In this document: piece by piece, positions 1-64,000 of the stretch
How positions within the stretch are numbered: position 1 is the stretch's first letter
How the letters are laid out: every line of letters starts with the position of its first letter
IMG/VR virus record: IMGVR_UViG_3300037418_003024
Coordinates: 30,732 to 94,731 of that record
DNA from: a virus
Strand: one strand, 5' to 3'
Length of the DNA: 64,000 nucleotides
Position numbers and translations under genes: made by a program
The notes under the pieces: model-generated
What the model saw: only the letters and a program-made list of their open reading frames with translations
The model's database searches: none
What the model was told of the DNA's origin: nothing

Positions 1-22
1 CAACGACAACGACACGCGCCCG

Positions 23-1431
23 GTGCGCGAGATACTCGGCGAAATACGCTACCAAGCTATGGTGATGGGCGAGGCTGGCGACGATATTGCGCAGTTGGCA
101 CTTGACGCGGCTGATGCCCTCGCCGCCGCGTCAGCTTCGCCGTGGCGTCGGCGTCCGTCGTCGGGCTGGACGGCGGAAACGCTGCCGGAATCGACGGAAA
201 TAATCATTTTCATTTACGACGGCATGGTGCAGATTGGCAACTTTAGCACAGAGTTCCAAACGTTCGTTGGTGAGTATGCGCCATTCGATCCAGCGAGTAT
301 CGAAGCCTGGATGTACGTGCCCGAATACGTCGACGCACCCGCCGACCTCGACGCGAGCGCGGAACCGGCCTAACCGCGCGCACCGAAGGAGATATGCCCT
401 GTGAAAGATGGCGTGGTTCAAACAGCGTCGGGACGTTGGAGCATTCCCTGCATGAACTGCGGAAAACGCACGGTTCGCAAGTACAGCGACGATTTCGTTT
501 GGTGCCGCGATTGCATGGAAACATGCGCGGAGATTGGACACGAGCCCGATGAGGACGCGCCGAACGAATGCTATCGATGCGGATGGAATATCCGCGCAGG
601 TCGCAACAGAAAAAAGCTGGAACCGGCCTAACCGCCCACGCCGGGGCGCGGCGGACACGCGCGAAGGAGAGACGACATTGATCAACATAACTAAATCAGA
701 CTTCACTAAGCTCATGACAGTCTTCCGCGAGCACGGGGAGGCGAGCGCTGATCTACGCGAAGCATTAATTACCATGGGATTCAAGAAGAAGCCCGACGGC
801 GAGTTCGATTACTCAGGTATCACCGACGATCAATATCAGGTGTTGTCGCCGCTGCTGGGTCGTGTAGGCATGTCCGCTGCTGAGTTCAGGGATTTACTTG
901 GCGCGCAAGTGACATTGAATGGGAAAGTGTATGGTCGAGGATTTATTGACGACGGTGAGGAGTAGGCTAATGACCGATAACACGCAACCGCCCTTGACGG
1001 CGGCGGAACTGGACAAGATGGAGAGTCATCCTGGTTGTGACGATATACGGAGGCGTCTCATTCGTGAACTCCGTGACGCGCGCGCCCGTCTCGCCGCCAT
1101 CGACGCGGCGGCGAAGGGCGACGTAGTTGAGGCGATAATGGACGCGCATCTGAAATATGAGGCGTTCTCAGATGTTTGCGGCACGAGTAACCAGAAAGCG
1201 ATTGAGGCTCTGGATGTTGTCCGCAGTATGATCGCCGCCGAGGTTGCGCGCGCGGACGTCGCTGAGGCGCGGGCCGAACGCGCGGAGGCGGAACGGGATG
1301 CGATGCGGCCCGTCGTGGAGGCGGCGAAGACGTGGAACCGCGCGAAACACGACAGTGCCGACGCATGGCATAAGCTGCAGGCGGTAAGGCATGCGGTCGA
1401 TAATATCGCCGCGCTCGAGGAGGGGAAGTGA
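23..1431 (+). CDS. Four short hypothetical phage ORFs (23-373, 401-631 with CxxC pairs, ~678-965, ~970-1431 coiled-coil)
   Basis: Co-oriented, closely packed ORFs with AAGGAG/GAGGAG RBSs; no recognisable family. Confidence 0.55.
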
Positions 1432-1479
1432 TAACCTCCATCTCCTCGACGGCTACTTCCTTGCAGGGGGTAGCCTTTC

Positions 1480-2301
1480 ATGTTTGTCCCGCTCGATAAT
1501 GGCCCGGTCGTCGACGTCTCGCTCAAAACCACACAGATCGTCGACTTTGGCGTACATGCCATTCATAGCGAAGTCGCATGGAAAGAGACGCAGGGCGACG
1601 GCATCAAGGTCGCCGTTCTCGACACCGGTTCTTCTCCCGCACACCCCGATCTCGCACTGAACGTCGTTTACTGCTCTGGCAACGACACGCCTCAACAAGC
1701 CCACGGGACTCACGTCTCAGGGATCATCGCCGCCTGCAACAATTCGTACGGCGTCGTTGGGGTTGCGCCGGCGTCGAAGCTGTATTGCTACCAGGTGCTC
1801 CCTGGCGGCGGGGACGCGATTGCGCAAGCGATCGACGCGGCTGTCCTGCAGGGCTGCGACATCATCCATATGAGCCTCGGAGCGTACGGCGACTATCCGC
1901 CGCTCCACGACGCCATTAAGCGCGCCTACGCCGACGGCGTGGTGATCGTGGCCGCCGCCGGCAATGACCCGAACCAGGTCGCTTATCCGGCGGCATATCA
2001 GGAAGTGATAGCAGTCTCGGCACTCGATCAGAACATGCAGAAGGCCGTCTTCGCTCCGCTCGTTCCCAATCACATTGCGATGCCCGGTGTGAACATCCTC
2101 TCGACGTGGGCGCCAGACCAGTATGCGCGGATGTCGGGCACGTCCCAGGCGGCTCCGCTGCTCTCCGGCACGATCGCGCTGATGCTGGCGAAGTTCCGAC
2201 CGAAGCGATCGGACGTGCATGACCTGGTGCAGCAAGAATTAACGAAGATCGACAAGCAGTCCGATTCGTTCTTCTACACCCCGGATTTGGCTCTCCTATG
2301 A
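1480..2301 (+). CDS. Subtilisin-like serine protease (peptidase S8)
   Basis: Catalytic motifs VAVLDTG, HGTHVSG, AAAGN, MSGTSQAAP; no signal peptide. Confidence 0.93.
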   Translation: MFVPLDNGPVVDVSLKTTQIVDFGVHAIHSEVAWKETQGDGIKVAVLDTGSSPAHPDLALNVVYCSGNDTPQQAHGTHVSGIIAACNNSYGVVGVAPASKLYCYQVLPGGGDAIAQAIDAAVLQGCDIIHMSLGAYGDYPPLHDAIKRAYADGVVIVAAAGNDPNQVAYPAAYQEVIAVSALDQNMQKAVFAPLVPNHIAMPGVNILSTWAPDQYARMSGTSQAAPLLSGTIALMLAKFRPKRSDVHDLVQQELTKIDKQSDSFFYTPDLALL

Positions 2302-3056
2302 ACACCTACGTCTACCTGGGAAACAACCGCGGACTCGCCGTGCTCCACAACGGGCTGCGCATCTACTTCGACACTCGCGACCGCGGGCTCGCGCCACACC
2401 TCGCGCTCTACGGCGAGTGGGAGAGGGCGATTGAAGACGTCGTTCACCGCAGTATCCCGGCCGGCACGACGGTGGTCGAGGTCGGGGCGAACTTCGGATA
2501 CCACACGCTGCACATGGCCGCCGCGGTGGGGCCGAGCGGCAAGGTGATCACGTGCGAGGCCAACGAGCATCTTTGCGAACTGCTGACCGATTCGATCGAG
2601 TTGAACGGATTTCGCGACCGGGTCAGTCTGCGCAACTGTGCGGGGTGGAGCGAATCCGGCACGAAGTATCTGGTAGCCGATCCGCAGCGGGTGGGCGGCG
2701 GCCATCTCGTAGATGAACCGCCGACGGATATCTTCGGGCTCGATTCGTTCGCGGTGAAGACCGTTCGCATCGACGACCTTGTCGACCGAGCCGATTTCAT
2801 CCGCATTGACGCGGAGGGAAGTGAGCTACGGATACTGAAGGGGGCCGAACGCGTTCTCCACAGTAATCCCAATATCCAGATTTGCATGGAGTGGTCCGTG
2901 TCGATGATGGGGCAGTACGCCGACGTCGGCGAGGGCGTGCAATGGCTGGCGGGAATGGGGTTCCGCTTCTTCCGTATTGGCGGTGACCGTTCGATATCGG
3001 AGGTTGACGACCCAGGCAGCCTTGGCCACTGTGAACTTTTCGTATGCCGGCATTAA
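2298..3056 (+). CDS. FkbM-family SAM methyltransferase
   Basis: VEVGANFGYHT and FIRIDAEGSE motifs. Confidence 0.9.
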   Translation: MNTYVYLGNNRGLAVLHNGLRIYFDTRDRGLAPHLALYGEWERAIEDVVHRSIPAGTTVVEVGANFGYHTLHMAAAVGPSGKVITCEANEHLCELLTDSIELNGFRDRVSLRNCAGWSESGTKYLVADPQRVGGGHLVDEPPTDIFGLDSFAVKTVRIDDLVDRADFIRIDAEGSELRILKGAERVLHSNPNIQICMEWSVSMMGQYADVGEGVQWLAGMGFRFFRIGGDRSISEVDDPGSLGHCELFVCRH

Positions 3057-3916
3057 AGATCAGTTTCGAGCATGGGCTCGGGGACTGCGTCCATATCGCC
3101 CATCTGCTCAAGGTCTATCAGCGGTTCGGATATGAGTTTGAGCTTGGCGTGGAGCGCAACAAGCGGTGGTTGTTCGAAACGGCGGGGTTCCGGTGCGTCG
3201 ACCGTGGCGGCTTCGGCTATCCGGATCTAGCGTACTCTGATCCCGTCCTGTTGCTGGAGGCTGACTACGGGCACTACTGGCGATGCAATAAGACGGTGAT
3301 AGCGAGCCAGATGGCTCCGCTGCCGGTTGTGGCATCGATGGAGGACATGTGGTCACTCCTCTGTTGCTGGCCGAAGATCGACTATCGAACTGGGATACAC
3401 GCCTCTGTGGACACTGTACGGTCGGCCCTCTGCGGGATGTCGTCTCCGATAGTGCTCATAAACGTGTCTGGTGCGACGAACAACGACCGCAAGCGTATTC
3501 CTTACGAGGTCACACGTCGCATATGTGAAGTCTTGATGTATGAGGGATGCTCTGTCGCCGTGGTGGACGGTCCGGCGCCGGTCACGCATCCGAAGTGTCG
3601 AGCCTTGCCTTATACGCTGTTTCGCGGCAATACACCGAATTGGGTGGCTTTGTTGTCGCTAGTGGACGTGCTGGTCGGGATCGATTCTGGCCCGTTCCAT
3701 CTCGCAAGATACACAGGGACGAAGGCGATTGCCTACTGTCCGACGGCGTTTCACTTTCCGTCGCGGTTCTGCCTGCCGGATGATAACCATCGGTATGCCG
3801 TCCCTGTGCGGTTTTCGGCGATGGCGGCGGCCGTGCGACGGGACTACCGAATTGCGTGCTGGGACGAAGACCCGGCGGAGACAATTATCAAGCAAGTCTG
3901 GGGGTTGCTGGGTTAA
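3044..3916 (+). CDS. GT9-like (heptosyltransferase-fold) glycosyltransferase
   Basis: N-terminal HGLGD and C-terminal VGIDSGPFHLA. Confidence 0.8.
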   Translation: MPALKISFEHGLGDCVHIAHLLKVYQRFGYEFELGVERNKRWLFETAGFRCVDRGGFGYPDLAYSDPVLLLEADYGHYWRCNKTVIASQMAPLPVVASMEDMWSLLCCWPKIDYRTGIHASVDTVRSALCGMSSPIVLINVSGATNNDRKRIPYEVTRRICEVLMYEGCSVAVVDGPAPVTHPKCRALPYTLFRGNTPNWVALLSLVDVLVGIDSGPFHLARYTGTKAIAYCPTAFHFPSRFCLPDDNHRYAVPVRFSAMAAAVRRDYRIACWDEDPAETIIKQVWGLLG

Positions 3917-3917
3917 T

Positions 3918-6035
3918 ATGGGATGCGGATGCAACGATAAGAAAAAGGCGTCGGCGCCGGTGACGTTCACGGCTGAGGCCGTCGAGGAAAAGCCCCGGCC
4001 GACCGGTGCGATATGGACGGTCGTGGTTGGCACTCGCGGCGGCCGGGGGATGTCCCCAGGGCTGATTGAGTCGCTCTCGGCTATCAAGAACGCCATGATC
4101 GAGTCGCACAATCAGGAGATCCGAGTCGTCATCGTCGACACGACCGTCATCGACTTCCCGGATTACGATGTCCCCGTTGGCTTCAATATTGTTTTCATGC
4201 CGGCGAAGGAGTACTCGTGGGCGCGCGCCATGAACCTGGGCGCAACGTATTACCGGTCGTCTCACTTCCTGCTGTTCCTCCATGACGACGTGACGCTGCC
4301 GGAAGGTCCAGGCTGGCTGCGCGCCCTGCAGGAGGCGTTGGTCGACCGCGCCTGCATCGCCGTCCCGCGTGTGACCGGGCATTGCTCGTGCCCGCCGCAA
4401 GCCGGGGAGGACGACACGCCCCTGTTGTCGTTCGAAATCACAGAGTACATTTCTCCGGCCGTCGTCGCGATCAGGCGCGATGTCTTTGTGAAGGCAGGAA
4501 TGTTCCCGGACGAAATGGACGGTTACGATTGGGCACAGATCGCGCTACAGGATACCGTGGCGCGAATGGGTGGCTCGACGGTCGTCGTCCCGTCCGTGGT
4601 CGTCCACCACGCAGGGGAAAGCTCCTACACCGCCGATGAGCGCATGCAGGGCTGGGAGCGGAACATGATTCGCTATGCCGAGATCACCGGGCAACGCGCT
4701 GAGTACAAACGCCGTCCGACGCGTGTGCGGCTCCCTTCGGCGGTCGATCGCAAGGGGCCGGCCCTGCTCTTCGTGGTCGAGGCCAATGAATCGATTGAGC
4801 GAGTGCGCAAGATCATTGACGAGAAGATGTCGACGGCGGCCGAGGTCGTGATCGTCGACCTCGCGGCGACGGCCGAGCGGTCGGAGTCGTTTCACGCTGT
4901 TGAACAGGGGGTGAAGCTGCCGGTTCGGTATGCGCCGGCGTGGGATTCCGATCCGCTGCGGCAGGTGGTAAACCTCGCGGCTTCGCGTGACGCCGAATTG
5001 TACGACATGCGCGTCGGTGCGCCCGTGCCGGCGGTGCCGATCGTCGGGCCTCGGCTCCGCACGGGCTGGACATATGCGCTGCCGCAACTGCTCGAGGAGA
5101 TCCATCTCGGCTACCTGCAGCACGCCGGCATCGGCGACACGGTCATGACGACGCCCGCCCTCCACGCGTTCCGGCAACGGTGGCCGCATATTCGGATCGT
5201 CGCGCATCATGCATGGGCGGCCGGAGAAATCCTGCAGTTCAACCCCGATATCGACGAACTCGTCATTTACAATTCCGGTGACCCGAACGTGCTGCCCGAA
5301 ACCTTCGATATGATGGCCGGTTACGGAATGGAGGGGGCTGTTCGGCAGGCGTATCAAACCCTGTGCGTTGAGGATCTGACCGATGAACCGCGTCGCGTCC
5401 GTTACTTCTTGCAACGAGAGGAGCATGATGCGGCGGTTAAACTGCTGGCCGAACTCGGCCTTCCGCCGACGGCGAAGCGCCTGGTCGGGATCCAGTTGCA
5501 CGGAAACTGGCAGGCCAAGAACTGGTCGTCCGTCGGCGATCTGGTGCGGGCGGTTGCCGGACGCATCGGCGAGGGGTGGTATCCGATCGTGTTCGGGACC
5601 GACCAGGAGCGCATGGCGGATATCTCCGGCGTGCCGCACGTGGCGATCACGCAACAGCCACTCAGGATCGCGGCGGCGGTTATCGGGCTCCTGGATTGCC
5701 TCGTCGGGTTCGACAGCGGGCTCGGATGGCTCGCGGTGGCGCTGCGCACCCCGTGTATTAGCCTTTGGGGTCCGACCAACCCGCGTGGGTATCTGCTCGA
5801 CGTCGAGACGACCAACCTCGTGACCATTCGCAAGCGCGTGCCCGACCAGTGCAAAGAGGCGACTGGTGTAAGCTGCCGCGATTTCACGTCCGGCGCCCGG
5901 TGCCCACTGCGTAAAGGGTGGGGGGCAGATTGTATCGACGAAATAACCGTCGACGAAGTCATGGGACATTTGGAGGCGATGCCGACGTGGGATCGCCCGA
6001 TTGAAGACCGCTGGTACGAGAGGCTGGCGGGATAG
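3918..6035 (+). CDS. GT2 + GT9 fusion glycosyltransferase (likely start MGCGC at 3918, not 3729)
   Basis: ARAMNLG...FLHDD (GT2); AGIGDTVMTTPAL...FDSGLGWLAVAL...LWGPT (GT9); ATG lies 2 nt after the upstream stop. Confidence 0.82.
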   Translation: MGCGCNDKKKASAPVTFTAEAVEEKPRPTGAIWTVVVGTRGGRGMSPGLIESLSAIKNAMIESHNQEIRVVIVDTTVIDFPDYDVPVGFNIVFMPAKEYSWARAMNLGATYYRSSHFLLFLHDDVTLPEGPGWLRALQEALVDRACIAVPRVTGHCSCPPQAGEDDTPLLSFEITEYISPAVVAIRRDVFVKAGMFPDEMDGYDWAQIALQDTVARMGGSTVVVPSVVVHHAGESSYTADERMQGWERNMIRYAEITGQRAEYKRRPTRVRLPSAVDRKGPALLFVVEANESIERVRKIIDEKMSTAAEVVIVDLAATAERSESFHAVEQGVKLPVRYAPAWDSDPLRQVVNLAASRDAELYDMRVGAPVPAVPIVGPRLRTGWTYALPQLLEEIHLGYLQHAGIGDTVMTTPALHAFRQRWPHIRIVAHHAWAAGEILQFNPDIDELVIYNSGDPNVLPETFDMMAGYGMEGAVRQAYQTLCVEDLTDEPRRVRYFLQREEHDAAVKLLAELGLPPTAKRLVGIQLHGNWQAKNWSSVGDLVRAVAGRIGEGWYPIVFGTDQERMADISGVPHVAITQQPLRIAAAVIGLLDCLVGFDSGLGWLAVALRTPCISLWGPTNPRGYLLDVETTNLVTIRKRVPDQCKEATGVSCRDFTSGARCPLRKGWGADCIDEITVDEVMGHLEAMPTWDRPIEDRWYERLAG

Positions 6036-6056
6036 GCTTCATGGCGTGGGGGCGCA

Positions 6057-7688
6057 TTGGAGCATGAGGTGCTTGTTAGCAATTGCGGAGTCACGGAACC
6101 TATCCGGGCTCCGGGCGTCAAAGACCTTCCGATTCTTCAGCCGGACCCGGCCGTAGAGACTTATGCGGCCTTGCTTGGGCCGCGAGCGATGCATCTGCGG
6201 ATCTCGGCTCACTGCGATTCCGAGTGCGTCTTTTGTGAGCGGGAATCGTGGAAGCGTGGCGACAAAGAACCCGAAGTCGACATGCCGATTGAGGTGTGGG
6301 AGCAGGTCAAGGCGAAGTTCCTGGGCCGGGTCGAGGGTATTGAGGTCGCTGGTCTCGGCGAACCGATGCTGGCCAAGACGTTCCCGACGATCGCTCGCGA
6401 CGTGCTTGGCGCCGGCAAGATCTTCTACTTCCCGACCAACGGCCATTTCCTGACAACGAAGATTGCCGACTGCCTGGGCGACGGCACAAACGTGCGCGTG
6501 TCGGTGTCGATGGACGCCGCCACGCCGGAAACGTATGTTGCGATCGGCCGCGGCAAGAAACCTGCCGACTTCCGTAAGGTCGTCGATGGTGTCAAGGCGT
6601 TCCGTAAATCTCGTCCGAACGCGTTCGTCCACTCGCAGTTCACTGCCGGGACGTACAACATCGACGAATTCCCCGCGTTTATCGACCTGTGCGCCGAGAT
6701 GGGGGTGCACGAAGTTCAGTTCCGGTTCGTGCATGCCCACACGGTCGCCCGCGAGGATGTTTCCCTGCGGTTCGCGCGGGATCGGACCGAATCGGCACTC
6801 GTCGCGGCACAGCGGAAGGCGGCGGACTACGGCATTACGCTCAACATCGAGCGACGTCCTTATTCGAAGGAGCAGCCGAATTCCGGGAAGCAAGACCCGA
6901 TCAGTCGCCTGAAGCGATACCTGGACTTTGCTCCGTTCACCGTACCGACGTGCGGCGGATCGAGCGTTAGCTCACCGTGCAGTTGTTCGCAGATAGGAGG
7001 GCAGATACTTGCGACCAATACAACGGTTACTAGCACGATTGCTACTGCTACATCCGGAGTAGGAAACAACCAAACGGTAACTTACTTTTGTCCTGCTAAC
7101 GGCTCGCAAGTAGTCGATACTAATGCTTCGTATGTCAATGTTTGGACCACGTACGTAGTGTACATCGGGAATGATGCCCAATTCTGGGCATGTCCCGACA
7201 GTGCAACCCACACATGCTATATCGGCAATGGGCAGACCTATCTTCATAGGATCCAAACTGACTTTGTCCACTCTTCGGCAGCTTGCCCGAATACAACGTT
7301 CACGATTCAGCTTGGATTTTCAACGTTAAGTGCTAGCACGTCTCAGTCTTTTGGTGATTGTCCTCCGTACTTTTGCGCGGCCTCGGAGGGCGGTCCCGAG
7401 ATCGTGACCACAGTGCAGGTACCGCTGGCTGATCTGGCATCGGGCGGCTTCTCCGCTCAGTCGGTAGAGCAACCGTTCCGTTACGCGGATGCGGCGGCAA
7501 TCGTGTGGTGCGACGGACGAATTACGTCGTGTTTCGCAGAGCACGTGGTCGGCGATGTGGCGAAAGACGACTACGACAGCCTGATTCGCAACCGCCGGTA
7601 CCAGGCGTTCATGCAACGCCGGCAGAGCGGCACGAATGCGGCGATCTTGGGTGAGCCTTGGTGCGCCCACTGCCCGCGGGTGTATTGA
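6057..7688 (+). CDS. Radical SAM / SPASM-type protein with internal S/T/C-rich insertion
   Basis: CDSECVFC (CxxxCxxC), GLGEPM, TNG, VSMDA; C-terminal DGRITSC...WCAHC. Confidence 0.85.
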   Translation: MEHEVLVSNCGVTEPIRAPGVKDLPILQPDPAVETYAALLGPRAMHLRISAHCDSECVFCERESWKRGDKEPEVDMPIEVWEQVKAKFLGRVEGIEVAGLGEPMLAKTFPTIARDVLGAGKIFYFPTNGHFLTTKIADCLGDGTNVRVSVSMDAATPETYVAIGRGKKPADFRKVVDGVKAFRKSRPNAFVHSQFTAGTYNIDEFPAFIDLCAEMGVHEVQFRFVHAHTVAREDVSLRFARDRTESALVAAQRKAADYGITLNIERRPYSKEQPNSGKQDPISRLKRYLDFAPFTVPTCGGSSVSSPCSCSQIGGQILATNTTVTSTIATATSGVGNNQTVTYFCPANGSQVVDTNASYVNVWTTYVVYIGNDAQFWACPDSATHTCYIGNGQTYLHRIQTDFVHSSAACPNTTFTIQLGFSTLSASTSQSFGDCPPYFCAASEGGPEIVTTVQVPLADLASGGFSAQSVEQPFRYADAAAIVWCDGRITSCFAEHVVGDVAKDDYDSLIRNRRYQAFMQRRQSGTNAAILGEPWCAHCPRVY

Positions 7689-8533
7689 TGCGTGTCTACG
7701 ACTGCGTGGTCTTCAACGACGAACTGGATTTGCTCGAGATCCGCTTGCACGAACTCGCCGACGTCGTCGATGTGTTCGTGATCTGTGAGGGGAACTTCGA
7801 CTTCAAGGGCCGCCGTAAGCCACTGCACTTTCTGAATAACGCCAGTCGGTTCGAACCGTTCCTCGACAAGATACGGCACGTCGGCTGCGTGCGCGGTATG
7901 CCTCAGCAGCATCCGTTCATCCAGCGCGGTGAGTGGGATCCTCGCGCTTGGGCGAACGAACATTATCAGCGCGATAGGTGTTGGAGTGCGATAGGTGACG
8001 CGACCCCTGACGATATCATCCTGCTAAGCGATGGTGACGAGATCCCGGCGGCCTCGGCGGTTCGGCGGCTGCGCGACGGATTCACGTCGCCGGTTCGGAT
8101 TTGCGGACGGCAGCATTACTACAACTTCAACCGGTCGTTTCGATCGAATGATTACCACGGCTGGGCGGCGATGACGTTGGCGTCGACCCGCGCGGCCATC
8201 GGCTCGGCTCCCGCGTCGGAATTCCGAAAGACCTACTGCGCCCCGCTCTCGACCGAGCCGATGGGCTGGCACTGCACCTGGTTCGGCGGACACTGGCGGG
8301 TGAAGCTCAAGGAGTACATATACAATCACCCGATGGCGGCCTCGCTTGACGATCGCATCGCTGAAGGGGACGCGAACGGGCGGGAGGCGCATCACGGCTG
8401 GAAGCTCGCCTACTCCGATGATCTCTCGACCATCCCCGTATACGTACAGCAGAACCTGCCGAAGTTCGCGCACCTCTTCGACGAGATGTGCATTACGACG
8501 CACGGCACTCTGTTCGATTATCCCGAGGTCTGA
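7688..8533 (+). CDS. GT17-family (beta-1,4-GlcNAc transferase-like) glycosyltransferase
   Basis: YDCVVFNDELDLLEIRLHEL, EHYQR, SDGDEIP, GWHCTW; TGATG coupling to upstream gene. Confidence 0.85.
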   Translation: MRVYDCVVFNDELDLLEIRLHELADVVDVFVICEGNFDFKGRRKPLHFLNNASRFEPFLDKIRHVGCVRGMPQQHPFIQRGEWDPRAWANEHYQRDRCWSAIGDATPDDIILLSDGDEIPAASAVRRLRDGFTSPVRICGRQHYYNFNRSFRSNDYHGWAAMTLASTRAAIGSAPASEFRKTYCAPLSTEPMGWHCTWFGGHWRVKLKEYIYNHPMAASLDDRIAEGDANGREAHHGWKLAYSDDLSTIPVYVQQNLPKFAHLFDEMCITTHGTLFDYPEV

Positions 8534-8535
8534 CG

Positions 8536-11319
8536 GTGCCCACCCTCTACCAAGACATTCCCGGTTGGATGGATTTCGAGACATTGTACGACCAGATTGT
8601 GCCCTCACTGCAACCGGGCGCCATCATCGTCGAAGTCGGGAGCTACTTTGGGCGGTCTGCGGTCTACATGGCCGAACTCTTGGCCGATCGCGAGATGGAA
8701 GTCGAGTTCTACGCAGTCGATGTGTGGAACGTCTCGACCTACGAGCGCGAGGACCATACCGCATACCATGCCAGATTTGGCAGTCAATGGGATGCTTTCC
8801 AGTACAGCATTCAAAGCGCCGGCCTGGAAGATCGCATCAAGCCGATGCGCATGCCGTCGACGGAAGCCGCGGCGAAGTTCGCCGATGAATCTATCGACTT
8901 TCTCTTTCTCGACGCCGACCACGAGTACCCGGGCGTCAGCGCGGATATGGCGGCATGGTGGCCGAAGGTGAAGGTCGGTGGCATCATGGCCGGGCACGAC
9001 TACCACGGGTTCCCGGGTGTTGAGCGCGCCGTGCGAGAACGCTTCGGGCATCTGAAGGCGGTTCACGGAAACTGCTGGATGGTGACGAAGACGCCGGCGG
9101 CTCCGAATGTGAGCGTCCGAGAAGGTGTCATCAATGCCCTCGACCTCTCCATCGTTATCCCCACCTACAACAAAGTCGAGCTCACCGCCCAGTGCTTCGC
9201 GTCGATCGCGCGCAATGTCGGTCGCCTCAAGTACGAAATCATCGTCGTCGATAATGGCTCGACGGACGCGACCAATAGCTTCGTCGGGTCGCACGTCGCC
9301 GGGCAGATCCGCGGGGCGGCACAGGGCACACCGCCGAAGAAAGTCACGCTCCTGCACAACGAGGTTCCCCGGCTGCTCGCGCGGTCGTGGAACATGGGAG
9401 TGGATGCGGCTCGTGGCCGGCAGATACTGATCACGAACAACGACGTTCTGTTCTCTCCCGGCAGCCTGGAATCGATGGTGTGGCTCGCGGATATAAACGA
9501 TTCTGCCGGCGTCGTACTCCCACTCGGCCCGCGCGACGTCGCCGCCGCCCCACGCATTGAGCGCCCGGACACGTCCGATACCCCGGTAGACACTTCTATC
9601 CGCAACATGGAGGCGGTCGAGAAATATTGGGTCGGCCATAAGGCGACCGGCGGCGTGCAGTACCTCAGCGATCCCTACGTACCCCAGGGCGGCTACTGTT
9701 TCGTCCTCACGCGCCGGGCGTGGGAGGCGACTGGTCGATTCGACGAAGAGTATGACTTGACCGCCGAGGACTGGGACTACTTCGCGCGGATGCGACGACA
9801 TTACAAACTCACCCGGTCGACGGACGCGTATGTCGAGCACTTCGAGCATTCGAGCTGCATGGATCTCGGCCTGGAATTCCACGAACGGTTATGCCGAAAC
9901 CGTTTCCGCCTGACTGAGAAGAACGAGCACTGTTACGAGATGTTCTCGATCGTGATGCCGACCTACAACCGCGTCGACGCGCTGCGCCCGGCCATCGACA
10001 GTGTGCTCGCCCAAACGTTCCCCCATTGGCGGCTCTACATTATCGATGACGGTTCGACCAACTGGGACGAGATCCAGGCGCTTTCGAAAGAGTACGCACT
10101 GGCCGCTAACCGCATATGGTGGTTCCATCGGCCGAAGAACGAAGGGCCGGGTTCGGCGCGCAACTGGGGACTGTCGTACACGCGCGGCAAGTATGTCGCG
10201 TTTCTGGACAGTGACGATCTGTGGTATCGCGACCACCTGCAGGCGCATTGGGACGCCCACGAAAACGGACAATGGGCGATGGTCTACAGTGATCCCGATT
10301 TCGCCTGGCGGTGGTGGGACAAGAGCGTCGGGCGGTTCCTCTACCAGAGCGACAAGCACCCGTTCATTGATTACCTCGGAGGGGGCGCGCCATGGTCGCC
10401 TGAACTGCTGCGGCAGCGTTGCTACATCCAGACGTCGGCCGTGAGCGTGTGGGGCAACCTGGCGCGCTCGCTGCGGTTCCCTGAACACATGCGCGTTGAG
10501 GAAGATTGGGAGTACTTCAAGGCCACTGCGGACGTTTTTGGCCCGGGCCGCCCTGTGCTGCACCTTCCTCGGAAAACCTGCCGGTACCACATCGCCCGTA
10601 ACCCGCACGAGGAAGATCACCTGACTCGCGGGTTCGTGCCTCAATCGGTCGATTCTCCGAAGCCGCGACTCATGCTGGACCGTCCGGTAACGGGCGAGAT
10701 CGGCGTCGTCACGCCGACGAAAGAGCGCCCGTGTTGCCTACCTCGCGCGATCTCAAGCGCCGGCGCGGTGCCGGTGGTCGTGGTCGATGATGGCTCCATG
10801 GTCGCGACCGAAGCCTTCGACATTTGCGAGCGGTCGCCAAACGTCTCTCTCCTGCGGTTCGATCGATCGCAGGGTGCGAGCGCGGCCCGCAATATCGGCG
10901 TTGACCGGCTGCAGACGGAGTGGGTGCAGTTCCTCGACGACGATGATGTGTTGACGGCGGACTGGCTCGCACGGCTCCGCCCGCATATGGTGGCCGGTGT
11001 CGACGTAATCATTGGCGCGGCGTACGTTCCTGGTGAGCGCGGTTTGGCCGTGAATAACGACGTGTTCACGTCGCAAATCTGCGTCCGTCGGTCCTGGCTC
11101 ATTGACGCCGGGGGATTCCGGTCGGGTGTCGCGTGGATGGAAGAGCGCGAGCTCATCGAGCGACTGCAAGCGATGGGGGCGAACGTCGTGCGCGAGCCCG
11201 TGCCGACCGTCACGCGCCCTGCTCGCGGTGGATCTGGCGACCCGGCGACGGTGTCCAAACCTGCTCCGGTGCCAGCCTCCGGTCGCCGCGTGGTGGGCAG
11301 GTTCGGAGGTAAGTTCTGA
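8536..11319 (+). CDS. Class I methyltransferase (Methyltransf_24-like) fused to three GT2 domains
   Basis: VEVGSYFGRS, FLDADHEY, GHDY; SIVIPTYN..VVDNGSTD; SIVMPTYNR..IIDDGS..FLDSDD; VVTPT..VVDDGS..FLDDDD; GTG start after GAGG. Confidence 0.88.
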   Translation: MPTLYQDIPGWMDFETLYDQIVPSLQPGAIIVEVGSYFGRSAVYMAELLADREMEVEFYAVDVWNVSTYEREDHTAYHARFGSQWDAFQYSIQSAGLEDRIKPMRMPSTEAAAKFADESIDFLFLDADHEYPGVSADMAAWWPKVKVGGIMAGHDYHGFPGVERAVRERFGHLKAVHGNCWMVTKTPAAPNVSVREGVINALDLSIVIPTYNKVELTAQCFASIARNVGRLKYEIIVVDNGSTDATNSFVGSHVAGQIRGAAQGTPPKKVTLLHNEVPRLLARSWNMGVDAARGRQILITNNDVLFSPGSLESMVWLADINDSAGVVLPLGPRDVAAAPRIERPDTSDTPVDTSIRNMEAVEKYWVGHKATGGVQYLSDPYVPQGGYCFVLTRRAWEATGRFDEEYDLTAEDWDYFARMRRHYKLTRSTDAYVEHFEHSSCMDLGLEFHERLCRNRFRLTEKNEHCYEMFSIVMPTYNRVDALRPAIDSVLAQTFPHWRLYIIDDGSTNWDEIQALSKEYALAANRIWWFHRPKNEGPGSARNWGLSYTRGKYVAFLDSDDLWYRDHLQAHWDAHENGQWAMVYSDPDFAWRWWDKSVGRFLYQSDKHPFIDYLGGGAPWSPELLRQRCYIQTSAVSVWGNLARSLRFPEHMRVEEDWEYFKATADVFGPGRPVLHLPRKTCRYHIARNPHEEDHLTRGFVPQSVDSPKPRLMLDRPVTGEIGVVTPTKERPCCLPRAISSAGAVPVVVVDDGSMVATEAFDICERSPNVSLLRFDRSQGASAARNIGVDRLQTEWVQFLDDDDVLTADWLARLRPHMVAGVDVIIGAAYVPGERGLAVNNDVFTSQICVRRSWLIDAGGFRSGVAWMEERELIERLQAMGANVVREPVPTVTRPARGGSGDPATVSKPAPVPASGRRVVGRFGGKF

Positions 11320-11678
11320 TGCCGTCCGCGTTCACACGGTGGGGAGCGATGAAGCCGGGCCCGATCTCGTCACCCAATAGTTGGCGTCGAGGAGTGGGGT
11401 ATGTCGACAACGTCACGCCTGTCGGCGCCATCGACGGGGTGAACAAGATATACACGCTCGTCGATTCGACTGGAGCGGTGAAAGCGCCAAATCCGGCGGC
11501 GTCGCTGCTTCTACTCGCCGACGGTAATGCCTGCGTGCAGAACGGCCCCGCGGCCGATCCTTCCGGCAATCCGATGTTTACGTACACGTTGAGCGGCGAC
11601 ACGGTCACTTTCAATAATGCGCTGCCGTCGACCGTTGTCACGCTCAAGGCCTGGTTCCGATACAAGCTGGGGAGTTGA
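11319..11678 (+). CDS. Small beta-rich virion/tail-associated protein
   Basis: GAIDGVNKIYTL...YTLSGDTVTFNNA pattern resembles tail-associated repeats; location. Confidence 0.5.
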   Translation: MPSAFTRWGAMKPGPISSPNSWRRGVGYVDNVTPVGAIDGVNKIYTLVDSTGAVKAPNPAASLLLLADGNACVQNGPAADPSGNPMFTYTLSGDTVTFNNALPSTVVTLKAWFRYKLGS

Positions 11679-11680
11679 AA

Positions 11681-13759
11681 ATGCGTTTCGTTCGATACTG
11701 GCTCTTGCTGATTGTCTGTTTAATGCTGCCAGCGTACGGGCAGATGTCCCAGGACCTGGTGCGATTCCGTCCGCCCGTGGCGCCGGATTCCGTGACCGTC
11801 GGCGCTCCGTCCTATTCGGGCACGACGGAGTATCTGCGCTTCTCGCCGCTCTTTTCCGCGACATCGCCGGCGATGTCCGTGCAGCAATACCAATGGCAGT
11901 ATTCGACCGACAGTGGGACGACATGGAAAGGACCGGACGGAACTTCGTCGACCTACTACTTCGCGCCGAGTTATATTAATAGCTTCACGTCCGGCACGAT
12001 GGAGGTGAGGTGTAGGTCCATCACGCCGCAATATCCGTCGGGCGTGGCGTCGGCGTGGGTGACGAGCGCGAACACGACCTACACGTCGCCATCCAGCGGC
12101 GGTGGCACGGTGGTTCCGTTTACGACATGGTCGAGCACAACAACATACACGACGGGGCAGGTCGTCTATGGTTCGGACAATAACCTCTATGTCTCGCAGG
12201 GCAATTCCAACCTGAACAATAATCCGACGCTCGACACCGGTACGAACTGGAAGCTCTGGGGACTTGAGGCCAACCTGACGATGAATTGCGGTGTGGGGCA
12301 ACAGTTTGCCGATACGTTCGCGGCGAGTTCATCGCCTGGGGGAGCAATGTCCCCTGGCATGAACACTGCGATCACCTTCTCTGCCACGGCGGGGGTCGCT
12401 GTCTCGCCTACGGTTGCCACTGCTACCTACCAGCAGGCGAACAATCCATCGACAACTTGCAGTGCCACGGGGTCGACCACAACGCTAGTAACGACGCTCA
12501 ACATACCCCTCTACGCACATATCCTGTTCAAGGGTGACGTGACTGTGGGACTGAAAGGATATACCGGCACAGTAACCGCGAGCACCTATTCGGCTGGAAA
12601 TTACACGCTCACACTCGGCAATATGTTCAGCGGTAGTACGGTTGGATCAGGCAATCCAGGAGTGGTTGCGCTCCCGTCCGCGCCAGTCGGTGGGGATACC
12701 TTTTGGTACACACCGTTCTATGGGAGTAACCGAATACTATTTAACTCCCTGGCGATCGGGCAGAACGCGAAGGTGCTCGGTAGCACTTCCAATCCGGTTT
12801 GCCCGACAGCTCTCCCGTCCGTGACGTTTTCCGGAACCGGCGGGACTGGTTGGGCGATCGGGCCGCCAAACTATTTTGCTGTCTCCTACACCTACGTGGA
12901 CAATTCCGGGACGACCCGAGAAACCCTTCCTGGCTCGGTTGTCTCACAAACCGCATCGAGCGGTCAACAGCCCACCGTCGCCTCCTTCACGCTGCCGACC
13001 GGGATCGCCGGCGCCAAGCTGTACGCGTCGGAGACATTAAACGGGACACTCTACTACCAGGCAACTTTTACAATCTCAGGAGGTGTCGCCCAGGCGCTCT
13101 CAGTCCCCGCCTACACGACATCAAGCTACGCCGCCGCGACAACGATGCCTGACGTGGCTACCTACCCGTGCGCGATCGGTGGAAATCCCCTCTCAAACCA
13201 AGGGCTAATCAATATCCAACCATACGGGCAAAGCTACGCCGCCAATACGGTGAGCTATATAAGCGGACTCACTCTCTATGGGCTAGGTTCGGCAGGGAAC
13301 TCTTCAGCCTGTGGTGTGGTGATGGCCTTCAACTGCGCGAGCAAGATTCTAAACTGCGTGCTCGCGGGATGGGGTACAGCCAGTGGCTCTGTCGGTGGAA
13401 ACGCCATAATCACCGAGTACGGCAAATCGGCTGTTTACCTGCAGAACGACGAGATCAGTAACTCCTATACCGGGTTTTGCATGTTCTCTGGTTCCGGGCT
13501 CACGCGAAACATTCGCATTTATAACTGCGATTACGGAATACTCTGTGATTCCTCCGGCAGTTCAGGCGACGTTGAGGGCGCGAACGTCTGGGCGACGTAT
13601 GGATTCTACTCTCGATATAGCAGCACTCTCTACACGACGCCGTACCAGCCGACGAACGGGACTGCCGTTCCAACGTATGGTTGCTCGACTGCCTCTTCCC
13701 CCGGTTTTAATGCCCTTGGAACTGGGCAGCAGGCCGGATCAATCAACTATAACGACTAG
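11681..13759 (+). CDS. S/T-rich tail fibre/spike-like protein with N-terminal signal peptide, CBM5/12-like module and C-terminal beta-helix-like region
   Basis: MRFVRYWLLLIVCLMLPAYG-Q; WSSTTTYTTGQVVY..LYVS..NP...WKLW; repeated N/G/I beta-helix-like turns. Confidence 0.6.
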   Translation: MRFVRYWLLLIVCLMLPAYGQMSQDLVRFRPPVAPDSVTVGAPSYSGTTEYLRFSPLFSATSPAMSVQQYQWQYSTDSGTTWKGPDGTSSTYYFAPSYINSFTSGTMEVRCRSITPQYPSGVASAWVTSANTTYTSPSSGGGTVVPFTTWSSTTTYTTGQVVYGSDNNLYVSQGNSNLNNNPTLDTGTNWKLWGLEANLTMNCGVGQQFADTFAASSSPGGAMSPGMNTAITFSATAGVAVSPTVATATYQQANNPSTTCSATGSTTTLVTTLNIPLYAHILFKGDVTVGLKGYTGTVTASTYSAGNYTLTLGNMFSGSTVGSGNPGVVALPSAPVGGDTFWYTPFYGSNRILFNSLAIGQNAKVLGSTSNPVCPTALPSVTFSGTGGTGWAIGPPNYFAVSYTYVDNSGTTRETLPGSVVSQTASSGQQPTVASFTLPTGIAGAKLYASETLNGTLYYQATFTISGGVAQALSVPAYTTSSYAAATTMPDVATYPCAIGGNPLSNQGLINIQPYGQSYAANTVSYISGLTLYGLGSAGNSSACGVVMAFNCASKILNCVLAGWGTASGSVGGNAIITEYGKSAVYLQNDEISNSYTGFCMFSGSGLTRNIRIYNCDYGILCDSSGSSGDVEGANVWATYGFYSRYSSTLYTTPYQPTNGTAVPTYGCSTASSPGFNALGTGQQAGSINYND

Positions 13760-13767
13760 GAGGCGCA

Positions 13768-14019
13768 ATGTCACTACCGGATTGGGCGATCGGACTGAAT
13801 CAGACGGACGGTTGCGGTACGACGTGGAAACTCGACAGCGACCTGACCGTAGCAACAATGGACGGCGAGATCGAGGTGACGCGAACATCAAGCGCTACGG
13901 TGACGGTGAACCCCGATCAGTCGGTGACATTCCCGTGCCCTGGATGCGGGAAGTCGATCACGAGGTCGGAAAGTGATGGCCCGGTCAACATCTCGCAAGG
14001 ACTTGATCTGTCCACGTGA
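13768..14019 (+). CDS. Small hypothetical protein with CPGC motif
   Basis: AGGAGG RBS, 83-aa ORF. Confidence 0.55.
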   Translation: MSLPDWAIGLNQTDGCGTTWKLDSDLTVATMDGEIEVTRTSSATVTVNPDQSVTFPCPGCGKSITRSESDGPVNISQGLDLST

Positions 14020-14051
14020 TATCCCACTAACCCGCGTGTCTACTTCTCATC

Positions 14052-16520
14052 GTGAGAGTAGACACGCTCCTCGAAGTAGACATTAACGCCCTGCGCGCCG
14101 TTTTCCCGATGGAGGTCAAGCCGTTCTTCAGCACGACCGACTTCGTGGGGGAGTACGCGAGCAGCGGGTTCCCGCGGTACGATGCCTCCGGCCTCGTCCA
14201 GAGTGCACAAGATGGCACGCAGGCCGGGATGGAATTCGATCCTATCGCGAAGGTGGTTCACCCGCGAGCGGTCTTTCTCCCCCACGATCAGAAGTTCGCC
14301 GCATTCAACCCCGGCGGCTATGACTACACTGATCGCGACTGCTTCAGCTCCGACTCAGGCAATCCTTACTTCTTCTGGGCGATGCCTCCACGCGAATCGG
14401 TCGGCACGGCGGACTACTCGTTGCCGGACCCCGCCGAACCCGGCTTTCAGGCACTCAGGTTCGATACCGCTGACGGCAACCCATTCGCCGTTCTGCTCGA
14501 CGGCGCCCCATGTATCGCCTCCCAAGCGTACACCGGTTTCATGAAGTTCGGGCCGCCTGGTAATCTTGGCGGCTACATCAGCGCTGCCGGATATCGATGG
14601 CGAGTTGTGGGATCGAGCCGCGGAACGTATCGGTGGTTCGAGGTCACATGGCAATCGGGCGATGGCGTATGGTTCCGGTACAACGACGTGAACGACGCTG
14701 ACGGGTCGCCGGACGATAATTACTGGGTCGACGTCGACCAGATTGGGCAGGGGTCACAGGTTTCAGACACCCTGAGCACCCAGTACGCCCCGAACACTGG
14801 CGACGATCCGAACGCCGGAGATCCCCCAGTCCATACCATCTACGTCAAGGTGATGGGTGGATTGATGCAGGTCACCATCGACAGCGATGTGACGCCGTAT
14901 GTTTGGACGCTTGATCTTGCGGACAGCGTCGGTGAACCGGACTGGGTGATCGACTGGTGGCAAATGATCGCCTTCGACATCCTCATGGTCGAGTGGTCCG
15001 TCCATGCGACGAAGTGGCGGGCCTCGGCCGCGATCGCGTCCAATGAAATCAACCTGGGCTTTGTCCCGTCCAGTGGACAACTCAGCACGATGCTGCTTCG
15101 GGCTCATTACTTGCCCACCTACCGCCAGTCGGACGGCTCCGCTGCGCCGTACACAAACTACGTGCATGTCGGATTTAGGCCGGACGGTACCGGCGCGGAT
15201 CTCGAAACATGGTCCGTCAACGGCGTTCTTTACCAATATCTTCTGACGATCAATAACATAGAAACAGGTACGTGGAAGGGATTCGCCTATGCCGACTTCA
15301 CGGCTGCCGTTCATGCGGTGACGATCGACTTCGCTGCCAGCACCTATTCTAAGGTCCAGGCTCCTACCGTGCTCGGCACGCTCGGCGCGCCTCCTAACCC
15401 CCAATCGATCGAAATCACCAAAACGTTCGACCTGGACCGCCTCACGATTACGTCAACGTGCGCGATGACGTTCCGGAACTTCACGGGCCTCTGGACGAAC
15501 TGGAACAACAACGGCATCGTGGATATGCACGGCCATATGGCCGCACAGGTGAACTTGGGTATTGGCGCCTACGGCACGACGCGATCGGAATTCCTCGGGA
15601 TCTGGAATACGCGGTTCACGAACGATTGGAAAGGCGGGGGGAACGACGACGTTACGATCTTTGGTGACGACATCTCACTGATGCTCCGCGTCCCGGCGTT
15701 CAACCTGCCGTGGATGGATGGCTGGAACGTGTACTACGCTCTGGCGTTCCTCGCGGCCATGGGCGGCATCACGCTTAACCAGCTTGCATTCGCGACCTAT
15801 GTTCCCGCCAACCCCTACGACCCATCGCCTGGACTGGTGCAGCAATATTATCTCCCGACCGGGCCGGCAGGGACGGCGCTGACGCGGTTTACGGGTGGTC
15901 AACTGATCTGGGATATCATGCTCAAGATCGCCCAGAGCATTGGCTTTATGCTCTTCTTCGGGGTCGACGGTTATCTCTACTTCTTCAAGTTCGGGCTGGT
16001 AGGCATACCGTCAATCGTCAAGACGTTCAACTACGTCGCTGGAGCGTATGGCGGCGGTGCCGGCCTCGACGAGATCTTCATGGGAACGTACGAGTCTGGC
16101 CTCTACGAAACACGAAACAGTGTCACGGTAATCGGCGTGTCCGCGCTCGGTCCACTTTGGAATCCGATTGTCGCGTGGGACACAGACACGGACAGTGTCT
16201 ATAACGACTACGTCTGGAATTACAAAGGGTATTTCGATCCCACGGTATGGGTCGATAACATCTTCGCCGACCAGGCGTTTGCTGGCGTCGCGGCGGAATC
16301 GCTTCTCAACTTCCTGCGACTGCCGGATAAGAGCTTGAAGTTCTCGACCTGGTACCCGGGCGATATCGGCGTCTACCCGAACATGTTCATCAACATCGTC
16401 AATCCGCGGTCGAGCGCGTCCAACTTCACCTTCTTTGTAGTCGGCACGCACGTCACCGTCGGCAAGGGCAAGATCCCGCAAATGGACATCACGGCCCGCA
16501 TCGTGCCACAACTCTATTGA
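14052..16520 (+). CDS. Large tail/baseplate hub-like structural protein
   Basis: 822 aa, aromatic beta-rich; IWDIMLKIAQSIGFMLFFGVDGYLYF and RNSVTVIG resemble tail-tip hub proteins; precedes lysis genes. Confidence 0.6.
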   Translation: MRVDTLLEVDINALRAVFPMEVKPFFSTTDFVGEYASSGFPRYDASGLVQSAQDGTQAGMEFDPIAKVVHPRAVFLPHDQKFAAFNPGGYDYTDRDCFSSDSGNPYFFWAMPPRESVGTADYSLPDPAEPGFQALRFDTADGNPFAVLLDGAPCIASQAYTGFMKFGPPGNLGGYISAAGYRWRVVGSSRGTYRWFEVTWQSGDGVWFRYNDVNDADGSPDDNYWVDVDQIGQGSQVSDTLSTQYAPNTGDDPNAGDPPVHTIYVKVMGGLMQVTIDSDVTPYVWTLDLADSVGEPDWVIDWWQMIAFDILMVEWSVHATKWRASAAIASNEINLGFVPSSGQLSTMLLRAHYLPTYRQSDGSAAPYTNYVHVGFRPDGTGADLETWSVNGVLYQYLLTINNIETGTWKGFAYADFTAAVHAVTIDFAASTYSKVQAPTVLGTLGAPPNPQSIEITKTFDLDRLTITSTCAMTFRNFTGLWTNWNNNGIVDMHGHMAAQVNLGIGAYGTTRSEFLGIWNTRFTNDWKGGGNDDVTIFGDDISLMLRVPAFNLPWMDGWNVYYALAFLAAMGGITLNQLAFATYVPANPYDPSPGLVQQYYLPTGPAGTALTRFTGGQLIWDIMLKIAQSIGFMLFFGVDGYLYFFKFGLVGIPSIVKTFNYVAGAYGGGAGLDEIFMGTYESGLYETRNSVTVIGVSALGPLWNPIVAWDTDTDSVYNDYVWNYKGYFDPTVWVDNIFADQAFAGVAAESLLNFLRLPDKSLKFSTWYPGDIGVYPNMFINIVNPRSSASNFTFFVVGTHVTVGKGKIPQMDITARIVPQLY

Positions 16521-16595
16521 TGCCCGAGCACGCGTGATAGTCCCCTCAATTCCCCTGTCTACTTACTGTCAGACCAATCGAGGGAGTTACGCCAC

Positions 16596-16820
16596 ATGTC
16601 CGACCGCGAAGAGGCTGTGTTCTTGAATGCAGTTCGATCGCTCGAAAAGACCGTCGAGAGACTTGCGACGACCGTGGAAAAGCACGGGGAGCAACTAGCG
16701 GCCATGGAGGCGAGGCATCAACAGGCTACGCACAACCAGCTGCTTATTGCCACGATCGCCAGTGGATTATTCTGCGGTATCGGCGTTTTCATCCTCGATC
16801 ATCTTCATCTGTTCCATTGA
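16596..16820 (+). CDS. Coiled-coil + C-terminal TM protein (holin-like)
   Basis: Short coiled coil then hydrophobic helix; upstream of the putative endolysin. Confidence 0.55.
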   Translation: MSDREEAVFLNAVRSLEKTVERLATTVEKHGEQLAAMEARHQQATHNQLLIATIASGLFCGIGVFILDHLHLFH

Positions 16821-16875
16821 TCTGAGTCGACGCCTCGGCGTCTATGAGGATTGAAACCACCAAGGGGGCAAAACC

Positions 16876-17259
16876 ATGTCCGAACCTACTACTCCGTCGC
16901 CCACAGCGGCGGCGCCATCGTTTGAGCCGCAAAGCTGGCTTTCGGCTCACCTGGGCCTCGACAAGCATCCCGACCTCGAATCGACCGTCAACAAAGTGCT
17001 CGGCACTGCGGCGGCCGCCGCCGGCGCGGATGTGAACGCCGCGGTTTCGCAGGCAGTATCGTCCGGCACGATCACGCAGCCGGAGGTCGTGAATACGGCC
17101 GTCACCGCGCTCAAGGACGCCGGCGCGACGATCAGTGCGTCCGACGTCACACTCGTCATCGACGCCATCATCGACCATGTGCCGGTCATGAACTCGATGG
17201 AGCGCATCGTTGCCAAGACGCTCGCGAACGGGCTCATCGGGCTGATCTTTCACAAGTAG
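16876..17259 (+). CDS. Hypothetical lysis-region protein
   Basis: 127-aa Ala/Val-rich ORF with RBS. Confidence 0.5.
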   Translation: MSEPTTPSPTAAAPSFEPQSWLSAHLGLDKHPDLESTVNKVLGTAAAAAGADVNAAVSQAVSSGTITQPEVVNTAVTALKDAGATISASDVTLVIDAIIDHVPVMNSMERIVAKTLANGLIGLIFHK

Positions 17260-17299
17260 TCGCGCCGGCGCTTTTAGCGCGTCGGTGAGGATTGAAACC

Positions 17300-17914
17300 A
17301 TGGGAAAAGGCCTCGATTCCGCATCGTCGCTCATGGGGCTCGGCCCGCAATTGCGGCAGCTTGGCTTCTCCTGGGTCGAGCGCTATCTGTACAAGCCGGG
17401 CACGTCGCGTTTCAAGCAACTTCTGACAAAGTCGGAGGCGATTGACCTCTCTAAAGCCGGGCTGTACATCGTCACGGTATGGGAGAGCGGGTATCCGACC
17501 ACGCCGGACTACTTCACCTCGGCGCGCGGGCATGACGACGCGGCGATGGCCTACGACCTGGCGTTCGCTTGCGGGCAACCGACCGCGACGCCGATACGGA
17601 TGGCCTGCGACGGCGACATGGATCCTGCCGCCGTCATCGACTATTTCGAAACCGCCACCCTGCTGTTTAAAAAACTGGGTGGCCGTTATCGCCCTGGCGT
17701 GTACGGAAGCGGCGCAGTCATTGAGGCACTCGTATCCCGCGGGATCGTGCTTCCGGGCGACGTGCAGCTCGCCCAGTCTAAGGGTTGGCAGCACTACTCC
17801 GACGAAGAGGCGCGGGCGGCGATTGTGCAGGGCGTTGAGGCAACGATTCTCGGCCGAGACATCGATCTCGACTTCTCGAATGGTGCGGCGGGGGGCTGGA
17901 GAATCGCCGTGTGA
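17300..17914 (+). CDS. DUF1906 (GH25-like) glycoside hydrolase, putative endolysin
   Basis: RYL..K.LTKSEA..L..AGL.IVTVWE; MACDGD; PGVYGS; DIDLD. Confidence 0.8.
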   Translation: MGKGLDSASSLMGLGPQLRQLGFSWVERYLYKPGTSRFKQLLTKSEAIDLSKAGLYIVTVWESGYPTTPDYFTSARGHDDAAMAYDLAFACGQPTATPIRMACDGDMDPAAVIDYFETATLLFKKLGGRYRPGVYGSGAVIEALVSRGIVLPGDVQLAQSKGWQHYSDEEARAAIVQGVEATILGRDIDLDFSNGAAGGWRIAV

Positions 17915-18007
17915 GTTTGGCGTGCTGATGCGCGCCTCTAGGTGCTGCGGCCGGCGCTGATCGCGCCCCCTGGCCACGTCGGTCGCGGCATTTTTGGAAA
18001 CGGACCA

Positions 18008-18574
18008 ATGGAATTGCTGACTGCTGTTGTTGGCGGGATGATCGGATTCCTAGGCCACCACATTCTTTTCGGGAGAAAAATTATGTCACAGCTTGATGAT
18101 CTGGCCGCCGCGCAAGCGCGGGAGGCCGCCAATATACAGGCCCTCGCGTCGGGGTTGCAGGCCCTTTCCGACAACCTCACGAAGACGCTCGGCGATATGA
18201 AGACGGCCGTCGATGCGTCGAAGGTTTCCGGTAACACGCCGGATCTCACCGGGTTCATCGAAGTGGCTCAGAAGAACGCCTCGGCGATCGGTCAGGCGAT
18301 CACGGACCTCAACGCCATTCAGGCGACGGTGGTCGCTGCCGACCCGTCCGCATCCGTCGCCGTGCCCGAACCCGTTGCGGAAGCGCCGGCAGCACCGGCA
18401 GCCGATACGGCGGCGGATCCCGCGCCGGTGTCCGATGCTCCGGTGAGTGGTGATACGACCGCGGAGGCGCCGTCGACCGAGTCGACCGACGCGACGACGC
18501 CCGAAGTCGCGACCGAGACCGCCACCACGGGCGCGACCACGTCCGAGGCGCAGGGCGAACAGCCGGGCAACTAA
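18008..18574 (+). CDS. N-terminal TM + coiled coil + acidic disordered tail (possibly spanin-like)
   Basis: Sequence composition; last gene of the lysis block; start uncertain (18008 or 18083). Confidence 0.45.
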   Translation: MELLTAVVGGMIGFLGHHILFGRKIMSQLDDLAAAQAREAANIQALASGLQALSDNLTKTLGDMKTAVDASKVSGNTPDLTGFIEVAQKNASAIGQAITDLNAIQATVVAADPSASVAVPEPVAEAPAAPAADTAADPAPVSDAPVSGDTTAEAPSTESTDATTPEVATETATTGATTSEAQGEQPGN

Positions 18575-18603
18575 GTCTCGCAATCGATTGTGGTTAAAAT
18601 AGA

Positions 18604-18631
18604 ACAGCCTCCGGCCGAAACCGGAGGCTGT
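18604..18631. terminator. Hairpin between convergent lysis and integrase genes
   Basis: ACAGCCTCCGG-CCGAAA-CCGGAGGCTGT perfect 11-bp stem. Confidence 0.75.
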
Positions 18632-18636
18632 GCGTG

Positions 18637-19980
18637 TCACTTGTTGAGCACACTTCGTACAGCTTCGGCAATTCGTATCAGATCCTCGTCATCGCAAATC
18701 CTCGAGAGTAAAGCCATCCTCAGGGACTCGGGTTCGTCTTCTGGCAGCGATGGTAGCTTCCTTTCAACTTTCTCCGCGACCTCTCCGACCACGCGTCCCT
18801 TCTTCGCCCGCTTCACTGAGGTGCCAAGCGCTGCGTAGCCGAACGTCGGTCGATTGTCCATTGGGCTGTACATAGCACCCTGGCGGTCGATGTCGGCCTG
18901 CACGAACCGGACATACTTCTGCGTTTGCGTTAGGTCCGTGTGCCCCATGATCTCCATGAGCGCGAACGGCTGTCCACCGGCGCGCAGGAAGTTCACCGCG
19001 AATGTATGCCGGCAGGTATGCGGACTGCACCGCACGCCGGTGATACTCGCGTATCGCTCGATCTCTTTGAAGATTTGCCACAATCCGGAGCGCTTCAATG
19101 CTTGCCCCGCCCCCTTTCCGCGCAGGGCGATAAAGAACGGTTCTTTGGGCTCAGGCTGGGACCGATAGGCAAGAAGCTGGTTCGGCCGCGGCCGTTGGCT
19201 GTCCGATCGCATGTACGCGGCGATCGCATGGGCGGTCTGTCGTCCAAACCTGATCGTTCGCAATTTGCCGCCTTTGCCTTTGACCACCGTGACCCTCCGC
19301 TCTTTGTAGTTGATGTCCCCGAATGTGAGCGCGCATAGCTCCTCGGCCCGCAGTCCAGTGTCTAGGAGGAGGTGAACGATCGCGACATCGCGCCGGGACT
19401 GGCGGCGCTCGAAGTTATTGCCGGTTTCGACCCGGTTACGCAGGGCTAAGAGCATGGCCGTGACCTGGTCGTTACTGAACGGCTGGATCTGGTCGTCACG
19501 GTCATATTTGCCGGGTTTGCGGATTCGCCTTGTGAACGGGGATTCGTCGAGATGGTCTTCCGCGATGAGATATTCGAAAAACGCGTGAAGATTTCGATAG
19601 TAGGTGTCGGCCGTCGCCTTCTTGATCGGCTTGACGGCCGTCGCGCGGGTTGACGCCGACCCCGAATCCGCGACGTCGAATCGTCCGCCCGGGTCCATGT
19701 GTCCGCGCTGAAGGTAGAGGAGGAACTGCTTAATCTCGCTGGTGCCGACGCGCTCGATGCCGTACGTCGTCAGGAACCAGTGGAAGCGAGTGATAATACC
19801 TCGTCGGTTCTCAATGGTGCGCTGTGAGCGCTGGTCGATCTCGTGATCGACGAACCAATTTTCGGCAAGCGGAATAATTTCGGTCGTCAGAACAGACGAT
19901 CGAACAGGAGGAGTTTCCGGCGGCGGCGCGACTGATCGGCGCGTTCCCGAAAACGACGAAGGAAGTACTCTTTTTTTCAT
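18637..19980 (-). CDS. int: Tyrosine recombinase / integrase
   Basis: LLDTGLRAEEL, KGKGGK, HTCRH, MGH, catalytic Tyr in TQKY. Confidence 0.95.
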   Translation of the reverse strand: MKKRVLPSSFSGTRRSVAPPPETPPVRSSVLTTEIIPLAENWFVDHEIDQRSQRTIENRRGIITRFHWFLTTYGIERVGTSEIKQFLLYLQRGHMDPGGRFDVADSGSASTRATAVKPIKKATADTYYRNLHAFFEYLIAEDHLDESPFTRRIRKPGKYDRDDQIQPFSNDQVTAMLLALRNRVETGNNFERRQSRRDVAIVHLLLDTGLRAEELCALTFGDINYKERRVTVVKGKGGKLRTIRFGRQTAHAIAAYMRSDSQRPRPNQLLAYRSQPEPKEPFFIALRGKGAGQALKRSGLWQIFKEIERYASITGVRCSPHTCRHTFAVNFLRAGGQPFALMEIMGHTDLTQTQKYVRFVQADIDRQGAMYSPMDNRPTFGYAALGTSVKRAKKGRVVGEVAEKVERKLPSLPEDEPESLRMALLSRICDDEDLIRIAEAVRSVLNK

Positions 19981-20071
19981 TTTTGCCCCCGATTTGGATA
20001 AAACCAGGGGGCAACCACACTAGGCGATAGTCGTCTAATTCAGATGTAGATCGGCAAATCCACACCTAAAA

Positions 20072-20121
20072 TGGCGGCCTCGGCGCGATTCGAACGCGCG
20101 ACCCCTTCCTTCGGAGGGAAG
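20072..20121 (-). other. attP-like core: 3' half of tRNA-Arg(CCG)
   Basis: Minus strand CTTCC-CTCCGAA-GGAAG GGGTC GCGCG-TTCGAAT-CGCGC CGAGGCC G CCA; matching 5' acceptor strand/D-arm absent; about 90 nt from the integrase start. Confidence 0.88.
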
Positions 20122-20241
20122 TCGTGTAACTCCATCGCGGGATCGACGGTTCCCATCTGAACGAAGCTGTGTGCGGTTACCCCAGAATTGAAAAAGGAAG
20201 TTCTCTATCTTGCATATTTCTGGTCGATGGCGGCGGTAGAC

Positions 20242-20667
20242 TTATGAGTGCCTTCTGAGCCATAGCCGATACAATTCTTCTGCCCACTTGGCGGCCATGT
20301 GCCGAAAATCATTGGGCGCCATTCGCCCATCGTAGAAATATTCGACCGGGTACATGTAGTCCGTGAGGAGTGGGTGCTTCTTTCGGAGGACGTGCTCGGC
20401 GAGCTCGTGGAAGATCCCGGCGGCTTGCTCCCACGGCGACAGCGTCCGGTTGTAGATGATCCTTGGCTCTTCGTCACGGTCATAGCGCAGAAGAGCTCCT
20501 CGACCCTGGGTGTCCGGCTCAAGGGCAACCCCCATGTCGATAGCGAGCCATTTGCATGCTTCAAGGCCGTCGGGCGGATGGCCGCCGTTCCACTTCGACA
20601 ATTCCATGAACGCCATTTCGCCGGCGTCCTGCACGTTTTGAGGCGGCTCTCGTCTGGGCTTGGACAT
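20242..20667 (-). CDS. ImmA/IrrE-family metallopeptidase (anti-repressor)
   Basis: IIYN..LS..EQ...IFHELAEH (HExxH-like); lies between repressor and integrase. Confidence 0.75.
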   Translation of the reverse strand: MSKPRREPPQNVQDAGEMAFMELSKWNGGHPPDGLEACKWLAIDMGVALEPDTQGRGALLRYDRDEEPRIIYNRTLSPWEQAAGIFHELAEHVLRKKHPLLTDYMYPVEYFYDGRMAPNDFRHMAAKWAEELYRLWLRRHS

Positions 20668-20758
20668 GGTAGAAAGTTACCATGTCCGTCCGCTTCATAT
20701 GCAGTAAACGGGCAAGCTCCTTGTCGCAACTTTTGAAGATTCTCAACTCGTGAGAATT

Positions 20759-21256
20759 CTAGAAGTCGTCTGGTAATTCGAGTTCAATGCCCCGTTCAGC
20801 CGCGTCTTCTTCCATCTCTGCTCGGATGCTTCGCTTTATACGTCGGATAGCCGACTCGTCGAGGTGGCCGTATTGAGCCGCAATATCGCGTAGCATCTGT
20901 TCGACATTCGGGCGATACCGAAGTTGCGGATTCACGACGACGTATCCGTCAGGTACAAACCCTGCAGCCTCAAAGATATGCGCCTCAAATATCTTGTAGG
21001 CTTCATCAGCATCAGCATCGGCATCAGCATCGCCAACGAAAAGAGCTCGACAGATTCGTCGAAGCGTTTCAGGCTTCGTATCATCCCCGGCGAGAATCTG
21101 AGTGATGCGAGGCTGACTTACATCCGCGAGTTCTGCTAGGCGCCGAATCGAAATGCCGCGCTTCTGAATCGCTTCGTCGAGCGCAACTGCTAATGGGGTA
21201 GATCGCCTACTCGACTCCTGCTCAGCCATAACTTCTGGCATCAGGAGAGTTAGCAT
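20759..21256 (-). CDS. XRE-family HTH repressor (CI-like)
   Basis: GISIRRLAELADVSQPRITQIL HTH; AGGAGG before ATG 21256; contains a (DA)n hexamer microrepeat. Confidence 0.85.
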   Translation of the reverse strand: MLTLLMPEVMAEQESSRRSTPLAVALDEAIQKRGISIRRLAELADVSQPRITQILAGDDTKPETLRRICRALFVGDADADADADEAYKIFEAHIFEAAGFVPDGYVVVNPQLRYRPNVEQMLRDIAAQYGHLDESAIRRIKRSIRAEMEEDAAERGIELELPDDF

Positions 21257-21321
21257 TAAAGATCCTCCTGATTCCTTCTGACAAATTCTATAAGGAAAAG
21301 TTATCATTATTCAAGCATAAT

Positions 21322-21368
21322 TTTATTTATCAATTGGCTTGACATGGTGATAAAAATAGTTTATTATT
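21322..21368 (+). promoter_or_regulatory. Rightward early promoter/operator 1
   Basis: TTGACA (21339) - 17 nt - TATTAT (21362); TTTATCA upstream and TGATAAA in the spacer. Confidence 0.75.
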
Positions 21369-21374
21369 CCTGGT

Positions 21375-21629
21375 ATGAGTGCTTCCTCTATGACCAAAAA
21401 AGGCCCCGATCTGCGCGACCTCCGTCTCGCCGCAACTGATGAGCGCGGCACACCGTTGAAGCTGTCTCAATACGCGGTCGCCGAACTTCTCGGGTGCGAA
21501 CAACCACGCATCTCGCAAATAGAGAGTGATGGTACGAAGGACATCGATACACTCGAAAAGCTTGCGGCCATTTACGGGGTTTCCCGAGATGTCGTTATAG
21601 AAGCGAATCGCCGTACGAGAGGTATATAA
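21375..21629 (+). CDS. Cro-like HTH protein
   Basis: LSQYAVAELLGCEQPRISQIE; divergent from repressor. Confidence 0.82.
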   Translation: MSASSMTKKGPDLRDLRLAATDERGTPLKLSQYAVAELLGCEQPRISQIESDGTKDIDTLEKLAAIYGVSRDVVIEANRRTRGI

Positions 21630-21633
21630 ATAT

Positions 21634-21686
21634 TTTTTATCAACAGCTTGACATTTGGTTAAGAGTGTGATAAACTTTTCTTATCA
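21634..21686 (+). promoter_or_regulatory. Rightward early promoter/operator 2
   Basis: TTGACA (21648) - 17 nt - TAAACT (21671); same TTTATCA...GTGATAAA elements as promoter 1. Confidence 0.7.
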
Positions 21687-21940
21687 TGAAGCGCAAAGAC
21701 AAAAGTTGTCCGAAAAAAGCCACCAAAGACGAGATCTATCTTGCGCGGGATTGCGGCATCGGGGTGCGATACCTCCGCCAGATCCTGAAATACGGCAATG
21801 CGCCGGTCGCAACGGCGGATCGCCTCTCCCGGCTTACTGGACAACCCATCGAGCGCTTCCTGTATAGACCAGTAACGGGCAACCACACTGCCAAACCCGG
21901 CGCGACTGCGGCAACGGTCGCGCCACACACTTCGAGGTAA
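21686..21940 (+). CDS. Small HTH-like protein
   Basis: LARDCGIGVRYLRQIL...ADRLSRLTG. Confidence 0.6.
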   Translation: MKRKDKSCPKKATKDEIYLARDCGIGVRYLRQILKYGNAPVATADRLSRLTGQPIERFLYRPVTGNHTAKPGATAATVAPHTSR

Positions 21941-21943
21941 CGC

Positions 21944-22108
21944 ATGGAAACGAAGGGCTACTTGAACCTGCAGATTTTCGACGTGACGCGCTCTCAGTGG
22001 CGCAGCATGGCGCGCGTGATCTATTCCGATCGCGCCTCCCGCGACTTGAATAATCGAGCCTGCGAGTTGAAGTCGAAGGGGCATAACGCCCGAGTGGTCC
22101 AGGAGTAG
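21944..22108 (+). CDS. 54-aa hypothetical protein (below ORF-track cutoff)
   Basis: GAGG RBS; METKGYLNLQIFD...VVQE. Confidence 0.5.
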   Translation: METKGYLNLQIFDVTRSQWRSMARVIYSDRASRDLNNRACELKSKGHNARVVQE

Positions 22109-22137
22109 CTTGCTCCATGCGAAAAGGAGACGTAAAT

Positions 22138-22476
22138 ATGCCGGGACCGGCAAAAGGTTCGGAAGGCGCGCAGCGGATCGCGGATGCGCATCGCGGCAGC
22201 CATGAGCACGATAAACACGGAGGTTTTGCCTCCAACACGTCGCTCGCCCAAGAGGCGGGACGCAAAGGCGGCGAGGTCGTCAAGGCGCGATACGGCACGG
22301 AGTTCTACCGCAGTATCGGCAAGGCCGGCGGTGCCAGGGTTTTCCAGGAACGCGGGTCGGCTTATTACGCCGAGATCGGGCGTAAAGGCGTCGAAAGGCG
22401 CGCCGGCAGCCGTCCGCCGAAAGCTGAGGCCGGACCAAAACGGCCGGTGGGGCGTCCTCGGAAGTCGACCTCTTAG
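22138..22476 (+). CDS. KGG-repeat general stress protein
   Basis: EAGRKGG, FYRSIGKAGG, YYAEIGRKG repeats; AAGGAG RBS. Confidence 0.85.
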   Translation: MPGPAKGSEGAQRIADAHRGSHEHDKHGGFASNTSLAQEAGRKGGEVVKARYGTEFYRSIGKAGGARVFQERGSAYYAEIGRKGVERRAGSRPPKAEAGPKRPVGRPRKSTS

Positions 22477-22627
22477 CCATAGCGATTTGACTGCGCACAT
22501 AGAACCTCAGCGTGGTCGATGGCGGGGCCGGTCGATCGGTAGCGAGTGATCCCCAGCCTGATGGATGCTTGCCGAGATCCGATCGACCGGAATTCCGTCG
22601 CCTTTATATTTGAAAGGTCGAATGCGA

Positions 22628-22813
22628 ATGGGAGATACATCAAAGCGTGGATTTGCGTCGATGTCGGAAGCCAAACAGCGCGAGATCGCGAGCAAGGGCG
22701 GCAAGGCGGCGCACAAGAGCGGAAACGCTCACCAGTTCACTCCGGAGGAGGCGCGCGAGGCCGGGCGGCGCGGCGGGGAAGCTCGCAAGGCGAAGGCTAC
22801 TGCCGGTTCGTAA
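22628..22813 (+). CDS. KGG-repeat (YciG/Con-10-like) stress-induced protein
   Basis: RGFASMSEAKQREIASKGGKAAHKSGNAHQFTPEEAREAGRRGG. Confidence 0.9.
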   Translation: MGDTSKRGFASMSEAKQREIASKGGKAAHKSGNAHQFTPEEAREAGRRGGEARKAKATAGS

Positions 22814-22963
22814 GCTTGCTTTGGATGCGGCGGATCGTACAAACGACCCCGCAACTCAGATATCGAGGAGGGCGGCGAGCACTGGAACCTCCTCGGTAAT
22901 CCCGGCAATCGGGCCGGATTGATGATCACAGTACCACCACAACTAAGAAGGAGCGCATAGCGC

Positions 22964-23068
22964 ATGTTCAAGCACGATGATGATCCGGTCGAAGAGACCA
23001 AGTCGGAGCAGGCCGCCGAGAACGAGTCGGAGGCCAAGGGTGAGAGCGCGGAGGAATCCGCGGAGTAG
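22964..23068 (+). CDS. 34-aa highly acidic peptide
   Basis: AAGGAG RBS; MFKHDDDPVEETKSEQAAENESEAKGESAEESAE. Confidence 0.55.
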   Translation: MFKHDDDPVEETKSEQAAENESEAKGESAEESAE

Positions 23069-23153
23069 CCTAGCTCTGTAGTGTACTGGCCGGCGGCAAC
23101 CGAACTAAGCCGCCGGCTATGGAGATCACAGCCATGGATGGAACGCAGTACAA

Positions 23154-23960
23154 GTGGCAAGAGGCCGTGATCAAGGCGGCGAAGGTGACACGCGATCTGC
23201 TTTTTATTCTCGCCGCCGTGTCCACGATCTTACATCACTAAAAACAAGGAGGGGCGGGAAGACCGGGCGAGCCGTTTCAAGCGTTCACTGTCGTTGCAGG
23301 GCGGTGGGAGCAAAGAAAACGGCCCAGATCAGAGATCCGGACCGCCACATTCGAAAAATGATTGGTAACAACAACAGTTTAACGCTGACGAACGGATCTG
23401 TCAAGCCCTGTCCGTGCGATTTCGAGTATCTGTCGGTCGATGAGGCTGAAAAGGCACTCGATATCGCGATCGACAAGTACCAGCAGGCACGGTCGCTTGT
23501 CCGCTCCGGTCGGCGCGACCTCGCTTCGCCGACCATGATGGAAACCTATCGTCTCGACGCTCAGCGTTGCCTAAACGCACTGCGCGAGTCGATGGCCAAC
23601 CTCGATATGGCGCGCCACGGATTCCCGACGGTGCATTCTCAGCTTCTCGCGCAGTTGTCTGATCGTGAGCCGGCCACGGCCATGACGTTTGAGGTTGGCG
23701 TGCCTATCTCAGATCTGGACACTGTGGTCGCCGAGGTTCACGAGCAATTCGTGAGCGGCGAATGGGAATGCGATGGCGTCGAGATCCAGACTGTTCCCTC
23801 GGCACGTGCCTTCACCGTTGCGGCTCTCAACCACATTCTCCGCGACATCGCCAAGTTCCCGCTTCGCCGATTGAACGGCGCGTACCGTGAACCGGGTGCC
23901 TTCGAAGCTGGGGTGGCGGCCGTTCGCCGGCAGAACTCGCAGTCAAGGAAGGCGGCATAG
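23154..23960 (+). CDS. Hypothetical early protein (true start probably near 23358)
   Basis: Long ORF abutting the ATPase gene. Confidence 0.5.
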   Translation: MARGRDQGGEGDTRSAFYSRRRVHDLTSLKTRRGGKTGRAVSSVHCRCRAVGAKKTAQIRDPDRHIRKMIGNNNSLTLTNGSVKPCPCDFEYLSVDEAEKALDIAIDKYQQARSLVRSGRRDLASPTMMETYRLDAQRCLNALRESMANLDMARHGFPTVHSQLLAQLSDREPATAMTFEVGVPISDLDTVVAEVHEQFVSGEWECDGVEIQTVPSARAFTVAALNHILRDIAKFPLRRLNGAYREPGAFEAGVAAVRRQNSQSRKAA

Positions 23961-23962
23961 CC

Positions 23963-25918
23963 ATGTTACTCAAGCGGCTCAGCCTCTCCAATTTCAAAGG
24001 CATCCGATCGTTCGACCTGAACGCAGGTGGCGGATCGGTTTCTATTTTTGCCGACAACGGTGTCGGTAAGTCCTCGCTCATGGACGCTTATCTGTGGTGT
24101 CTGTTCGGCAAGGATGGCCGAGGGCAGGCGAAGTTCGATATCAAGACAATCGTGGGCGGCGAGCCGCTGCACAACGTTAACCACACGGTCGAAGCTGTCC
24201 TTGTTGGGCCGAAGGGCGAATATACGTTCACTCGCACGTATCGCGAGGTCTACACACAGAAGCGCGGTTCGGTGACCGATGAATTCTCCGGCCATACGAC
24301 AGATTACCGCGTGAACGGCGTGCCGGTCGACGAGCGCGCTTATCAGGCTGAGGTTGCCTCAATCTGCCCCGAAGCGACGTTCCGGCTGCTGAGCGACCCC
24401 TTCTATTTCGCCTCGATCCCCTGGCGCGACCGCAGGGCGATGCTGATGAAGGCATTCGCTCCCGACGTTACGGATGACGTCGTAATCGAATCTACCCCCT
24501 CGCTGATCGGACTGCGTGCGGTCCTCGGTCGATACACGGTCGAGCAGTACAAGGAAGTCGCCGCCGCGCAACGCAAGAAGATCAATGATCAGCTTAAAGG
24601 CATCCCGGCGCGCATCGACGAGTTGAACCGCACTCTTCGTGCATCGGCTCCTGCGCCGTCCGACGTCGACATCGACAGCCTTCGCACGGAACTGGATACG
24701 GAACAACGGAAGAGGGCCGAGATCGTCGCCGGCGCCGGCGGAGCGGACATCTCCGTGAAGCTGTCGGAGATCGATGCCGAAATGGTGCGATATGAGTCGA
24801 ACGCGCGCCGGGCCTACGATGAGGCGAACGAAGCTGTTCTCCGTGATCAGCGCGCATTGCGTGTACGTGTCGAGGAGTTACGGGGCAATGTCGCCGTGCT
24901 CGATCGACGAATTGCCAGCGAAAAGGCGGAGAGCGAACGAACGTACGAGCTGCTTCAAAACGTTCGCGATGAGTGGTCGGCACTTGCCAAAGAAGCCTAC
25001 CCGGCAGGTAACGACCTGTGCCCGACGTGCGGCCAAAACCTGCCGGCGGATCGCATTGAGGCCGCGCGGGCTCTATTCAACGAAAACCTCGCCGGCCGCA
25101 AGGCCGACTGCGAAGCCCGTGGCAAGGCGCTGCGGAAGCAGTGCGTCGATTTCGACGCGCGCATTCAGGAGTTGTACTCCGAGTGGACGGCGGTTCAGGA
25201 AGAATTCGCCAAATTACAGGCGGAGATCTCTGCGTTTCCGGCAGTCGCTCTGTTTAGCCTCGACAAAACTGATCCGGGATGGATTGAGCTGGTCGACCGC
25301 AAGAACGCACTCATGGAGGAGCGCACCGCCCTGAAGTCATCCGTTACCGGCAAGGTCGCGGACATCGACGCTCGCATTCGCGACCTGCAACAGCAGATCT
25401 CGGCGGCGGAACGCGCGGCCGAGGCCGGGCGGCAGCGTGCCGAGACCGAGCAGCGCATCAAGCAGTTGCAGGAGGACGAGAAAAATCTCCAGGGTGAGTT
25501 CGAGCTGATCATGTACAACCTCGGGCTCGCGGAACAATTCGATCGCGCCCGGGCATCACTTCTGACCGATCGCGTCAACCAGCATTTTGCCATTGCACGC
25601 TTCCGCCTCTTCACGATGCAGGTCAACGGCGGTTTGGCCGAATGCTGCGACATCGTCGATGATCAGGGCGTTTCTTGGGATGGCGGAATCAATACCGCCA
25701 AGCAGATTAACATCGGTCTTGATATCATCAACACGTTCACGAAGGCGCTGGGCGTCGAACCGATGCCTATCTTCGTGGATCGCGCCGAATCCGTCACGCA
25801 GATAATCGAGACGGATGGTCAACAAATCAGGCTGATTGTGAGTGCCGCCGACAAGGAGTTGCGTGTCGAGGGCGGCACCGGTTCAACAACGACTACGACG
25901 CAAAAGGAACTCTTCTAA
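23963..25918 (+). CDS. SMC/Rad50-like AAA ATPase
   Basis: LSNFKGI, ADNGVGKSS Walker A, coiled coils, CPTCGQ hook, IFVDRAES. Confidence 0.9.
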   Translation: MLLKRLSLSNFKGIRSFDLNAGGGSVSIFADNGVGKSSLMDAYLWCLFGKDGRGQAKFDIKTIVGGEPLHNVNHTVEAVLVGPKGEYTFTRTYREVYTQKRGSVTDEFSGHTTDYRVNGVPVDERAYQAEVASICPEATFRLLSDPFYFASIPWRDRRAMLMKAFAPDVTDDVVIESTPSLIGLRAVLGRYTVEQYKEVAAAQRKKINDQLKGIPARIDELNRTLRASAPAPSDVDIDSLRTELDTEQRKRAEIVAGAGGADISVKLSEIDAEMVRYESNARRAYDEANEAVLRDQRALRVRVEELRGNVAVLDRRIASEKAESERTYELLQNVRDEWSALAKEAYPAGNDLCPTCGQNLPADRIEAARALFNENLAGRKADCEARGKALRKQCVDFDARIQELYSEWTAVQEEFAKLQAEISAFPAVALFSLDKTDPGWIELVDRKNALMEERTALKSSVTGKVADIDARIRDLQQQISAAERAAEAGRQRAETEQRIKQLQEDEKNLQGEFELIMYNLGLAEQFDRARASLLTDRVNQHFAIARFRLFTMQVNGGLAECCDIVDDQGVSWDGGINTAKQINIGLDIINTFTKALGVEPMPIFVDRAESVTQIIETDGQQIRLIVSAADKELRVEGGTGSTTTTTQKELF

Positions 25919-26917
25919 ATGGCAGCAAGCACTGCGGCTCCGGCCGCTTCCAACGAAATAGCGAAACGCAACAACAATGGCGGCAACCAGGTCGTGACCA
26001 CACCGCCGGCGGGGCCGGTGGCTCAGGTGATCAAGGAAGCCAAGATCACGAACCAGGTCCTGACGCAAATCGAGGACCTTTCCCGCAACGGCCAGCTGTG
26101 CCTGCCGGACAATTACAGCCCTGCGAACGCTCTGGCGGCGGCCTACTTGATGTTCCAGGACATCCAGAACAAAGAGAAGAAGCTGATCATGCACAATGGT
26201 CAGCCGACCGGAGTCGTGACCGTACGATCGATGGTCAACGCGCTCATGCACATGGTCAGCCAGGGCATGAACCCGTCGAAGAAACAGTGCTACTTCATCG
26301 TCTACGGCGACCAGCTTACCTATCAGCGCTCCTATTTCGGCGATATGGCGCTTGCCGAACGCGCTATGCCGGGGATTTCGTTCTCCTACGACACGATCAA
26401 TGACGGCGATGAGATCGAGATCGAGAGCGTCCGGAACGCTCGCGGGCTACTCGTCACGACGATCGTTCGGCATAAAAAACCGTTCCCGCGGTCGGAGAAG
26501 GTTATTGGCGCATATTGCGGCGTGGTCGACCGTGACGGTGTCGAACTCGGATACGACGTCTTCGACATGGCACGCATTCAGAAGTCCTGGTCGATGTCGA
26601 AGACGGCGCATTACGACAATTCCACGCATAAGACGTTCACCGGCGAAATGGCGATGCGCACGGTCATCCGGCATCGCTGCAAGGCCATCATCAACGCGAG
26701 CGGCGACGAAATGTTGAAGAAAGCCATCGACCGGGCGGAAAGTGCAGCCATCGAGTCGTCGGTCGCTGCCGAGGCTTCGGAGCGTGCGAACATGGACATC
26801 ATCGACGTCACGCCGCCATCGATGATTGAGGCGCCGACCTACCAGGATGACGACGAAACGCCGGCGGAAGCTGCCGCGACAGCGTCGACTTTGGGTCAGG
26901 TGCAGGCGCCATTCTAA
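25919..26917 (+). CDS. recT: RecT-family single-strand annealing protein
   Basis: QGMNPSKKQCYFIVYG..L.YQRSYFG; EMAMRTVI. Confidence 0.9.
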   Translation: MAASTAAPAASNEIAKRNNNGGNQVVTTPPAGPVAQVIKEAKITNQVLTQIEDLSRNGQLCLPDNYSPANALAAAYLMFQDIQNKEKKLIMHNGQPTGVVTVRSMVNALMHMVSQGMNPSKKQCYFIVYGDQLTYQRSYFGDMALAERAMPGISFSYDTINDGDEIEIESVRNARGLLVTTIVRHKKPFPRSEKVIGAYCGVVDRDGVELGYDVFDMARIQKSWSMSKTAHYDNSTHKTFTGEMAMRTVIRHRCKAIINASGDEMLKKAIDRAESAAIESSVAAEASERANMDIIDVTPPSMIEAPTYQDDDETPAEAAATASTLGQVQAPF

Positions 26918-26925
26918 CGGCATCA

Positions 26926-27663
26926 GTGAGGACTGAACCTAACGTGATCGAGTTTCGCACAATCGCATCGAGTTCCGCCGGATGCTGCTACGTGGTGTCC
27001 GGCGGCGGGATTGAGAAGCCGCTGATGGTCGAATGCGGATTGCCAATCGCTCAGATCCGTGTGGCCCTCGGCTTCCCTTTGTCGTGGCTCGCCGGGTGCC
27101 TTGTCTCCCATTCTCATCAGGACCACTGCAAGGCGGCGAAAGCGCTCACGTCGGCCGGCATCAACATTTTCGCGAGCCGGCCGACAATCGACGCAATCGC
27201 GACCGATCGGCCCTACCGGACGTGCGAGCTCATTCCCGGTGACGAGTGGCAGCAAGTTGGCGAGTGGCAGGTGCTGCCGTTCGAGGTGAACCATGATTGC
27301 CCGGGCACTCTCGGCTTCGTGATTGCCTCAAAGCAGGGAGATAGGCTCCTGTTCATGACGGACACCTGCTACAGCCGGTTCCGGTTCGAGGGCCTGACGA
27401 TGGTCGCGGTGGAGTGTAACCACTCGGAAGAATTGCTACGGTCGAATGTCGATCGTGACGTGATTTCCGGCGATCGATTTCGACGAACGTACAGCACCCA
27501 CTTTTCTATCGAGCGACTCGAGCGGTTTCTGGATGCCTGCGACCTATCGAAGGTGACGAAGATGCATCTTTTGCACCTGTCCGATTCGAACTCGGATGAG
27601 GTCGCCTTCAAGTCGCGCATCGAGCGACGCTACGGCATACCGGTGGAGATCGCAAAACGATGA
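26926..27663 (+). CDS. MBL-fold metallo-hydrolase
   Basis: SSSAGCCY, SHSHQDH, HD, TDT, ECNH, LLHLSD. Confidence 0.9.
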   Translation: MRTEPNVIEFRTIASSSAGCCYVVSGGGIEKPLMVECGLPIAQIRVALGFPLSWLAGCLVSHSHQDHCKAAKALTSAGINIFASRPTIDAIATDRPYRTCELIPGDEWQQVGEWQVLPFEVNHDCPGTLGFVIASKQGDRLLFMTDTCYSRFRFEGLTMVAVECNHSEELLRSNVDRDVISGDRFRRTYSTHFSIERLERFLDACDLSKVTKMHLLHLSDSNSDEVAFKSRIERRYGIPVEIAKR

Positions 27664-27953
27664 GACACGTACATTTCAAGTTCTCGAAAAACGTACGGTC
27701 CGCCGGCTACGACCCAGTCAAGCAGGTGCTCGAGGTTCAATTCCGGCATGGCGGCACGTATCGGTACAGTGATGTGCCTAACGAGATCGGCAACGGGCTT
27801 CTCGCGTCGACCAAGCCGGGCGTCTACCTCGATGAGCACGTCAAGGGCAAGTTCGAATACGCGAAGGCGAATCCGCGGCTGGAGTATGCCGCCGCCGCAT
27901 CGAAAGCCGCGCCGGTTCCCATGGACGGTATCAGGGATGTCTTCGAGGACTAA
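27660..27953 (+). CDS. KTSC domain protein
   Basis: SKNVRSAGYD...LEVQFRHGGTYRYSDVP...KPGVY. Confidence 0.85.
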   Translation: MRHVHFKFSKNVRSAGYDPVKQVLEVQFRHGGTYRYSDVPNEIGNGLLASTKPGVYLDEHVKGKFEYAKANPRLEYAAAASKAAPVPMDGIRDVFED

Positions 27954-27987
27954 CCGGTCCTTCTTATCATACGGACAGGAGGTGGCC

Positions 27988-28374
27988 ATGCAGGCTAACT
28001 ACGCTCTCGCACAGTACGAAACACGCAAGAACCATATGCATCGCTGGTTGGTCGAGAACGCCACGACGGCGGACGGTACCCCGGTCACGTACGACCTACT
28101 GGCACGCATGGAAGTGTCTATAAACCGCCGGCAGCAGCCGACGGAAGCGGACTTCGATCTGCACGCGGAGTACACGCGCCTCCGCCTCTTATACTATCGT
28201 CAGTTCACGTTCAGCTACAAAGAGCCTGCGGCGCCGGAACCGTTCAACATCTTCGCCGCGGCTTGGGCCACCGTCACGCGGCGACCGCTTCGTGTTTTCC
28301 TCGTGCTCTTCTGGCTCGTCGTCGGCATCGCGGTTTACGATGCACTGGGTTTCCTTCTTGGGGCTAATTCTTAG
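27988..28374 (+). CDS. Hypothetical protein with C-terminal TM helix
   Basis: AGGAGG RBS; hydrophobic C-terminus. Confidence 0.55.
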   Translation: MQANYALAQYETRKNHMHRWLVENATTADGTPVTYDLLARMEVSINRRQQPTEADFDLHAEYTRLRLLYYRQFTFSYKEPAAPEPFNIFAAAWATVTRRPLRVFLVLFWLVVGIAVYDALGFLLGANS

Positions 28375-28442
28375 AATGTCATCGCAATAGTCGCTTTACT
28401 ACACTTCATGTTCCAACGCCAAACAGAGAGGGGGTGAGAGGA

Positions 28443-28787
28443 ATGGCTAGAGTTGCATCGCTGGTTGGTAAGGAGCTAATCGCCGCCGTTACGGAGTACG
28501 TCGAGGACGGCTTTACTAAGATCGCAAAGCACCATCAGGACCGGAACGTCGAGGACGGCAAGGTCTCTGAAATTACGATCAAGATATCGGTATCCCCGAA
28601 CAACATCCGTCGTACACGCTTCGCGACCGCCGTCGACCACAAGGTCAAGCTTGCCGAGCCGAAGACTGAGAAGTACGCGGGGCGGATCTTCGTCAAGTTC
28701 GATGACAATGGCGAGGTTGAGGATACTTCCGACATGGACCCGGACCAGCTTCGCATGGACCTGGACAGTCGGACGCCGTCGCGGTAG
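28443..28787 (+). CDS. Conserved phage replication-region hypothetical protein
   Basis: EITIKISVSP...KVKLA pattern; paired with the downstream conserved protein. Confidence 0.55.
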   Translation: MARVASLVGKELIAAVTEYVEDGFTKIAKHHQDRNVEDGKVSEITIKISVSPNNIRRTRFATAVDHKVKLAEPKTEKYAGRIFVKFDDNGEVEDTSDMDPDQLRMDLDSRTPSR

Positions 28788-28853
28788 ATCCGCCGGCTTG
28801 CCGCTCATTTCATCTTTTCGCGCACGTTCCTGTTGATTTAAGGAGACCTACCG

Positions 28854-29642
28854 TTGGCCCTACAAACCCTGGACGAGACCGCCGGTCTCGTGAACTCAAT
28901 TACGAAAATCCACCAAACGCCGCCGGCGTCTGTCGACATCTTCGGCAACCGCAAGGCGATCGCCTATAACGGCAACATCGAGATCTACGACGATGATCAT
29001 CTGACGCCACCGACCTCGCTGACCGTTTCGACGCTGACCGGCGTCGTCGATTTTATCAAGACGGAACTTGCGTCCCGTGACACCGACTCCCAGATCGTCG
29101 TTCAGGTTGTGAGCCCGAACGAGGTCCGAGTCGTCGCGCCGATCGTCGGCGACTTCCGGCAGCAGTTCACGTACCTGATATCGAAGGCCGTGCTTCCGAC
29201 AATCACCACTCGCCAATATATGGACGTCGAAGAGTTCATCATCCAGACTCAGTCGATGTTCGCGAAAACCGATGACCAGGAAGGCTTGCTCATGTTCCTG
29301 GGGTCGGTCAAGGTCGAGAAGTCGGTTAACATGGCCGACGACGGCATCGGACAGACCGTCTCGACTAAGGCAGGCGTTGTCCGAGTCGATGTCAATGTGC
29401 CCGTCAAGAACCCTTGGTCGCTCGCGCCGTTCCGCACTTTCCCGGAGGTCGCGCAGCCTGTGTCCCCGTTCATCATCCGAATGGACAAGGACGCGAACGT
29501 TGCACTCTTCGATGCCGACGGTGGCGCGTGGCGAATTGCCGCGATCAAGTCGATCGGCGATTGGCTGCGTGCGGCCCTGGCCGATCAGGAAACGGCGGAG
29601 GGCAGCACTTCTCAACCGCTGGCCGTCAAGGTCATTTCGTAA
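28854..29642 (+). CDS. Conserved phage protein (LAPFRTFPEV / ADGGAW family)
   Basis: STLTGVVDFI, LAPFRTFPEVAQP, ALFDADGGAWR. Confidence 0.7.
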   Translation: MALQTLDETAGLVNSITKIHQTPPASVDIFGNRKAIAYNGNIEIYDDDHLTPPTSLTVSTLTGVVDFIKTELASRDTDSQIVVQVVSPNEVRVVAPIVGDFRQQFTYLISKAVLPTITTRQYMDVEEFIIQTQSMFAKTDDQEGLLMFLGSVKVEKSVNMADDGIGQTVSTKAGVVRVDVNVPVKNPWSLAPFRTFPEVAQPVSPFIIRMDKDANVALFDADGGAWRIAAIKSIGDWLRAALADQETAEGSTSQPLAVKVIS

Positions 29643-29678
29643 GTCCCCTCGGTATGATTCCCCGGCGCGCTTAGTTGG

Positions 29679-30177
29679 GTGCCGGGGACTTCTGGAGGCC
29701 GCAAAGTGCGCGTCGAAGTGACATGGGAGGACATCCAGAACGGCACGCGCCGCGGCACCTACGACAACCCGCTCGCGCTGGCGTTTTCGCGTGCGGTCGG
29801 CGTCCCGGTCTGCGTCTACAACGACCGCTCGAACGGGTGGGTCGCCGAGTACAGACTGCCCGGCGCGGAACTCGCGACGACCTTCGGCGTCAAAGGCGCC
29901 TACGCCGGCAACAATCCGTACCAGCACGAGATGTCCGATGATGATCACGTAGCTCTGGCGGAATGCCTGGGGGGGGGTAAGTGGCATGGTCATTATTAGT
30001 GGCTACCGGTCAGACTTGTACGACAATTTGTACCGATGCGATAGGTGGTTGAGGCTTGATCGTTCCTCACATGCATCTGGGGCGAGTGGTGCCGTTCCGC
30101 GCACAGAGTCCATATGGCTGAATGCCTCAGTTCGTGCAAAGATGCCACAAACAGCGTTATTGGAGGTGGCGGCGTGA
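29679..30177 (+). pseudogene. Hypothetical domain fused to a C-terminal remnant of a Dam-like methylase, split by a G9 frameshift
   Basis: YQHEMSDDDHVALAECL in one frame, then MVIISGYRSDLY...RTESIWLN in another after G9 (29969-29977); no DPPY. Confidence 0.7.
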
Positions 30178-30770
30178 GCCAAACAGCCACCATCACCCAC
30201 CGGCGCATTGTCGACAAAAACGGCGGCGATTTCTACCCTACGCCGACGTGGGCGACACGAGCTCTGCTGGACGTGGAGACGTTTACCGGCACGATATGGG
30301 AGCCGGCGTGCGGCGACGGATCAATGTCGCGCGTGCTTGAGGAAACCGGCTGCTGGGTGACAAGCTCGGACCTGTACGACCGCGGCTACGGAAACATTGG
30401 GGTCGATTTCTTGACCCACCGTCCGCTGTATCCGGACAACATCGTCACGAATCCGCCATTCGAATTCGCCGAGAAGTTCGTTGAGCGCGCCTTGATGCAG
30501 GCGAAACACAAGGTCGCCCTTCTACTCAGGCTGCAGTTTGTCTCGGGCGCCGGGCGACAGCGACGTATCTACGCGCGAATTCCGCCGAGCCGGATATGGG
30601 TCTTCTCCGAGCGCATTACGATGTACCCGAATGGAGTCCAGACCGGCGGCAGCGGAACGACCGATTACGCTTGGTACATCTGGGACGCGAGCAGTAAACC
30701 TGAACCGCTGACCTCGGCCTTCCACTGGATACCGGCAGGCACGCGCGCCAAATACACACAGGAGGGTTGA
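30174..30770 (+). CDS. Small phage DNA amino-methyltransferase
   Basis: DFYPTP, WEPACGDG, IVTNPPF. Confidence 0.85.
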   Translation: MSQTATITHRRIVDKNGGDFYPTPTWATRALLDVETFTGTIWEPACGDGSMSRVLEETGCWVTSSDLYDRGYGNIGVDFLTHRPLYPDNIVTNPPFEFAEKFVERALMQAKHKVALLLRLQFVSGAGRQRRIYARIPPSRIWVFSERITMYPNGVQTGGSGTTDYAWYIWDASSKPEPLTSAFHWIPAGTRAKYTQEG

Positions 30771-31261
30771 TTTTGACGACACCTACCATAGTCTTTCGAT
30801 GCAAAGTGATCGGGAAGCCGGAGCCACAGGGCAGTTCGAAAGGCTTCAACCGAGGGGGCCGGGTGATTATCACCAGTGCCAACAAGAACCTTAAAGGCTG
30901 GCGCAACACTATGGCCGCGACCTTCTTCGAACATGTCGGCGACAACGGCCCTATCTTTGATGGACCCGTCGAAGTGTCCGCCATTTTTCTTATGCCGCGC
31001 ATCGCATCGCTGCCAAAGAGCAAGGAGAAGCCTCACACGGTCAAACCTGACCTAGATAAGTTATTGCGCGGATTGTGTGATTCGCTGACACAGGGCCGTG
31101 TACTGAGAGACGATAGCTTGATCGTGGCGTACGGTCGATTGGAGAAGCGGTATGCGCTCGCGAACGAAGCGCCGGGCGTCGAAGTAGAGGTGAGGGTGGC
31201 GGCGTCGCAAAGCATGCCCTCGACGAACTGCTCGAAGCTGGCGTCGACGTCAAGATCGTGA
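30767..31261 (+). CDS. rusA: RusA-family Holliday junction resolvase
   Basis: GKPEPQGS, KPDLDKLLRGLCDSL, DDSLIV. Confidence 0.9.
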   Translation: MILTTPTIVFRCKVIGKPEPQGSSKGFNRGGRVIITSANKNLKGWRNTMAATFFEHVGDNGPIFDGPVEVSAIFLMPRIASLPKSKEKPHTVKPDLDKLLRGLCDSLTQGRVLRDDSLIVAYGRLEKRYALANEAPGVEVEVRVAASQSMPSTNCSKLASTSRS

Positions 31262-31292
31262 CGGGCGAAACGGAGAAGGTTGGTGACGAGGA

Positions 31293-31859
31293 ATGAGCAT
31301 CTACACCTTCGGTTATCGCGGTCAGCGCGTTCGCGATATCGACTGGCTCACCGGTCGGTACGACGCCAAGCTCATCGACATTCGCATGTCGGCGACGTCC
31401 AGCCGTCCTGAGTGGAACGGGGCGTCCCTGCACGCTACCCTCGGCGATCGATACATCCACATCCCAGAGTTCGGCAATCGGAACTACGCCAACGGCGGCC
31501 CGATCGAAATTGCCGACGTCGACGCCGGCATGGAGGCGATCAACCGCTGGAAACTCTTCGCGGCGTCTGGATCAGCCTCAATCATCCTTATGTGTGGATG
31601 TCGCGAACTGGAAGGCTGCCACCGTCGCGTAGTAGCCGATGAGATCATGGAACGTTGGTCGATACCATCGTCGGAACTACGGTTCACCTGGACGAAGAAC
31701 GCACCGAGTCAATGCCCAGTTTGCCGCGGCACGTATTGGAAAGGCACCACGCAGGCGACCGCTGTTCCGGATACTCCGCTACAGGTCGGGATCTGCGGTC
31801 ACGTCTTCATATGGCGGCCGTCGACGGTCACTAAGGAGGTCGAACATGGGCAAGGATAG
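31293..31859 (+). CDS. DUF488-family protein with C-terminal Zn ribbon
   Basis: IYTFGY, LIDIR, LMCGC...CHR. Confidence 0.75.
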   Translation: MSIYTFGYRGQRVRDIDWLTGRYDAKLIDIRMSATSSRPEWNGASLHATLGDRYIHIPEFGNRNYANGGPIEIADVDAGMEAINRWKLFAASGSASIILMCGCRELEGCHRRVVADEIMERWSIPSSELRFTWTKNAPSQCPVCRGTYWKGTTQATAVPDTPLQVGICGHVFIWRPSTVTKEVEHGQG

Positions 31860-32967
31860 CCAAATCGAATGGTGTCACCACACCTTCAATCCATGGTGGG
31901 GCTGTACTAAGGTTTCCGACGGCTGTAAGTTCTGCTACGCCGATTTGCTGGCTAATCGTTGGGGGCACGATGTGTGGGGCCCGAAGGCGATGCGCCGCAA
32001 GATGGCCGATGCGTATTGGAAGCAACCGTTCGCGTGGGACCGCGCGGCGGCAGCTGCCGGCGAACGCCATCGCGTCTTCTGCGCGTCGATGGCCGACGTT
32101 TTCGAGGGGCCGGAAACCTGCCAGGATGCCGACGCATACGCGATGATCGAGCGGGAACGGTTGCGACTATTCGATATGATCCGCCAGACGCCTAACCTCG
32201 ACTGGTTACTGCTGACCAAGCGGCCCGAGAATGTCAATGGTCAAGTCTGTGATTGCCGCGACATTGCCGAACGACGTAATCCTCTAGACGAAAGTCAACA
32301 GTCCGCAGACCTGAGAAGCCTTGCGCACATGTTAAACCAGTGGGCAAACGGGAAGCCACCCGCCAACGTCTGGCTAGGCACATCTGTCGAGAACCAGAAA
32401 GCGGCCGACGAACGCATTCCCGAACTCTTGAAAATCCCGGCCGTCGTACGGTTCCTATCGTGTGAGCCGTTGCTTGGGGCCGTCGATCTTACGGTCTTGC
32501 GCAAATACAACAAAGCTCGGCTTCCATGGATTGATGCATTGCGGGGCCACACGACTAAGGGCCGTTTACCGATATCGCCCGACCACTGCGGAATTAGCAT
32601 CACAGTGGCTCGCACTCTACCGAAGATCGATTGGGTGATCATCGGTGGAGAGTCCGGCCATAGTGCACGTCCGATGCATGTTGATTGGGTGCGTTCCCTT
32701 CGAGATCAGTGCGTCGAGGCGGACGTACCCGTGTTCTTCAAGCAATGGGGCTGCTGGATACCGCAGTCTCAACTTGACCCGTCTATCCTCGTCGGTAAAA
32801 GCCAAATACTCGATTATGATGGCACACTTCGACCGACATCGACGGCTAACGACCCGGTCGACGATCCGTCGCACGTCGCATGCGTCGTCTACCCAGTAAG
32901 CAAGAAGACTGCAGGGCGCGTGCTTGACGGCCGCACATGGGACCAGTTTCCGGAGGTGGCGGCGTGA
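31846..32967 (+). CDS. DUF5131 / phage Gp37Gp68-family radical-SAM-like protein
   Basis: IEWCHHTFNPWWGCTKVSDGCKFCYA, LLTKRP, FLSCEPLL, WVIIGGESG, FFKQWG. Confidence 0.92.
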   Translation: MGKDSQIEWCHHTFNPWWGCTKVSDGCKFCYADLLANRWGHDVWGPKAMRRKMADAYWKQPFAWDRAAAAAGERHRVFCASMADVFEGPETCQDADAYAMIERERLRLFDMIRQTPNLDWLLLTKRPENVNGQVCDCRDIAERRNPLDESQQSADLRSLAHMLNQWANGKPPANVWLGTSVENQKAADERIPELLKIPAVVRFLSCEPLLGAVDLTVLRKYNKARLPWIDALRGHTTKGRLPISPDHCGISITVARTLPKIDWVIIGGESGHSARPMHVDWVRSLRDQCVEADVPVFFKQWGCWIPQSQLDPSILVGKSQILDYDGTLRPTSTANDPVDDPSHVACVVYPVSKKTAGRVLDGRTWDQFPEVAA

Positions 32968-33566
32968 CCAAGATCCTCACCATGAACCCCGCTATCAAGC
33001 CAGGGCACGTACCCGCGCTGGGCCTGTGGCAGCCGTGGGCGTCTCTGGCCACGTGGCGCGACTTGGATAACGAACACGAGGCAGTCGGCGTGAAGGCTCA
33101 TGAGACGCGCCATTGGCGCACTGATTACCGTGGCCCCGTCATTATCCAAGCAACGATCAAGTGGAACACCGATCTCGCCCAGATGTGTGTTGAGGATCCG
33201 TTTCGATCGGTGATTGAGCGCTATCTGTCCTTGGATCCAGGCACCCTCACGCGTTCGAACATCTATCACGGGCTCAAGACACAACTCCCGTTCGGCGCCC
33301 TGGTCGGCTACGCGACGGTCGTCGACTGTTTGTCGACAGACGACGACTGCTTCACCGACTGGGACTTCCTGTACTCGAACGACCATTGCTTTGGCGACTT
33401 CGACCCGGGACGCTTTGCGTGGCGGCTCCGCGACCCTGTGCGCTTCGAAACTCCGATCCCGTACAAGGGCGGGCAGGGGTGGTTTAACGTGCCGCTTGAC
33501 ATTCTGCCAGCTGAACACGCGAGCGCGCTACGCTCTTTGATCGGAGGGCTCATTGGACGACACTGA
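32964..33566 (+). CDS. ASCH-domain protein
   Basis: LWQPWASL..K..ETRHW.T.YRGP; FGDF.PGRFAW; KGGQG. Confidence 0.85.
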   Translation: MTKILTMNPAIKPGHVPALGLWQPWASLATWRDLDNEHEAVGVKAHETRHWRTDYRGPVIIQATIKWNTDLAQMCVEDPFRSVIERYLSLDPGTLTRSNIYHGLKTQLPFGALVGYATVVDCLSTDDDCFTDWDFLYSNDHCFGDFDPGRFAWRLRDPVRFETPIPYKGGQGWFNVPLDILPAEHASALRSLIGGLIGRH

Positions 33567-34183
33567 CTTCCGTCTCACGAATCGGATAATCGGCCGCCTC
33601 GTAAACGAGATGACAGAACCTCTTCCGCCTATGGTGACGCATGAGGAGTTCTTCAACCTGGTGCTGCCCGTAGTGACGCTCTGCACGTCGATTGCTTACC
33701 GTGAAATCGTTCAACCGTACTACCAGGGCGCGAAGCTCATCACCGGCATTGAGCCCGACCACGAAGCGCCGTTGCCGGCCGATGTCGAGGACGGCTTCGT
33801 CAATCGCGTCGCCGACCTTGTAGTGCCGATCGTGCGCGACATGTGCCTAGTCGAGAATTGGGTCAAGGACGCGACAGGCTGGAGCTGTATCGTTCGCGTA
33901 ACCGACATCAAGGCGCAAGAGACAGCCAGCAAAATGTGGTTCGAGCGAGGACGCCATGGAAGTTAATCACCGCGCGGAGAACCGTATCGCGGCCGTCCGC
34001 AAGGCTCGCATAGCGATCGACTGCGCCACCACTGTCGTTGAGACCAGGCGCGCCGGGCTCTTCGACTCGACCCCGGAAATCGACGCGCTCGCCGACGTCT
34101 ACGAACAGTTCATCGCGCACGCCGAACCACTCGTCGCGGCAGCAGAAGACGCCTTAGAGATAGCGCGTAAACGGGCTTCATGA
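33553..34183 (+). CDS. Two hypothetical proteins (33553-33966, 33956-34183)
   Basis: Coupled ORFs with RBSs. Confidence 0.5.
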
Positions 34184-34283
34184 CGTCATGAAGTTAGTAC
34201 TAGCTTCGACGATATATCGTCAGGAGTTCGTGTCTACCTTCAAAGTGTACAACTCTGTACAGTCCTGCAATGGAGTTGATGAT

Positions 34284-34691
34284 ATGTCTGAACTACTGCG
34301 AGCGCAGCAAATTGCGTCAGCGCTTGGGGTCACCACAAACCGCGTCTACGATCTTGCGCGCGAGAACAAAATCCCTCACGTTCGCATCGGGAAGTCAATT
34401 AGGTTTCCTCGTGATATGTGGGAGGAGTGGGTTCGTAATCTTGCGGCACAACTACCGAAACCTCTTACCGTTGAGCAACAAAATCAACTCGAACTAATCG
34501 CGATTAGTGCACTTGAATTGCTTCAATACGAGGATGAGTTGCCGGTCAAATCTCCGCACTCGCGAGAAAAGCAGCGTGAAATCGTTTTTCGAAACTTGCG
34601 ATCATACGTGTCGTGTTATTTCCCTACTTCTTTTGACGCGTCTGGACGCACTGTTCTGCCATCATCGGCTACGCCGAACACCAAACCTTAA
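34284..34691 (+). CDS. Excisionase-like HTH_17 protein
   Basis: LGVTTNRVYDLARENKIPHVRIGKSIRF. Confidence 0.8.
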   Translation: MSELLRAQQIASALGVTTNRVYDLARENKIPHVRIGKSIRFPRDMWEEWVRNLAAQLPKPLTVEQQNQLELIAISALELLQYEDELPVKSPHSREKQREIVFRNLRSYVSCYFPTSFDASGRTVLPSSATPNTKP

Positions 34692-34712
34692 CGAACGGCA
34701 GGCATTTAATTT

Positions 34713-36791
34713 ATGTCGGTACCATCGATCGACAAAGATGCCGTCGTAGACCGGCTACGGGGGCGATATCTCGCGTTTTATGAGAGCTTTGGACTTGAGT
34801 TCAACCGTGATAATCGCACCAGTTGTCCCATCCACAAAGGCGACGGTCAAAACTTTTCCGTCAATCCGGAAACGGGTGAGTGGTTCTGCCATTCAGCCTG
34901 TAAAGCTGGCGGGGACGTATTTGCTTTCGTTGAGCGGCTTGAAGGAATCAAGTTTGCAGACGCCTTGGCTCGTGTTGCTGATTGGGCTGGAGTAGTACCA
35001 ACTGCGCCAGTGACGCCGGCGCACACCTCGAAACAACCTCCGAAAGTCGCCTGCCGTTACGACTATCACGATGAAGACGGGACGCTACTGTTTCAAGTTG
35101 AGCGAATCGACACGCCGACCGGTAAGACGTTCCGCCAACGTCGCCCAAACGGTAAGGGCGGCTGGGTCTATAACCTTGAAGGCGTAAGGAGAGTTATTTA
35201 CCGGCTGCCGCAAGTTGTGGCCGCGATCAAGGCCAACAAGACCGTATACGTCGTCGAGGGCGAGAAGGACGTTGAGAACCTTGAGGCGCTTGGCATAACA
35301 GCCACGACGAATGCCATGGGGGCTGAGAAGTGGCTCGACGAATACGGTGAGTTCTTCGTCGGCGCCAAAGTCATTATCGTGCCCGACAACGATAAGCCGG
35401 GACGATCTCACGCGCGCATTGTTGCGGCATCGCTTTATAAGCGCACCCGTCGCATTCGAATCGTCGAACTCCCGGAACTTTCCGAAAAAGGCGATGTTTC
35501 CGACTGGCTCGCGGCCGGCCACTCAAAGGCGGAATTGTATCAGCTTGCCTCAGCCACGCCGAATTGGACCCCGGCAGTCGATGTTTCTTCATCGCCGTCG
35601 GATGTCGCGGCGTTCGTTAAACAATATATACGCGATTACGAAAACGATGAACCAATCGAAATCCAGCGAACGATTGCAAAGGCCGTCTACGATGCCGTAG
35701 CGGAACCGCAGGAAAAAGAGATATCGATCATGCGATTGGACACGTTTTCGGACATCGCCGAAGACGCTGCTCCAGCAGTTGCCGAAGGGTTGCTCACCCA
35801 GCACGACCTCATATTGCTCACCGGCAAACCCAAGAGCGGGAAGTCGTTTCTCATTCTACAGATATTGGATGACATCTGCCGCGGGCGACCGCTGTTCGGA
35901 CAATACACGGTCGCCCGAGAGGGGCCTGTCGTTTATCTGGGCATGGAAGATAACCCGAACGAAATCACCCGGCGCTGTCGTAAGCGCGGGATGATTGGAG
36001 AAAATCTCCCGTTCTACCTGATCAATGGGCGTATTCAACTTGGGTCCGCCGACGGCATTATGCAACTTGAGGCCATGATCGCCAAAGCGAACTTGCCCGG
36101 GTCCCCTGTTACATTGGTGGTCGACACAGCCCGAATTGGAATGGGCATCGACGATTGGAACGATTCAGGTGAAGTGACACGTCGAATGATGCCACTACTT
36201 GAGTTCGCTCGGCGTACATGCCTGGTAATCGTCGTCGCTCACAACCGCAAGGCCGCCGGCAATGGCGGTGATGTCATTAGTGGATCGAATGCTCTCCAAT
36301 CAATTAGCGACGGTTACATGATCATGGGGGACAAGAAAGCACTCGACAACGGCGACATGGAAGTCGATCTCTATGTTGAGACGCGCACCGCACCGTCCCG
36401 AACTATCACGTTGAGGATGGACACGCATACGCTGGCAATTCGGAGTCTGACACCCGACGAGGAGGTCACACGGGCCGCCCAGGAGCAGTCTGACCGCGAG
36501 TATGAGGCGATGCGTAAAATCGCCCTCGCCATCGACAAGCTACAGCGAGAAAAACCGCATTCGCAAGGTTACTCGGCGGCGGCGATCGCAAAAGCCTCCA
36601 ACATCTCGAAACCGACAGCGCGGAAGTATCTTCAAAAGATGCTCGAGAGTAAATATATACGAGAAACCGGCTTCTTCGCCGACGGCGAACGTGGACCGGA
36701 TGCATGCAGCTACCGACTAACGACCGAGGGAGGAGTACGGTACTTGTTTGGTGAGACCGACCCTGACAACCAGGTCGGAAACACCTTTTGA
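34713..36791 (+). CDS. Primase-helicase (CHC2 zinc finger + TOPRIM + AAA_25 + C-terminal HTH)
   Basis: CPIH..WFCHSAC..GGD; VVEGEKDV; PDNDKPG; GDVSDW; GKPKSGKS; VVDT; AHNRK. Confidence 0.92.
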   Translation: MSVPSIDKDAVVDRLRGRYLAFYESFGLEFNRDNRTSCPIHKGDGQNFSVNPETGEWFCHSACKAGGDVFAFVERLEGIKFADALARVADWAGVVPTAPVTPAHTSKQPPKVACRYDYHDEDGTLLFQVERIDTPTGKTFRQRRPNGKGGWVYNLEGVRRVIYRLPQVVAAIKANKTVYVVEGEKDVENLEALGITATTNAMGAEKWLDEYGEFFVGAKVIIVPDNDKPGRSHARIVAASLYKRTRRIRIVELPELSEKGDVSDWLAAGHSKAELYQLASATPNWTPAVDVSSSPSDVAAFVKQYIRDYENDEPIEIQRTIAKAVYDAVAEPQEKEISIMRLDTFSDIAEDAAPAVAEGLLTQHDLILLTGKPKSGKSFLILQILDDICRGRPLFGQYTVAREGPVVYLGMEDNPNEITRRCRKRGMIGENLPFYLINGRIQLGSADGIMQLEAMIAKANLPGSPVTLVVDTARIGMGIDDWNDSGEVTRRMMPLLEFARRTCLVIVVAHNRKAAGNGGDVISGSNALQSISDGYMIMGDKKALDNGDMEVDLYVETRTAPSRTITLRMDTHTLAIRSLTPDEEVTRAAQEQSDREYEAMRKIALAIDKLQREKPHSQGYSAAAIAKASNISKPTARKYLQKMLESKYIRETGFFADGERGPDACSYRLTTEGGVRYLFGETDPDNQVGNTF

Positions 36792-36792
36792 T

Positions 36793-37026
36793 AAACTGGT
36801 AATTTTCTAGTAATTTTCCAGTTTTGGGCGTAAGCCAGCAGAAACTGGAAACTGGAAAAACTGGAAAACTATATAGTGTTATTTTCCAGTTTTCCAGTTT
36901 TTTTCTCTGAAACGGGCTGTGGACCCTTCGTGTCCACCCGCAGCCTGTTTTCTGGAAAAACATATTGAATCTCTATAAGATTTTCCAGTTTTCCAGTTTT
37001 TTCGGGTGAGGCACTTTTCCAGTTTC
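36793..37026. repeat. Iteron-like cluster, probable replication origin
   Basis: About 10 direct and inverted copies of TTTTCCAG/CTGGAAA in AT-rich DNA directly after the primase-helicase. Confidence 0.75.
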
Positions 37027-37080
37027 GTATTGCCGATAAGGCGGCTGCTAAGGCCGCTTACTACCATGTGAGGGTGATTT

Positions 37081-37728
37081 ATGCGCGTGAAGACAGAGAA
37101 GATCGAGGGCACCTATGACCCGGAGAATCGATCGGGGAAGGGGCGCCATCTCGGTTCCAAGGGCAAGGCCAAGCTTGTCGAGTACATCTTGCAGGGCTAC
37201 AGCAACCGCCAGATCAACCTACTGCTCGTCCAGGACCGGGTACTGATCGAGGGCGATAGCATCTCCCATGCGACGTTCGCTCGCTACCGCAAACTGCCGG
37301 AGGCCCAATTCGATGCCGCGAAGCTCACCGACGAGGCCGTGGCCGTTGGAATGACAAAGGTGTCTCAAATTATCGTCGGGCAGGCCGAGATCTGGGACCG
37401 GGTGTTCGGCGAGATCATGAACAGCGACATCGACGATATCGCCGCATCTCGACTGGCAGCCTACGCTACCCTGCTCAAGAACGCGGCGGAAACCATCCTC
37501 GGTGTCTTTGCGCCCGACCTGAGCGACCGTGTCAAAGAGCACATCGAACGGCTCCGACAGCAGGCGAAGGAGGCGACCGCCGAACGGAACGATACCCGGC
37601 AGCACCTCGCCCATGTCGTATCGCTGATCAGCCGGCACTTGAAGGGCGAAATCAGCCGGGATCAGGCCGAGGTGATGATCGGCGAGTTCGCGGTGAACAC
37701 CAATCCGCAAGGTGAAACTCAGCAATAA
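37081..37728 (+). CDS. Helical protein, possible terminase small subunit
   Basis: N-terminal HTH-like region, helical C-terminus; upstream of the packaging region. Confidence 0.4.
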   Translation: MRVKTEKIEGTYDPENRSGKGRHLGSKGKAKLVEYILQGYSNRQINLLLVQDRVLIEGDSISHATFARYRKLPEAQFDAAKLTDEAVAVGMTKVSQIIVGQAEIWDRVFGEIMNSDIDDIAASRLAAYATLLKNAAETILGVFAPDLSDRVKEHIERLRQQAKEATAERNDTRQHLAHVVSLISRHLKGEISRDQAEVMIGEFAVNTNPQGETQQ

Positions 37729-37978
37729 GATTGACCGCAGACTCGTGACGCGCTTGCGTGAGTCGGCAGTTGGTATCAATTGGGCGCTGAACGCGTCCTA
37801 CGGCCCTCCACGGGGCAGGAATCGGCAAAATCACAAGGGGGCAAGGAATGCAGATTAATTACACAGGGATTAGAATGCCCGGTATAGAGTTGATTGCCGA
37901 GGAGCGGCAACGACAGGTGACGGCTCCGCCCTAATAAATTAGGGGGCTTCTCGAAGAGGCCCCCTGCCTCGATCGGCG

Positions 37979-38308
37979 TTAAATGCCTGTTTGTCGGGCT
38001 ATGTACTGTTTGACAATGTCGCTGCTGCGTGTCCAGAGAGACGGCAGCCGCCGAAGGTGCGGAAACTCTTGACGCAGAACACGACTGCTATAACCTTTGA
38101 CCATCTGCACAATCTTGGTGCCGCTGATGTCGGGCGTCACCTGCACAAACAGGTGCACGTGGTCGGGCATAACTTCCATCGCTCCTACCGTGCCACCGAG
38201 AGCGGTTACGCGCTCGATCAGCAATTCGTTGAGGCGGGCGCGAACGGGTCCAACGATCGTGTAAACGCGGTGTCCCTGGTGCGTGTGCTTGGATCGACGG
38301 TTGACCAT
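37979..38308 (-). pseudogene. tnpA: IS200-type HUH (Y1) transposase, internally deleted
   Basis: MPDHVHLF, KGYSSR, LWTRS, YIARQ present; YHxVWxxKYR and YFxxTVG segments missing. Confidence 0.8.
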
Positions 38309-38503
38309 TTAAACTATCAATCCTTTCCGAAAGGCATCGGTCAAGAGTTGCGCGGCGAACTTGTTGCCGCCGTTGACCTTGATCCAATCGTAAACACTGG
38401 TTTCGACGTAGACCTCAAGGCGCGATTTCTTGATTTCGGGGGGCAGTTCTTTTCGTCCCGCCCCCTCTCGCTTGCCACCGCGCCCTTTCTTGGGCTTGTC
38501 CAT
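38309..38503 (-). CDS. Small basic DNA-binding-like protein
   Basis: GRGGKREGAGRK followed by strand-helix-helix-like pattern. Confidence 0.65.
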   Translation of the reverse strand: MDKPKKGRGGKREGAGRKELPPEIKKSRLEVYVETSVYDWIKVNGGNKFAAQLLTDAFRKGLIV

Positions 38504-38506
38504 TGG

Positions 38507-38788
38507 CTACTCCTCGTAAGCAACAAAGTAGCGCTTGGTGCCGTCCTCGTCCTCGCCAGAGTAGACCGTGCCGCGCTGATCGTAGATCAAACCGTCAATC
38601 GAGTTATCGACCGCAAGGTGCATGCCGTGTTCGGCTTCGAAACCAAGCCAATCGTTAATATCAGCCGTGTCAACTTCGGGCTGACCTTCCTCAAATTCAC
38701 CGTACTCGGTACCGAATGTAGTCCACTCACTCGTTTCGTACATACCAAAACCGGAGGACGCTTCTTTAACCTGTGCATACTTGACCAT
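38507..38788 (-). CDS. 93-aa acidic hypothetical protein
   Basis: AGGAG RBS; 22 D/E versus 5 K/R. Confidence 0.7.
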   Translation of the reverse strand: MVKYAQVKEASSGFGMYETSEWTTFGTEYGEFEEGQPEVDTADINDWLGFEAEHGMHLAVDNSIDGLIYDQRGTVYSGEDEDGTKRYFVAYEE

Positions 38789-38823
38789 CTTCTTAATCTC
38801 CTGTCGTCGTTTGTTTCTTACAC

Positions 38824-38856
38824 TTTGATTATACACCAAGTTAAATCAAACGTCAA
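38824..38856 (-). promoter_or_regulatory. Strong sigma70 promoter with inverted-repeat operator
   Basis: TTGACG - 17 nt - TATAAT; TTTGATT...AATCAAA inverted repeat. Confidence 0.75.
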
Positions 38857-38973
38857 TAGGTTACGAAAGATTTTTCGCCAAGTATTTTCAAATGTAGAGG
38901 AGCGTCAGGTGGACAATAGCCGATTTTTCCTCCCCCCACTGAAGGTGGGGGTTTCCAAAATCGAGGTTGTACT

Positions 38974-40473
38974 ATGAGCAAAAACAAAATTAAGCCGGGC
39001 ATCTCGCCTGACCTAGCCAAAGCGGCGTTGCGGGCGTGCTCCGACGTTCCGACGGCGGATTCGATCATGATCGCAAGTGAATCGAGCGTCGTTGGTCACC
39101 TCGACCATGGGCGATATGGTCCGTCACCATTACGTGGTGCGCTCCCTGCCGTTCTTGGGATGCTCGCACTAGCCGGTGCTGGGTATCCGCTTGACGGTCT
39201 TGGATCGCATCATCGTCGAGCTGTTTCTGCTGATGAACAGATGCCTGACGACACTCCCAAGGCGTTGAAGCGGCTGCGCTCGATCGAGGCCGGCGAGTTC
39301 AAATCATCATCGCCGTCTCCCTATCGACCCGGCGCCTTGGCCGCTGCCGAGGCCCGGCGCGAACGTCGCCGAAAGCGCAACCTCGAACTTGCACGGAAGG
39401 GAGCGTTGGCGAAATGAGCCACAAGTTCTCGTTATCGTCCTGGGCGCTGGGCATCTTGCGGAACGAATCGTGCATCGAGTCGGGCCGAACGAAGTTCTTC
39501 AGCCTCGACTTTAGCGGCAATCCCGTCCGCGACGCGACCTACTACCGGCTGGCGGAAGACCAGGCTGGCGAACACCTCCCTTATCCCAAACTGCCGCGCT
39601 GGGCGAAACGACTCTTCGACTGGCGAATCCGAATAGGTGTTCGTTGTCCGGCGCTGCGTTGCCGACGGCGTGGTTACGAGTTCCAATTTCGTTGTCCTGA
39701 ATGCAATCACGGCGATTTCTTCAGCATGCGCGGTCGCTCGTGTATCGTCTGCGGCAGCAGCTTCGATCAGGACATGAACACGAAGTGGCTCGGGTACGCG
39801 GTCCGCCGTCAACGTGGCCTTCCGCCCTACGATCAGACGTCATCCGACGATGAACTCGACGATCCGTTCGCCGACACTCCGGCAAACACACGTCGCGAGG
39901 ATACGAGTCCGCGGATGGTGCCTCGTGACGTCTTGTGCTGCCCGTACTGCAAGGGTGATCTTATTCTCGAAATCGAGGAATGGGATATTGATACGGGCGC
40001 GCCGACGGAAATAAACCGGGTTTGGTGCAAGCGCGACTGGGACGTATTCTGCGGCGACGATGTCGAGCCGTGCAATGCCGGCGGTTACGGCTGGCTGGGC
40101 GTCACTTATGGCGTGCTCGAGTGGGCGAAGGAAAACGTGAGCGTCTATCCGTGCGTCGAATGCGGAATGACCGGTGACCGGCCCGGCGAGGCATCCTGTT
40201 CGGCGTGCCAGCAGAAAGCCGTCGACGAGTGGAACGCGCACCCCGTGCTGGATCTTGGAGGCGTCGATGGCTAACTATTCTGTTATCTGCGCGTCGTGCG
40301 GCCGCGCCTACGATTCGAGTAGGCATCGAGCCTGCCCGCGTTGCGCGGCTAAGTTGATCAAAACAGGCGACTTGTTCGGCACCGAGGATAAGTCAGCTTC
40401 ACCGCCGCCGGCTACTGGGCAATTCGCTGGCGCGTTTCTGTGCGGCAGTCGGAAAGTTAAGCCGAAGGGGTAA
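38974..40473 (+). CDS. Three hypothetical ORFs (38974-39417; 39414-40274 with multiple CxxC; 40267-40473 Zn ribbon)
   Basis: Coupled ORFs with Cys pairs. Confidence 0.55.
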
Positions 40474-40476
40474 GCG

Positions 40477-41784
40477 TTGCTCAGCCACAAATCCGCCGAA
40501 AGCGACCGCATGCTCCGCAATTATGCTCGAACGCGTGACCGTCGTCTCCGTGATCAGCTCGTTGAGTCTCACCAAGGCCTTGTTCGCATGGCCGCTCAGG
40601 GCTTTATCGCTCTCGGTGAGCCGTTCGACGACCTGGTGCAAGTCGGCAACATCGGGCTGATCGGCGCCATCGATCGATTCGAGCCGAGCCGCGGGTTGAA
40701 GTTTACGACCTTCGCACTCCCCACAATCGCCGGTGAGATTCGCCGTTACTATCGGGATAAAGTCGCGGCAGTCAAGGTGCCGCGACCAATGCGCGAGCTT
40801 TCGTATAAAGTGACGAGGGCAGCCGACCAATTGACAAGCCGCTTTGGGCGTGATCCCAGCGAAGAAGAAATTGCCGAGCATCTTAGCATACACGTTGGGG
40901 CGGTAAGAAACGCCATTCGTGTCGCCTTGACAATGCGCGTTGAATCCCTTGACGCGGAGATAGGCGACAGCGAAGGTGGTATGTCGCGCCTGGATGTCGT
41001 CGGTTCGGACGACCCGGGCATTAAGCGGGTGGTGGAGCATGCGGACCTTCAGCACGCCTTATCGCTGCTATCGGAGACTGACCAGAAGTTGTTGCGTCTG
41101 CACTACTTCGACGAGAAGACCCAACACCAAATTGCCGAGGCGATTGGGATATCGCAGATGCAGGTGTCCAGGCTCTTACGACGGGCAGTGTGCAAACTTC
41201 GCACGGCAATGACCGAACCTGAAAAGCTCGAACGAATACAACCGAAAGCGAGGAAACGATTGGAGAACAAACCGCAAACAGTGACCGACCAGACCTTCAC
41301 GCCGCCGGTGAACTGGCCTGATGATAAAGGATATCTGCTCGATCAGGAACAGCGAGTGCTCGAACTGACCTACTCAGGCAACGGGGCATACGTGCCACCC
41401 GGCTTTATAGCGAAAGAGATGCAGATCTCGAAGCAACGCGTCTATCAGATCCGTGGATCGGTGCTCAATAAACTCGCTGGGTTGCGGGCGGCTAATCGCG
41501 ACGAGTACATCGCGCATTTGACGACCGTTCGCCATCGGCGTAGCCACATTGAGGATGAAGTCGCCCGTGCGCCAGTCGTGGCAGTCACTCCGACGCCTGT
41601 GTCGGTCGAGCCGGTGATCACACCCGTGGAATCGGCTTCGGTCGATAGGCTGCCCTCCGTGCACACTGGCGTCTGCGCCCTGCTGTCATTCCGCGGCGAC
41701 GGTATCAATATCGAAGTTCAGGCCGCATCACTCGAACAGGTCAAACGCTTCGTGCAACTCGTCGAGGTTGCCGAAGCCGCATAG
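40477..41784 (+). CDS. SigB/SigF/SigG-type sigma factor with C-terminal extension
   Basis: DDLVQVGNIGLIGAIDRFEPSRGLKFTTFALPTIAGEIRRYYRD; TQHQIAEAIGISQMQVSRL. Confidence 0.92.
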   Translation: MLSHKSAESDRMLRNYARTRDRRLRDQLVESHQGLVRMAAQGFIALGEPFDDLVQVGNIGLIGAIDRFEPSRGLKFTTFALPTIAGEIRRYYRDKVAAVKVPRPMRELSYKVTRAADQLTSRFGRDPSEEEIAEHLSIHVGAVRNAIRVALTMRVESLDAEIGDSEGGMSRLDVVGSDDPGIKRVVEHADLQHALSLLSETDQKLLRLHYFDEKTQHQIAEAIGISQMQVSRLLRRAVCKLRTAMTEPEKLERIQPKARKRLENKPQTVTDQTFTPPVNWPDDKGYLLDQEQRVLELTYSGNGAYVPPGFIAKEMQISKQRVYQIRGSVLNKLAGLRAANRDEYIAHLTTVRHRRSHIEDEVARAPVVAVTPTPVSVEPVITPVESASVDRLPSVHTGVCALLSFRGDGINIEVQAASLEQVKRFVQLVEVAEAA

Positions 41785-41819
41785 ATATTCCGTGCTCCTC
41801 CACCGGCTACTTACAGCCG

Positions 41820-43847
41820 GTGGAAATCGATCTGTACGGCACAACTCAACCCGCCATGGCGGGTCCGGAGAAGGTCGACTTGTCGGAACTCTTCGACTTG
41901 CTGGACCGGGCTGTCGAGCAGCGGCCAGCGGCTATCAAGCAGGCTGTAGTGTCGGCGGCCGAGCAATCGGGCGTATGGCGCGATGGCAAGCCTCCGATGC
42001 GGTTCGATGAGTTCTGCATCGCCCTTGACCCGAAGACAGCTCTGTTTCCTCGACAGTTGTGGGTCTTTGACCAGTGCGGGATGCTCGATCCCTGGAACTG
42101 GATTCGGCCCGACAAGAAGTTGACCGAGTTCGTATTGGAATGGGGTAAAGGGTCGGGTAAGGATTTTATCGCCTCTCGCGTTATTGCCTACTTTACTTAC
42201 GTCATACTTCACATCGCGTGGGACAAGCCTAATTGGAAAACGCCCGCAGAGTTTTACGGGAGAGCAGCAGATTCATTACTCGCGATCGTAAACATAGCAC
42301 CCAATGCGAGGCACGCTCAAAGAGTCTTCTTCGGTCAGTACCTCTCTAAGTGGTTCAAACACGAACTCTTCGCGCCCTTCAAACCGTTCATCGGGAAGGA
42401 AGAAGTCAGCTTTTACACCGAAGCTGAACTTGCCCGCTCTGCGGCGACAAAGGGCCGTGAACGTCCGTTGCCGTGGTTGGTTTGTTATTCCCTCCACTCT
42501 CAAAGCTCAGGCTTTGACGGCATGAACGTGTTGGCGTGGGTGATGGACGAAGCCGATGACTTTCTAGATACCGAGAACCGGTCGCTCGCTGATGAGCTTT
42601 ACGATGTTCTAAAGGCCTCGGCTGGTACACGTTTCAATGATCGATGGCTCGGCGTCGTCATCAGTTATCCGAGGATCGAAGGCGGCTTCATGGAGCGTAC
42701 GTATGCTACGGCCGTGAAGCGCATGAAGGAACTCGGGCCCAATACTTCCGTGATTGCCGACAAAGCCGCGACTTGGGACGTTAACACCGAGACAAAACGC
42801 GATTCAGCCACGGTTTTAGAGCAGTACGAGAAGGATCCTGCCCATGCCCGGGCAATGTACGAGTGCATGCCAATGAAGACCGAAGAGGCCTTCTTCGACA
42901 TGCCCGACCGCATCACGGCTGCCGTCGACGATTCGCGCTCGCCGATCGCGCTCGTCAAAGAAGAGTACGTCGAGTTCAAGAAGAACGACGGTTCGACTTC
43001 CTACTTCATCTCGGCTTCCATCTCCAATATCGTCCGCAAGCCCGGTCACGCGTATTACCTCGGCGGGGACGCCGGCAAAGACGGGGACGCGTTCGCCCTG
43101 TCCGTCTTCCATGTCGACACCAACGATGGCGCGTTCGAATGGATCTGCCCGCGATGCGCACTGCAGAACCCGACGTTGCGGTCGTACGGCGACTACTCGC
43201 TGCAGGGCGATGTCCGTATCCCTGTCGATCAGAATATCCGTTGCGGCTCCTGCGCTGGCACGCCCCAGGATTACGCCGGCGGTTGGACGTCGGGCGTTGT
43301 CTCCGTCCGCGACTGGTGGCGCCGGTCCGATCGCGCGGAGTCGGCCCTGATTACGCCCGGCGGCGAAGTGCGCAAGTCGTTCAACGTGCCTCATGTGTAC
43401 GAAGACCTACTCGTCCGGATTAAGCCGGTCCGCAAAGTGCGCTCGCACGACGTCGAGCGCCCCGTCTACTTCCCTGGCGTGCAGGACCTCTGCTATGAGC
43501 TCATGGTGGGGCTGGGTATCGCCGTTGCCCGGTTCGACCCGTGGCAGACCGCGACCATCACGCAGGGCCTGATGTCACGCACGGGCGGTGACGTCGCGGA
43601 AATCTCATTCTCACAGCCGGAGCAGTATAAGCGTGGCCGCCTGGTCAAGTACATGCTTTACGCCGACCTCATCACGCTCCTACCAAGCCCGATCCGCGAC
43701 AAAGAGTACGCACAACTGCAATCCAAGAATGGCAGCAAGCTCGACCATCCGCCGGGCGGCAGCAAGGACTGTTACGACGCGGAGAGCGTGGCTATCTGGA
43801 CGGCCGTCTCTTCTCATTGCAACGATATCAATCTCTTCTGGGGGTAA
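41820..43847 (+). CDS. terL: Terminase large subunit
   Basis: GKGSGKD Walker A, WVMDEAD Walker B, ISYPR, YLGGDAG, DHPPGGSKDCYDA. Confidence 0.9.
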   Translation: MEIDLYGTTQPAMAGPEKVDLSELFDLLDRAVEQRPAAIKQAVVSAAEQSGVWRDGKPPMRFDEFCIALDPKTALFPRQLWVFDQCGMLDPWNWIRPDKKLTEFVLEWGKGSGKDFIASRVIAYFTYVILHIAWDKPNWKTPAEFYGRAADSLLAIVNIAPNARHAQRVFFGQYLSKWFKHELFAPFKPFIGKEEVSFYTEAELARSAATKGRERPLPWLVCYSLHSQSSGFDGMNVLAWVMDEADDFLDTENRSLADELYDVLKASAGTRFNDRWLGVVISYPRIEGGFMERTYATAVKRMKELGPNTSVIADKAATWDVNTETKRDSATVLEQYEKDPAHARAMYECMPMKTEEAFFDMPDRITAAVDDSRSPIALVKEEYVEFKKNDGSTSYFISASISNIVRKPGHAYYLGGDAGKDGDAFALSVFHVDTNDGAFEWICPRCALQNPTLRSYGDYSLQGDVRIPVDQNIRCGSCAGTPQDYAGGWTSGVVSVRDWWRRSDRAESALITPGGEVRKSFNVPHVYEDLLVRIKPVRKVRSHDVERPVYFPGVQDLCYELMVGLGIAVARFDPWQTATITQGLMSRTGGDVAEISFSQPEQYKRGRLVKYMLYADLITLLPSPIRDKEYAQLQSKNGSKLDHPPGGSKDCYDAESVAIWTAVSSHCNDINLFWG

Positions 43848-43849
43848 CT

Positions 43850-45155
43850 ATGACGAACTTAAATGTACAAGTAACTTTCGCGCCTTCTGGTAGGAATGTC
43901 GAGTGTGAATGCTCGCCGGTGATCGCAGGGCTAATCGCCGATCTGCTTTTGGCGCAGTGTCCGGGCCATAACGAGAAGGTCGCAACGTTCACCGTTACGC
44001 CTGCACCAGAGCGCAGCCGGAACAAGACGAACCCAATTCCTGCTGAAGCGGCGTGGGTCGAACTCCCTACACAATGCGTCTGCGGCAAGCCTCACCCTCA
44101 TTTCATATTTTTGTCCAATGAGTTTATCAATTTCAGGCCGACTCAGTCGGTTAAATGCCAATCCTGCGGGTCGGTTTATTATCGGATGATGGGTCTGACG
44201 GATGACGAATGGTCAGAGTGGATCCTTCACCCCGCGCCCCCAGTTACAGTAGAGCCAACGAAGGTCGACGGACGACAGAAGGCGATCGAAGCGCTTCGCG
44301 CGGCTCTCGGCGAGATAAATTACCCAGTCAATTGCGTGGCGGATGCGCTCGCATGCGTTCATCTCGGCCTTCCGAAGTCGCCGGTTATCTCGGGCATGGA
44401 TGAAAACCTCCGCAAAACCGTCCGCTGCATCGAAACCGCCCTCTATCACCTCGGCTATGGCGACAAACCGGACCACCTCCAGGAGTAGCTGCGATGCCTG
44501 CGCACGACGGCGACATCCTGTTCCAGAAGACCTGGTGGCTCGGTCGGCGGCTCGAATGGACCGGGCACGCCGTCATGCGGTCGGGCGAGCGTTGCGTTCC
44601 GATCTTCACTCACTTGCCGCGTCACGCGAAGCTATACCACATCCAGGATACGCCGGAGGGCGTCATTGCTCTCTGGCAGATTTGGCACAACGATGCGCCG
44701 TACGTGATAGTCGGCAAGGCGGCCATGGATACCCATAGGCAGGAACCGGTCATCACGGTCAAGACGTGCTACGTCGAGGACCTGATGGCCAAGATCGTCG
44801 AACGCCGGATCGAGCATCGACGCCAACAGAGGACCGCTCAGCGTGCGCAGCGGCGAACGCATCGTGAAGTCGACCGCGCGACGCACTCGCGAATTGAGCG
44901 GCTTCGGTATGCCCGCAAGGAGATTACCGGGCAGCGTAAGGCGGATCGGTACGAGGAGGACATGTGAACGAAACCCACTCGCCGAGTGAGCCGGCGAAGC
45001 GGCAGGACGGCGCCCATAACTGCCCGGAGTGCGCTTCGCCGCATACGCATCTGACCATTCACGGGCTCAACCAGGACAGCTACGAATGCGAGAATTGCGG
45101 GCACGAATTCGTGGTGCCGGTCAAGACCGTCGATCCTTCTAATCGTCATGCCTAA
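43850..45155 (+). CDS. Three hypothetical ORFs between terL and portal (43850-44488, 44494-44967, 44964-45155 Zn ribbon)
   Basis: Coupled ORFs; CxxC pairs in the first and third. Confidence 0.55.
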
Positions 45156-47055
45156 ACACCCGTCAACAATGCTCTCCCAGATTTACAGCGCGGCGGCGGC
45201 CGATTTGCCGCTCGATCTGACGCCGGCCATTCCTGACCGGTCGTTCCGCGAGCAGATGCGCTATCTGGTCTGGGATCGGTTCGCGACCGCACAGCAGGCG
45301 CACGCGATTCGTAAAGGGCTCGAGCTCCAATACGTCAAGGCCCAGAAGCGCGCGCTCGAAGCCCAGGAGCAGGACGCGGTTATCAACCCGACGATCGATT
45401 ATTGGGCGGCCGGGAATTCCACGCTCGGGGTTCGCGACCCAACCGGCACGACGTTCAGCGAGCTCCGCCGCCTGGCCTCCGATTGCGAGCCGGCGGCGTG
45501 CATCATTAACACACGCGTAGGGCAGGTGTCAGCGTTCGCTCAAAAGGCGGAGTTCCATCGCGCTCATGCGAAATCGCCCGGCTTCCGCGTCCGGATGACG
45601 AGTAAGGACGATAAGGCGACCGATGCCGACAAGAAGCGCATCGCGGAGCTCGAGCAATTTTTCGAGGAGACGGGGTACTGCCCCCCGCCGGAAGACGAAA
45701 TGCCCGAGGGGTGGGAACCAGGTCTCGAGTTCTTCCTGAAGCAACTCACACGGGATCGCCTCACCCTCGACTGGGTGGCCGTACGCCGATGGAAGTCGGC
45801 GGTGGACCCGAAGCGGTTCCCGATTGTGACATTCGCTTGTGTCGACGCCGGCCTCATTCGCCGTACGAAGAAGCAGATTCTCGGCGTGAAGGGACACCGG
45901 CTCATCACGGAGCCGTATGAGAATGAGCGGTCGAATATCTCGAAAGGTGACGCCAAGTTCGTTAAGCTCGAATACGAGGGTGGCCGAAAGCTCGAGGAGT
46001 ACACGGCGGAGGAAATGTTCTGCGCTCGCGCCCGGCCGCGTACGGACATAAAGGTTAACGGTTACGGCTACTCGGAGCTCGAAGAGGCCATCAACTGCAT
46101 TTCGGGCTGGATCTCATCGAGGAACTACAACCTCTTCCGATTCGACAAAGACAGCCTCCCGCGAGGCGTTTTAACAATCCTTGGGCAGTTGAACCAGCAG
46201 CAATTCGACTCGTTCACGATGATGTGGCGCCAGATGTTCGAGGGCGGCGCGAAGCGGTGGGCGATCCCGATTATCCGCGGCAATCCCGTCGCCGGCTCGT
46301 CGGTCAACTGGACGCCGTTCGACCTGTCGAACCGCGAGATGGAGTACTCGCAGTTCCTGTTCACGATCGCGATTTGGCTGCACGCCATTTACCAGATCCA
46401 TCCCGACGAGACAGGTTTCTCGGCCGCGTCGCCGTTCCGGCCTCCGCTGTCGGAGAGCTCGCCGGAAGTCGACTTGGAGGCGTCCCAGGACAAGGGGCTA
46501 ACGCCACTTTTGCGGTGGATCGCCGGTCTAATCAATCGTAACATCCTCTGGGTGATCGAGCCATCGCGCCGGTACACGTTCGAGTTCGTCGGCACCGGTC
46601 ATTGGGACGAGGCGCAAGATACCGAGGTGCGCGGGAACCGGCTGAACTTCGGGTTGACCACTCCGCGCATGGAGTGGAACGAGCTCGATCAGCAGATCCC
46701 GGAATCGATCGCCGACCACCCGGCCTGGGATATGCCGATGACGTTCGCCGCTGGCGTGCAGCTTCTGCAGTCGATGCAGCAGGCACAACAGCAGCAGGAC
46801 ATGGCGGAGCAGCAGCAGCAGGCCCAATTGCACCAGCAAACGATCATGGCGCACAACGCCAATCAGTTCGCGGGTGGGGGCGACGGCGAGGAAGGCAACG
46901 GCGATCAGGGGGCCGGTCAGGCGATGGGTGGTGCTCAAGCGCAAGGCGTTCCGCCGGGCATGATGCCGAAGTCGCCGAAACCGGGTGGTGCGATGCCGAT
47001 CGCAAAAGCTGTGACCTTCAGATCGGTCGTGATTAAAGGGGTGCTGAAACGATGA
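45148..47055 (+). CDS. Portal protein
   Basis: IINTRVGQV, RDRLTLD, GYGYSELE, PRGVL, REMEYSQFL, SQDKGLTPLL; Q-rich tail. Confidence 0.88.
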   Translation: MPKHPSTMLSQIYSAAAADLPLDLTPAIPDRSFREQMRYLVWDRFATAQQAHAIRKGLELQYVKAQKRALEAQEQDAVINPTIDYWAAGNSTLGVRDPTGTTFSELRRLASDCEPAACIINTRVGQVSAFAQKAEFHRAHAKSPGFRVRMTSKDDKATDADKKRIAELEQFFEETGYCPPPEDEMPEGWEPGLEFFLKQLTRDRLTLDWVAVRRWKSAVDPKRFPIVTFACVDAGLIRRTKKQILGVKGHRLITEPYENERSNISKGDAKFVKLEYEGGRKLEEYTAEEMFCARARPRTDIKVNGYGYSELEEAINCISGWISSRNYNLFRFDKDSLPRGVLTILGQLNQQQFDSFTMMWRQMFEGGAKRWAIPIIRGNPVAGSSVNWTPFDLSNREMEYSQFLFTIAIWLHAIYQIHPDETGFSAASPFRPPLSESSPEVDLEASQDKGLTPLLRWIAGLINRNILWVIEPSRRYTFEFVGTGHWDEAQDTEVRGNRLNFGLTTPRMEWNELDQQIPESIADHPAWDMPMTFAAGVQLLQSMQQAQQQQDMAEQQQQAQLHQQTIMAHNANQFAGGGDGEEGNGDQGAGQAMGGAQAQGVPPGMMPKSPKPGGAMPIAKAVTFRSVVIKGVLKR

Positions 47056-47180
47056 AGCTGAATAAGTGGTCGGTCGTTTGTGTTCTCGCTGTGTGTTCCT
47101 GCGCGTGTATCCTGATGGGGCATCCGCAAGCCGGTGAGACGTTCGGCGTTTGCGCCGTTCTCGTGGGGTGCCTCGCCTGA
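47052..47180 (+). CDS. 42-aa Cys-rich hydrophobic peptide
   Basis: ATGA/TGATG coupling on both sides; two hydrophobic segments. Confidence 0.45.
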   Translation: MKLNKWSVVCVLAVCSCACILMGHPQAGETFGVCAVLVGCLA

Positions 47181-47698
47181 TGATTCCGCTTAACGTTGTA
47201 ACCGAACACTCGTCTAAGTGTCACAACTGCGGTGGTTGCTGTGAACTCATTCCGCTCAATTTATCGCCGGAAGAGTTGGAACGTCAGATTGAAATCAATC
47301 CGCTCAGTGACAACGCGCGGGTTGCGAGGATGCTTCGCGGGCGATACCTCGGTATGTCCGTCATGAACGACGAGAGGCATAATAGCCATCTGTATGGGCC
47401 GTGCCCAAACCTGGTCTACTTTGACGGCGACGGCGGCGCGAAGGTTGGTGTGTGCGCCATCCACGATTGCCGACCGCACATGTGCTCTGGATTTCCGGAC
47501 TACGGTCGACCGGTCGGCCCGAACGTTGCGTATATTCAGGGTTGCGGCTACAACCGTGATGCCATGCACGGATTCGACATCGATGACGCGCGTGCGGTGG
47601 CTGAAGGGCGACTTGCACCTAGTTTAATCCGGTTCTATTTTTCGCATTCTGCTTATGAGCGGCCGGATGATTGCGAGGAGGAGGCGCTTCTCGTATGA
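47180..47698 (+). CDS. YkgJ-family cysteine-cluster protein
   Basis: CHNCGGCC, CPNL, CAIHDCRPHMCSGFP. Confidence 0.8.
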   Translation: MIPLNVVTEHSSKCHNCGGCCELIPLNLSPEELERQIEINPLSDNARVARMLRGRYLGMSVMNDERHNSHLYGPCPNLVYFDGDGGAKVGVCAIHDCRPHMCSGFPDYGRPVGPNVAYIQGCGYNRDAMHGFDIDDARAVAEGRLAPSLIRFYFSHSAYERPDDCEEEALLV

Positions 47699-48036
47699 GC
47701 TCTATCGCCGACACCTACCAGTTCGGTCCCGCTTCCGAGATAGCCGTTGAGGCGGCGACTGCTGAGAATATCGCGGTTCCGGTGGTCGCGTCCCTTGCTG
47801 GCGTGGCCGTTGTCCCGACCGGGCTCACGGCCGATTACTCGCTGCCTGCGGCCGGGGTTGCCCCTTCGGCCTGGTCGGCGGCGGCATGGTCGACGTGGAC
47901 GAAGAATGGCGCGACGTTCTATTCGCTGCTCGTGCCCGTGTCCGGACTGGCCGCCGGCGAATACGATTTGTGGGTGAAGGTGATCGACGGCACGCTCGTG
48001 CCGGTCCACTTCGTCGGGAGGGTGCAGGTTCGATGA
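47695..48036 (+). CDS. Small Ig-like/beta-rich virion-type protein
   Basis: GLAAGEYDLWVKVID...VPV...GRVQVR. Confidence 0.5.
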   Translation: MSSIADTYQFGPASEIAVEAATAENIAVPVVASLAGVAVVPTGLTADYSLPAAGVAPSAWSAAAWSTWTKNGATFYSLLVPVSGLAAGEYDLWVKVIDGTLVPVHFVGRVQVR

Positions 48037-48066
48037 ACCGTGAATTCTGCGTGCCGAGGCTGATTA

Positions 48067-48807
48067 ATGCCGACTAACGCACCGACCAAAATCATCCTTC
48101 GTCGTGCTCCCCGCGGTGGCCTCTCCTCCGCCGATCGCGCCTATCGCGGTGGGCAGTTCATCACGTCCGCCGTCTGGAACGCCGAGAAGGCGAAGGCGCT
48201 GCGCGACCTACCTGACCTCATCGCCTCTTTCGGCGACGATATCCAGTTCCTGCGCCGCGTCTACGAACAGCAGGTAGGGCTATCAAAACTGCCGGCTGGC
48301 GTGCTCGGCAAGGTCGAGGTTATCCCGCCGTCGACGGTCGAGGCCCGTATGAAGGCGCGGATACGTGAGACGTACACCCGCGCCTTCGCGCTCGGCAAGC
48401 GGCACGCCGGAAATCTGACCAGCGTCAACGGGGACGACGCGGTCGCCATCAAGGGTGTGCGCCTCGACGAGTTTACGTATCTGCGCGGCTTCCTGAAGGA
48501 CATGGCGGATGGTAACGGAGTGATGTCCTATGAGAAGCGCGCGGACTACTACGCGAAGGCAGCACGCGAACTCTTCTGGCTCGGGTTCGTCCTTGGCGAC
48601 ATGTCGTCGAATCGGCGGATTCGATGGGTTATGAGCCCGGAAAAAGAACATTGCCACACGTGCCTCGACATGGCCGCTAAAGGGCCGATCAAGGTCAAGG
48701 ACATGGCCGACTTTGCCAAGAAGGGCATCTTGCCGAACTCTGGCCGGCTGGACTGTCTCGGCTATGCGTGTGGCTGCCACTTGGAAGATGAGTATGTGAA
48801 GGGCTGA
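48067..48807 (+). CDS. MuF-like head morphogenesis protein
   Basis: RW.MSPEKEHCHTC...LP....DCLGYACGCHL; downstream of portal. Confidence 0.7.
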   Translation: MPTNAPTKIILRRAPRGGLSSADRAYRGGQFITSAVWNAEKAKALRDLPDLIASFGDDIQFLRRVYEQQVGLSKLPAGVLGKVEVIPPSTVEARMKARIRETYTRAFALGKRHAGNLTSVNGDDAVAIKGVRLDEFTYLRGFLKDMADGNGVMSYEKRADYYAKAARELFWLGFVLGDMSSNRRIRWVMSPEKEHCHTCLDMAAKGPIKVKDMADFAKKGILPNSGRLDCLGYACGCHLEDEYVKG

Positions 48808-48948
48808 CGAATGGACGGCTACGTCGTTACGATGGATGCGCAAACGTTCGTTGGCTATCTGTTCCTGTCGGCCATCGCCGGCGTGGTGATTACAGTGATC
48901 GCGGTGTTTCTGGTTTGCCGCGTGCCGATCAAAAGCGAGGATTGAACC

Positions 48949-49365
48949 ATGGCTTACGGTGGAGCGAACATGCTGGTGTCGCAGGCGTCGAGCAATCGAG
49001 CGCCGATGTACTCGGACGCGGTCGTCGACGGGCAGGGGTTCCTGAACGCGACTACCAGTAAGACGATTACGGTCAAAGACACGGCCGGTAATCAGGCGTT
49101 CGCCGCGTCGGTGCTCATCGTCAATTCGAGCGGGCAGGCCGCCACCGTGCAGATTAACGCCGTGCGCGGTGTCGCCGGTAAGAATGGGAACGAAGTCCAC
49201 CAGCCCGTGCCGGACGAGCCCGTCAATCCGATCTACATCGCGTCTGGCGAGTCGTTCGGGCCGATTCCGGTTCGGATGTACTCTATCGTCGAAACCAACG
49301 TCGGAGCTGCCATTCAAACTGGGCGCGGCGTACGCTATCTCTTTATCCTGGAGGCTGGGAAGTGA
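48949..49365 (+). CDS. Hypothetical virion-type protein
   Basis: Beta-rich ORF with GAGG RBS. Confidence 0.5.
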   Translation: MAYGGANMLVSQASSNRAPMYSDAVVDGQGFLNATTSKTITVKDTAGNQAFAASVLIVNSSGQAATVQINAVRGVAGKNGNEVHQPVPDEPVNPIYIASGESFGPIPVRMYSIVETNVGAAIQTGRGVRYLFILEAGK

Positions 49366-51194
49366 AACTGAGACTTGCTGTACTATGCGCGATTGCGCTC
49401 GCGCTTATTTCGCCTTGCTGGGCACAGTCCTATACACCTCCTACGAGTATATCGGCGATTCCAGGCCTCCAATCTACACTCGATCGGAACGCGTATTCCG
49501 CAGGCGGGGTGCAGGTGGCTGGCTCGACGGCCTGTTTCAATATCGCGTCGTCGTCGACAAGCGGCACGGAGACGGGCCTCTCGTCACGCGCGGCGTACTG
49601 GGCTCCTGCCGCCATCAACACCCTGTCACTCGTAGAGTTGGGCTATCAGGTAGATCCAACGTCGATCGAGGATATCCTTATCCCCAACTATGTGACGGTC
49701 CGGCGTGCCATCGAGTACCCATCTGGGACGTATTGGCCGATTTACTACCAGAGTGGCCGTGACCTGACTCTTAATCCAGGGCAGCGGTCGGTGTCCTGCC
49801 CGCTAGAGGTTTCGATACCTGGACAGGCGTCATATTCAGTCAACGACAACTCGGCAACGTCGCAGGTCTTTGTGACCACGTGCCCGACAACGGGGTTGCT
49901 CGTTCCAGCTAACGGCGACAGGGTGATTTGGACAAGTGGGACGTGGTCGGGTTGGGTGTCGTACGTTTTTTCGTACAACACGGGTACGAAACAGATCACG
50001 CTTCTGACCAGCTCAATTCCGCCCGCTGCGCCGGCGAACGGCTCGACATTTACATTGCAGAAATGTTTCTGGATTCGGTCGTGGGTTCGCACTCCCAACA
50101 CCGGCGGCAACAACAATGGCGGAACCGAAAAGATCCTATATAACCGGCGAATGAACGGTATCAGCGAGGGTTCTACAATCGGAACCTCTACGACGGACCA
50201 GACGACGTCTGGGACGATCAGCAGCTCGCAGGGTTATGTGTTTGAGCCCTACGTAATCGCCGGTCGAGCGGTCAACCATGACATCCCTGGAGTAGCGCTG
50301 TGGGGCGACTCGATCTTCGCCGACAACGGCCTGGTTATTGGTGATACCGAGGCTCCCTCTCGGGCGCTCCGAACAGTGGCAGGTATCGTCAACACATCGA
50401 GGTCTGGATACCTCGCCCACACGTTCGCGGCAACTGTTCAGAATGTTGAATGGTCGCTCCAGGCTGCGGAGAGCTGCCAATTTGCGATTTGCGATTTAGG
50501 CCGCAACGACCTGACCAACATCCAAAATAGCGTTGCCGGGTACAGCTATGCCCAATTGCAAGCCGACCTGATTACCGTCTGGAAGCGCGGTTCTGATCGC
50601 GGCCTCAAAGTCTATCAAACGACGATCCTGCCGAAATCGACTTCGACGGATGGGTATCTGACAACGGCCAACCAGACGACGGACGCCACTAACACTAATC
50701 GCGTTTCGCTTAACACGTGGCTGCGCGCCGCGGCGCCGTGCCTACTACAGTCGGACGGTTCGTACCTGGCGTGTGCCATCGGCACGACGGGTGCGGTCCC
50801 GTGCCCATATTTGTACGGCGTCATCGACTGGTGTCCGTATGTTGAAACGTCCACTGGCTCAGGAATTTGGAAGGCGAGTTTGGCGACTACGGCGACCTCG
50901 ACGGTAACAAGTTCCTCAACCGGCTCGACGATCACGGATACGGGATCGTCTTATGTGTCTAACGTTCTCACCAACCAGATCTTTGTCGTTACGAGCGGGG
51001 TGTCGGCGGGGCAGGTTGCTACCATTACAGGGAACACAGCGACGACGATCTCTTTGGGGACGTCACTGACCGTCAACGCAGGCGACAGCTACAGGGTTAC
51101 TGAGACGCTGACGAAAGACGGGGTGCACCCAACGTACTGGAGCAACGGACTGTTACTGCCAGCGTTCCCGGCAAGCTTGTTCCCGCTTCCCTAA
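49362..51194 (+). CDS. SGNH/GDSL hydrolase-domain protein with signal peptide, S/T-rich
   Basis: MKLRLAVLCAIALALISPCWA-Q; WGDSI, LGRND, TILP, DGVHP. Confidence 0.8.
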   Translation: MKLRLAVLCAIALALISPCWAQSYTPPTSISAIPGLQSTLDRNAYSAGGVQVAGSTACFNIASSSTSGTETGLSSRAAYWAPAAINTLSLVELGYQVDPTSIEDILIPNYVTVRRAIEYPSGTYWPIYYQSGRDLTLNPGQRSVSCPLEVSIPGQASYSVNDNSATSQVFVTTCPTTGLLVPANGDRVIWTSGTWSGWVSYVFSYNTGTKQITLLTSSIPPAAPANGSTFTLQKCFWIRSWVRTPNTGGNNNGGTEKILYNRRMNGISEGSTIGTSTTDQTTSGTISSSQGYVFEPYVIAGRAVNHDIPGVALWGDSIFADNGLVIGDTEAPSRALRTVAGIVNTSRSGYLAHTFAATVQNVEWSLQAAESCQFAICDLGRNDLTNIQNSVAGYSYAQLQADLITVWKRGSDRGLKVYQTTILPKSTSTDGYLTTANQTTDATNTNRVSLNTWLRAAAPCLLQSDGSYLACAIGTTGAVPCPYLYGVIDWCPYVETSTGSGIWKASLATTATSTVTSSSTGSTITDTGSSYVSNVLTNQIFVVTSGVSAGQVATITGNTATTISLGTSLTVNAGDSYRVTETLTKDGVHPTYWSNGLLLPAFPASLFPLP

Positions 51195-51704
51195 TGGATA
51201 AAATCCTCAAATCCGCCGTTATCGGTGAGCACACGATGTTTCTGCGGACGGAGCCCGGGAAGAAGCCGGGTCTTCCGTCCGCCTTCGTTATGGAGTGCGT
51301 GGACTGCGGGCACATTCCGGAGAACGGCGACCGGCGCATTCCGAAGCGGCTGCACGAGTGGACCGATTGCAACCAGCCGGAGGCCGAGGCCCGCTTCCAG
51401 CGCGAGGCGATTAACCACACCTCGCACGCATCGCTCTGGGGGCAGATCCAGGGATTGGTCGGAATGTAGGTTCCGGTTTCGTCCATTCGATGCGAGTGGC
51501 TGTTTGGAGGGCTACATGGAAGAAAAAGCACTTTACGTTACTGAACGGCCGCCGAATGCGGAAGAGCAAATCGATACATGGGTCCGTGGGATCCGTCCGA
51601 TAGTAACGAAGCAAATGATTTACTGGATCAAAGAACAGTTCCCGTGGCTGGACGACGCTGAGGCGGCGCGGGCGGTTCTTAGCCTAATGCATGGAGCAAG
51701 GTAG
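51194..51704 (+). CDS. Two small hypothetical ORFs (51194-51469, 51516-51704)
   Basis: TAATG coupling / GGAGG RBS. Confidence 0.5.
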
Positions 51705-51733
51705 ATCTGCTGGCCTGGGGGCAGGACGGCAAC

Positions 51734-54700
51734 ATGTTAATCATAATCAAGGGACTGACGTACACTCACGGGATGCGACAATCGCCAGAGTCGTATCTCA
51801 AGTGGGCGCACGTCCCGTCAGGGCTCTCGAATGATCAGATCATCGAGCACGTCAAGCGCAAGCGAACTGAGCGTTTCGACGAACAGAAGGAAGAACCGGA
51901 AGTCGATCACGAATTCGGGACCGCTCCGGCGGCGTCCGAAGAGGACGACCGGAAGAACCTGCGTCGATTCGGTGGCGGGGCCGGCGCCGTCATCTCGGGA
52001 TTGGTCGCAAAGCGCGGCGGAGACCCGCGGGGCGGAAGGCCCGCAAAGGCTGCGACGCCAGCTCGCCCGAAGTATGGCATCACGCCGTCCGGACAGATGA
52101 CGATGTTCAAAGCCGTGATCATCACCGGACTGTCGAAGGCTCTAATGTCGGAGGAGTGGCTGCGCACGCAAGCCGCCGCCCGCCGCACCAATCGCATGCC
52201 AACCGAAGCCCAGACCAAGGCCGGAAACTACCGCAAGGGCAAGGTCCGTCTGCACGGCCTGACGATCTCGATCGAGACACCAGCGGGCGCATGCCGCCGC
52301 GGCAAGGATCGGAACGGCAAAGACTGGTCGGTCCAACTCAAGTACCCCTACGGTTATATCAACCGCACCGAAGGTGCCGACGGCGATCACGTCGACGTCA
52401 TCATCGGCCCACACCCTGAAGCGGAACTCGCCTACGTCGTCGATCAGACGAATGAGAATCGCACCTTCGACGAGCATAAAGTCGTCCTCGGCGCTCTCAC
52501 GAAGGCAGAAGCCCGTGACATCTACCTGAGCAATTACTCCCCGGGTTGGGACCGCATTGGCGCGATCACGCCGGTGTCGTTGCCGAGGTTCAGGTTCTGG
52601 TTGCGGGAAGGTGATCAGAATCAACCGTTTGCATTGACGATGCATGAGGGTTTGTGCAAGGCGGTCGACGCCAAACCGACATTGTCGAAGGAGAGTGTCC
52701 ATTACCGCAAGTCGGACAATATCGGTAAGCACTGCTGCGGTAACTGCTCCATGTTCCGACTACATCCGCCCGATTTCGAGACCGGTTGCTGCACGCTCGT
52801 GAAAGGCGTCATCAACGATCACTACATCTGCGATGAGTGGGAGTCGGCGAAACTATCGAAGGCTGTCGACGTTGGCTGGCATGGAGTAGACCTCGATGGA
52901 ACCTTAGCTCATTACGACGGATGGAAGGACGGAGAGATCGGCGCGCCTGTCCCTAAGATGGTTGCTCGTATCAAGCGTTGGCTTCGAGATGGAGAGGGCG
53001 TTAAGATCTTCACAGCTCGTGTGTCCGATGATCCAGGCGGGAACCAGCGTCGAAAGATTCAGGCGTGGTCAAAAAATCACCTTGGCGTTGAACTTCCTGT
53101 GACACACGAAAAAGATCACACCATGATTGACCTATGGGATGATCGTGCGAGGCGGGTGCGCAAGAATTCCGGCGAGCTCGTCAAGCCAATTATTGTCGTC
53201 GGACTAGGCAAGTCGGCCAAGTTCGACGAAGGCGAAGTTTGTCCGCATTGCGGTGCCGTCCACGAAGAGGACGGATACAGCGGGAAGTGCAATTCGTGCG
53301 GGAAAGAGCGCGGCGGTAAGAAGGTGCCGGAAAAGTGGCTGAGGAAGAGCCTGAGCGAGCCCACACCCACTCCACCAGTATTCGACGGTGGTACACGGGG
53401 CAACCGGGCTCACTCAGTGCCGGCTCCGAAAGTACAGGGAATGACTGTCGAATCAGCACCCCACGTACCGGCTACGCCGAGTAAAGAGATTATACCTCGC
53501 CCGATCATCATCGTCGGCCTTTCGAAGGCCGTCAAACAGATGCGCGTGCCTGCTGGCGAGGAGTACACGAATCCAAAGACAGGCAAGACGATCAAAGGGG
53601 GGCAGTTCGCGCCACAGTCGTTCTTGTCGCTCAAATCCCCAGTGGTCCACATTCAGGGCGATGAGGTCTCGGCATCGACTGACATCAATACGATGCGGGT
53701 AGCGATGCACAACTACATGCGATCGAGCCTCCAGGGTAAGTCCTACGTGAACAGGGAGACCGGGCATTCGATCACAATTGCACGCTCCGGTATCAACCAT
53801 ATGACGACGTTCGGCCCGCTGAACCTGACTGTATTACAGTCATTGTATGCGCTTCCGAAATTGCTTGAGAATGCTGAGTACAGGGGAGAAATGCCGGACA
53901 AACGCGGTCGACATAACGTACGCATCCATTCGTTCAGCGCTGCCGTGCGCGTGGGTACACCCGGCACTCTTCACCATGTCCAGATGATTGTTCGGCAGGA
54001 TCCAAACGGGCACTGGTATTACCACCATATCCTTATCGGGATGGATGGTAATCGGCTGAAAAAAGCGGTAGGGGTTGAAAATGAGAACGGGAACCACAGG
54101 GCAGGGCGGTCGGCTAGGCCGATAACGCACGAGCTTAACGGGGGTTCCCGCAATTCTATTCTACCACTGCCCATCGTCATTGTCAACCTGCACAAGGGCG
54201 TCGATGTCGCTGATCGCCACACAAAGGCCATGGAACTTGGTGGCGGCAACCATGTCCTGTCGACCCTGCAGCGCCGGCACGGTGAGCACGACGGCGGCCC
54301 GACCGCTGGCCGGTCGTTCTGGCTCTATCCGAGCGGCAAGATGTCGAAGCCGATACACGGCGGCAACCACGAGGAGGCGGCCCGCGGTATCCTGCAGGCG
54401 CATGGTATCCCGCATGGTGATCATCCGACGGAAACGCTGATGAAGCACTCCGGAGCCATGCTGCTGGTGTCGCACAAGGGCGGCGAGGGTGCCCATGTCC
54501 ACGGACATCCGCCGATCACCCGGCCGCAAGCGGAGGCGGCTACGTCGTTCGCGGAGCGACATATCACGGACGGCGCGCCGGTGCGGTATACGCTGCACCA
54601 CAACGGGCAGCAGAAGGAGTGCCGGAGCGTCCAGCACATGACCGCGGAGTCGCTGCGGCAGATGCCGGCGGATCGCAAGCATCAGCCGGACCTATCACCA

Positions 54701-55282
54701 ATGTTGAAGGCTGTCGACAAGCACGACTCGTCGACAAGTGCGATGAGCTTCGACGAACCTGAAAAACCGATTCACGAAAAGATCCGGGATGCGTTCGGTC
54801 GCGCGGCAGGCAATCCGTACAAAATCAACCATTGGTATCACATGCCGATCGAGCACGAAGGTCGCACTCATCACTTTCTCGGTATGAAGAGCCGTGATGT
54901 TGCGCGACGGGGAAACGATGTCATCCGAATTCATCAACTTGCCGTCAAAAACGGAAGTCCTTATATTCGCAGGTTCCGACTGAAGACGAATAACGATCTC
55001 GTGCAAGATCGTGGTCTCGGAGGCGATAAGCACGATTACGGACATCTGGCCGATGTTGAGCGAATTCCGCATGAGCAATTCGAAGCCATTAGAAAGCATC
55101 ATGAAGAAACAATGATGGCGAAACTCTCTAAGGCGGCGACGACCTACGCGCCGATCGCCGACGGCTCGTACGTGCCTGGCTCGCACGACGCCGACCCGAC
55201 GGCGGACGTCGACCGGTTGGGCCTCGATCCTGGATTGGACGCGAATGGGTTGTTCGGGGACGAACTGCAGCCGTCCATCTGA
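51734..55282 (+). CDS. Large polyvalent protein 1: inorganic pyrophosphatase-like, HiPIP-like, HAD phosphatase, Zn ribbon, LPD3-like and His-rich modules
   Basis: GNYRKGK..YGYI.RTEGADGDHVDV..FDEHKV; CGNC..F..CTLVKG.I..C..W; VDLDGTL..FTAR..WDDRA; NRETG..I.I.RSGI.H..LPKLLENA. Confidence 0.82.
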   Translation: MLIIIKGLTYTHGMRQSPESYLKWAHVPSGLSNDQIIEHVKRKRTERFDEQKEEPEVDHEFGTAPAASEEDDRKNLRRFGGGAGAVISGLVAKRGGDPRGGRPAKAATPARPKYGITPSGQMTMFKAVIITGLSKALMSEEWLRTQAAARRTNRMPTEAQTKAGNYRKGKVRLHGLTISIETPAGACRRGKDRNGKDWSVQLKYPYGYINRTEGADGDHVDVIIGPHPEAELAYVVDQTNENRTFDEHKVVLGALTKAEARDIYLSNYSPGWDRIGAITPVSLPRFRFWLREGDQNQPFALTMHEGLCKAVDAKPTLSKESVHYRKSDNIGKHCCGNCSMFRLHPPDFETGCCTLVKGVINDHYICDEWESAKLSKAVDVGWHGVDLDGTLAHYDGWKDGEIGAPVPKMVARIKRWLRDGEGVKIFTARVSDDPGGNQRRKIQAWSKNHLGVELPVTHEKDHTMIDLWDDRARRVRKNSGELVKPIIVVGLGKSAKFDEGEVCPHCGAVHEEDGYSGKCNSCGKERGGKKVPEKWLRKSLSEPTPTPPVFDGGTRGNRAHSVPAPKVQGMTVESAPHVPATPSKEIIPRPIIIVGLSKAVKQMRVPAGEEYTNPKTGKTIKGGQFAPQSFLSLKSPVVHIQGDEVSASTDINTMRVAMHNYMRSSLQGKSYVNRETGHSITIARSGINHMTTFGPLNLTVLQSLYALPKLLENAEYRGEMPDKRGRHNVRIHSFSAAVRVGTPGTLHHVQMIVRQDPNGHWYYHHILIGMDGNRLKKAVGVENENGNHRAGRSARPITHELNGGSRNSILPLPIVIVNLHKGVDVADRHTKAMELGGGNHVLSTLQRRHGEHDGGPTAGRSFWLYPSGKMSKPIHGGNHEEAARGILQAHGIPHGDHPTETLMKHSGAMLLVSHKGGEGAHVHGHPPITRPQAEAATSFAERHITDGAPVRYTLHHNGQQKECRSVQHMTAESLRQMPADRKHQPDLSPMLKAVDKHDSSTSAMSFDEPEKPIHEKIRDAFGRAAGNPYKINHWYHMPIEHEGRTHHFLGMKSRDVARRGNDVIRIHQLAVKNGSPYIRRFRLKTNNDLVQDRGLGGDKHDYGHLADVERIPHEQFEAIRKHHEETMMAKLSKAATTYAPIADGSYVPGSHDADPTADVDRLGLDPGLDANGLFGDELQPSI

Positions 55283-55335
55283 TACCGCTATCCCTCTCTC
55301 TGGCTACTTCCACACGGGGGTAGGGGAGAGGGGAT

Positions 55336-58300
55336 ATGCTCATTCACGTCACCGGACTGCAAAAGGCCGTCGATCGCCGCGACAAGGGCGCCACGCTGGA
55401 CATGTTCGGCGAAGCGCCCCCTCAGTCGCCTCCGCCGGCCCCGAAGCAGAAACCCGCTGCCGTATCCGTTGCCGACCGCACAAAAAGCAAGGTCGACGCC
55501 GCGTTGGCGTCTGGCCATACCCCACTATCCCATGACACCCCAATTGGCTCGCACGTCACCGATCACGCGACCGGCGACAAGTTCGAGCTGATCAACCATA
55601 CCGACAATCGCGGGCCTCAGCTTCGCGAGATTGGCGGGAAGCGCCTTGTGTTCCCGATGGAGCATGGTGGCGGCCACGACTATACCGCGCACCCTCACGC
55701 CGCCGCCGGGCAGACCCAGGTCAACCCGAAGACGGGCAAGACGATCAAAGGCGGCCAGTTCGCGCCGAAGAGCGGAACTCCCCAGGGAAGTGAAACAACC
55801 CCCCAGGCAAAGCCGGAAACCCCCCAGGTTAGCGGCCCGCTGACATTCGATCAGCACAACGACTTCATCAAGCGACTCTTTGCTGGCGAAGCGTCGTCCG
55901 ATGAGCTCCAGCAGCATGCTGACGCCTATATCACCGATGAAGGCGCAATTAAGGCCGATCTCGGCAAGCACAAGGTTGACGATCTTCTGAAGATGATTGG
56001 CGGCTACGTCCACGATAAGAAGAAGTCCTCCCTGGTCGACCATGCCTACCATGATGGTCTGCAGCGGCTCGCTCTTGGGCGAACGATCTCGTACCAGTTA
56101 TTCGGGAAGGACACCTTCACGAGTGCCGCGCGCAAGGTCATCGCCGGCGTCACCGACGCCGATATCAAGAAGTTTGCTGAGGATCGAGCGGAGCGGATCG
56201 CCGCGCGGAAGCGTGCGCTGACCGACCCGCAGACGTACGACGAATTCCAGACGTTCATCCATTATCGCGGCGAATCGAAGCTGACGCCGGAACAGCGCGT
56301 GCGATGGGACGATCTGCAGGCGGAGCACAATCGGGGGCTCGGGGGCTTACCGTCAAAGCCAAAGGCGACCGGCAACGCGTCGTCTGCGGCGGTGGCTGGT
56401 GCCGGGATCACGGTCAAGGAATCTGTCCACACGAAGCACGGCTACCCGATCTGGATTGCCCAACTGCCGGCGCGCGTCGACCGAGACAAGTACAACGAAC
56501 TGAACGCCAAAGCAAAGGAACTGGGCGGCTACTACTCGTCCTATGGTTCGAAGGACAATCACGGTTTCACCTTCAAGTCGAAAGAGGCCGCCGACAAGTT
56601 TGCCGGGCAGGAAATCGCGGGCGCCGACAAGCCGGAAGCGGAACCGGCGGCGGAATCGGCCCCGGCTCCTGTGGAAGCGAAGCGAAACCCGACCGCGGAT
56701 AAACTACGCACCGTTGCCGATCGCATGCGCGAGAGGGCGGAAGAGAACCTGGGGCGTGAACGGGCGACCAACACGGCGAAACGGGCGCGTGAGGCCGGCT
56801 ATGCCGAAGAAGCGGCGCGCCGTGAGCTCGCCATGGCGAACACGCTGCAGAACGTCGCCGACGCGATCGAAACCGGCGAAGTGAAGCACCTGAACGGACT
56901 GACGTCGAAAGCTCAGGTCGAAGCCCTGAATACCGCGCTCAGCCGCGCGCACTGGGCTCACGTCAAGGCACGGCAGAAAGCCGGAGAGTTGGCCTATAAC
57001 GTCGATGCTGGCGATATTCCTACTACCGCGTCGGACGTCGATCACACTGACTATCCCTATCCGTATATCCACGGCTCTTATATCCGTGATGCCGCGGCCG
57101 AACTCGCTCAGAAGTCGGGTAAGAAGCGGCTGGCGGCGCGACTACAGGCGATGCCGATCGGTGATGGGTATGTGAAGAACTCTGAGCACATCCGCACACT
57201 GCAGGAGGCCGCCGAAGCGTTGAAGGGCGGCCGTGCGCACAGCCCTGGCGCGTACCTTAAAGATCGCATGGCCGATTATGACCGGCTGCATCGGATGGGT
57301 ATTAAAGATCTTCCGTCGCTCCGCGCGGCCTTGCGTGAGTTCCTGCCGCTACGTTCGGATCGGTCGAAGCCGGACCCGATCAAGGAGAAGGAGCGCGCGC
57401 TGATTGGCCGGAGGATTCCCGGCTACTTCCCGACTCCGCGCGAGCTCGCGCGCGACATCGTTCGCGACGCCGACATTCGACCCGGGATGCAAGTTCTCGA
57501 GCCGAACGGCGGCAAGGGCAATATCGCCGACGTCGTTCGGGACGAACACCCCGATGCGGATCTATCGACCGTCGAGCCGGTCCAGGACCTGCGCGACATT
57601 CTGACCGCCAAAGGCCATAAGCTGGTCGGACACGATTTCCTCGACCACGGCGAGCAATACGATCGCATCGTCATGAACCCGCCGTTTGAGAACCGGCAGG
57701 ATGTCGAACATGTAAGGCACGCTTACAACTTGCTCAAGCCGGGTGGCCGAATGGTCGCCGTCATGAGCGAAGGTCCGTTTGGTGGTTCCAGCAAGAAGGA
57801 TGAGGAATTCCGCGACTGGCTGATGTCCCACGGCGGCCGAAGCGAGAAACTACCGGACGGATCGTTTACGGGCGCCCAGGCGGAGCGTCAGACCGGCGTG
57901 AGTACTCGCAAGGTCATTATCGACAAGCCGAGGGAGGCTACCATGCCCATGTCGAAGGCCATTGTCGTTGCGGGGTTGTCGAAGGCGACGGACAAGCCCG
58001 GCGACAAGAGGCCGAAGTACCATGGTATCGCCCAAGCCATCGTGATCCTCGGCATCCGCAAGGCCGTTGACGCGCGCGATGCGTCGACCGGCGATCTCTT
58101 CTCGGGTAAGGACAATCCGACGGACCATACACGCTGTCGTATCTGCGGACGCAAGCTGCGCGACGATGTGAGCCGGCGCCGTGGCGTCGGCCCGGAGTGC
58201 TGGGAGAAGATCGGCCATCATGCCGCGGCCATTAAGAAGATGCCGCATCCGTCTAAAGTGCCGGGGGTAGGCAACCTGTCGATAGACTTCGACAAGGAAC

Positions 58301-59886
58301 CAGAAGCTGTCGCGACGCCGTCGGAGCCACAGTCCGACGAAGACGCTTACCTGCGCGAGAAGTACGGTACTCGCCCTGTTGCCGCGACGGGCCGGTATCT
58401 TGACCGAAAGCACCTCCAGGACCTGCGCGACCAGATCGAGCGCAAACAGGCGCAACTTGACCGCCTCAACGGACAGCAGGATCGCAACGGCGCACTGCCT
58501 GGAACGTTCGTCACCGGCCGTAGTGGGGTGTCCGCATCGTACAGCAAGAAGCTGAATCGGCAACTTGACCGAACGATTGACACCGCCGTCAACATCGTCG
58601 CCCTGACAAAGGAACTTCCTGAGCTCAAAAGGCGGCTCGAGCTGTATGAATCTGGCCGCATCAACGAGCAGGGGCGCACGATCGATTCGCCGTCAACGCT
58701 TCGTAAGCAGATAGCCGGCGCGGAATCGATCCTGTCGAGTGGGATGCTCAAGGGCAAGCCACTTACGGCGGAGGACCGATCGGCCATACGCGATATTCTC
58801 AAGTCGGCGAAGGAACGGTTGAAGCGGATCAAACCGGAGGACTACGCGCCGGAGGATACTGGGGTCGAGAAGTCCGTCGCCTCCATCATCATCAACGGGC
58901 TCCGCGCGGCCGGCAAGAAGTCCGCGAAGACTATCCCATCGACGGCGCCCGGCGTCACGGCCGGTAAGACGTCCGCGCAAGCGCCGATACACGAGATCCA
59001 TTCGCCGATCACCGGGGCCATGCAGTCGCACAAGTTCACGTGGCACCAGGTCGCCCACCGGACCGAGAAGGGGCCGGGAGGCGAGTACGGCCACTTCTCG
59101 CATCTACTCTCGCACGCGAACCCGCAGGCGGCCATGGAGAAGATGCGCACGCACCTCGCGTCGACCGGGCACACCGTGAGCGAGGTGAAGCGGAACCGGA
59201 TTACGCAAGGGGACAAGACGAAGCACGTCTACCAGTTCCAGGCGCACAAGGACGGGCAGATGCATACGTTCACCGCAGCGAAGATGGACGCGCCAGTGTC
59301 GGCGTCGGCCGGCGGCTCAAACGCGGGACCAGTGCCGTCGGCGAAGCCCGTCGCCGATATGCTGTCCAAGATGGGGCATCCCGTGTCAAAGAGTACCGAC
59401 GATCCGTTCGGAGCTCACCTCTCGAACCTCGGCTTCAAAAATCACTCGTTCAGCCGGAGTGGCGACACGTTCACGCATACGATGGACCATCACTCACCGG
59501 ACAGTTCCGCCGCAGATCTTGGTAACTTGTTGAAGTCGCGCGGGCATTCGTTGGGAGATAATCCTTACGAGCTACTGTCGCGTCAAGCGGCGAACGCGTC
59601 ATCGAAGGTTGGCCCGAATCGGCCTACTCATGCGCCGTCGAGTTCGGTACGACTGACGAGCCAATATAAGGGCATCACGCACCATTGGAACATTAACAAG
59701 GTGGCCGGTAATCGCCCCGGCGGCCCGCTACGGGAGCGGCCGGAGTTGCCGATCGGGAAAGAGCCGAAGATGATGGCGAAGGCGGTCGTCGTGGTCATGA
59801 ACCGCCGACTGTGCCGATCGTGCGGCCGTCCGTCCGACGGGGCGGAGTGCTACGCGTGTCTGGGGAAGGCGTTGGTGGGTGGGTAA
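55336..59886 (+). CDS. Large polyvalent protein 2: DNA N6-adenine methyltransferase, DUF6011-like Zn finger and unknown modules
   Basis: YFPTP..VLEPNGGKG..YDRIVMNPPF..LKPGGRMVAVM; CRICGRKL.D..S..RGVGPEC; terminal CRSC..CYAC. Confidence 0.82.
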   Translation: MLIHVTGLQKAVDRRDKGATLDMFGEAPPQSPPPAPKQKPAAVSVADRTKSKVDAALASGHTPLSHDTPIGSHVTDHATGDKFELINHTDNRGPQLREIGGKRLVFPMEHGGGHDYTAHPHAAAGQTQVNPKTGKTIKGGQFAPKSGTPQGSETTPQAKPETPQVSGPLTFDQHNDFIKRLFAGEASSDELQQHADAYITDEGAIKADLGKHKVDDLLKMIGGYVHDKKKSSLVDHAYHDGLQRLALGRTISYQLFGKDTFTSAARKVIAGVTDADIKKFAEDRAERIAARKRALTDPQTYDEFQTFIHYRGESKLTPEQRVRWDDLQAEHNRGLGGLPSKPKATGNASSAAVAGAGITVKESVHTKHGYPIWIAQLPARVDRDKYNELNAKAKELGGYYSSYGSKDNHGFTFKSKEAADKFAGQEIAGADKPEAEPAAESAPAPVEAKRNPTADKLRTVADRMRERAEENLGRERATNTAKRAREAGYAEEAARRELAMANTLQNVADAIETGEVKHLNGLTSKAQVEALNTALSRAHWAHVKARQKAGELAYNVDAGDIPTTASDVDHTDYPYPYIHGSYIRDAAAELAQKSGKKRLAARLQAMPIGDGYVKNSEHIRTLQEAAEALKGGRAHSPGAYLKDRMADYDRLHRMGIKDLPSLRAALREFLPLRSDRSKPDPIKEKERALIGRRIPGYFPTPRELARDIVRDADIRPGMQVLEPNGGKGNIADVVRDEHPDADLSTVEPVQDLRDILTAKGHKLVGHDFLDHGEQYDRIVMNPPFENRQDVEHVRHAYNLLKPGGRMVAVMSEGPFGGSSKKDEEFRDWLMSHGGRSEKLPDGSFTGAQAERQTGVSTRKVIIDKPREATMPMSKAIVVAGLSKATDKPGDKRPKYHGIAQAIVILGIRKAVDARDASTGDLFSGKDNPTDHTRCRICGRKLRDDVSRRRGVGPECWEKIGHHAAAIKKMPHPSKVPGVGNLSIDFDKEPEAVATPSEPQSDEDAYLREKYGTRPVAATGRYLDRKHLQDLRDQIERKQAQLDRLNGQQDRNGALPGTFVTGRSGVSASYSKKLNRQLDRTIDTAVNIVALTKELPELKRRLELYESGRINEQGRTIDSPSTLRKQIAGAESILSSGMLKGKPLTAEDRSAIRDILKSAKERLKRIKPEDYAPEDTGVEKSVASIIINGLRAAGKKSAKTIPSTAPGVTAGKTSAQAPIHEIHSPITGAMQSHKFTWHQVAHRTEKGPGGEYGHFSHLLSHANPQAAMEKMRTHLASTGHTVSEVKRNRITQGDKTKHVYQFQAHKDGQMHTFTAAKMDAPVSASAGGSNAGPVPSAKPVADMLSKMGHPVSKSTDDPFGAHLSNLGFKNHSFSRSGDTFTHTMDHHSPDSSAADLGNLLKSRGHSLGDNPYELLSRQAANASSKVGPNRPTHAPSSSVRLTSQYKGITHHWNINKVAGNRPGGPLRERPELPIGKEPKMMAKAVVVVMNRRLCRSCGRPSDGAECYACLGKALVGG

Positions 59887-59891
59887 ATAGT

Positions 59892-59921
59892 AAAGCCAGC
59901 CCGCGATTGTGGGCTGGCTTT
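59892..59921. terminator. Bidirectional intrinsic terminator
   Basis: AAAGCCAGCCC...GGGCTGGCTTT between convergent genes. Confidence 0.75.
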
Positions 59922-60076
59922 GCGGAATGTTCGCTACAACTTCGGGCGCATAACGCCGTCGCCTTCGAACTTGACATTGTGGGCGGCCCTATCCGCACTC
60001 CTACTGATCTTTCACTCAGTCGGTTCACACCGGGCCGCAGGGCATGCCGAGAGCACTTCGTATATTCTAGCCTCAA

Positions 60077-62674
60077 TTACAGCTTGCGCGCCTTGTAGGC
60101 TTTGTACCAAACGTCAAACTTGTGCTTGAGCAATGCTTCGACCTCGCCGTTATTCGCGGTCGATATAAAGATGCTCTCGCCGTTCTCGCGCCTGGTGCTC
60201 GCCGTAAATCCGGCCAAGAACCCTAAAAAGAACGCATTGGAAACATCGACCTCGGCCGCGCCAAGCTTTTCGCCGACCTTGGCCCCGGCTAGTTCTAGTT
60301 GCCGATCATTCATCCTTTACCCCCACCACCACCATCGTTGCCTTGTCACATTGAAGTGCCGTTCTAGCGCCTTGCCTTGCCGCGTTTCTGCGTGTCGGTC
60401 CTCAACGGCAAAGTCTTTCTCTCCGCGATGAGTACGCAATGGGGCGTCGCACCAGAAGTAAGCGCAACCTGTTAAAGACGGCGCGACGATGGCATCGCGC
60501 CCAACCCAGTTAAACCCGCACTTTGGGCACTTTGCGGGAATAGGGGCCGGAAACTCCAACACGTTGAGGTCAAGACTAAGTTGGCTCATATGCCCTAAAC
60601 GCAACGCGGGTCAAGAAGCCAATAGGCGATCTTCCGTTGGCTGTCGCTGTCCCAGTGGTCCATTCCTTCAAGCGTCTCACGGGGTAGCGCGTTCATAGCA
60701 TCGCACCACGCGCACTGAAAAGTAACCGGACGGCAATCGCAACTCCCGTCCTCGACGATGCGCTTCAACGCCTTCGCCATTCTGTCGTAATCGCTCATCG
60801 CCTCTCCCAATTCGAGCACTCCGTCACGTCGACGCGATGCTCATAGCCACTGGAATAACCCGTGCGTTTGTCGAAATTGCGGTTGAGCCACACGTCGCCC
60901 AACCGACTCGCGCCGACAACACGGTACGTTCGCCCCTTGTACGTGCAGAAGAGTGAGTGCTGGGCGAGCCATGCGTCTTTCTCCTGCAGCCACGCCGACA
61001 TCTCTTTGATGGACAGACCGTCGGGATACGTCGACCGGAAGCGTTCCAGCCATTCTTTGGCCTTACGCTCGGCTTCGTCGACGGGCGGCTCGTCGAGCCA
61101 GTCGTCGACGTGAGTGGCGGTGGTGCGGAGTTCGACTGGTTCACGAACGCATTGAATTCCCCATCGGTCACATTCTTCGGGGCGGCAAAGCTGACCGCCG
61201 CTGGTCATGCAGGGCGGATGGTCTTCAAGGCTCACGCTGAACTCCAGACTTTTCCAGCAGCCGCTGCATTCCGCGCTTCAGATTGCCTTTCCCAAGAACA
61301 TACACTGCGTGGTGTATATCGCCCATTAACTTAGGGTCGATATTGCCGAGGGCACCACTCGGATAGCCCGCAGACTTGGCCCATGTCGTCGAATACATGC
61401 CCCGGTAGGTCCGTTCATCAATAAGCCCCCACGGATTGATTGACTGGTCGCGAACTCGTACTGGGCGCCGCAACTCTTTCGCCGCCTTAGTTGCTGCCGC
61501 GCATGCTCCAAGAAACGGTTCAGGAAGATCTTCCCATCGAGTCGGACGCTGACGATGGCGGTTGAGCCCATATATTGCATCGGTAATCTCTTCGGCGGCG
61601 AGGATTGAGAATTGCGCCCAAACTCCAGATGACGGATGCGGCCTTATACTGAGGACCACATTCTTATCAGGCGTCGTAAGAACCCAACGACCTATGTCTT
61701 TGAGATCATCCCATCCGAAGTTTGGGTAACCGAAGCGGCGGAATAGGTAAGTGAAGAGAGTGCCATACGGGACCTCGCTCCCGAAAACTGGTCCGAATAC
61801 GGGATCATAGAACTCGTCTTTGCCTTCCGGTGTGTCGAGGAGTTCCAAAAGATTAAGGGAACGCATTCTCTGTTTTGGGCATGCAAGTTTCATAGGCATC
61901 ATTCTACGTCGGCAGGCTGCGAAGTATCATCAGGATGGCGCTCCGCCCGAAGGCAGTATTTCAGCGTAACCTGAACTTCTTCAGTGAGGATCTGCAGATA
62001 CTCAGTTGTCGTCAGCTTGTGCGCTGATCGCACTGCGTGAAGGTGCCCATTAATCTCTGACTGCGCAGTGCCGACGATTTGGGTTCGCGGGTGCTGCCTG
62101 GGCAGATTATCTTCGAAAAACGGCATCAGGCAATCACCTTCACACACGACTTTGACAACTCGACTAGCCTCTCACCTAGGTTCGTGCCAACAGTCGGCCA
62201 CAATCCGACGGTCACTAGATCTTCACCAATAGCTATCACATAGCCCTGCCGGTGCAAATCTTCCGGGCGTGAGGCAATGTAATCGTCATGGATAATCTGG
62301 ACGACGCAGCCAACCACAGGACGCGCGCTCGGTCGGGGTGGCGTTTCCGGGGCGAAGCCAGATAAAAATGACGCGCGATACTCGTCCAAGATGTCGGCCG
62401 CGTCGACGAGTTTTGCGGCGATCAGTCGCGCGTCATCCGCACTGATCTCGACAGCCCCGCTGTCGCCTTCGCAGACCACCCGCATGCCTATCCCGCCATC
62501 CTGTCCGAATTCGACAAGCACTTCCTGGTCGGCGTCCTGATAGAAGCCGATCTCGCGCCGCCACGGCCACTCGCCTGACGTCCCGGAAATCTCCTCGTGT
62601 TCGTCGAGGACGACCTTTGCCGCGTGAGACATTATCTGCGCGCCGCTCATATTTTCTAAGTCGAGCATATTCAA
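60077..62674 (-). CDS. Leftward operon of hypothetical ORFs (60077-60313, 60317-60604, 60595-60819, 60795-61235, 61225-61902, 61899-62147, 62126-62674)
   Basis: Tightly packed or overlapping co-oriented ORFs; no families recognised. Confidence 0.55.
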
Positions 62675-62685
62675 TACCTCCGATA

Positions 62686-62814
62686 TCGGGTCGGCAGGAT
62701 TCGAACCTGCACGTGTCTCAGCCGGGGGATCAGCCCGGCCTATGGGCTACGTCGTACGCCTTCGCCCTGCGACGCCGGCTGCACCGGCGCGTCTGCCAAT
62801 TCCGCCACGACCCG
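62686..62814 (-). ncRNA. tRNA-like RNA (129 nt) with expanded centre and no canonical anticodon arm
   Basis: Acceptor CGGGTCG/CGACCCG + A; D-arm TGGCGGAATTGGCAGACGC; T-arm GCAGG-TTCGAAT-CCTGC; three hairpins between. Confidence 0.8.
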
Positions 62815-63123
62815 TTAAAATCTTCCGATGGACAACCATACGTTTTTCAGTTCGTGGATCAGTGTAATACCGTCGAATTGCTCCAAGCATGTGAAATCAC
62901 GGGCAGTTTGTTCGTCGTTAAACACGCCGACAATGACGCGTCCGTTCGTGGTTTCGTGCGCAGTGCTAACAACGTGCGTAAATCCGCACGCCGTTAGCAT
63001 GTTTTCGTACACCGGCTCGCCGTCCTCTGTGATGAATACACGACTTTCAGCAGATAGTCGATTTAACGCGGTCGCAAGTGATCCGCCTAAGTTCGTTACC
63101 TGTGCGTTTTTCGGTTTCGGCAT
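62815..63123 (-). CDS. Hypothetical protein, first gene of the leftward operon
   Basis: GGAG RBS; 102 aa. Confidence 0.55.
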   Translation of the reverse strand: MPKPKNAQVTNLGGSLATALNRLSAESRVFITEDGEPVYENMLTACGFTHVVSTAHETTNGRVIVGVFNDEQTARDFTCLEQFDGITLIHELKNVWLSIGRF

Positions 63124-63422
63124 GGTTGGGCTCCGTTCATAGGCGGATTAGAGACGCGCCAGAGTGAAATCTGGAGCCCTGCCAACGATCGACAGGGCTC
63201 CGTCGCCGGCCTACCGCCTCCGGCCTGGTCCTCGCCGCTTATCCGCATTTACACGGCCCTGGATACCAGCGCAACCCATCCCCGACGCCGCCGGAACCGA
63301 TGGAGTACTCTATCCGACCTTGCCCAGATGGGCTCAGGGCAATATGCATTCGCGCCGCCGAAACGGCCTCCGTACGAATGCCTCGCAGGGTGATGCGTCA
63401 CGAGTCTGCGTCCCTAGTTGTG

Positions 63423-63456
63423 TTGACATTATAACAGGGATGTGATACCATGTCAA
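63423..63456. promoter_or_regulatory. Overlapping divergent sigma70 promoters
   Basis: Minus: TTGACA - 17 nt - TATAAT; plus: TTGACA (63423) - 17 nt - TACCAT (63446). Confidence 0.8.
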
Positions 63457-63504
63457 TATATTGTATATACAGTGTATGCCCATCATAATACATAACGCTA
63501 CAAT

Positions 63505-63723
63505 ATGGGCATGTCACCATACAAACGAGGAATTCCGGTGAAGCCTAAAGTCCCACGTAGCTTCCGTCTGTCTCCATTGGCGGACGAACTACTCGATCGT
63601 ATCTCTGAAGAGGACGGTATTGACAATACTGCCGTGCTCGAAACTATCATTCGCAAGGAAGCCGCAGGGCGAGGTATGGATCTAAAAGCAGTTCAGGCAG
63701 AAATTGATAAGAGGATGCCGTAA
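63505..63723 (+). CDS. Ribbon-helix-helix (CopG-like) regulator
   Basis: PRSFRLSPLADELLDRISEEDGIDNTAVLETIIR. Confidence 0.75.
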   Translation: MGMSPYKRGIPVKPKVPRSFRLSPLADELLDRISEEDGIDNTAVLETIIRKEAAGRGMDLKAVQAEIDKRMP

Positions 63724-63947
63724 TGTCGGATAAATGGCGTGGCCAATTAATCGATGGGCTGTTCGGCTACGACTACGATTATGTTTGGTGCCCGCGCAAG
63801 CTATTAGAGGCTCACCCAACAGTAGTGCGCAGTGTAATGAGGTCGGTCACGCATTTCAATGGCCGAGAATATCTTCGACGAATTGGATGGCGAAACCGAT
63901 TGATTTTTGTGGTGCTGGGTCCAAGGATGCGGCTGCTGTCAGTTTAA
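63723..63947 (+). CDS. Hypothetical protein
   Basis: TAATG-coupled ORF. Confidence 0.4.
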   Translation: MSDKWRGQLIDGLFGYDYDYVWCPRKLLEAHPTVVRSVMRSVTHFNGREYLRRIGWRNRLIFVVLGPRMRLLSV

Positions 63948-64000
63948 AAGCGAAGGTGCGATCTTGAACGTAGTGCGTCTCTTAGATAAATGGGTTTATA

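Follow-up and report, generated by a model that had tools for sequence, protein, structure and literature searches.

Why would a phage string some 15 unrelated enzyme modules into two giant proteins of its head region, and why should one hydrophobic sequence keep returning between them? Could the giants be cargo that is loaded into the capsid and divided there? We addressed these questions in a 64,000-nucleotide stretch (the window) of the 94.7 kb genome of an uncultured rhizosphere phage; unless stated otherwise, coordinates refer to the window and to the + strand. The two proteins, P0001 (51734..55282, 1182 aa, about 11 segments) and P0002 (55336..59886, 1516 aa), were delineated from ORF, Pfam and PHROG evidence, and both reading frames are intact. 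The head genes of this phage are of the Herelleviridae type. A putative large terminase (41820..43847, weak PHROG hit) lies 5' of the portal protein gene (45148..47055), the first gene of the giants' head module; the giants lie farther along and, across the contig end, a helicase giant, the protease, the scaffold and the major capsid protein (MCP). Judging from the sequence, the giants probably enter the capsid and are cut by the phage's own maturation protease into separate effectors for injection.

Iyer, Burroughs, Anand, de Souza and Aravind (2017; PMC5512222) described the polyvalent proteins that phages and conjugative elements encode. Their predicted fate is packaging and delivery along with the DNA, and they are expected to require processing into units. 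P0001 and P0002 are like them in size, in their place among virion genes and in combining several unrelated effector domains per polypeptide; InPase, LPD3 and methyltransferase are shared, as is the SNF2-type helicase of a third giant, g9. P0001 comprises a charged N-terminal segment, the InPase (residues 158-290, PF18823, E 9e-47 in Pfam), a Cys-rich segment of 67 aa, a HAD-like module (recognised by its DLDGT motif, with weak PHROG support), a Zn ribbon, a Pro-rich segment, LPD3 (residues 650-763, PF18798, E 4e-20 in Pfam) and four segments without an assigned fold. A 10-aa leader opens P0002; there follow the methyltransferase (MTase) module (11-874; SAM methyltransferase at about 680-870, PHROG match 163-873), a double linker, DUF6011 (residues 930-960) with a coiled coil, unassigned modules and a C-terminal Zn ribbon. 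The PHROG matches of the giants are to DarB-like and giant MTase families. From the module list of an earlier note on this DNA, the InPase, LPD3, MTase, DUF6011 and zinc-ribbon-like CxxC segments stood, the HAD phosphatase did so weakly, and a HiPIP-like module was not confirmed. The association with MuF that the note had mentioned found no support, as PF04233 matches neither the giants nor the tested neighbours. An AF2 model of P0001 computed without an alignment has a mean pLDDT of 33, too low to be informative.

Which enzyme would process such chains? In polyvalent proteins the task was assigned to a zincin MPTase within the chain and, in rare cases, to an assemblin-like peptidase at the C-terminus (PMC5512222); such a peptidase typifies the family but is no requirement. 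In our giants the cutter might be an enzyme of the host or, in line with the MPTase model, a peptidase module hidden in the chains themselves, and several of their modules have no assigned fold. Pfam, however, detects a peptidase domain in neither giant, and their sole HExxH sequence, HEKDH, lies within the HAD-like module. The linker motif agrees instead with sites in the phage's own morphogenetic proteins, and Xanthomonas phage Rb1, our negative control, encodes polyvalent proteins beside an M12B metallopeptidase yet has no such motif. We consider cutting by another protease very improbable. The giants thus differ from the published proteins in having no detected internal peptidase and in bearing, at their linkers, a hydrophobic leader and the probable site of a separate prohead protease; the word 'linker' has 0 occurrences in the text of PMC5512222.

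All 17 motif copies listed in the earlier note were located, at or a few bases from where it had placed them. P0001 begins with the hydrophobic leader MLIIIK|GL (51734..51757). Its InPase is preceded by the double-site linker MFK126|AVIITGLSK135|A (52103..52141) and followed by GLCK309|AVD (52649..52669), and KLSK376|AVD (52850..52870) stands ahead of the HAD-like module. Further on are a full linker, KPIIVVGLGK493|SA (53183..53218), and the core site WLRK538|SL (53336..53353), whose LRK|SLS is also present in the scaffold. LPD3 is enclosed by the full linker RPIIIVGLSK598|AV (53498..53533) and the core site RLKK777|AV (54053..54070); the full linker LPIVIVNLHK821|GVD (54167..54205) and the core sites PMLK992|AVD (54698..54718) and AKLSK1133|AA (55118..55138) complete the series. 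In P0002 the leader is MLIHVTGLQK10|AVD (55336..55374). Most of this protein (11-874) is a single uncut block, after which the double-site linker MSK874|AIVVAGLSK883|AT (57949..57990) follows the MTase module and the full linker QAIVILGIRK909|AVD (58033..58071) precedes DUF6011. A degenerate linker, EKSVASIIINGLR|AAGKK (58867..58911), has R at P1 in place of K (SIIINGLR|AAGKK). MMAK1482|AVVVVM (59770..59799) stands ahead of the terminal Zn ribbon, and CLGK1511|AL (59857..59874) is the C-terminal core site. The motif had been said to mark domain boundaries, and where these are known (about four modules) the sites do flank the domains: K135 and K309 the InPase, K598 and K777 LPD3, K874/K883 the end of the MTase and K909 the start of DUF6011. 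K257 and K357, core-only matches, fall within modules, in a number close to chance expectation.

How exceptional is this motif? The core [LIM]xK[AS] occurs 11 times in P0001 against 1.54 in composition-preserving shuffles (Poisson 7e-7) and 8 times in P0002 against 2.8 (p 0.008), the latter a modest enrichment. A strict extended motif, [LIVMFA]{3}.?[GN][LI].K[ASG], gave 7 overlapping matches in P0001 (0.018 in shuffles) and 4 in P0002 (0.027), representing 6 distinct copies; no match was obtained among the other 28,653 residues of a crude whole-genome gene set. The form [LIM]xK[AG]V[DGK] is found 8 times in the giants and once elsewhere, in g9. Synonymous positions vary among the copies, so the repeat is preserved at the protein level, and a recent DNA duplication is ruled out as its origin. 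Across the 94.7 kb genome the core is enriched in only four proteins: P0001, P0002, the prohead protease (8 against 0.62 expected) and the scaffold (9 against 0.53), with a rate ratio of 9.0 (Fisher p 2e-17). The MCP propeptide contains it too, as does the C-terminus of the portal (MMPK608|SP and PIAK620|AV). The genome-wide search proposed in the note, its decisive check, gave the outcome that the note had expected. The giant and morphogenetic site sets are alike, with L/I/M at P3, K at P1, A/S at P1' and a hydrophobic P2', and a cleavage motif common to MCP propeptide, scaffold, protease and giants is what T4-CTS-type substrates display.

The prohead protease, g16, is encoded outside the window (genome 11517-12578). 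It has the assemblin/T4 gp21 fold and belongs to a Peptidase_S78_2-like family. A weak PHROG hit and tblastn matches to annotated Herelleviridae prohead proteases identify it, and 8 of 40 g16 homologues match PF14550. At a probability of 1.0, its AF2 model (pLDDT > 90 over about residues 30-165) matches both T4 gp21 (5JBL) and proteases of herpesviruses. H68 and S125, presumably the catalytic residues, are invariant among the 40 homologues, and K175 (AIAK|AL) and K271 (xxK|ALTTG) vary little or not at all across the protease family. Fold, His and Ser, and the gene order protease, scaffold, MCP are those of S78_2/XkdF-like prohead proteases. In alignment, the MCP site LEK49|A50LTTG falls opposite VVK24|SFQTG in the MCP of Staphylococcus phage 812. 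Of the latter protein, the 439-aa chain 9row starts with the residue that is S25 in the longer chain 5lii (463 aa); this cut site is deduced from the lengths and offsets of the deposited chains. SPO1 gp6.1 has LNK|ALEAG at the equivalent position. The suggestion that K|A/S is a maturation-protease site gains support from these alignments, and the core Leu-x-Lys|Ala/Ser is likely the cutting site of g16.

Could the strand and its G-L-x-K-A instead be a folding or assembly element that bundles modules or docks them to the capsid interior, with no cleavage at all? The hydrophobic run is strand-like in composition and specific to the giants; the sites in scaffold, protease and MCP lack it. A purely structural linker would nevertheless leave unexplained why L-x-K-A/S, a hydrophobic P2' and LRK|SLS are common to scaffold, protease and MCP propeptide, and why core-only sites without a hydrophobic run (K309, K376, K777, K992, K1133) stand at module borders; we hold it to be distinctly unlikely. 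If the core is a cutting site, its occurrence without the run in scaffold, protease and MCP means that the run is unnecessary for cutting.

What, then, is the hydrophobic run? A distant relative with the same pairing of leader and protease site, Bordetella phage vB_BbrM_PHB04 (NC_047861, Phabquatrovirus), is informative here. Its head cluster shows synteny with ours, in the order portal, effectors, MTase giant, helicase giant, protease, scaffold, MCP. MCP (ELQK|ALQA), scaffold (7 against 0.53), protease (5 against 0.56) and portal all bear the K|A motif. BLASTP matches to our phage (E <= 1e-4) are limited to the portal, the InPase domain and the helicase giant, at 27-47% identity. Unlike our phage, PHB04 keeps its effectors as separate genes, each with an N-terminal hydrophobic leader and K|A. 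Such leaders are carried by the HD hydrolase, the InPase, the MTase giant and the helicase giant. PHB04 leaders include MIVFLK|A, MGAVVLLK|A, MIILLTK|A and MKPILFLK|A and have the form hhhhhK|A without G-L-x. Leader-initial proteins number 5 of 124 (0.24 expected), 4 of the 5 within the head cluster. The PHB04 giants are not multi-site and show no internal core enrichment (4 against 3.95, 3 against 2.65), so multi-site cutting is no family constant. In the relatives the hydrophobic leader stands at the very N-terminus of single effector genes belonging to this cluster. A second distant relative, the IMG/VR contig L008, has a giant that begins MKLIILK|SVRHEPAG and repeats this internally as KKAVIIVK|AVRHEPAG, between InPase and Topoisomerase I. 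Core sites number 13 in this giant (4.5 expected), 4 in the protease (0.53) and 7 in the scaffold (0.96), and the MCP has PMMK|ALTTG. A short N-terminal leader ending at a predicted cut site is accordingly found in P0001, P0002, PHB04 and L008.

The linker looks like a T4-CTS-like leader that was retained when leader-bearing genes fused. The giants would have arisen by in-frame fusion of such genes, and their old leaders would have become the linkers between modules. Must the internal copies still function? They might be relics, with only the N-terminal leaders at work and the giants remaining intact, as does the N4 vRNAP. PHB04, with its leader almost solely N-terminal and its giants free of excess internal sites, fits such a reading, as do Met residues just upstream of several internal copies (MFKAV, MPMSKAI, MMAKAV), the GGAGG Shine-Dalgarno sequence retained at one of them, and the removal of an N-terminal propeptide in every known SPN3US substrate cut (PMC10052503). 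The internal copies, however, all keep K-A/S despite differing synonymous codons, and the double linker region is almost unaltered in a strain about 5% diverged. The many internal scaffold cuts predicted for g16 argue that an N-terminal position is not required, and L008 has independently retained internal leaders. Relics are an unlikely explanation.

The retained GGAGG raises a related question, whether the giants are compressed operons in which Met-leader units re-initiate and yield separate proteins without proteolysis. In P0002 its distance to ATG870 is 5 nt and to ATG872 11 nt, with MPMSKAIVVAGLSKAT following; the site could be either a fossil or an internal start still in use. A usable Shine-Dalgarno sequence with a start codon exists at just 1 of about 15 linkers, though, and Met is missing from most (KPIIVVGL, RPIIIVGL, LPIVIVNL), which makes internal translation as a general route extremely improbable.

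Returning to cleavage by g16, which we consider the probable course, we envisage a linker of two layers. The core, with L/I/M at P3, K at P1 and A/S, sometimes G, at P1', is most likely what g16 recognises. The cuts after Lys that are predicted for g16 fall in the MCP propeptide (LEK49|A50), the scaffold (about nine sites), the protease's own C-terminal tail and the C-terminus of the portal. The 4-5 hydrophobic residues directly upstream of the Lys, with G-L-x in this phage, would form a short leader, a T4-CTS-like loading or recognition tag removed by the cut. Its N-terminal position in relatives is the one observation that suggests a targeting role for the strand. The giant chains would go into the prohead, where the protease would yield about 11 pieces from P0001 and 5-7 from P0002; four linkers with sites on both sides would lose a 9-residue strand, and the freed enzymes would be ejected along with the DNA. 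We infer packaging, cleavage, targeting by the strand and ejection from the motif statistics, the sharing with morphogenetic proteins, the protease fold, the 812 MCP alignment, synteny and the relatives' leaders; a literature search for proteomic or biochemical data on this phage or PHB04 found none.

This arrangement has precedents in T4 (CTS and the internal proteins IPI-III and Alt; gp21) and in the ejection propeptides of phiKZ and SPN3US (PMC10052503, PMC9026906). There, too, an N-terminal leader ends in the protease motif, the motif recurs in capsid, scaffold and protease, and the prohead takes up cargo that is then trimmed. In our phage, by contrast, the predicted specificity is Lys|Ala/Ser and not Glu|, the protease is S78_2-like where the precedents have S77 enzymes of the same fold, and the leader is repeated internally, which would make the predicted substrate a true polyprotein. 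Herelleviridae/HK97-type heads cut after Lys (812 MCP, 5lii and 9row; SPO1 gp6.1, 9vel) have homologous MCP, portal and protease, whereas host range and the remaining genome of these phages are unrelated; we found no reports of such phages with strings of effector modules joined by the capsid site.

Do modules come and go at the linkers? The earlier note had envisaged a plug-and-play junction, an idea favoured by the separate leader genes of PHB04, the internal leaders of L008 and a block replacement in P0001. Its impression that modules differ in GC and codon use received modest support: GC3 of the individual modules ranges from 0.525 to 0.80, and two of them, 377-493 and 993-1133, lie under the 5th percentile for windows of 150 codons taken from other genes. 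The replacement is seen in X5, a contig from a root metatranscriptome (RNA library) that represents a near-identical strain, about 5% diverged overall. In X5, positions 51863 and 54242 are linked by 185 letters of other sequence, so that its P0001 has, in frame, 62 codons in place of 793, a net loss of 731; the breakpoints do not coincide exactly with linkers. In P0002 of X5 the double linker region is nearly unchanged, and a Q900K substitution turns the next linker into K|AIVILGIRK|A.

The two giant head-region proteins are each encoded by an uninterrupted open reading frame. P0001 (positions 51734-55282, 1182 aa) lies downstream of the portal gene (45148-47055) and contains an InPase domain (residues 158-290) and an LPD3 domain (650-763), both of which are signature domains of polyvalent proteins as defined by Iyer et al. 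2017 (PMC5512222). P0002 (55336-59886, 1516 aa) carries a SAM methyltransferase (MTase) in a block matching giant phage 'DNA methyltransferase' PHROGs (residues 163-873), as well as a DUF6011 domain (930-960). When the segments between linkers were compared with Pfam one by one, the only additional matches were weak ones to zinc ribbons, and an AF2 model of P0001 computed without an alignment had a mean pLDDT of 33, too low to locate domain borders. A putative large terminase, based on a weak match, is encoded upstream of the giants (41820-43847). The window is the final 64 kb of one 94,731-bp contig, and the head module runs on past the contig end. In genome coordinates it continues with a third giant, the SNF2-type helicase g9 (3207-8441), a sigma factor, the prohead protease g16 (11517-12578), the scaffold-like acidic protein g17 (12579-13259) and the major capsid protein (MCP) g18 (13320-14996).

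Every copy of the linker listed in the earlier note was found at its place. The core motif [LIM]xK[AS] occurs 11 times in P0001, compared to 1.54 expected from shuffled sequences (Poisson 7e-7), and 8 times in P0002, compared to 2.8 (p 0.008). A strict extended form, [LIVMFA]{3}.?[GN][LI].K[ASG], yields 7 and 4 overlapping matches, respectively, which correspond to six distinct copies; shuffles give 0.02-0.03, and the other 28,653 residues of the genome contain none. Synonymous codons differ between copies, which indicates selection on the peptide and rules out a repeat or recombination site acting at the DNA level. In the four modules with known limits, the sites border the domains: K135 and K309 flank InPase, K598 and K777 flank LPD3, K874/K883 follow the MTase, and K909 precedes DUF6011. 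K257 and K357, both core-only matches, fall inside modules, about as many as expected by chance. Four linkers have a site on each side of the strand: MFK|AVIITGLSK|A, MSK|AIVVAGLSK|A, MMAK|AVVVV and, in a strain variant, Q900K (the bar marks the predicted cut). GC3 by module ranges from 0.525 to 0.80, and in two modules it is lower than the 5th percentile of the background set by the genome's other genes. Met is found upstream of 10/21 sites against a background of 22%, a figure that was set aside as biased, M being allowed at P3.

Which enzyme could act on these linkers? The earlier note had proposed cleavage by the maturation protease, and named as a check whether head proteins alone contain the motif, capsid and scaffold among them. 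This is indeed the case. Of all proteins in the genome, four and no others are enriched in the core: P0001, P0002, g16 (8 vs 0.62) and g17 (9 vs 0.53), with a pooled rate ratio of 9.0 (Fisher p 2e-17). Both core matches of the MCP are located within its first 50 residues (WINK39|S and NLEK49|ALTTG), and the portal has two close to its C-terminus. The giants' sites and the morphogenetic sites have in common L/I/M at P3, K at P1, A/S at P1', a hydrophobic P2' and also the string LRK|SLS; in the giants, these features are preceded by G at P4 and by hydrophobic residues at P5-P8. A purely structural role of the linker strand does not explain this pattern, as it would leave unaccounted for both the core-only sites and the sharing with scaffold and MCP. 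Nothing supports cleavage of the linkers by another protease. Judged from sequence, the linker core is probably a prohead protease site, and a targeting role for the hydrophobic strand is put forward more tentatively. The interpretation of the earlier note is, overall, supported by these comparisons, as is the view that the giants would be polyvalent proteins combined with leader-tagged head cargo processed by the prohead protease.

The MCP of this phage is distantly related to the capsid proteins of Herelleviridae. In a HMMER alignment, its NLEK49|A50LTTG falls opposite DVVK24|S25FQTG in the MCP of Staphylococcus phage 812, and SPO1 gp6.1 has LNK|ALEAG at the equivalent position. Two chains of the phage 812 MCP have been deposited, one of 463 residues (5lii) and one of 439 (9row), the shorter of which begins at S25 by alignment offsets. 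Because the aligned chain starts there, we infer that the MCP of this phage undergoes a maturation cut after K49.

The protease g16 has a weak PHROG protease match, and tblastn matches it to proteins annotated as prohead proteases in myophages of Lactobacillus and Bacillus. A library of 1.84 billion proteins provided 477 homologues; Peptidase_S78_2 was matched by 8 of the 40 aligned. The homologue P0056 is 78% identical. An AF2 model built with 40 homologues is confident over residues ~30-165 and matches T4 gp21 (5JBL) and herpesvirus assemblins with a probability of 1.0, whereas a search of PDB sequences with the protease-family profile gave no match. The invariant H68 and S125 are candidates for the catalytic pair. 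Two lysines are likewise invariant or nearly so: K175 (AIAK|AL), where the protease domain ends, and K271 (xxK|ALTTG), within a low-confidence, presumably flexible stretch of the model. Residues 268-295, in the tail of g16 (whose gene, at genome 11517-12578, is outside the window), are a copy of the predicted mature N-terminal arm of the MCP (RLEK|ALTTGNSIVQPGDSGGAALRVQNL vs NLEK|ALTTGANIVQVGDTGGTALRMQFL). Members of the protease family, those of PHB04 and L008 (see below) among them, conserve this copy, which may mimic the capsid arm and so hold the protease in the prohead. In the homologue P0058 (identity 59% within the protease domain and 51% by the protease alignment A3), protease and scaffold form one 452-aa fusion, which keeps the scaffold sites LRK|SL, LEK|AL and LSK|S.

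The head module of Bordetella phage vB_BbrM_PHB04 (94,005 bp) is arranged in the same order: portal, small effectors, MTase giant, helicase giant, protease, scaffold and MCP. By BLASTP (E <= 1e-4), only its portal, InPase and helicase giant are similar to those of this phage. The PHB04 effectors are separate genes, each with a hydrophobic run and then K|A at the start: (M)IVFLK|AQVA in the HD hydrolase, (M)GAVVLLK|ADAW in the InPase, MIILLTK|AQLA in the MTase giant and MKPILFLK|ASKI in the helicase giant. RVLLFFK|ADNH of the RelA/SpoT protein is internal. The leader pattern is present in 5/124 PHB04 proteins, compared to 0.24 expected, and 4/5 belong to the effector cluster. The core motif recurs in the PHB04 MCP (ELQK|ALQA) and at the end of its portal (ELQK|AFG), with 7 copies in the scaffold (0.53 expected) and 5 in the protease (0.56 expected). 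In the alignment of the two helicase giants, residue 72 of g9 corresponds to residue 2 of its PHB04 counterpart; ALVK78|AVD of g9 therefore takes the place of the PHB04 leader and has a propeptide of 50 to 78 residues in front of it. Several stand-alone or giant effectors (the N-termini of PHB04 gp032, gp049 and gp027, and proteins P0017 and P0046) display another motif right behind the leader K, [AST]-[HQ]-V-A-G-Y-x-R-x-D-G-x-x-V-x-x-[HY], as in FLK|AQVAGYTRQDGTVVSPY and LFTK|SHVASYTRKDGAFVAEH; this motif is absent from this phage's giants.

The IMG/VR locus L008 (GC 47%) represents a third, more distant lineage with the repeated pattern. Its protease has 4 core matches vs 0.53, its scaffold 7 vs 0.96, and its MCP carries PMMK|ALTTG and two further propeptide sites. 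The upstream giant starts with MKLIILK|SVRHEPAG, contains 13 core sites compared to 4.5 expected, and has an internal KKAVIIVK|AVRHEPAG between InPase and the topoisomerase I core. In this locus (1172-1473) one InPase domain is divided over two reading frames: the first ends with Pfam profile positions 2-54, and in the next, positions 56-134 start after 22 residues, the halves being ~300 nt apart with an 87-aa reading frame between them. The split could reflect an intron, a mobile insert or a frameshift.

Could the internal motifs be fossils of former leaders, the giants being left intact? PHB04, with its uncut giants, fits this explanation, as does the one Shine-Dalgarno sequence with ATG retained at residues 870/872 of P0002. 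L008, which has independent internal copies, does not fit, and K-A/S is conserved at all internal copies. Internal translation initiation fits only one linker and is ruled out at every other. At that one, the MSKAIVVAGLSK linker, a strong GGAGG (57930-57951) stands upstream of ATG870 (by 5 nt) and of ATG872 (by 11 nt), and could be a former gene start persisting as a fossil, or a live internal start giving a 645-647-aa product.

Relatives were scanned with A3, the smaller of two protease alignments, A2 being too diverse; this recovered one useful viral locus (L008) and two short metagenome contigs, and nothing among genome contigs. The portal alignment recovered only PHB04, IMG/VR held no close relatives of P0001 or the MCP, and megablast against phages and plasmids gave no match. 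Homologues having only InPase or MTase in common do not contain the strict linker, though hhhh-K-[AST] variants occur in a few (P0017, P0008, P0049). Xanthomonas phage Rb1 differs in its head system and lacks the motif, and served on both counts as a negative control; its polyvalent proteins adjoin an M12B metallopeptidase.

For the processed-cargo reading, the hydrophobic run would be a short leader, N-terminal on stand-alone effectors, that became internal upon in-frame fusion of leader-bearing genes. The protease would then cut one chain into about eleven pieces, and a nine-residue peptide would be excised from double-site linkers. The leader resembles the T4 capsid-targeting sequence, which is removed by gp21. 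It also resembles the ejection-protein propeptides of phiKZ and SPN3US (PMC9026906, PMC10052503). All known substrate cuts in SPN3US yield N-terminal propeptides (PMC10052503), whereas in this phage one chain would be cut many times. Polyvalent proteins are widespread in phages, and how their many domains with different targets become activated has so far been answered only by prediction: Iyer et al. 2017 (PMC5512222) proposed processing via internal metallopeptidases, none of which was detectable in the giants. The test that points here to this phage's own capsid protease is simple and usable in any genome: a motif common to MCP propeptide, scaffold, protease and cargo linkers. It is conceivable, though less likely than not, that strand plus L-x-K|A/S is a portable 'load-and-cut' cassette across the whole clade of phages with S78_2-type prohead proteases. 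Any protein with the cassette, be it N-terminal or inserted between modules, would be taken into the prohead, and the maturation protease would set it free. The clade's polyvalent proteins would then be true viral polyproteins, with a cargo repertoire shifting through in-frame insertion, loss or fusion of cassette-bearing genes. PHB04, which is cultured and has leader-tagged single-gene effectors, offers an immediate experimental system. Confirmation would provide a rule to predict from sequence which effectors are injected and where mature proteins begin and end, explain the evolution of cargo repertoires by fusion and exchange of leader-bearing genes, and supply a short tag to load foreign proteins into the heads of such phages.

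Metagenomes of the rhizosphere and of plants, produced by several studies, contain the window's sequence, as does an RNA library made from roots. Contigs from four sequencing runs were compared with the window; runs with a small share (X6-X10) were left out for habitat naming. A single contig from the root RNA library (run X5; 959 nt, depth 13) matches 51567-51863, continues with 185 other letters and then matches 54242-54718. Codons 44-836 of P0001 (2378 nt, window 51863-54242) are replaced in frame by 62 codons, a net loss of 731, and the variant is without InPase, Cys-rich module, HAD-like module, Zn ribbon and LPD3. This contig would be from a near-identical strain whose P0001 is without five or more modules; presence in an RNA library is no proof of transcription. 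A second single contig (1835 nt, ~5% diverged) has many changes from 58176 onward and, among the differences listed, only one across the double linker, where Q900K creates another K|A.

Two sigma-factor-like proteins (phrog_351) are encoded by the phage, one just upstream of the terminase (40477-41784) and one between helicase giant and protease (genome 8484-9257). Between portal and giants lies the gene for a 610-aa protein (49362-51194) whose N-terminus resembles a signal peptide (MKLRLAVLCAIALALISPCWAQ) and whose PHROG match is SGNH/lysophospholipase-like, an odd location for a secreted-type esterase.
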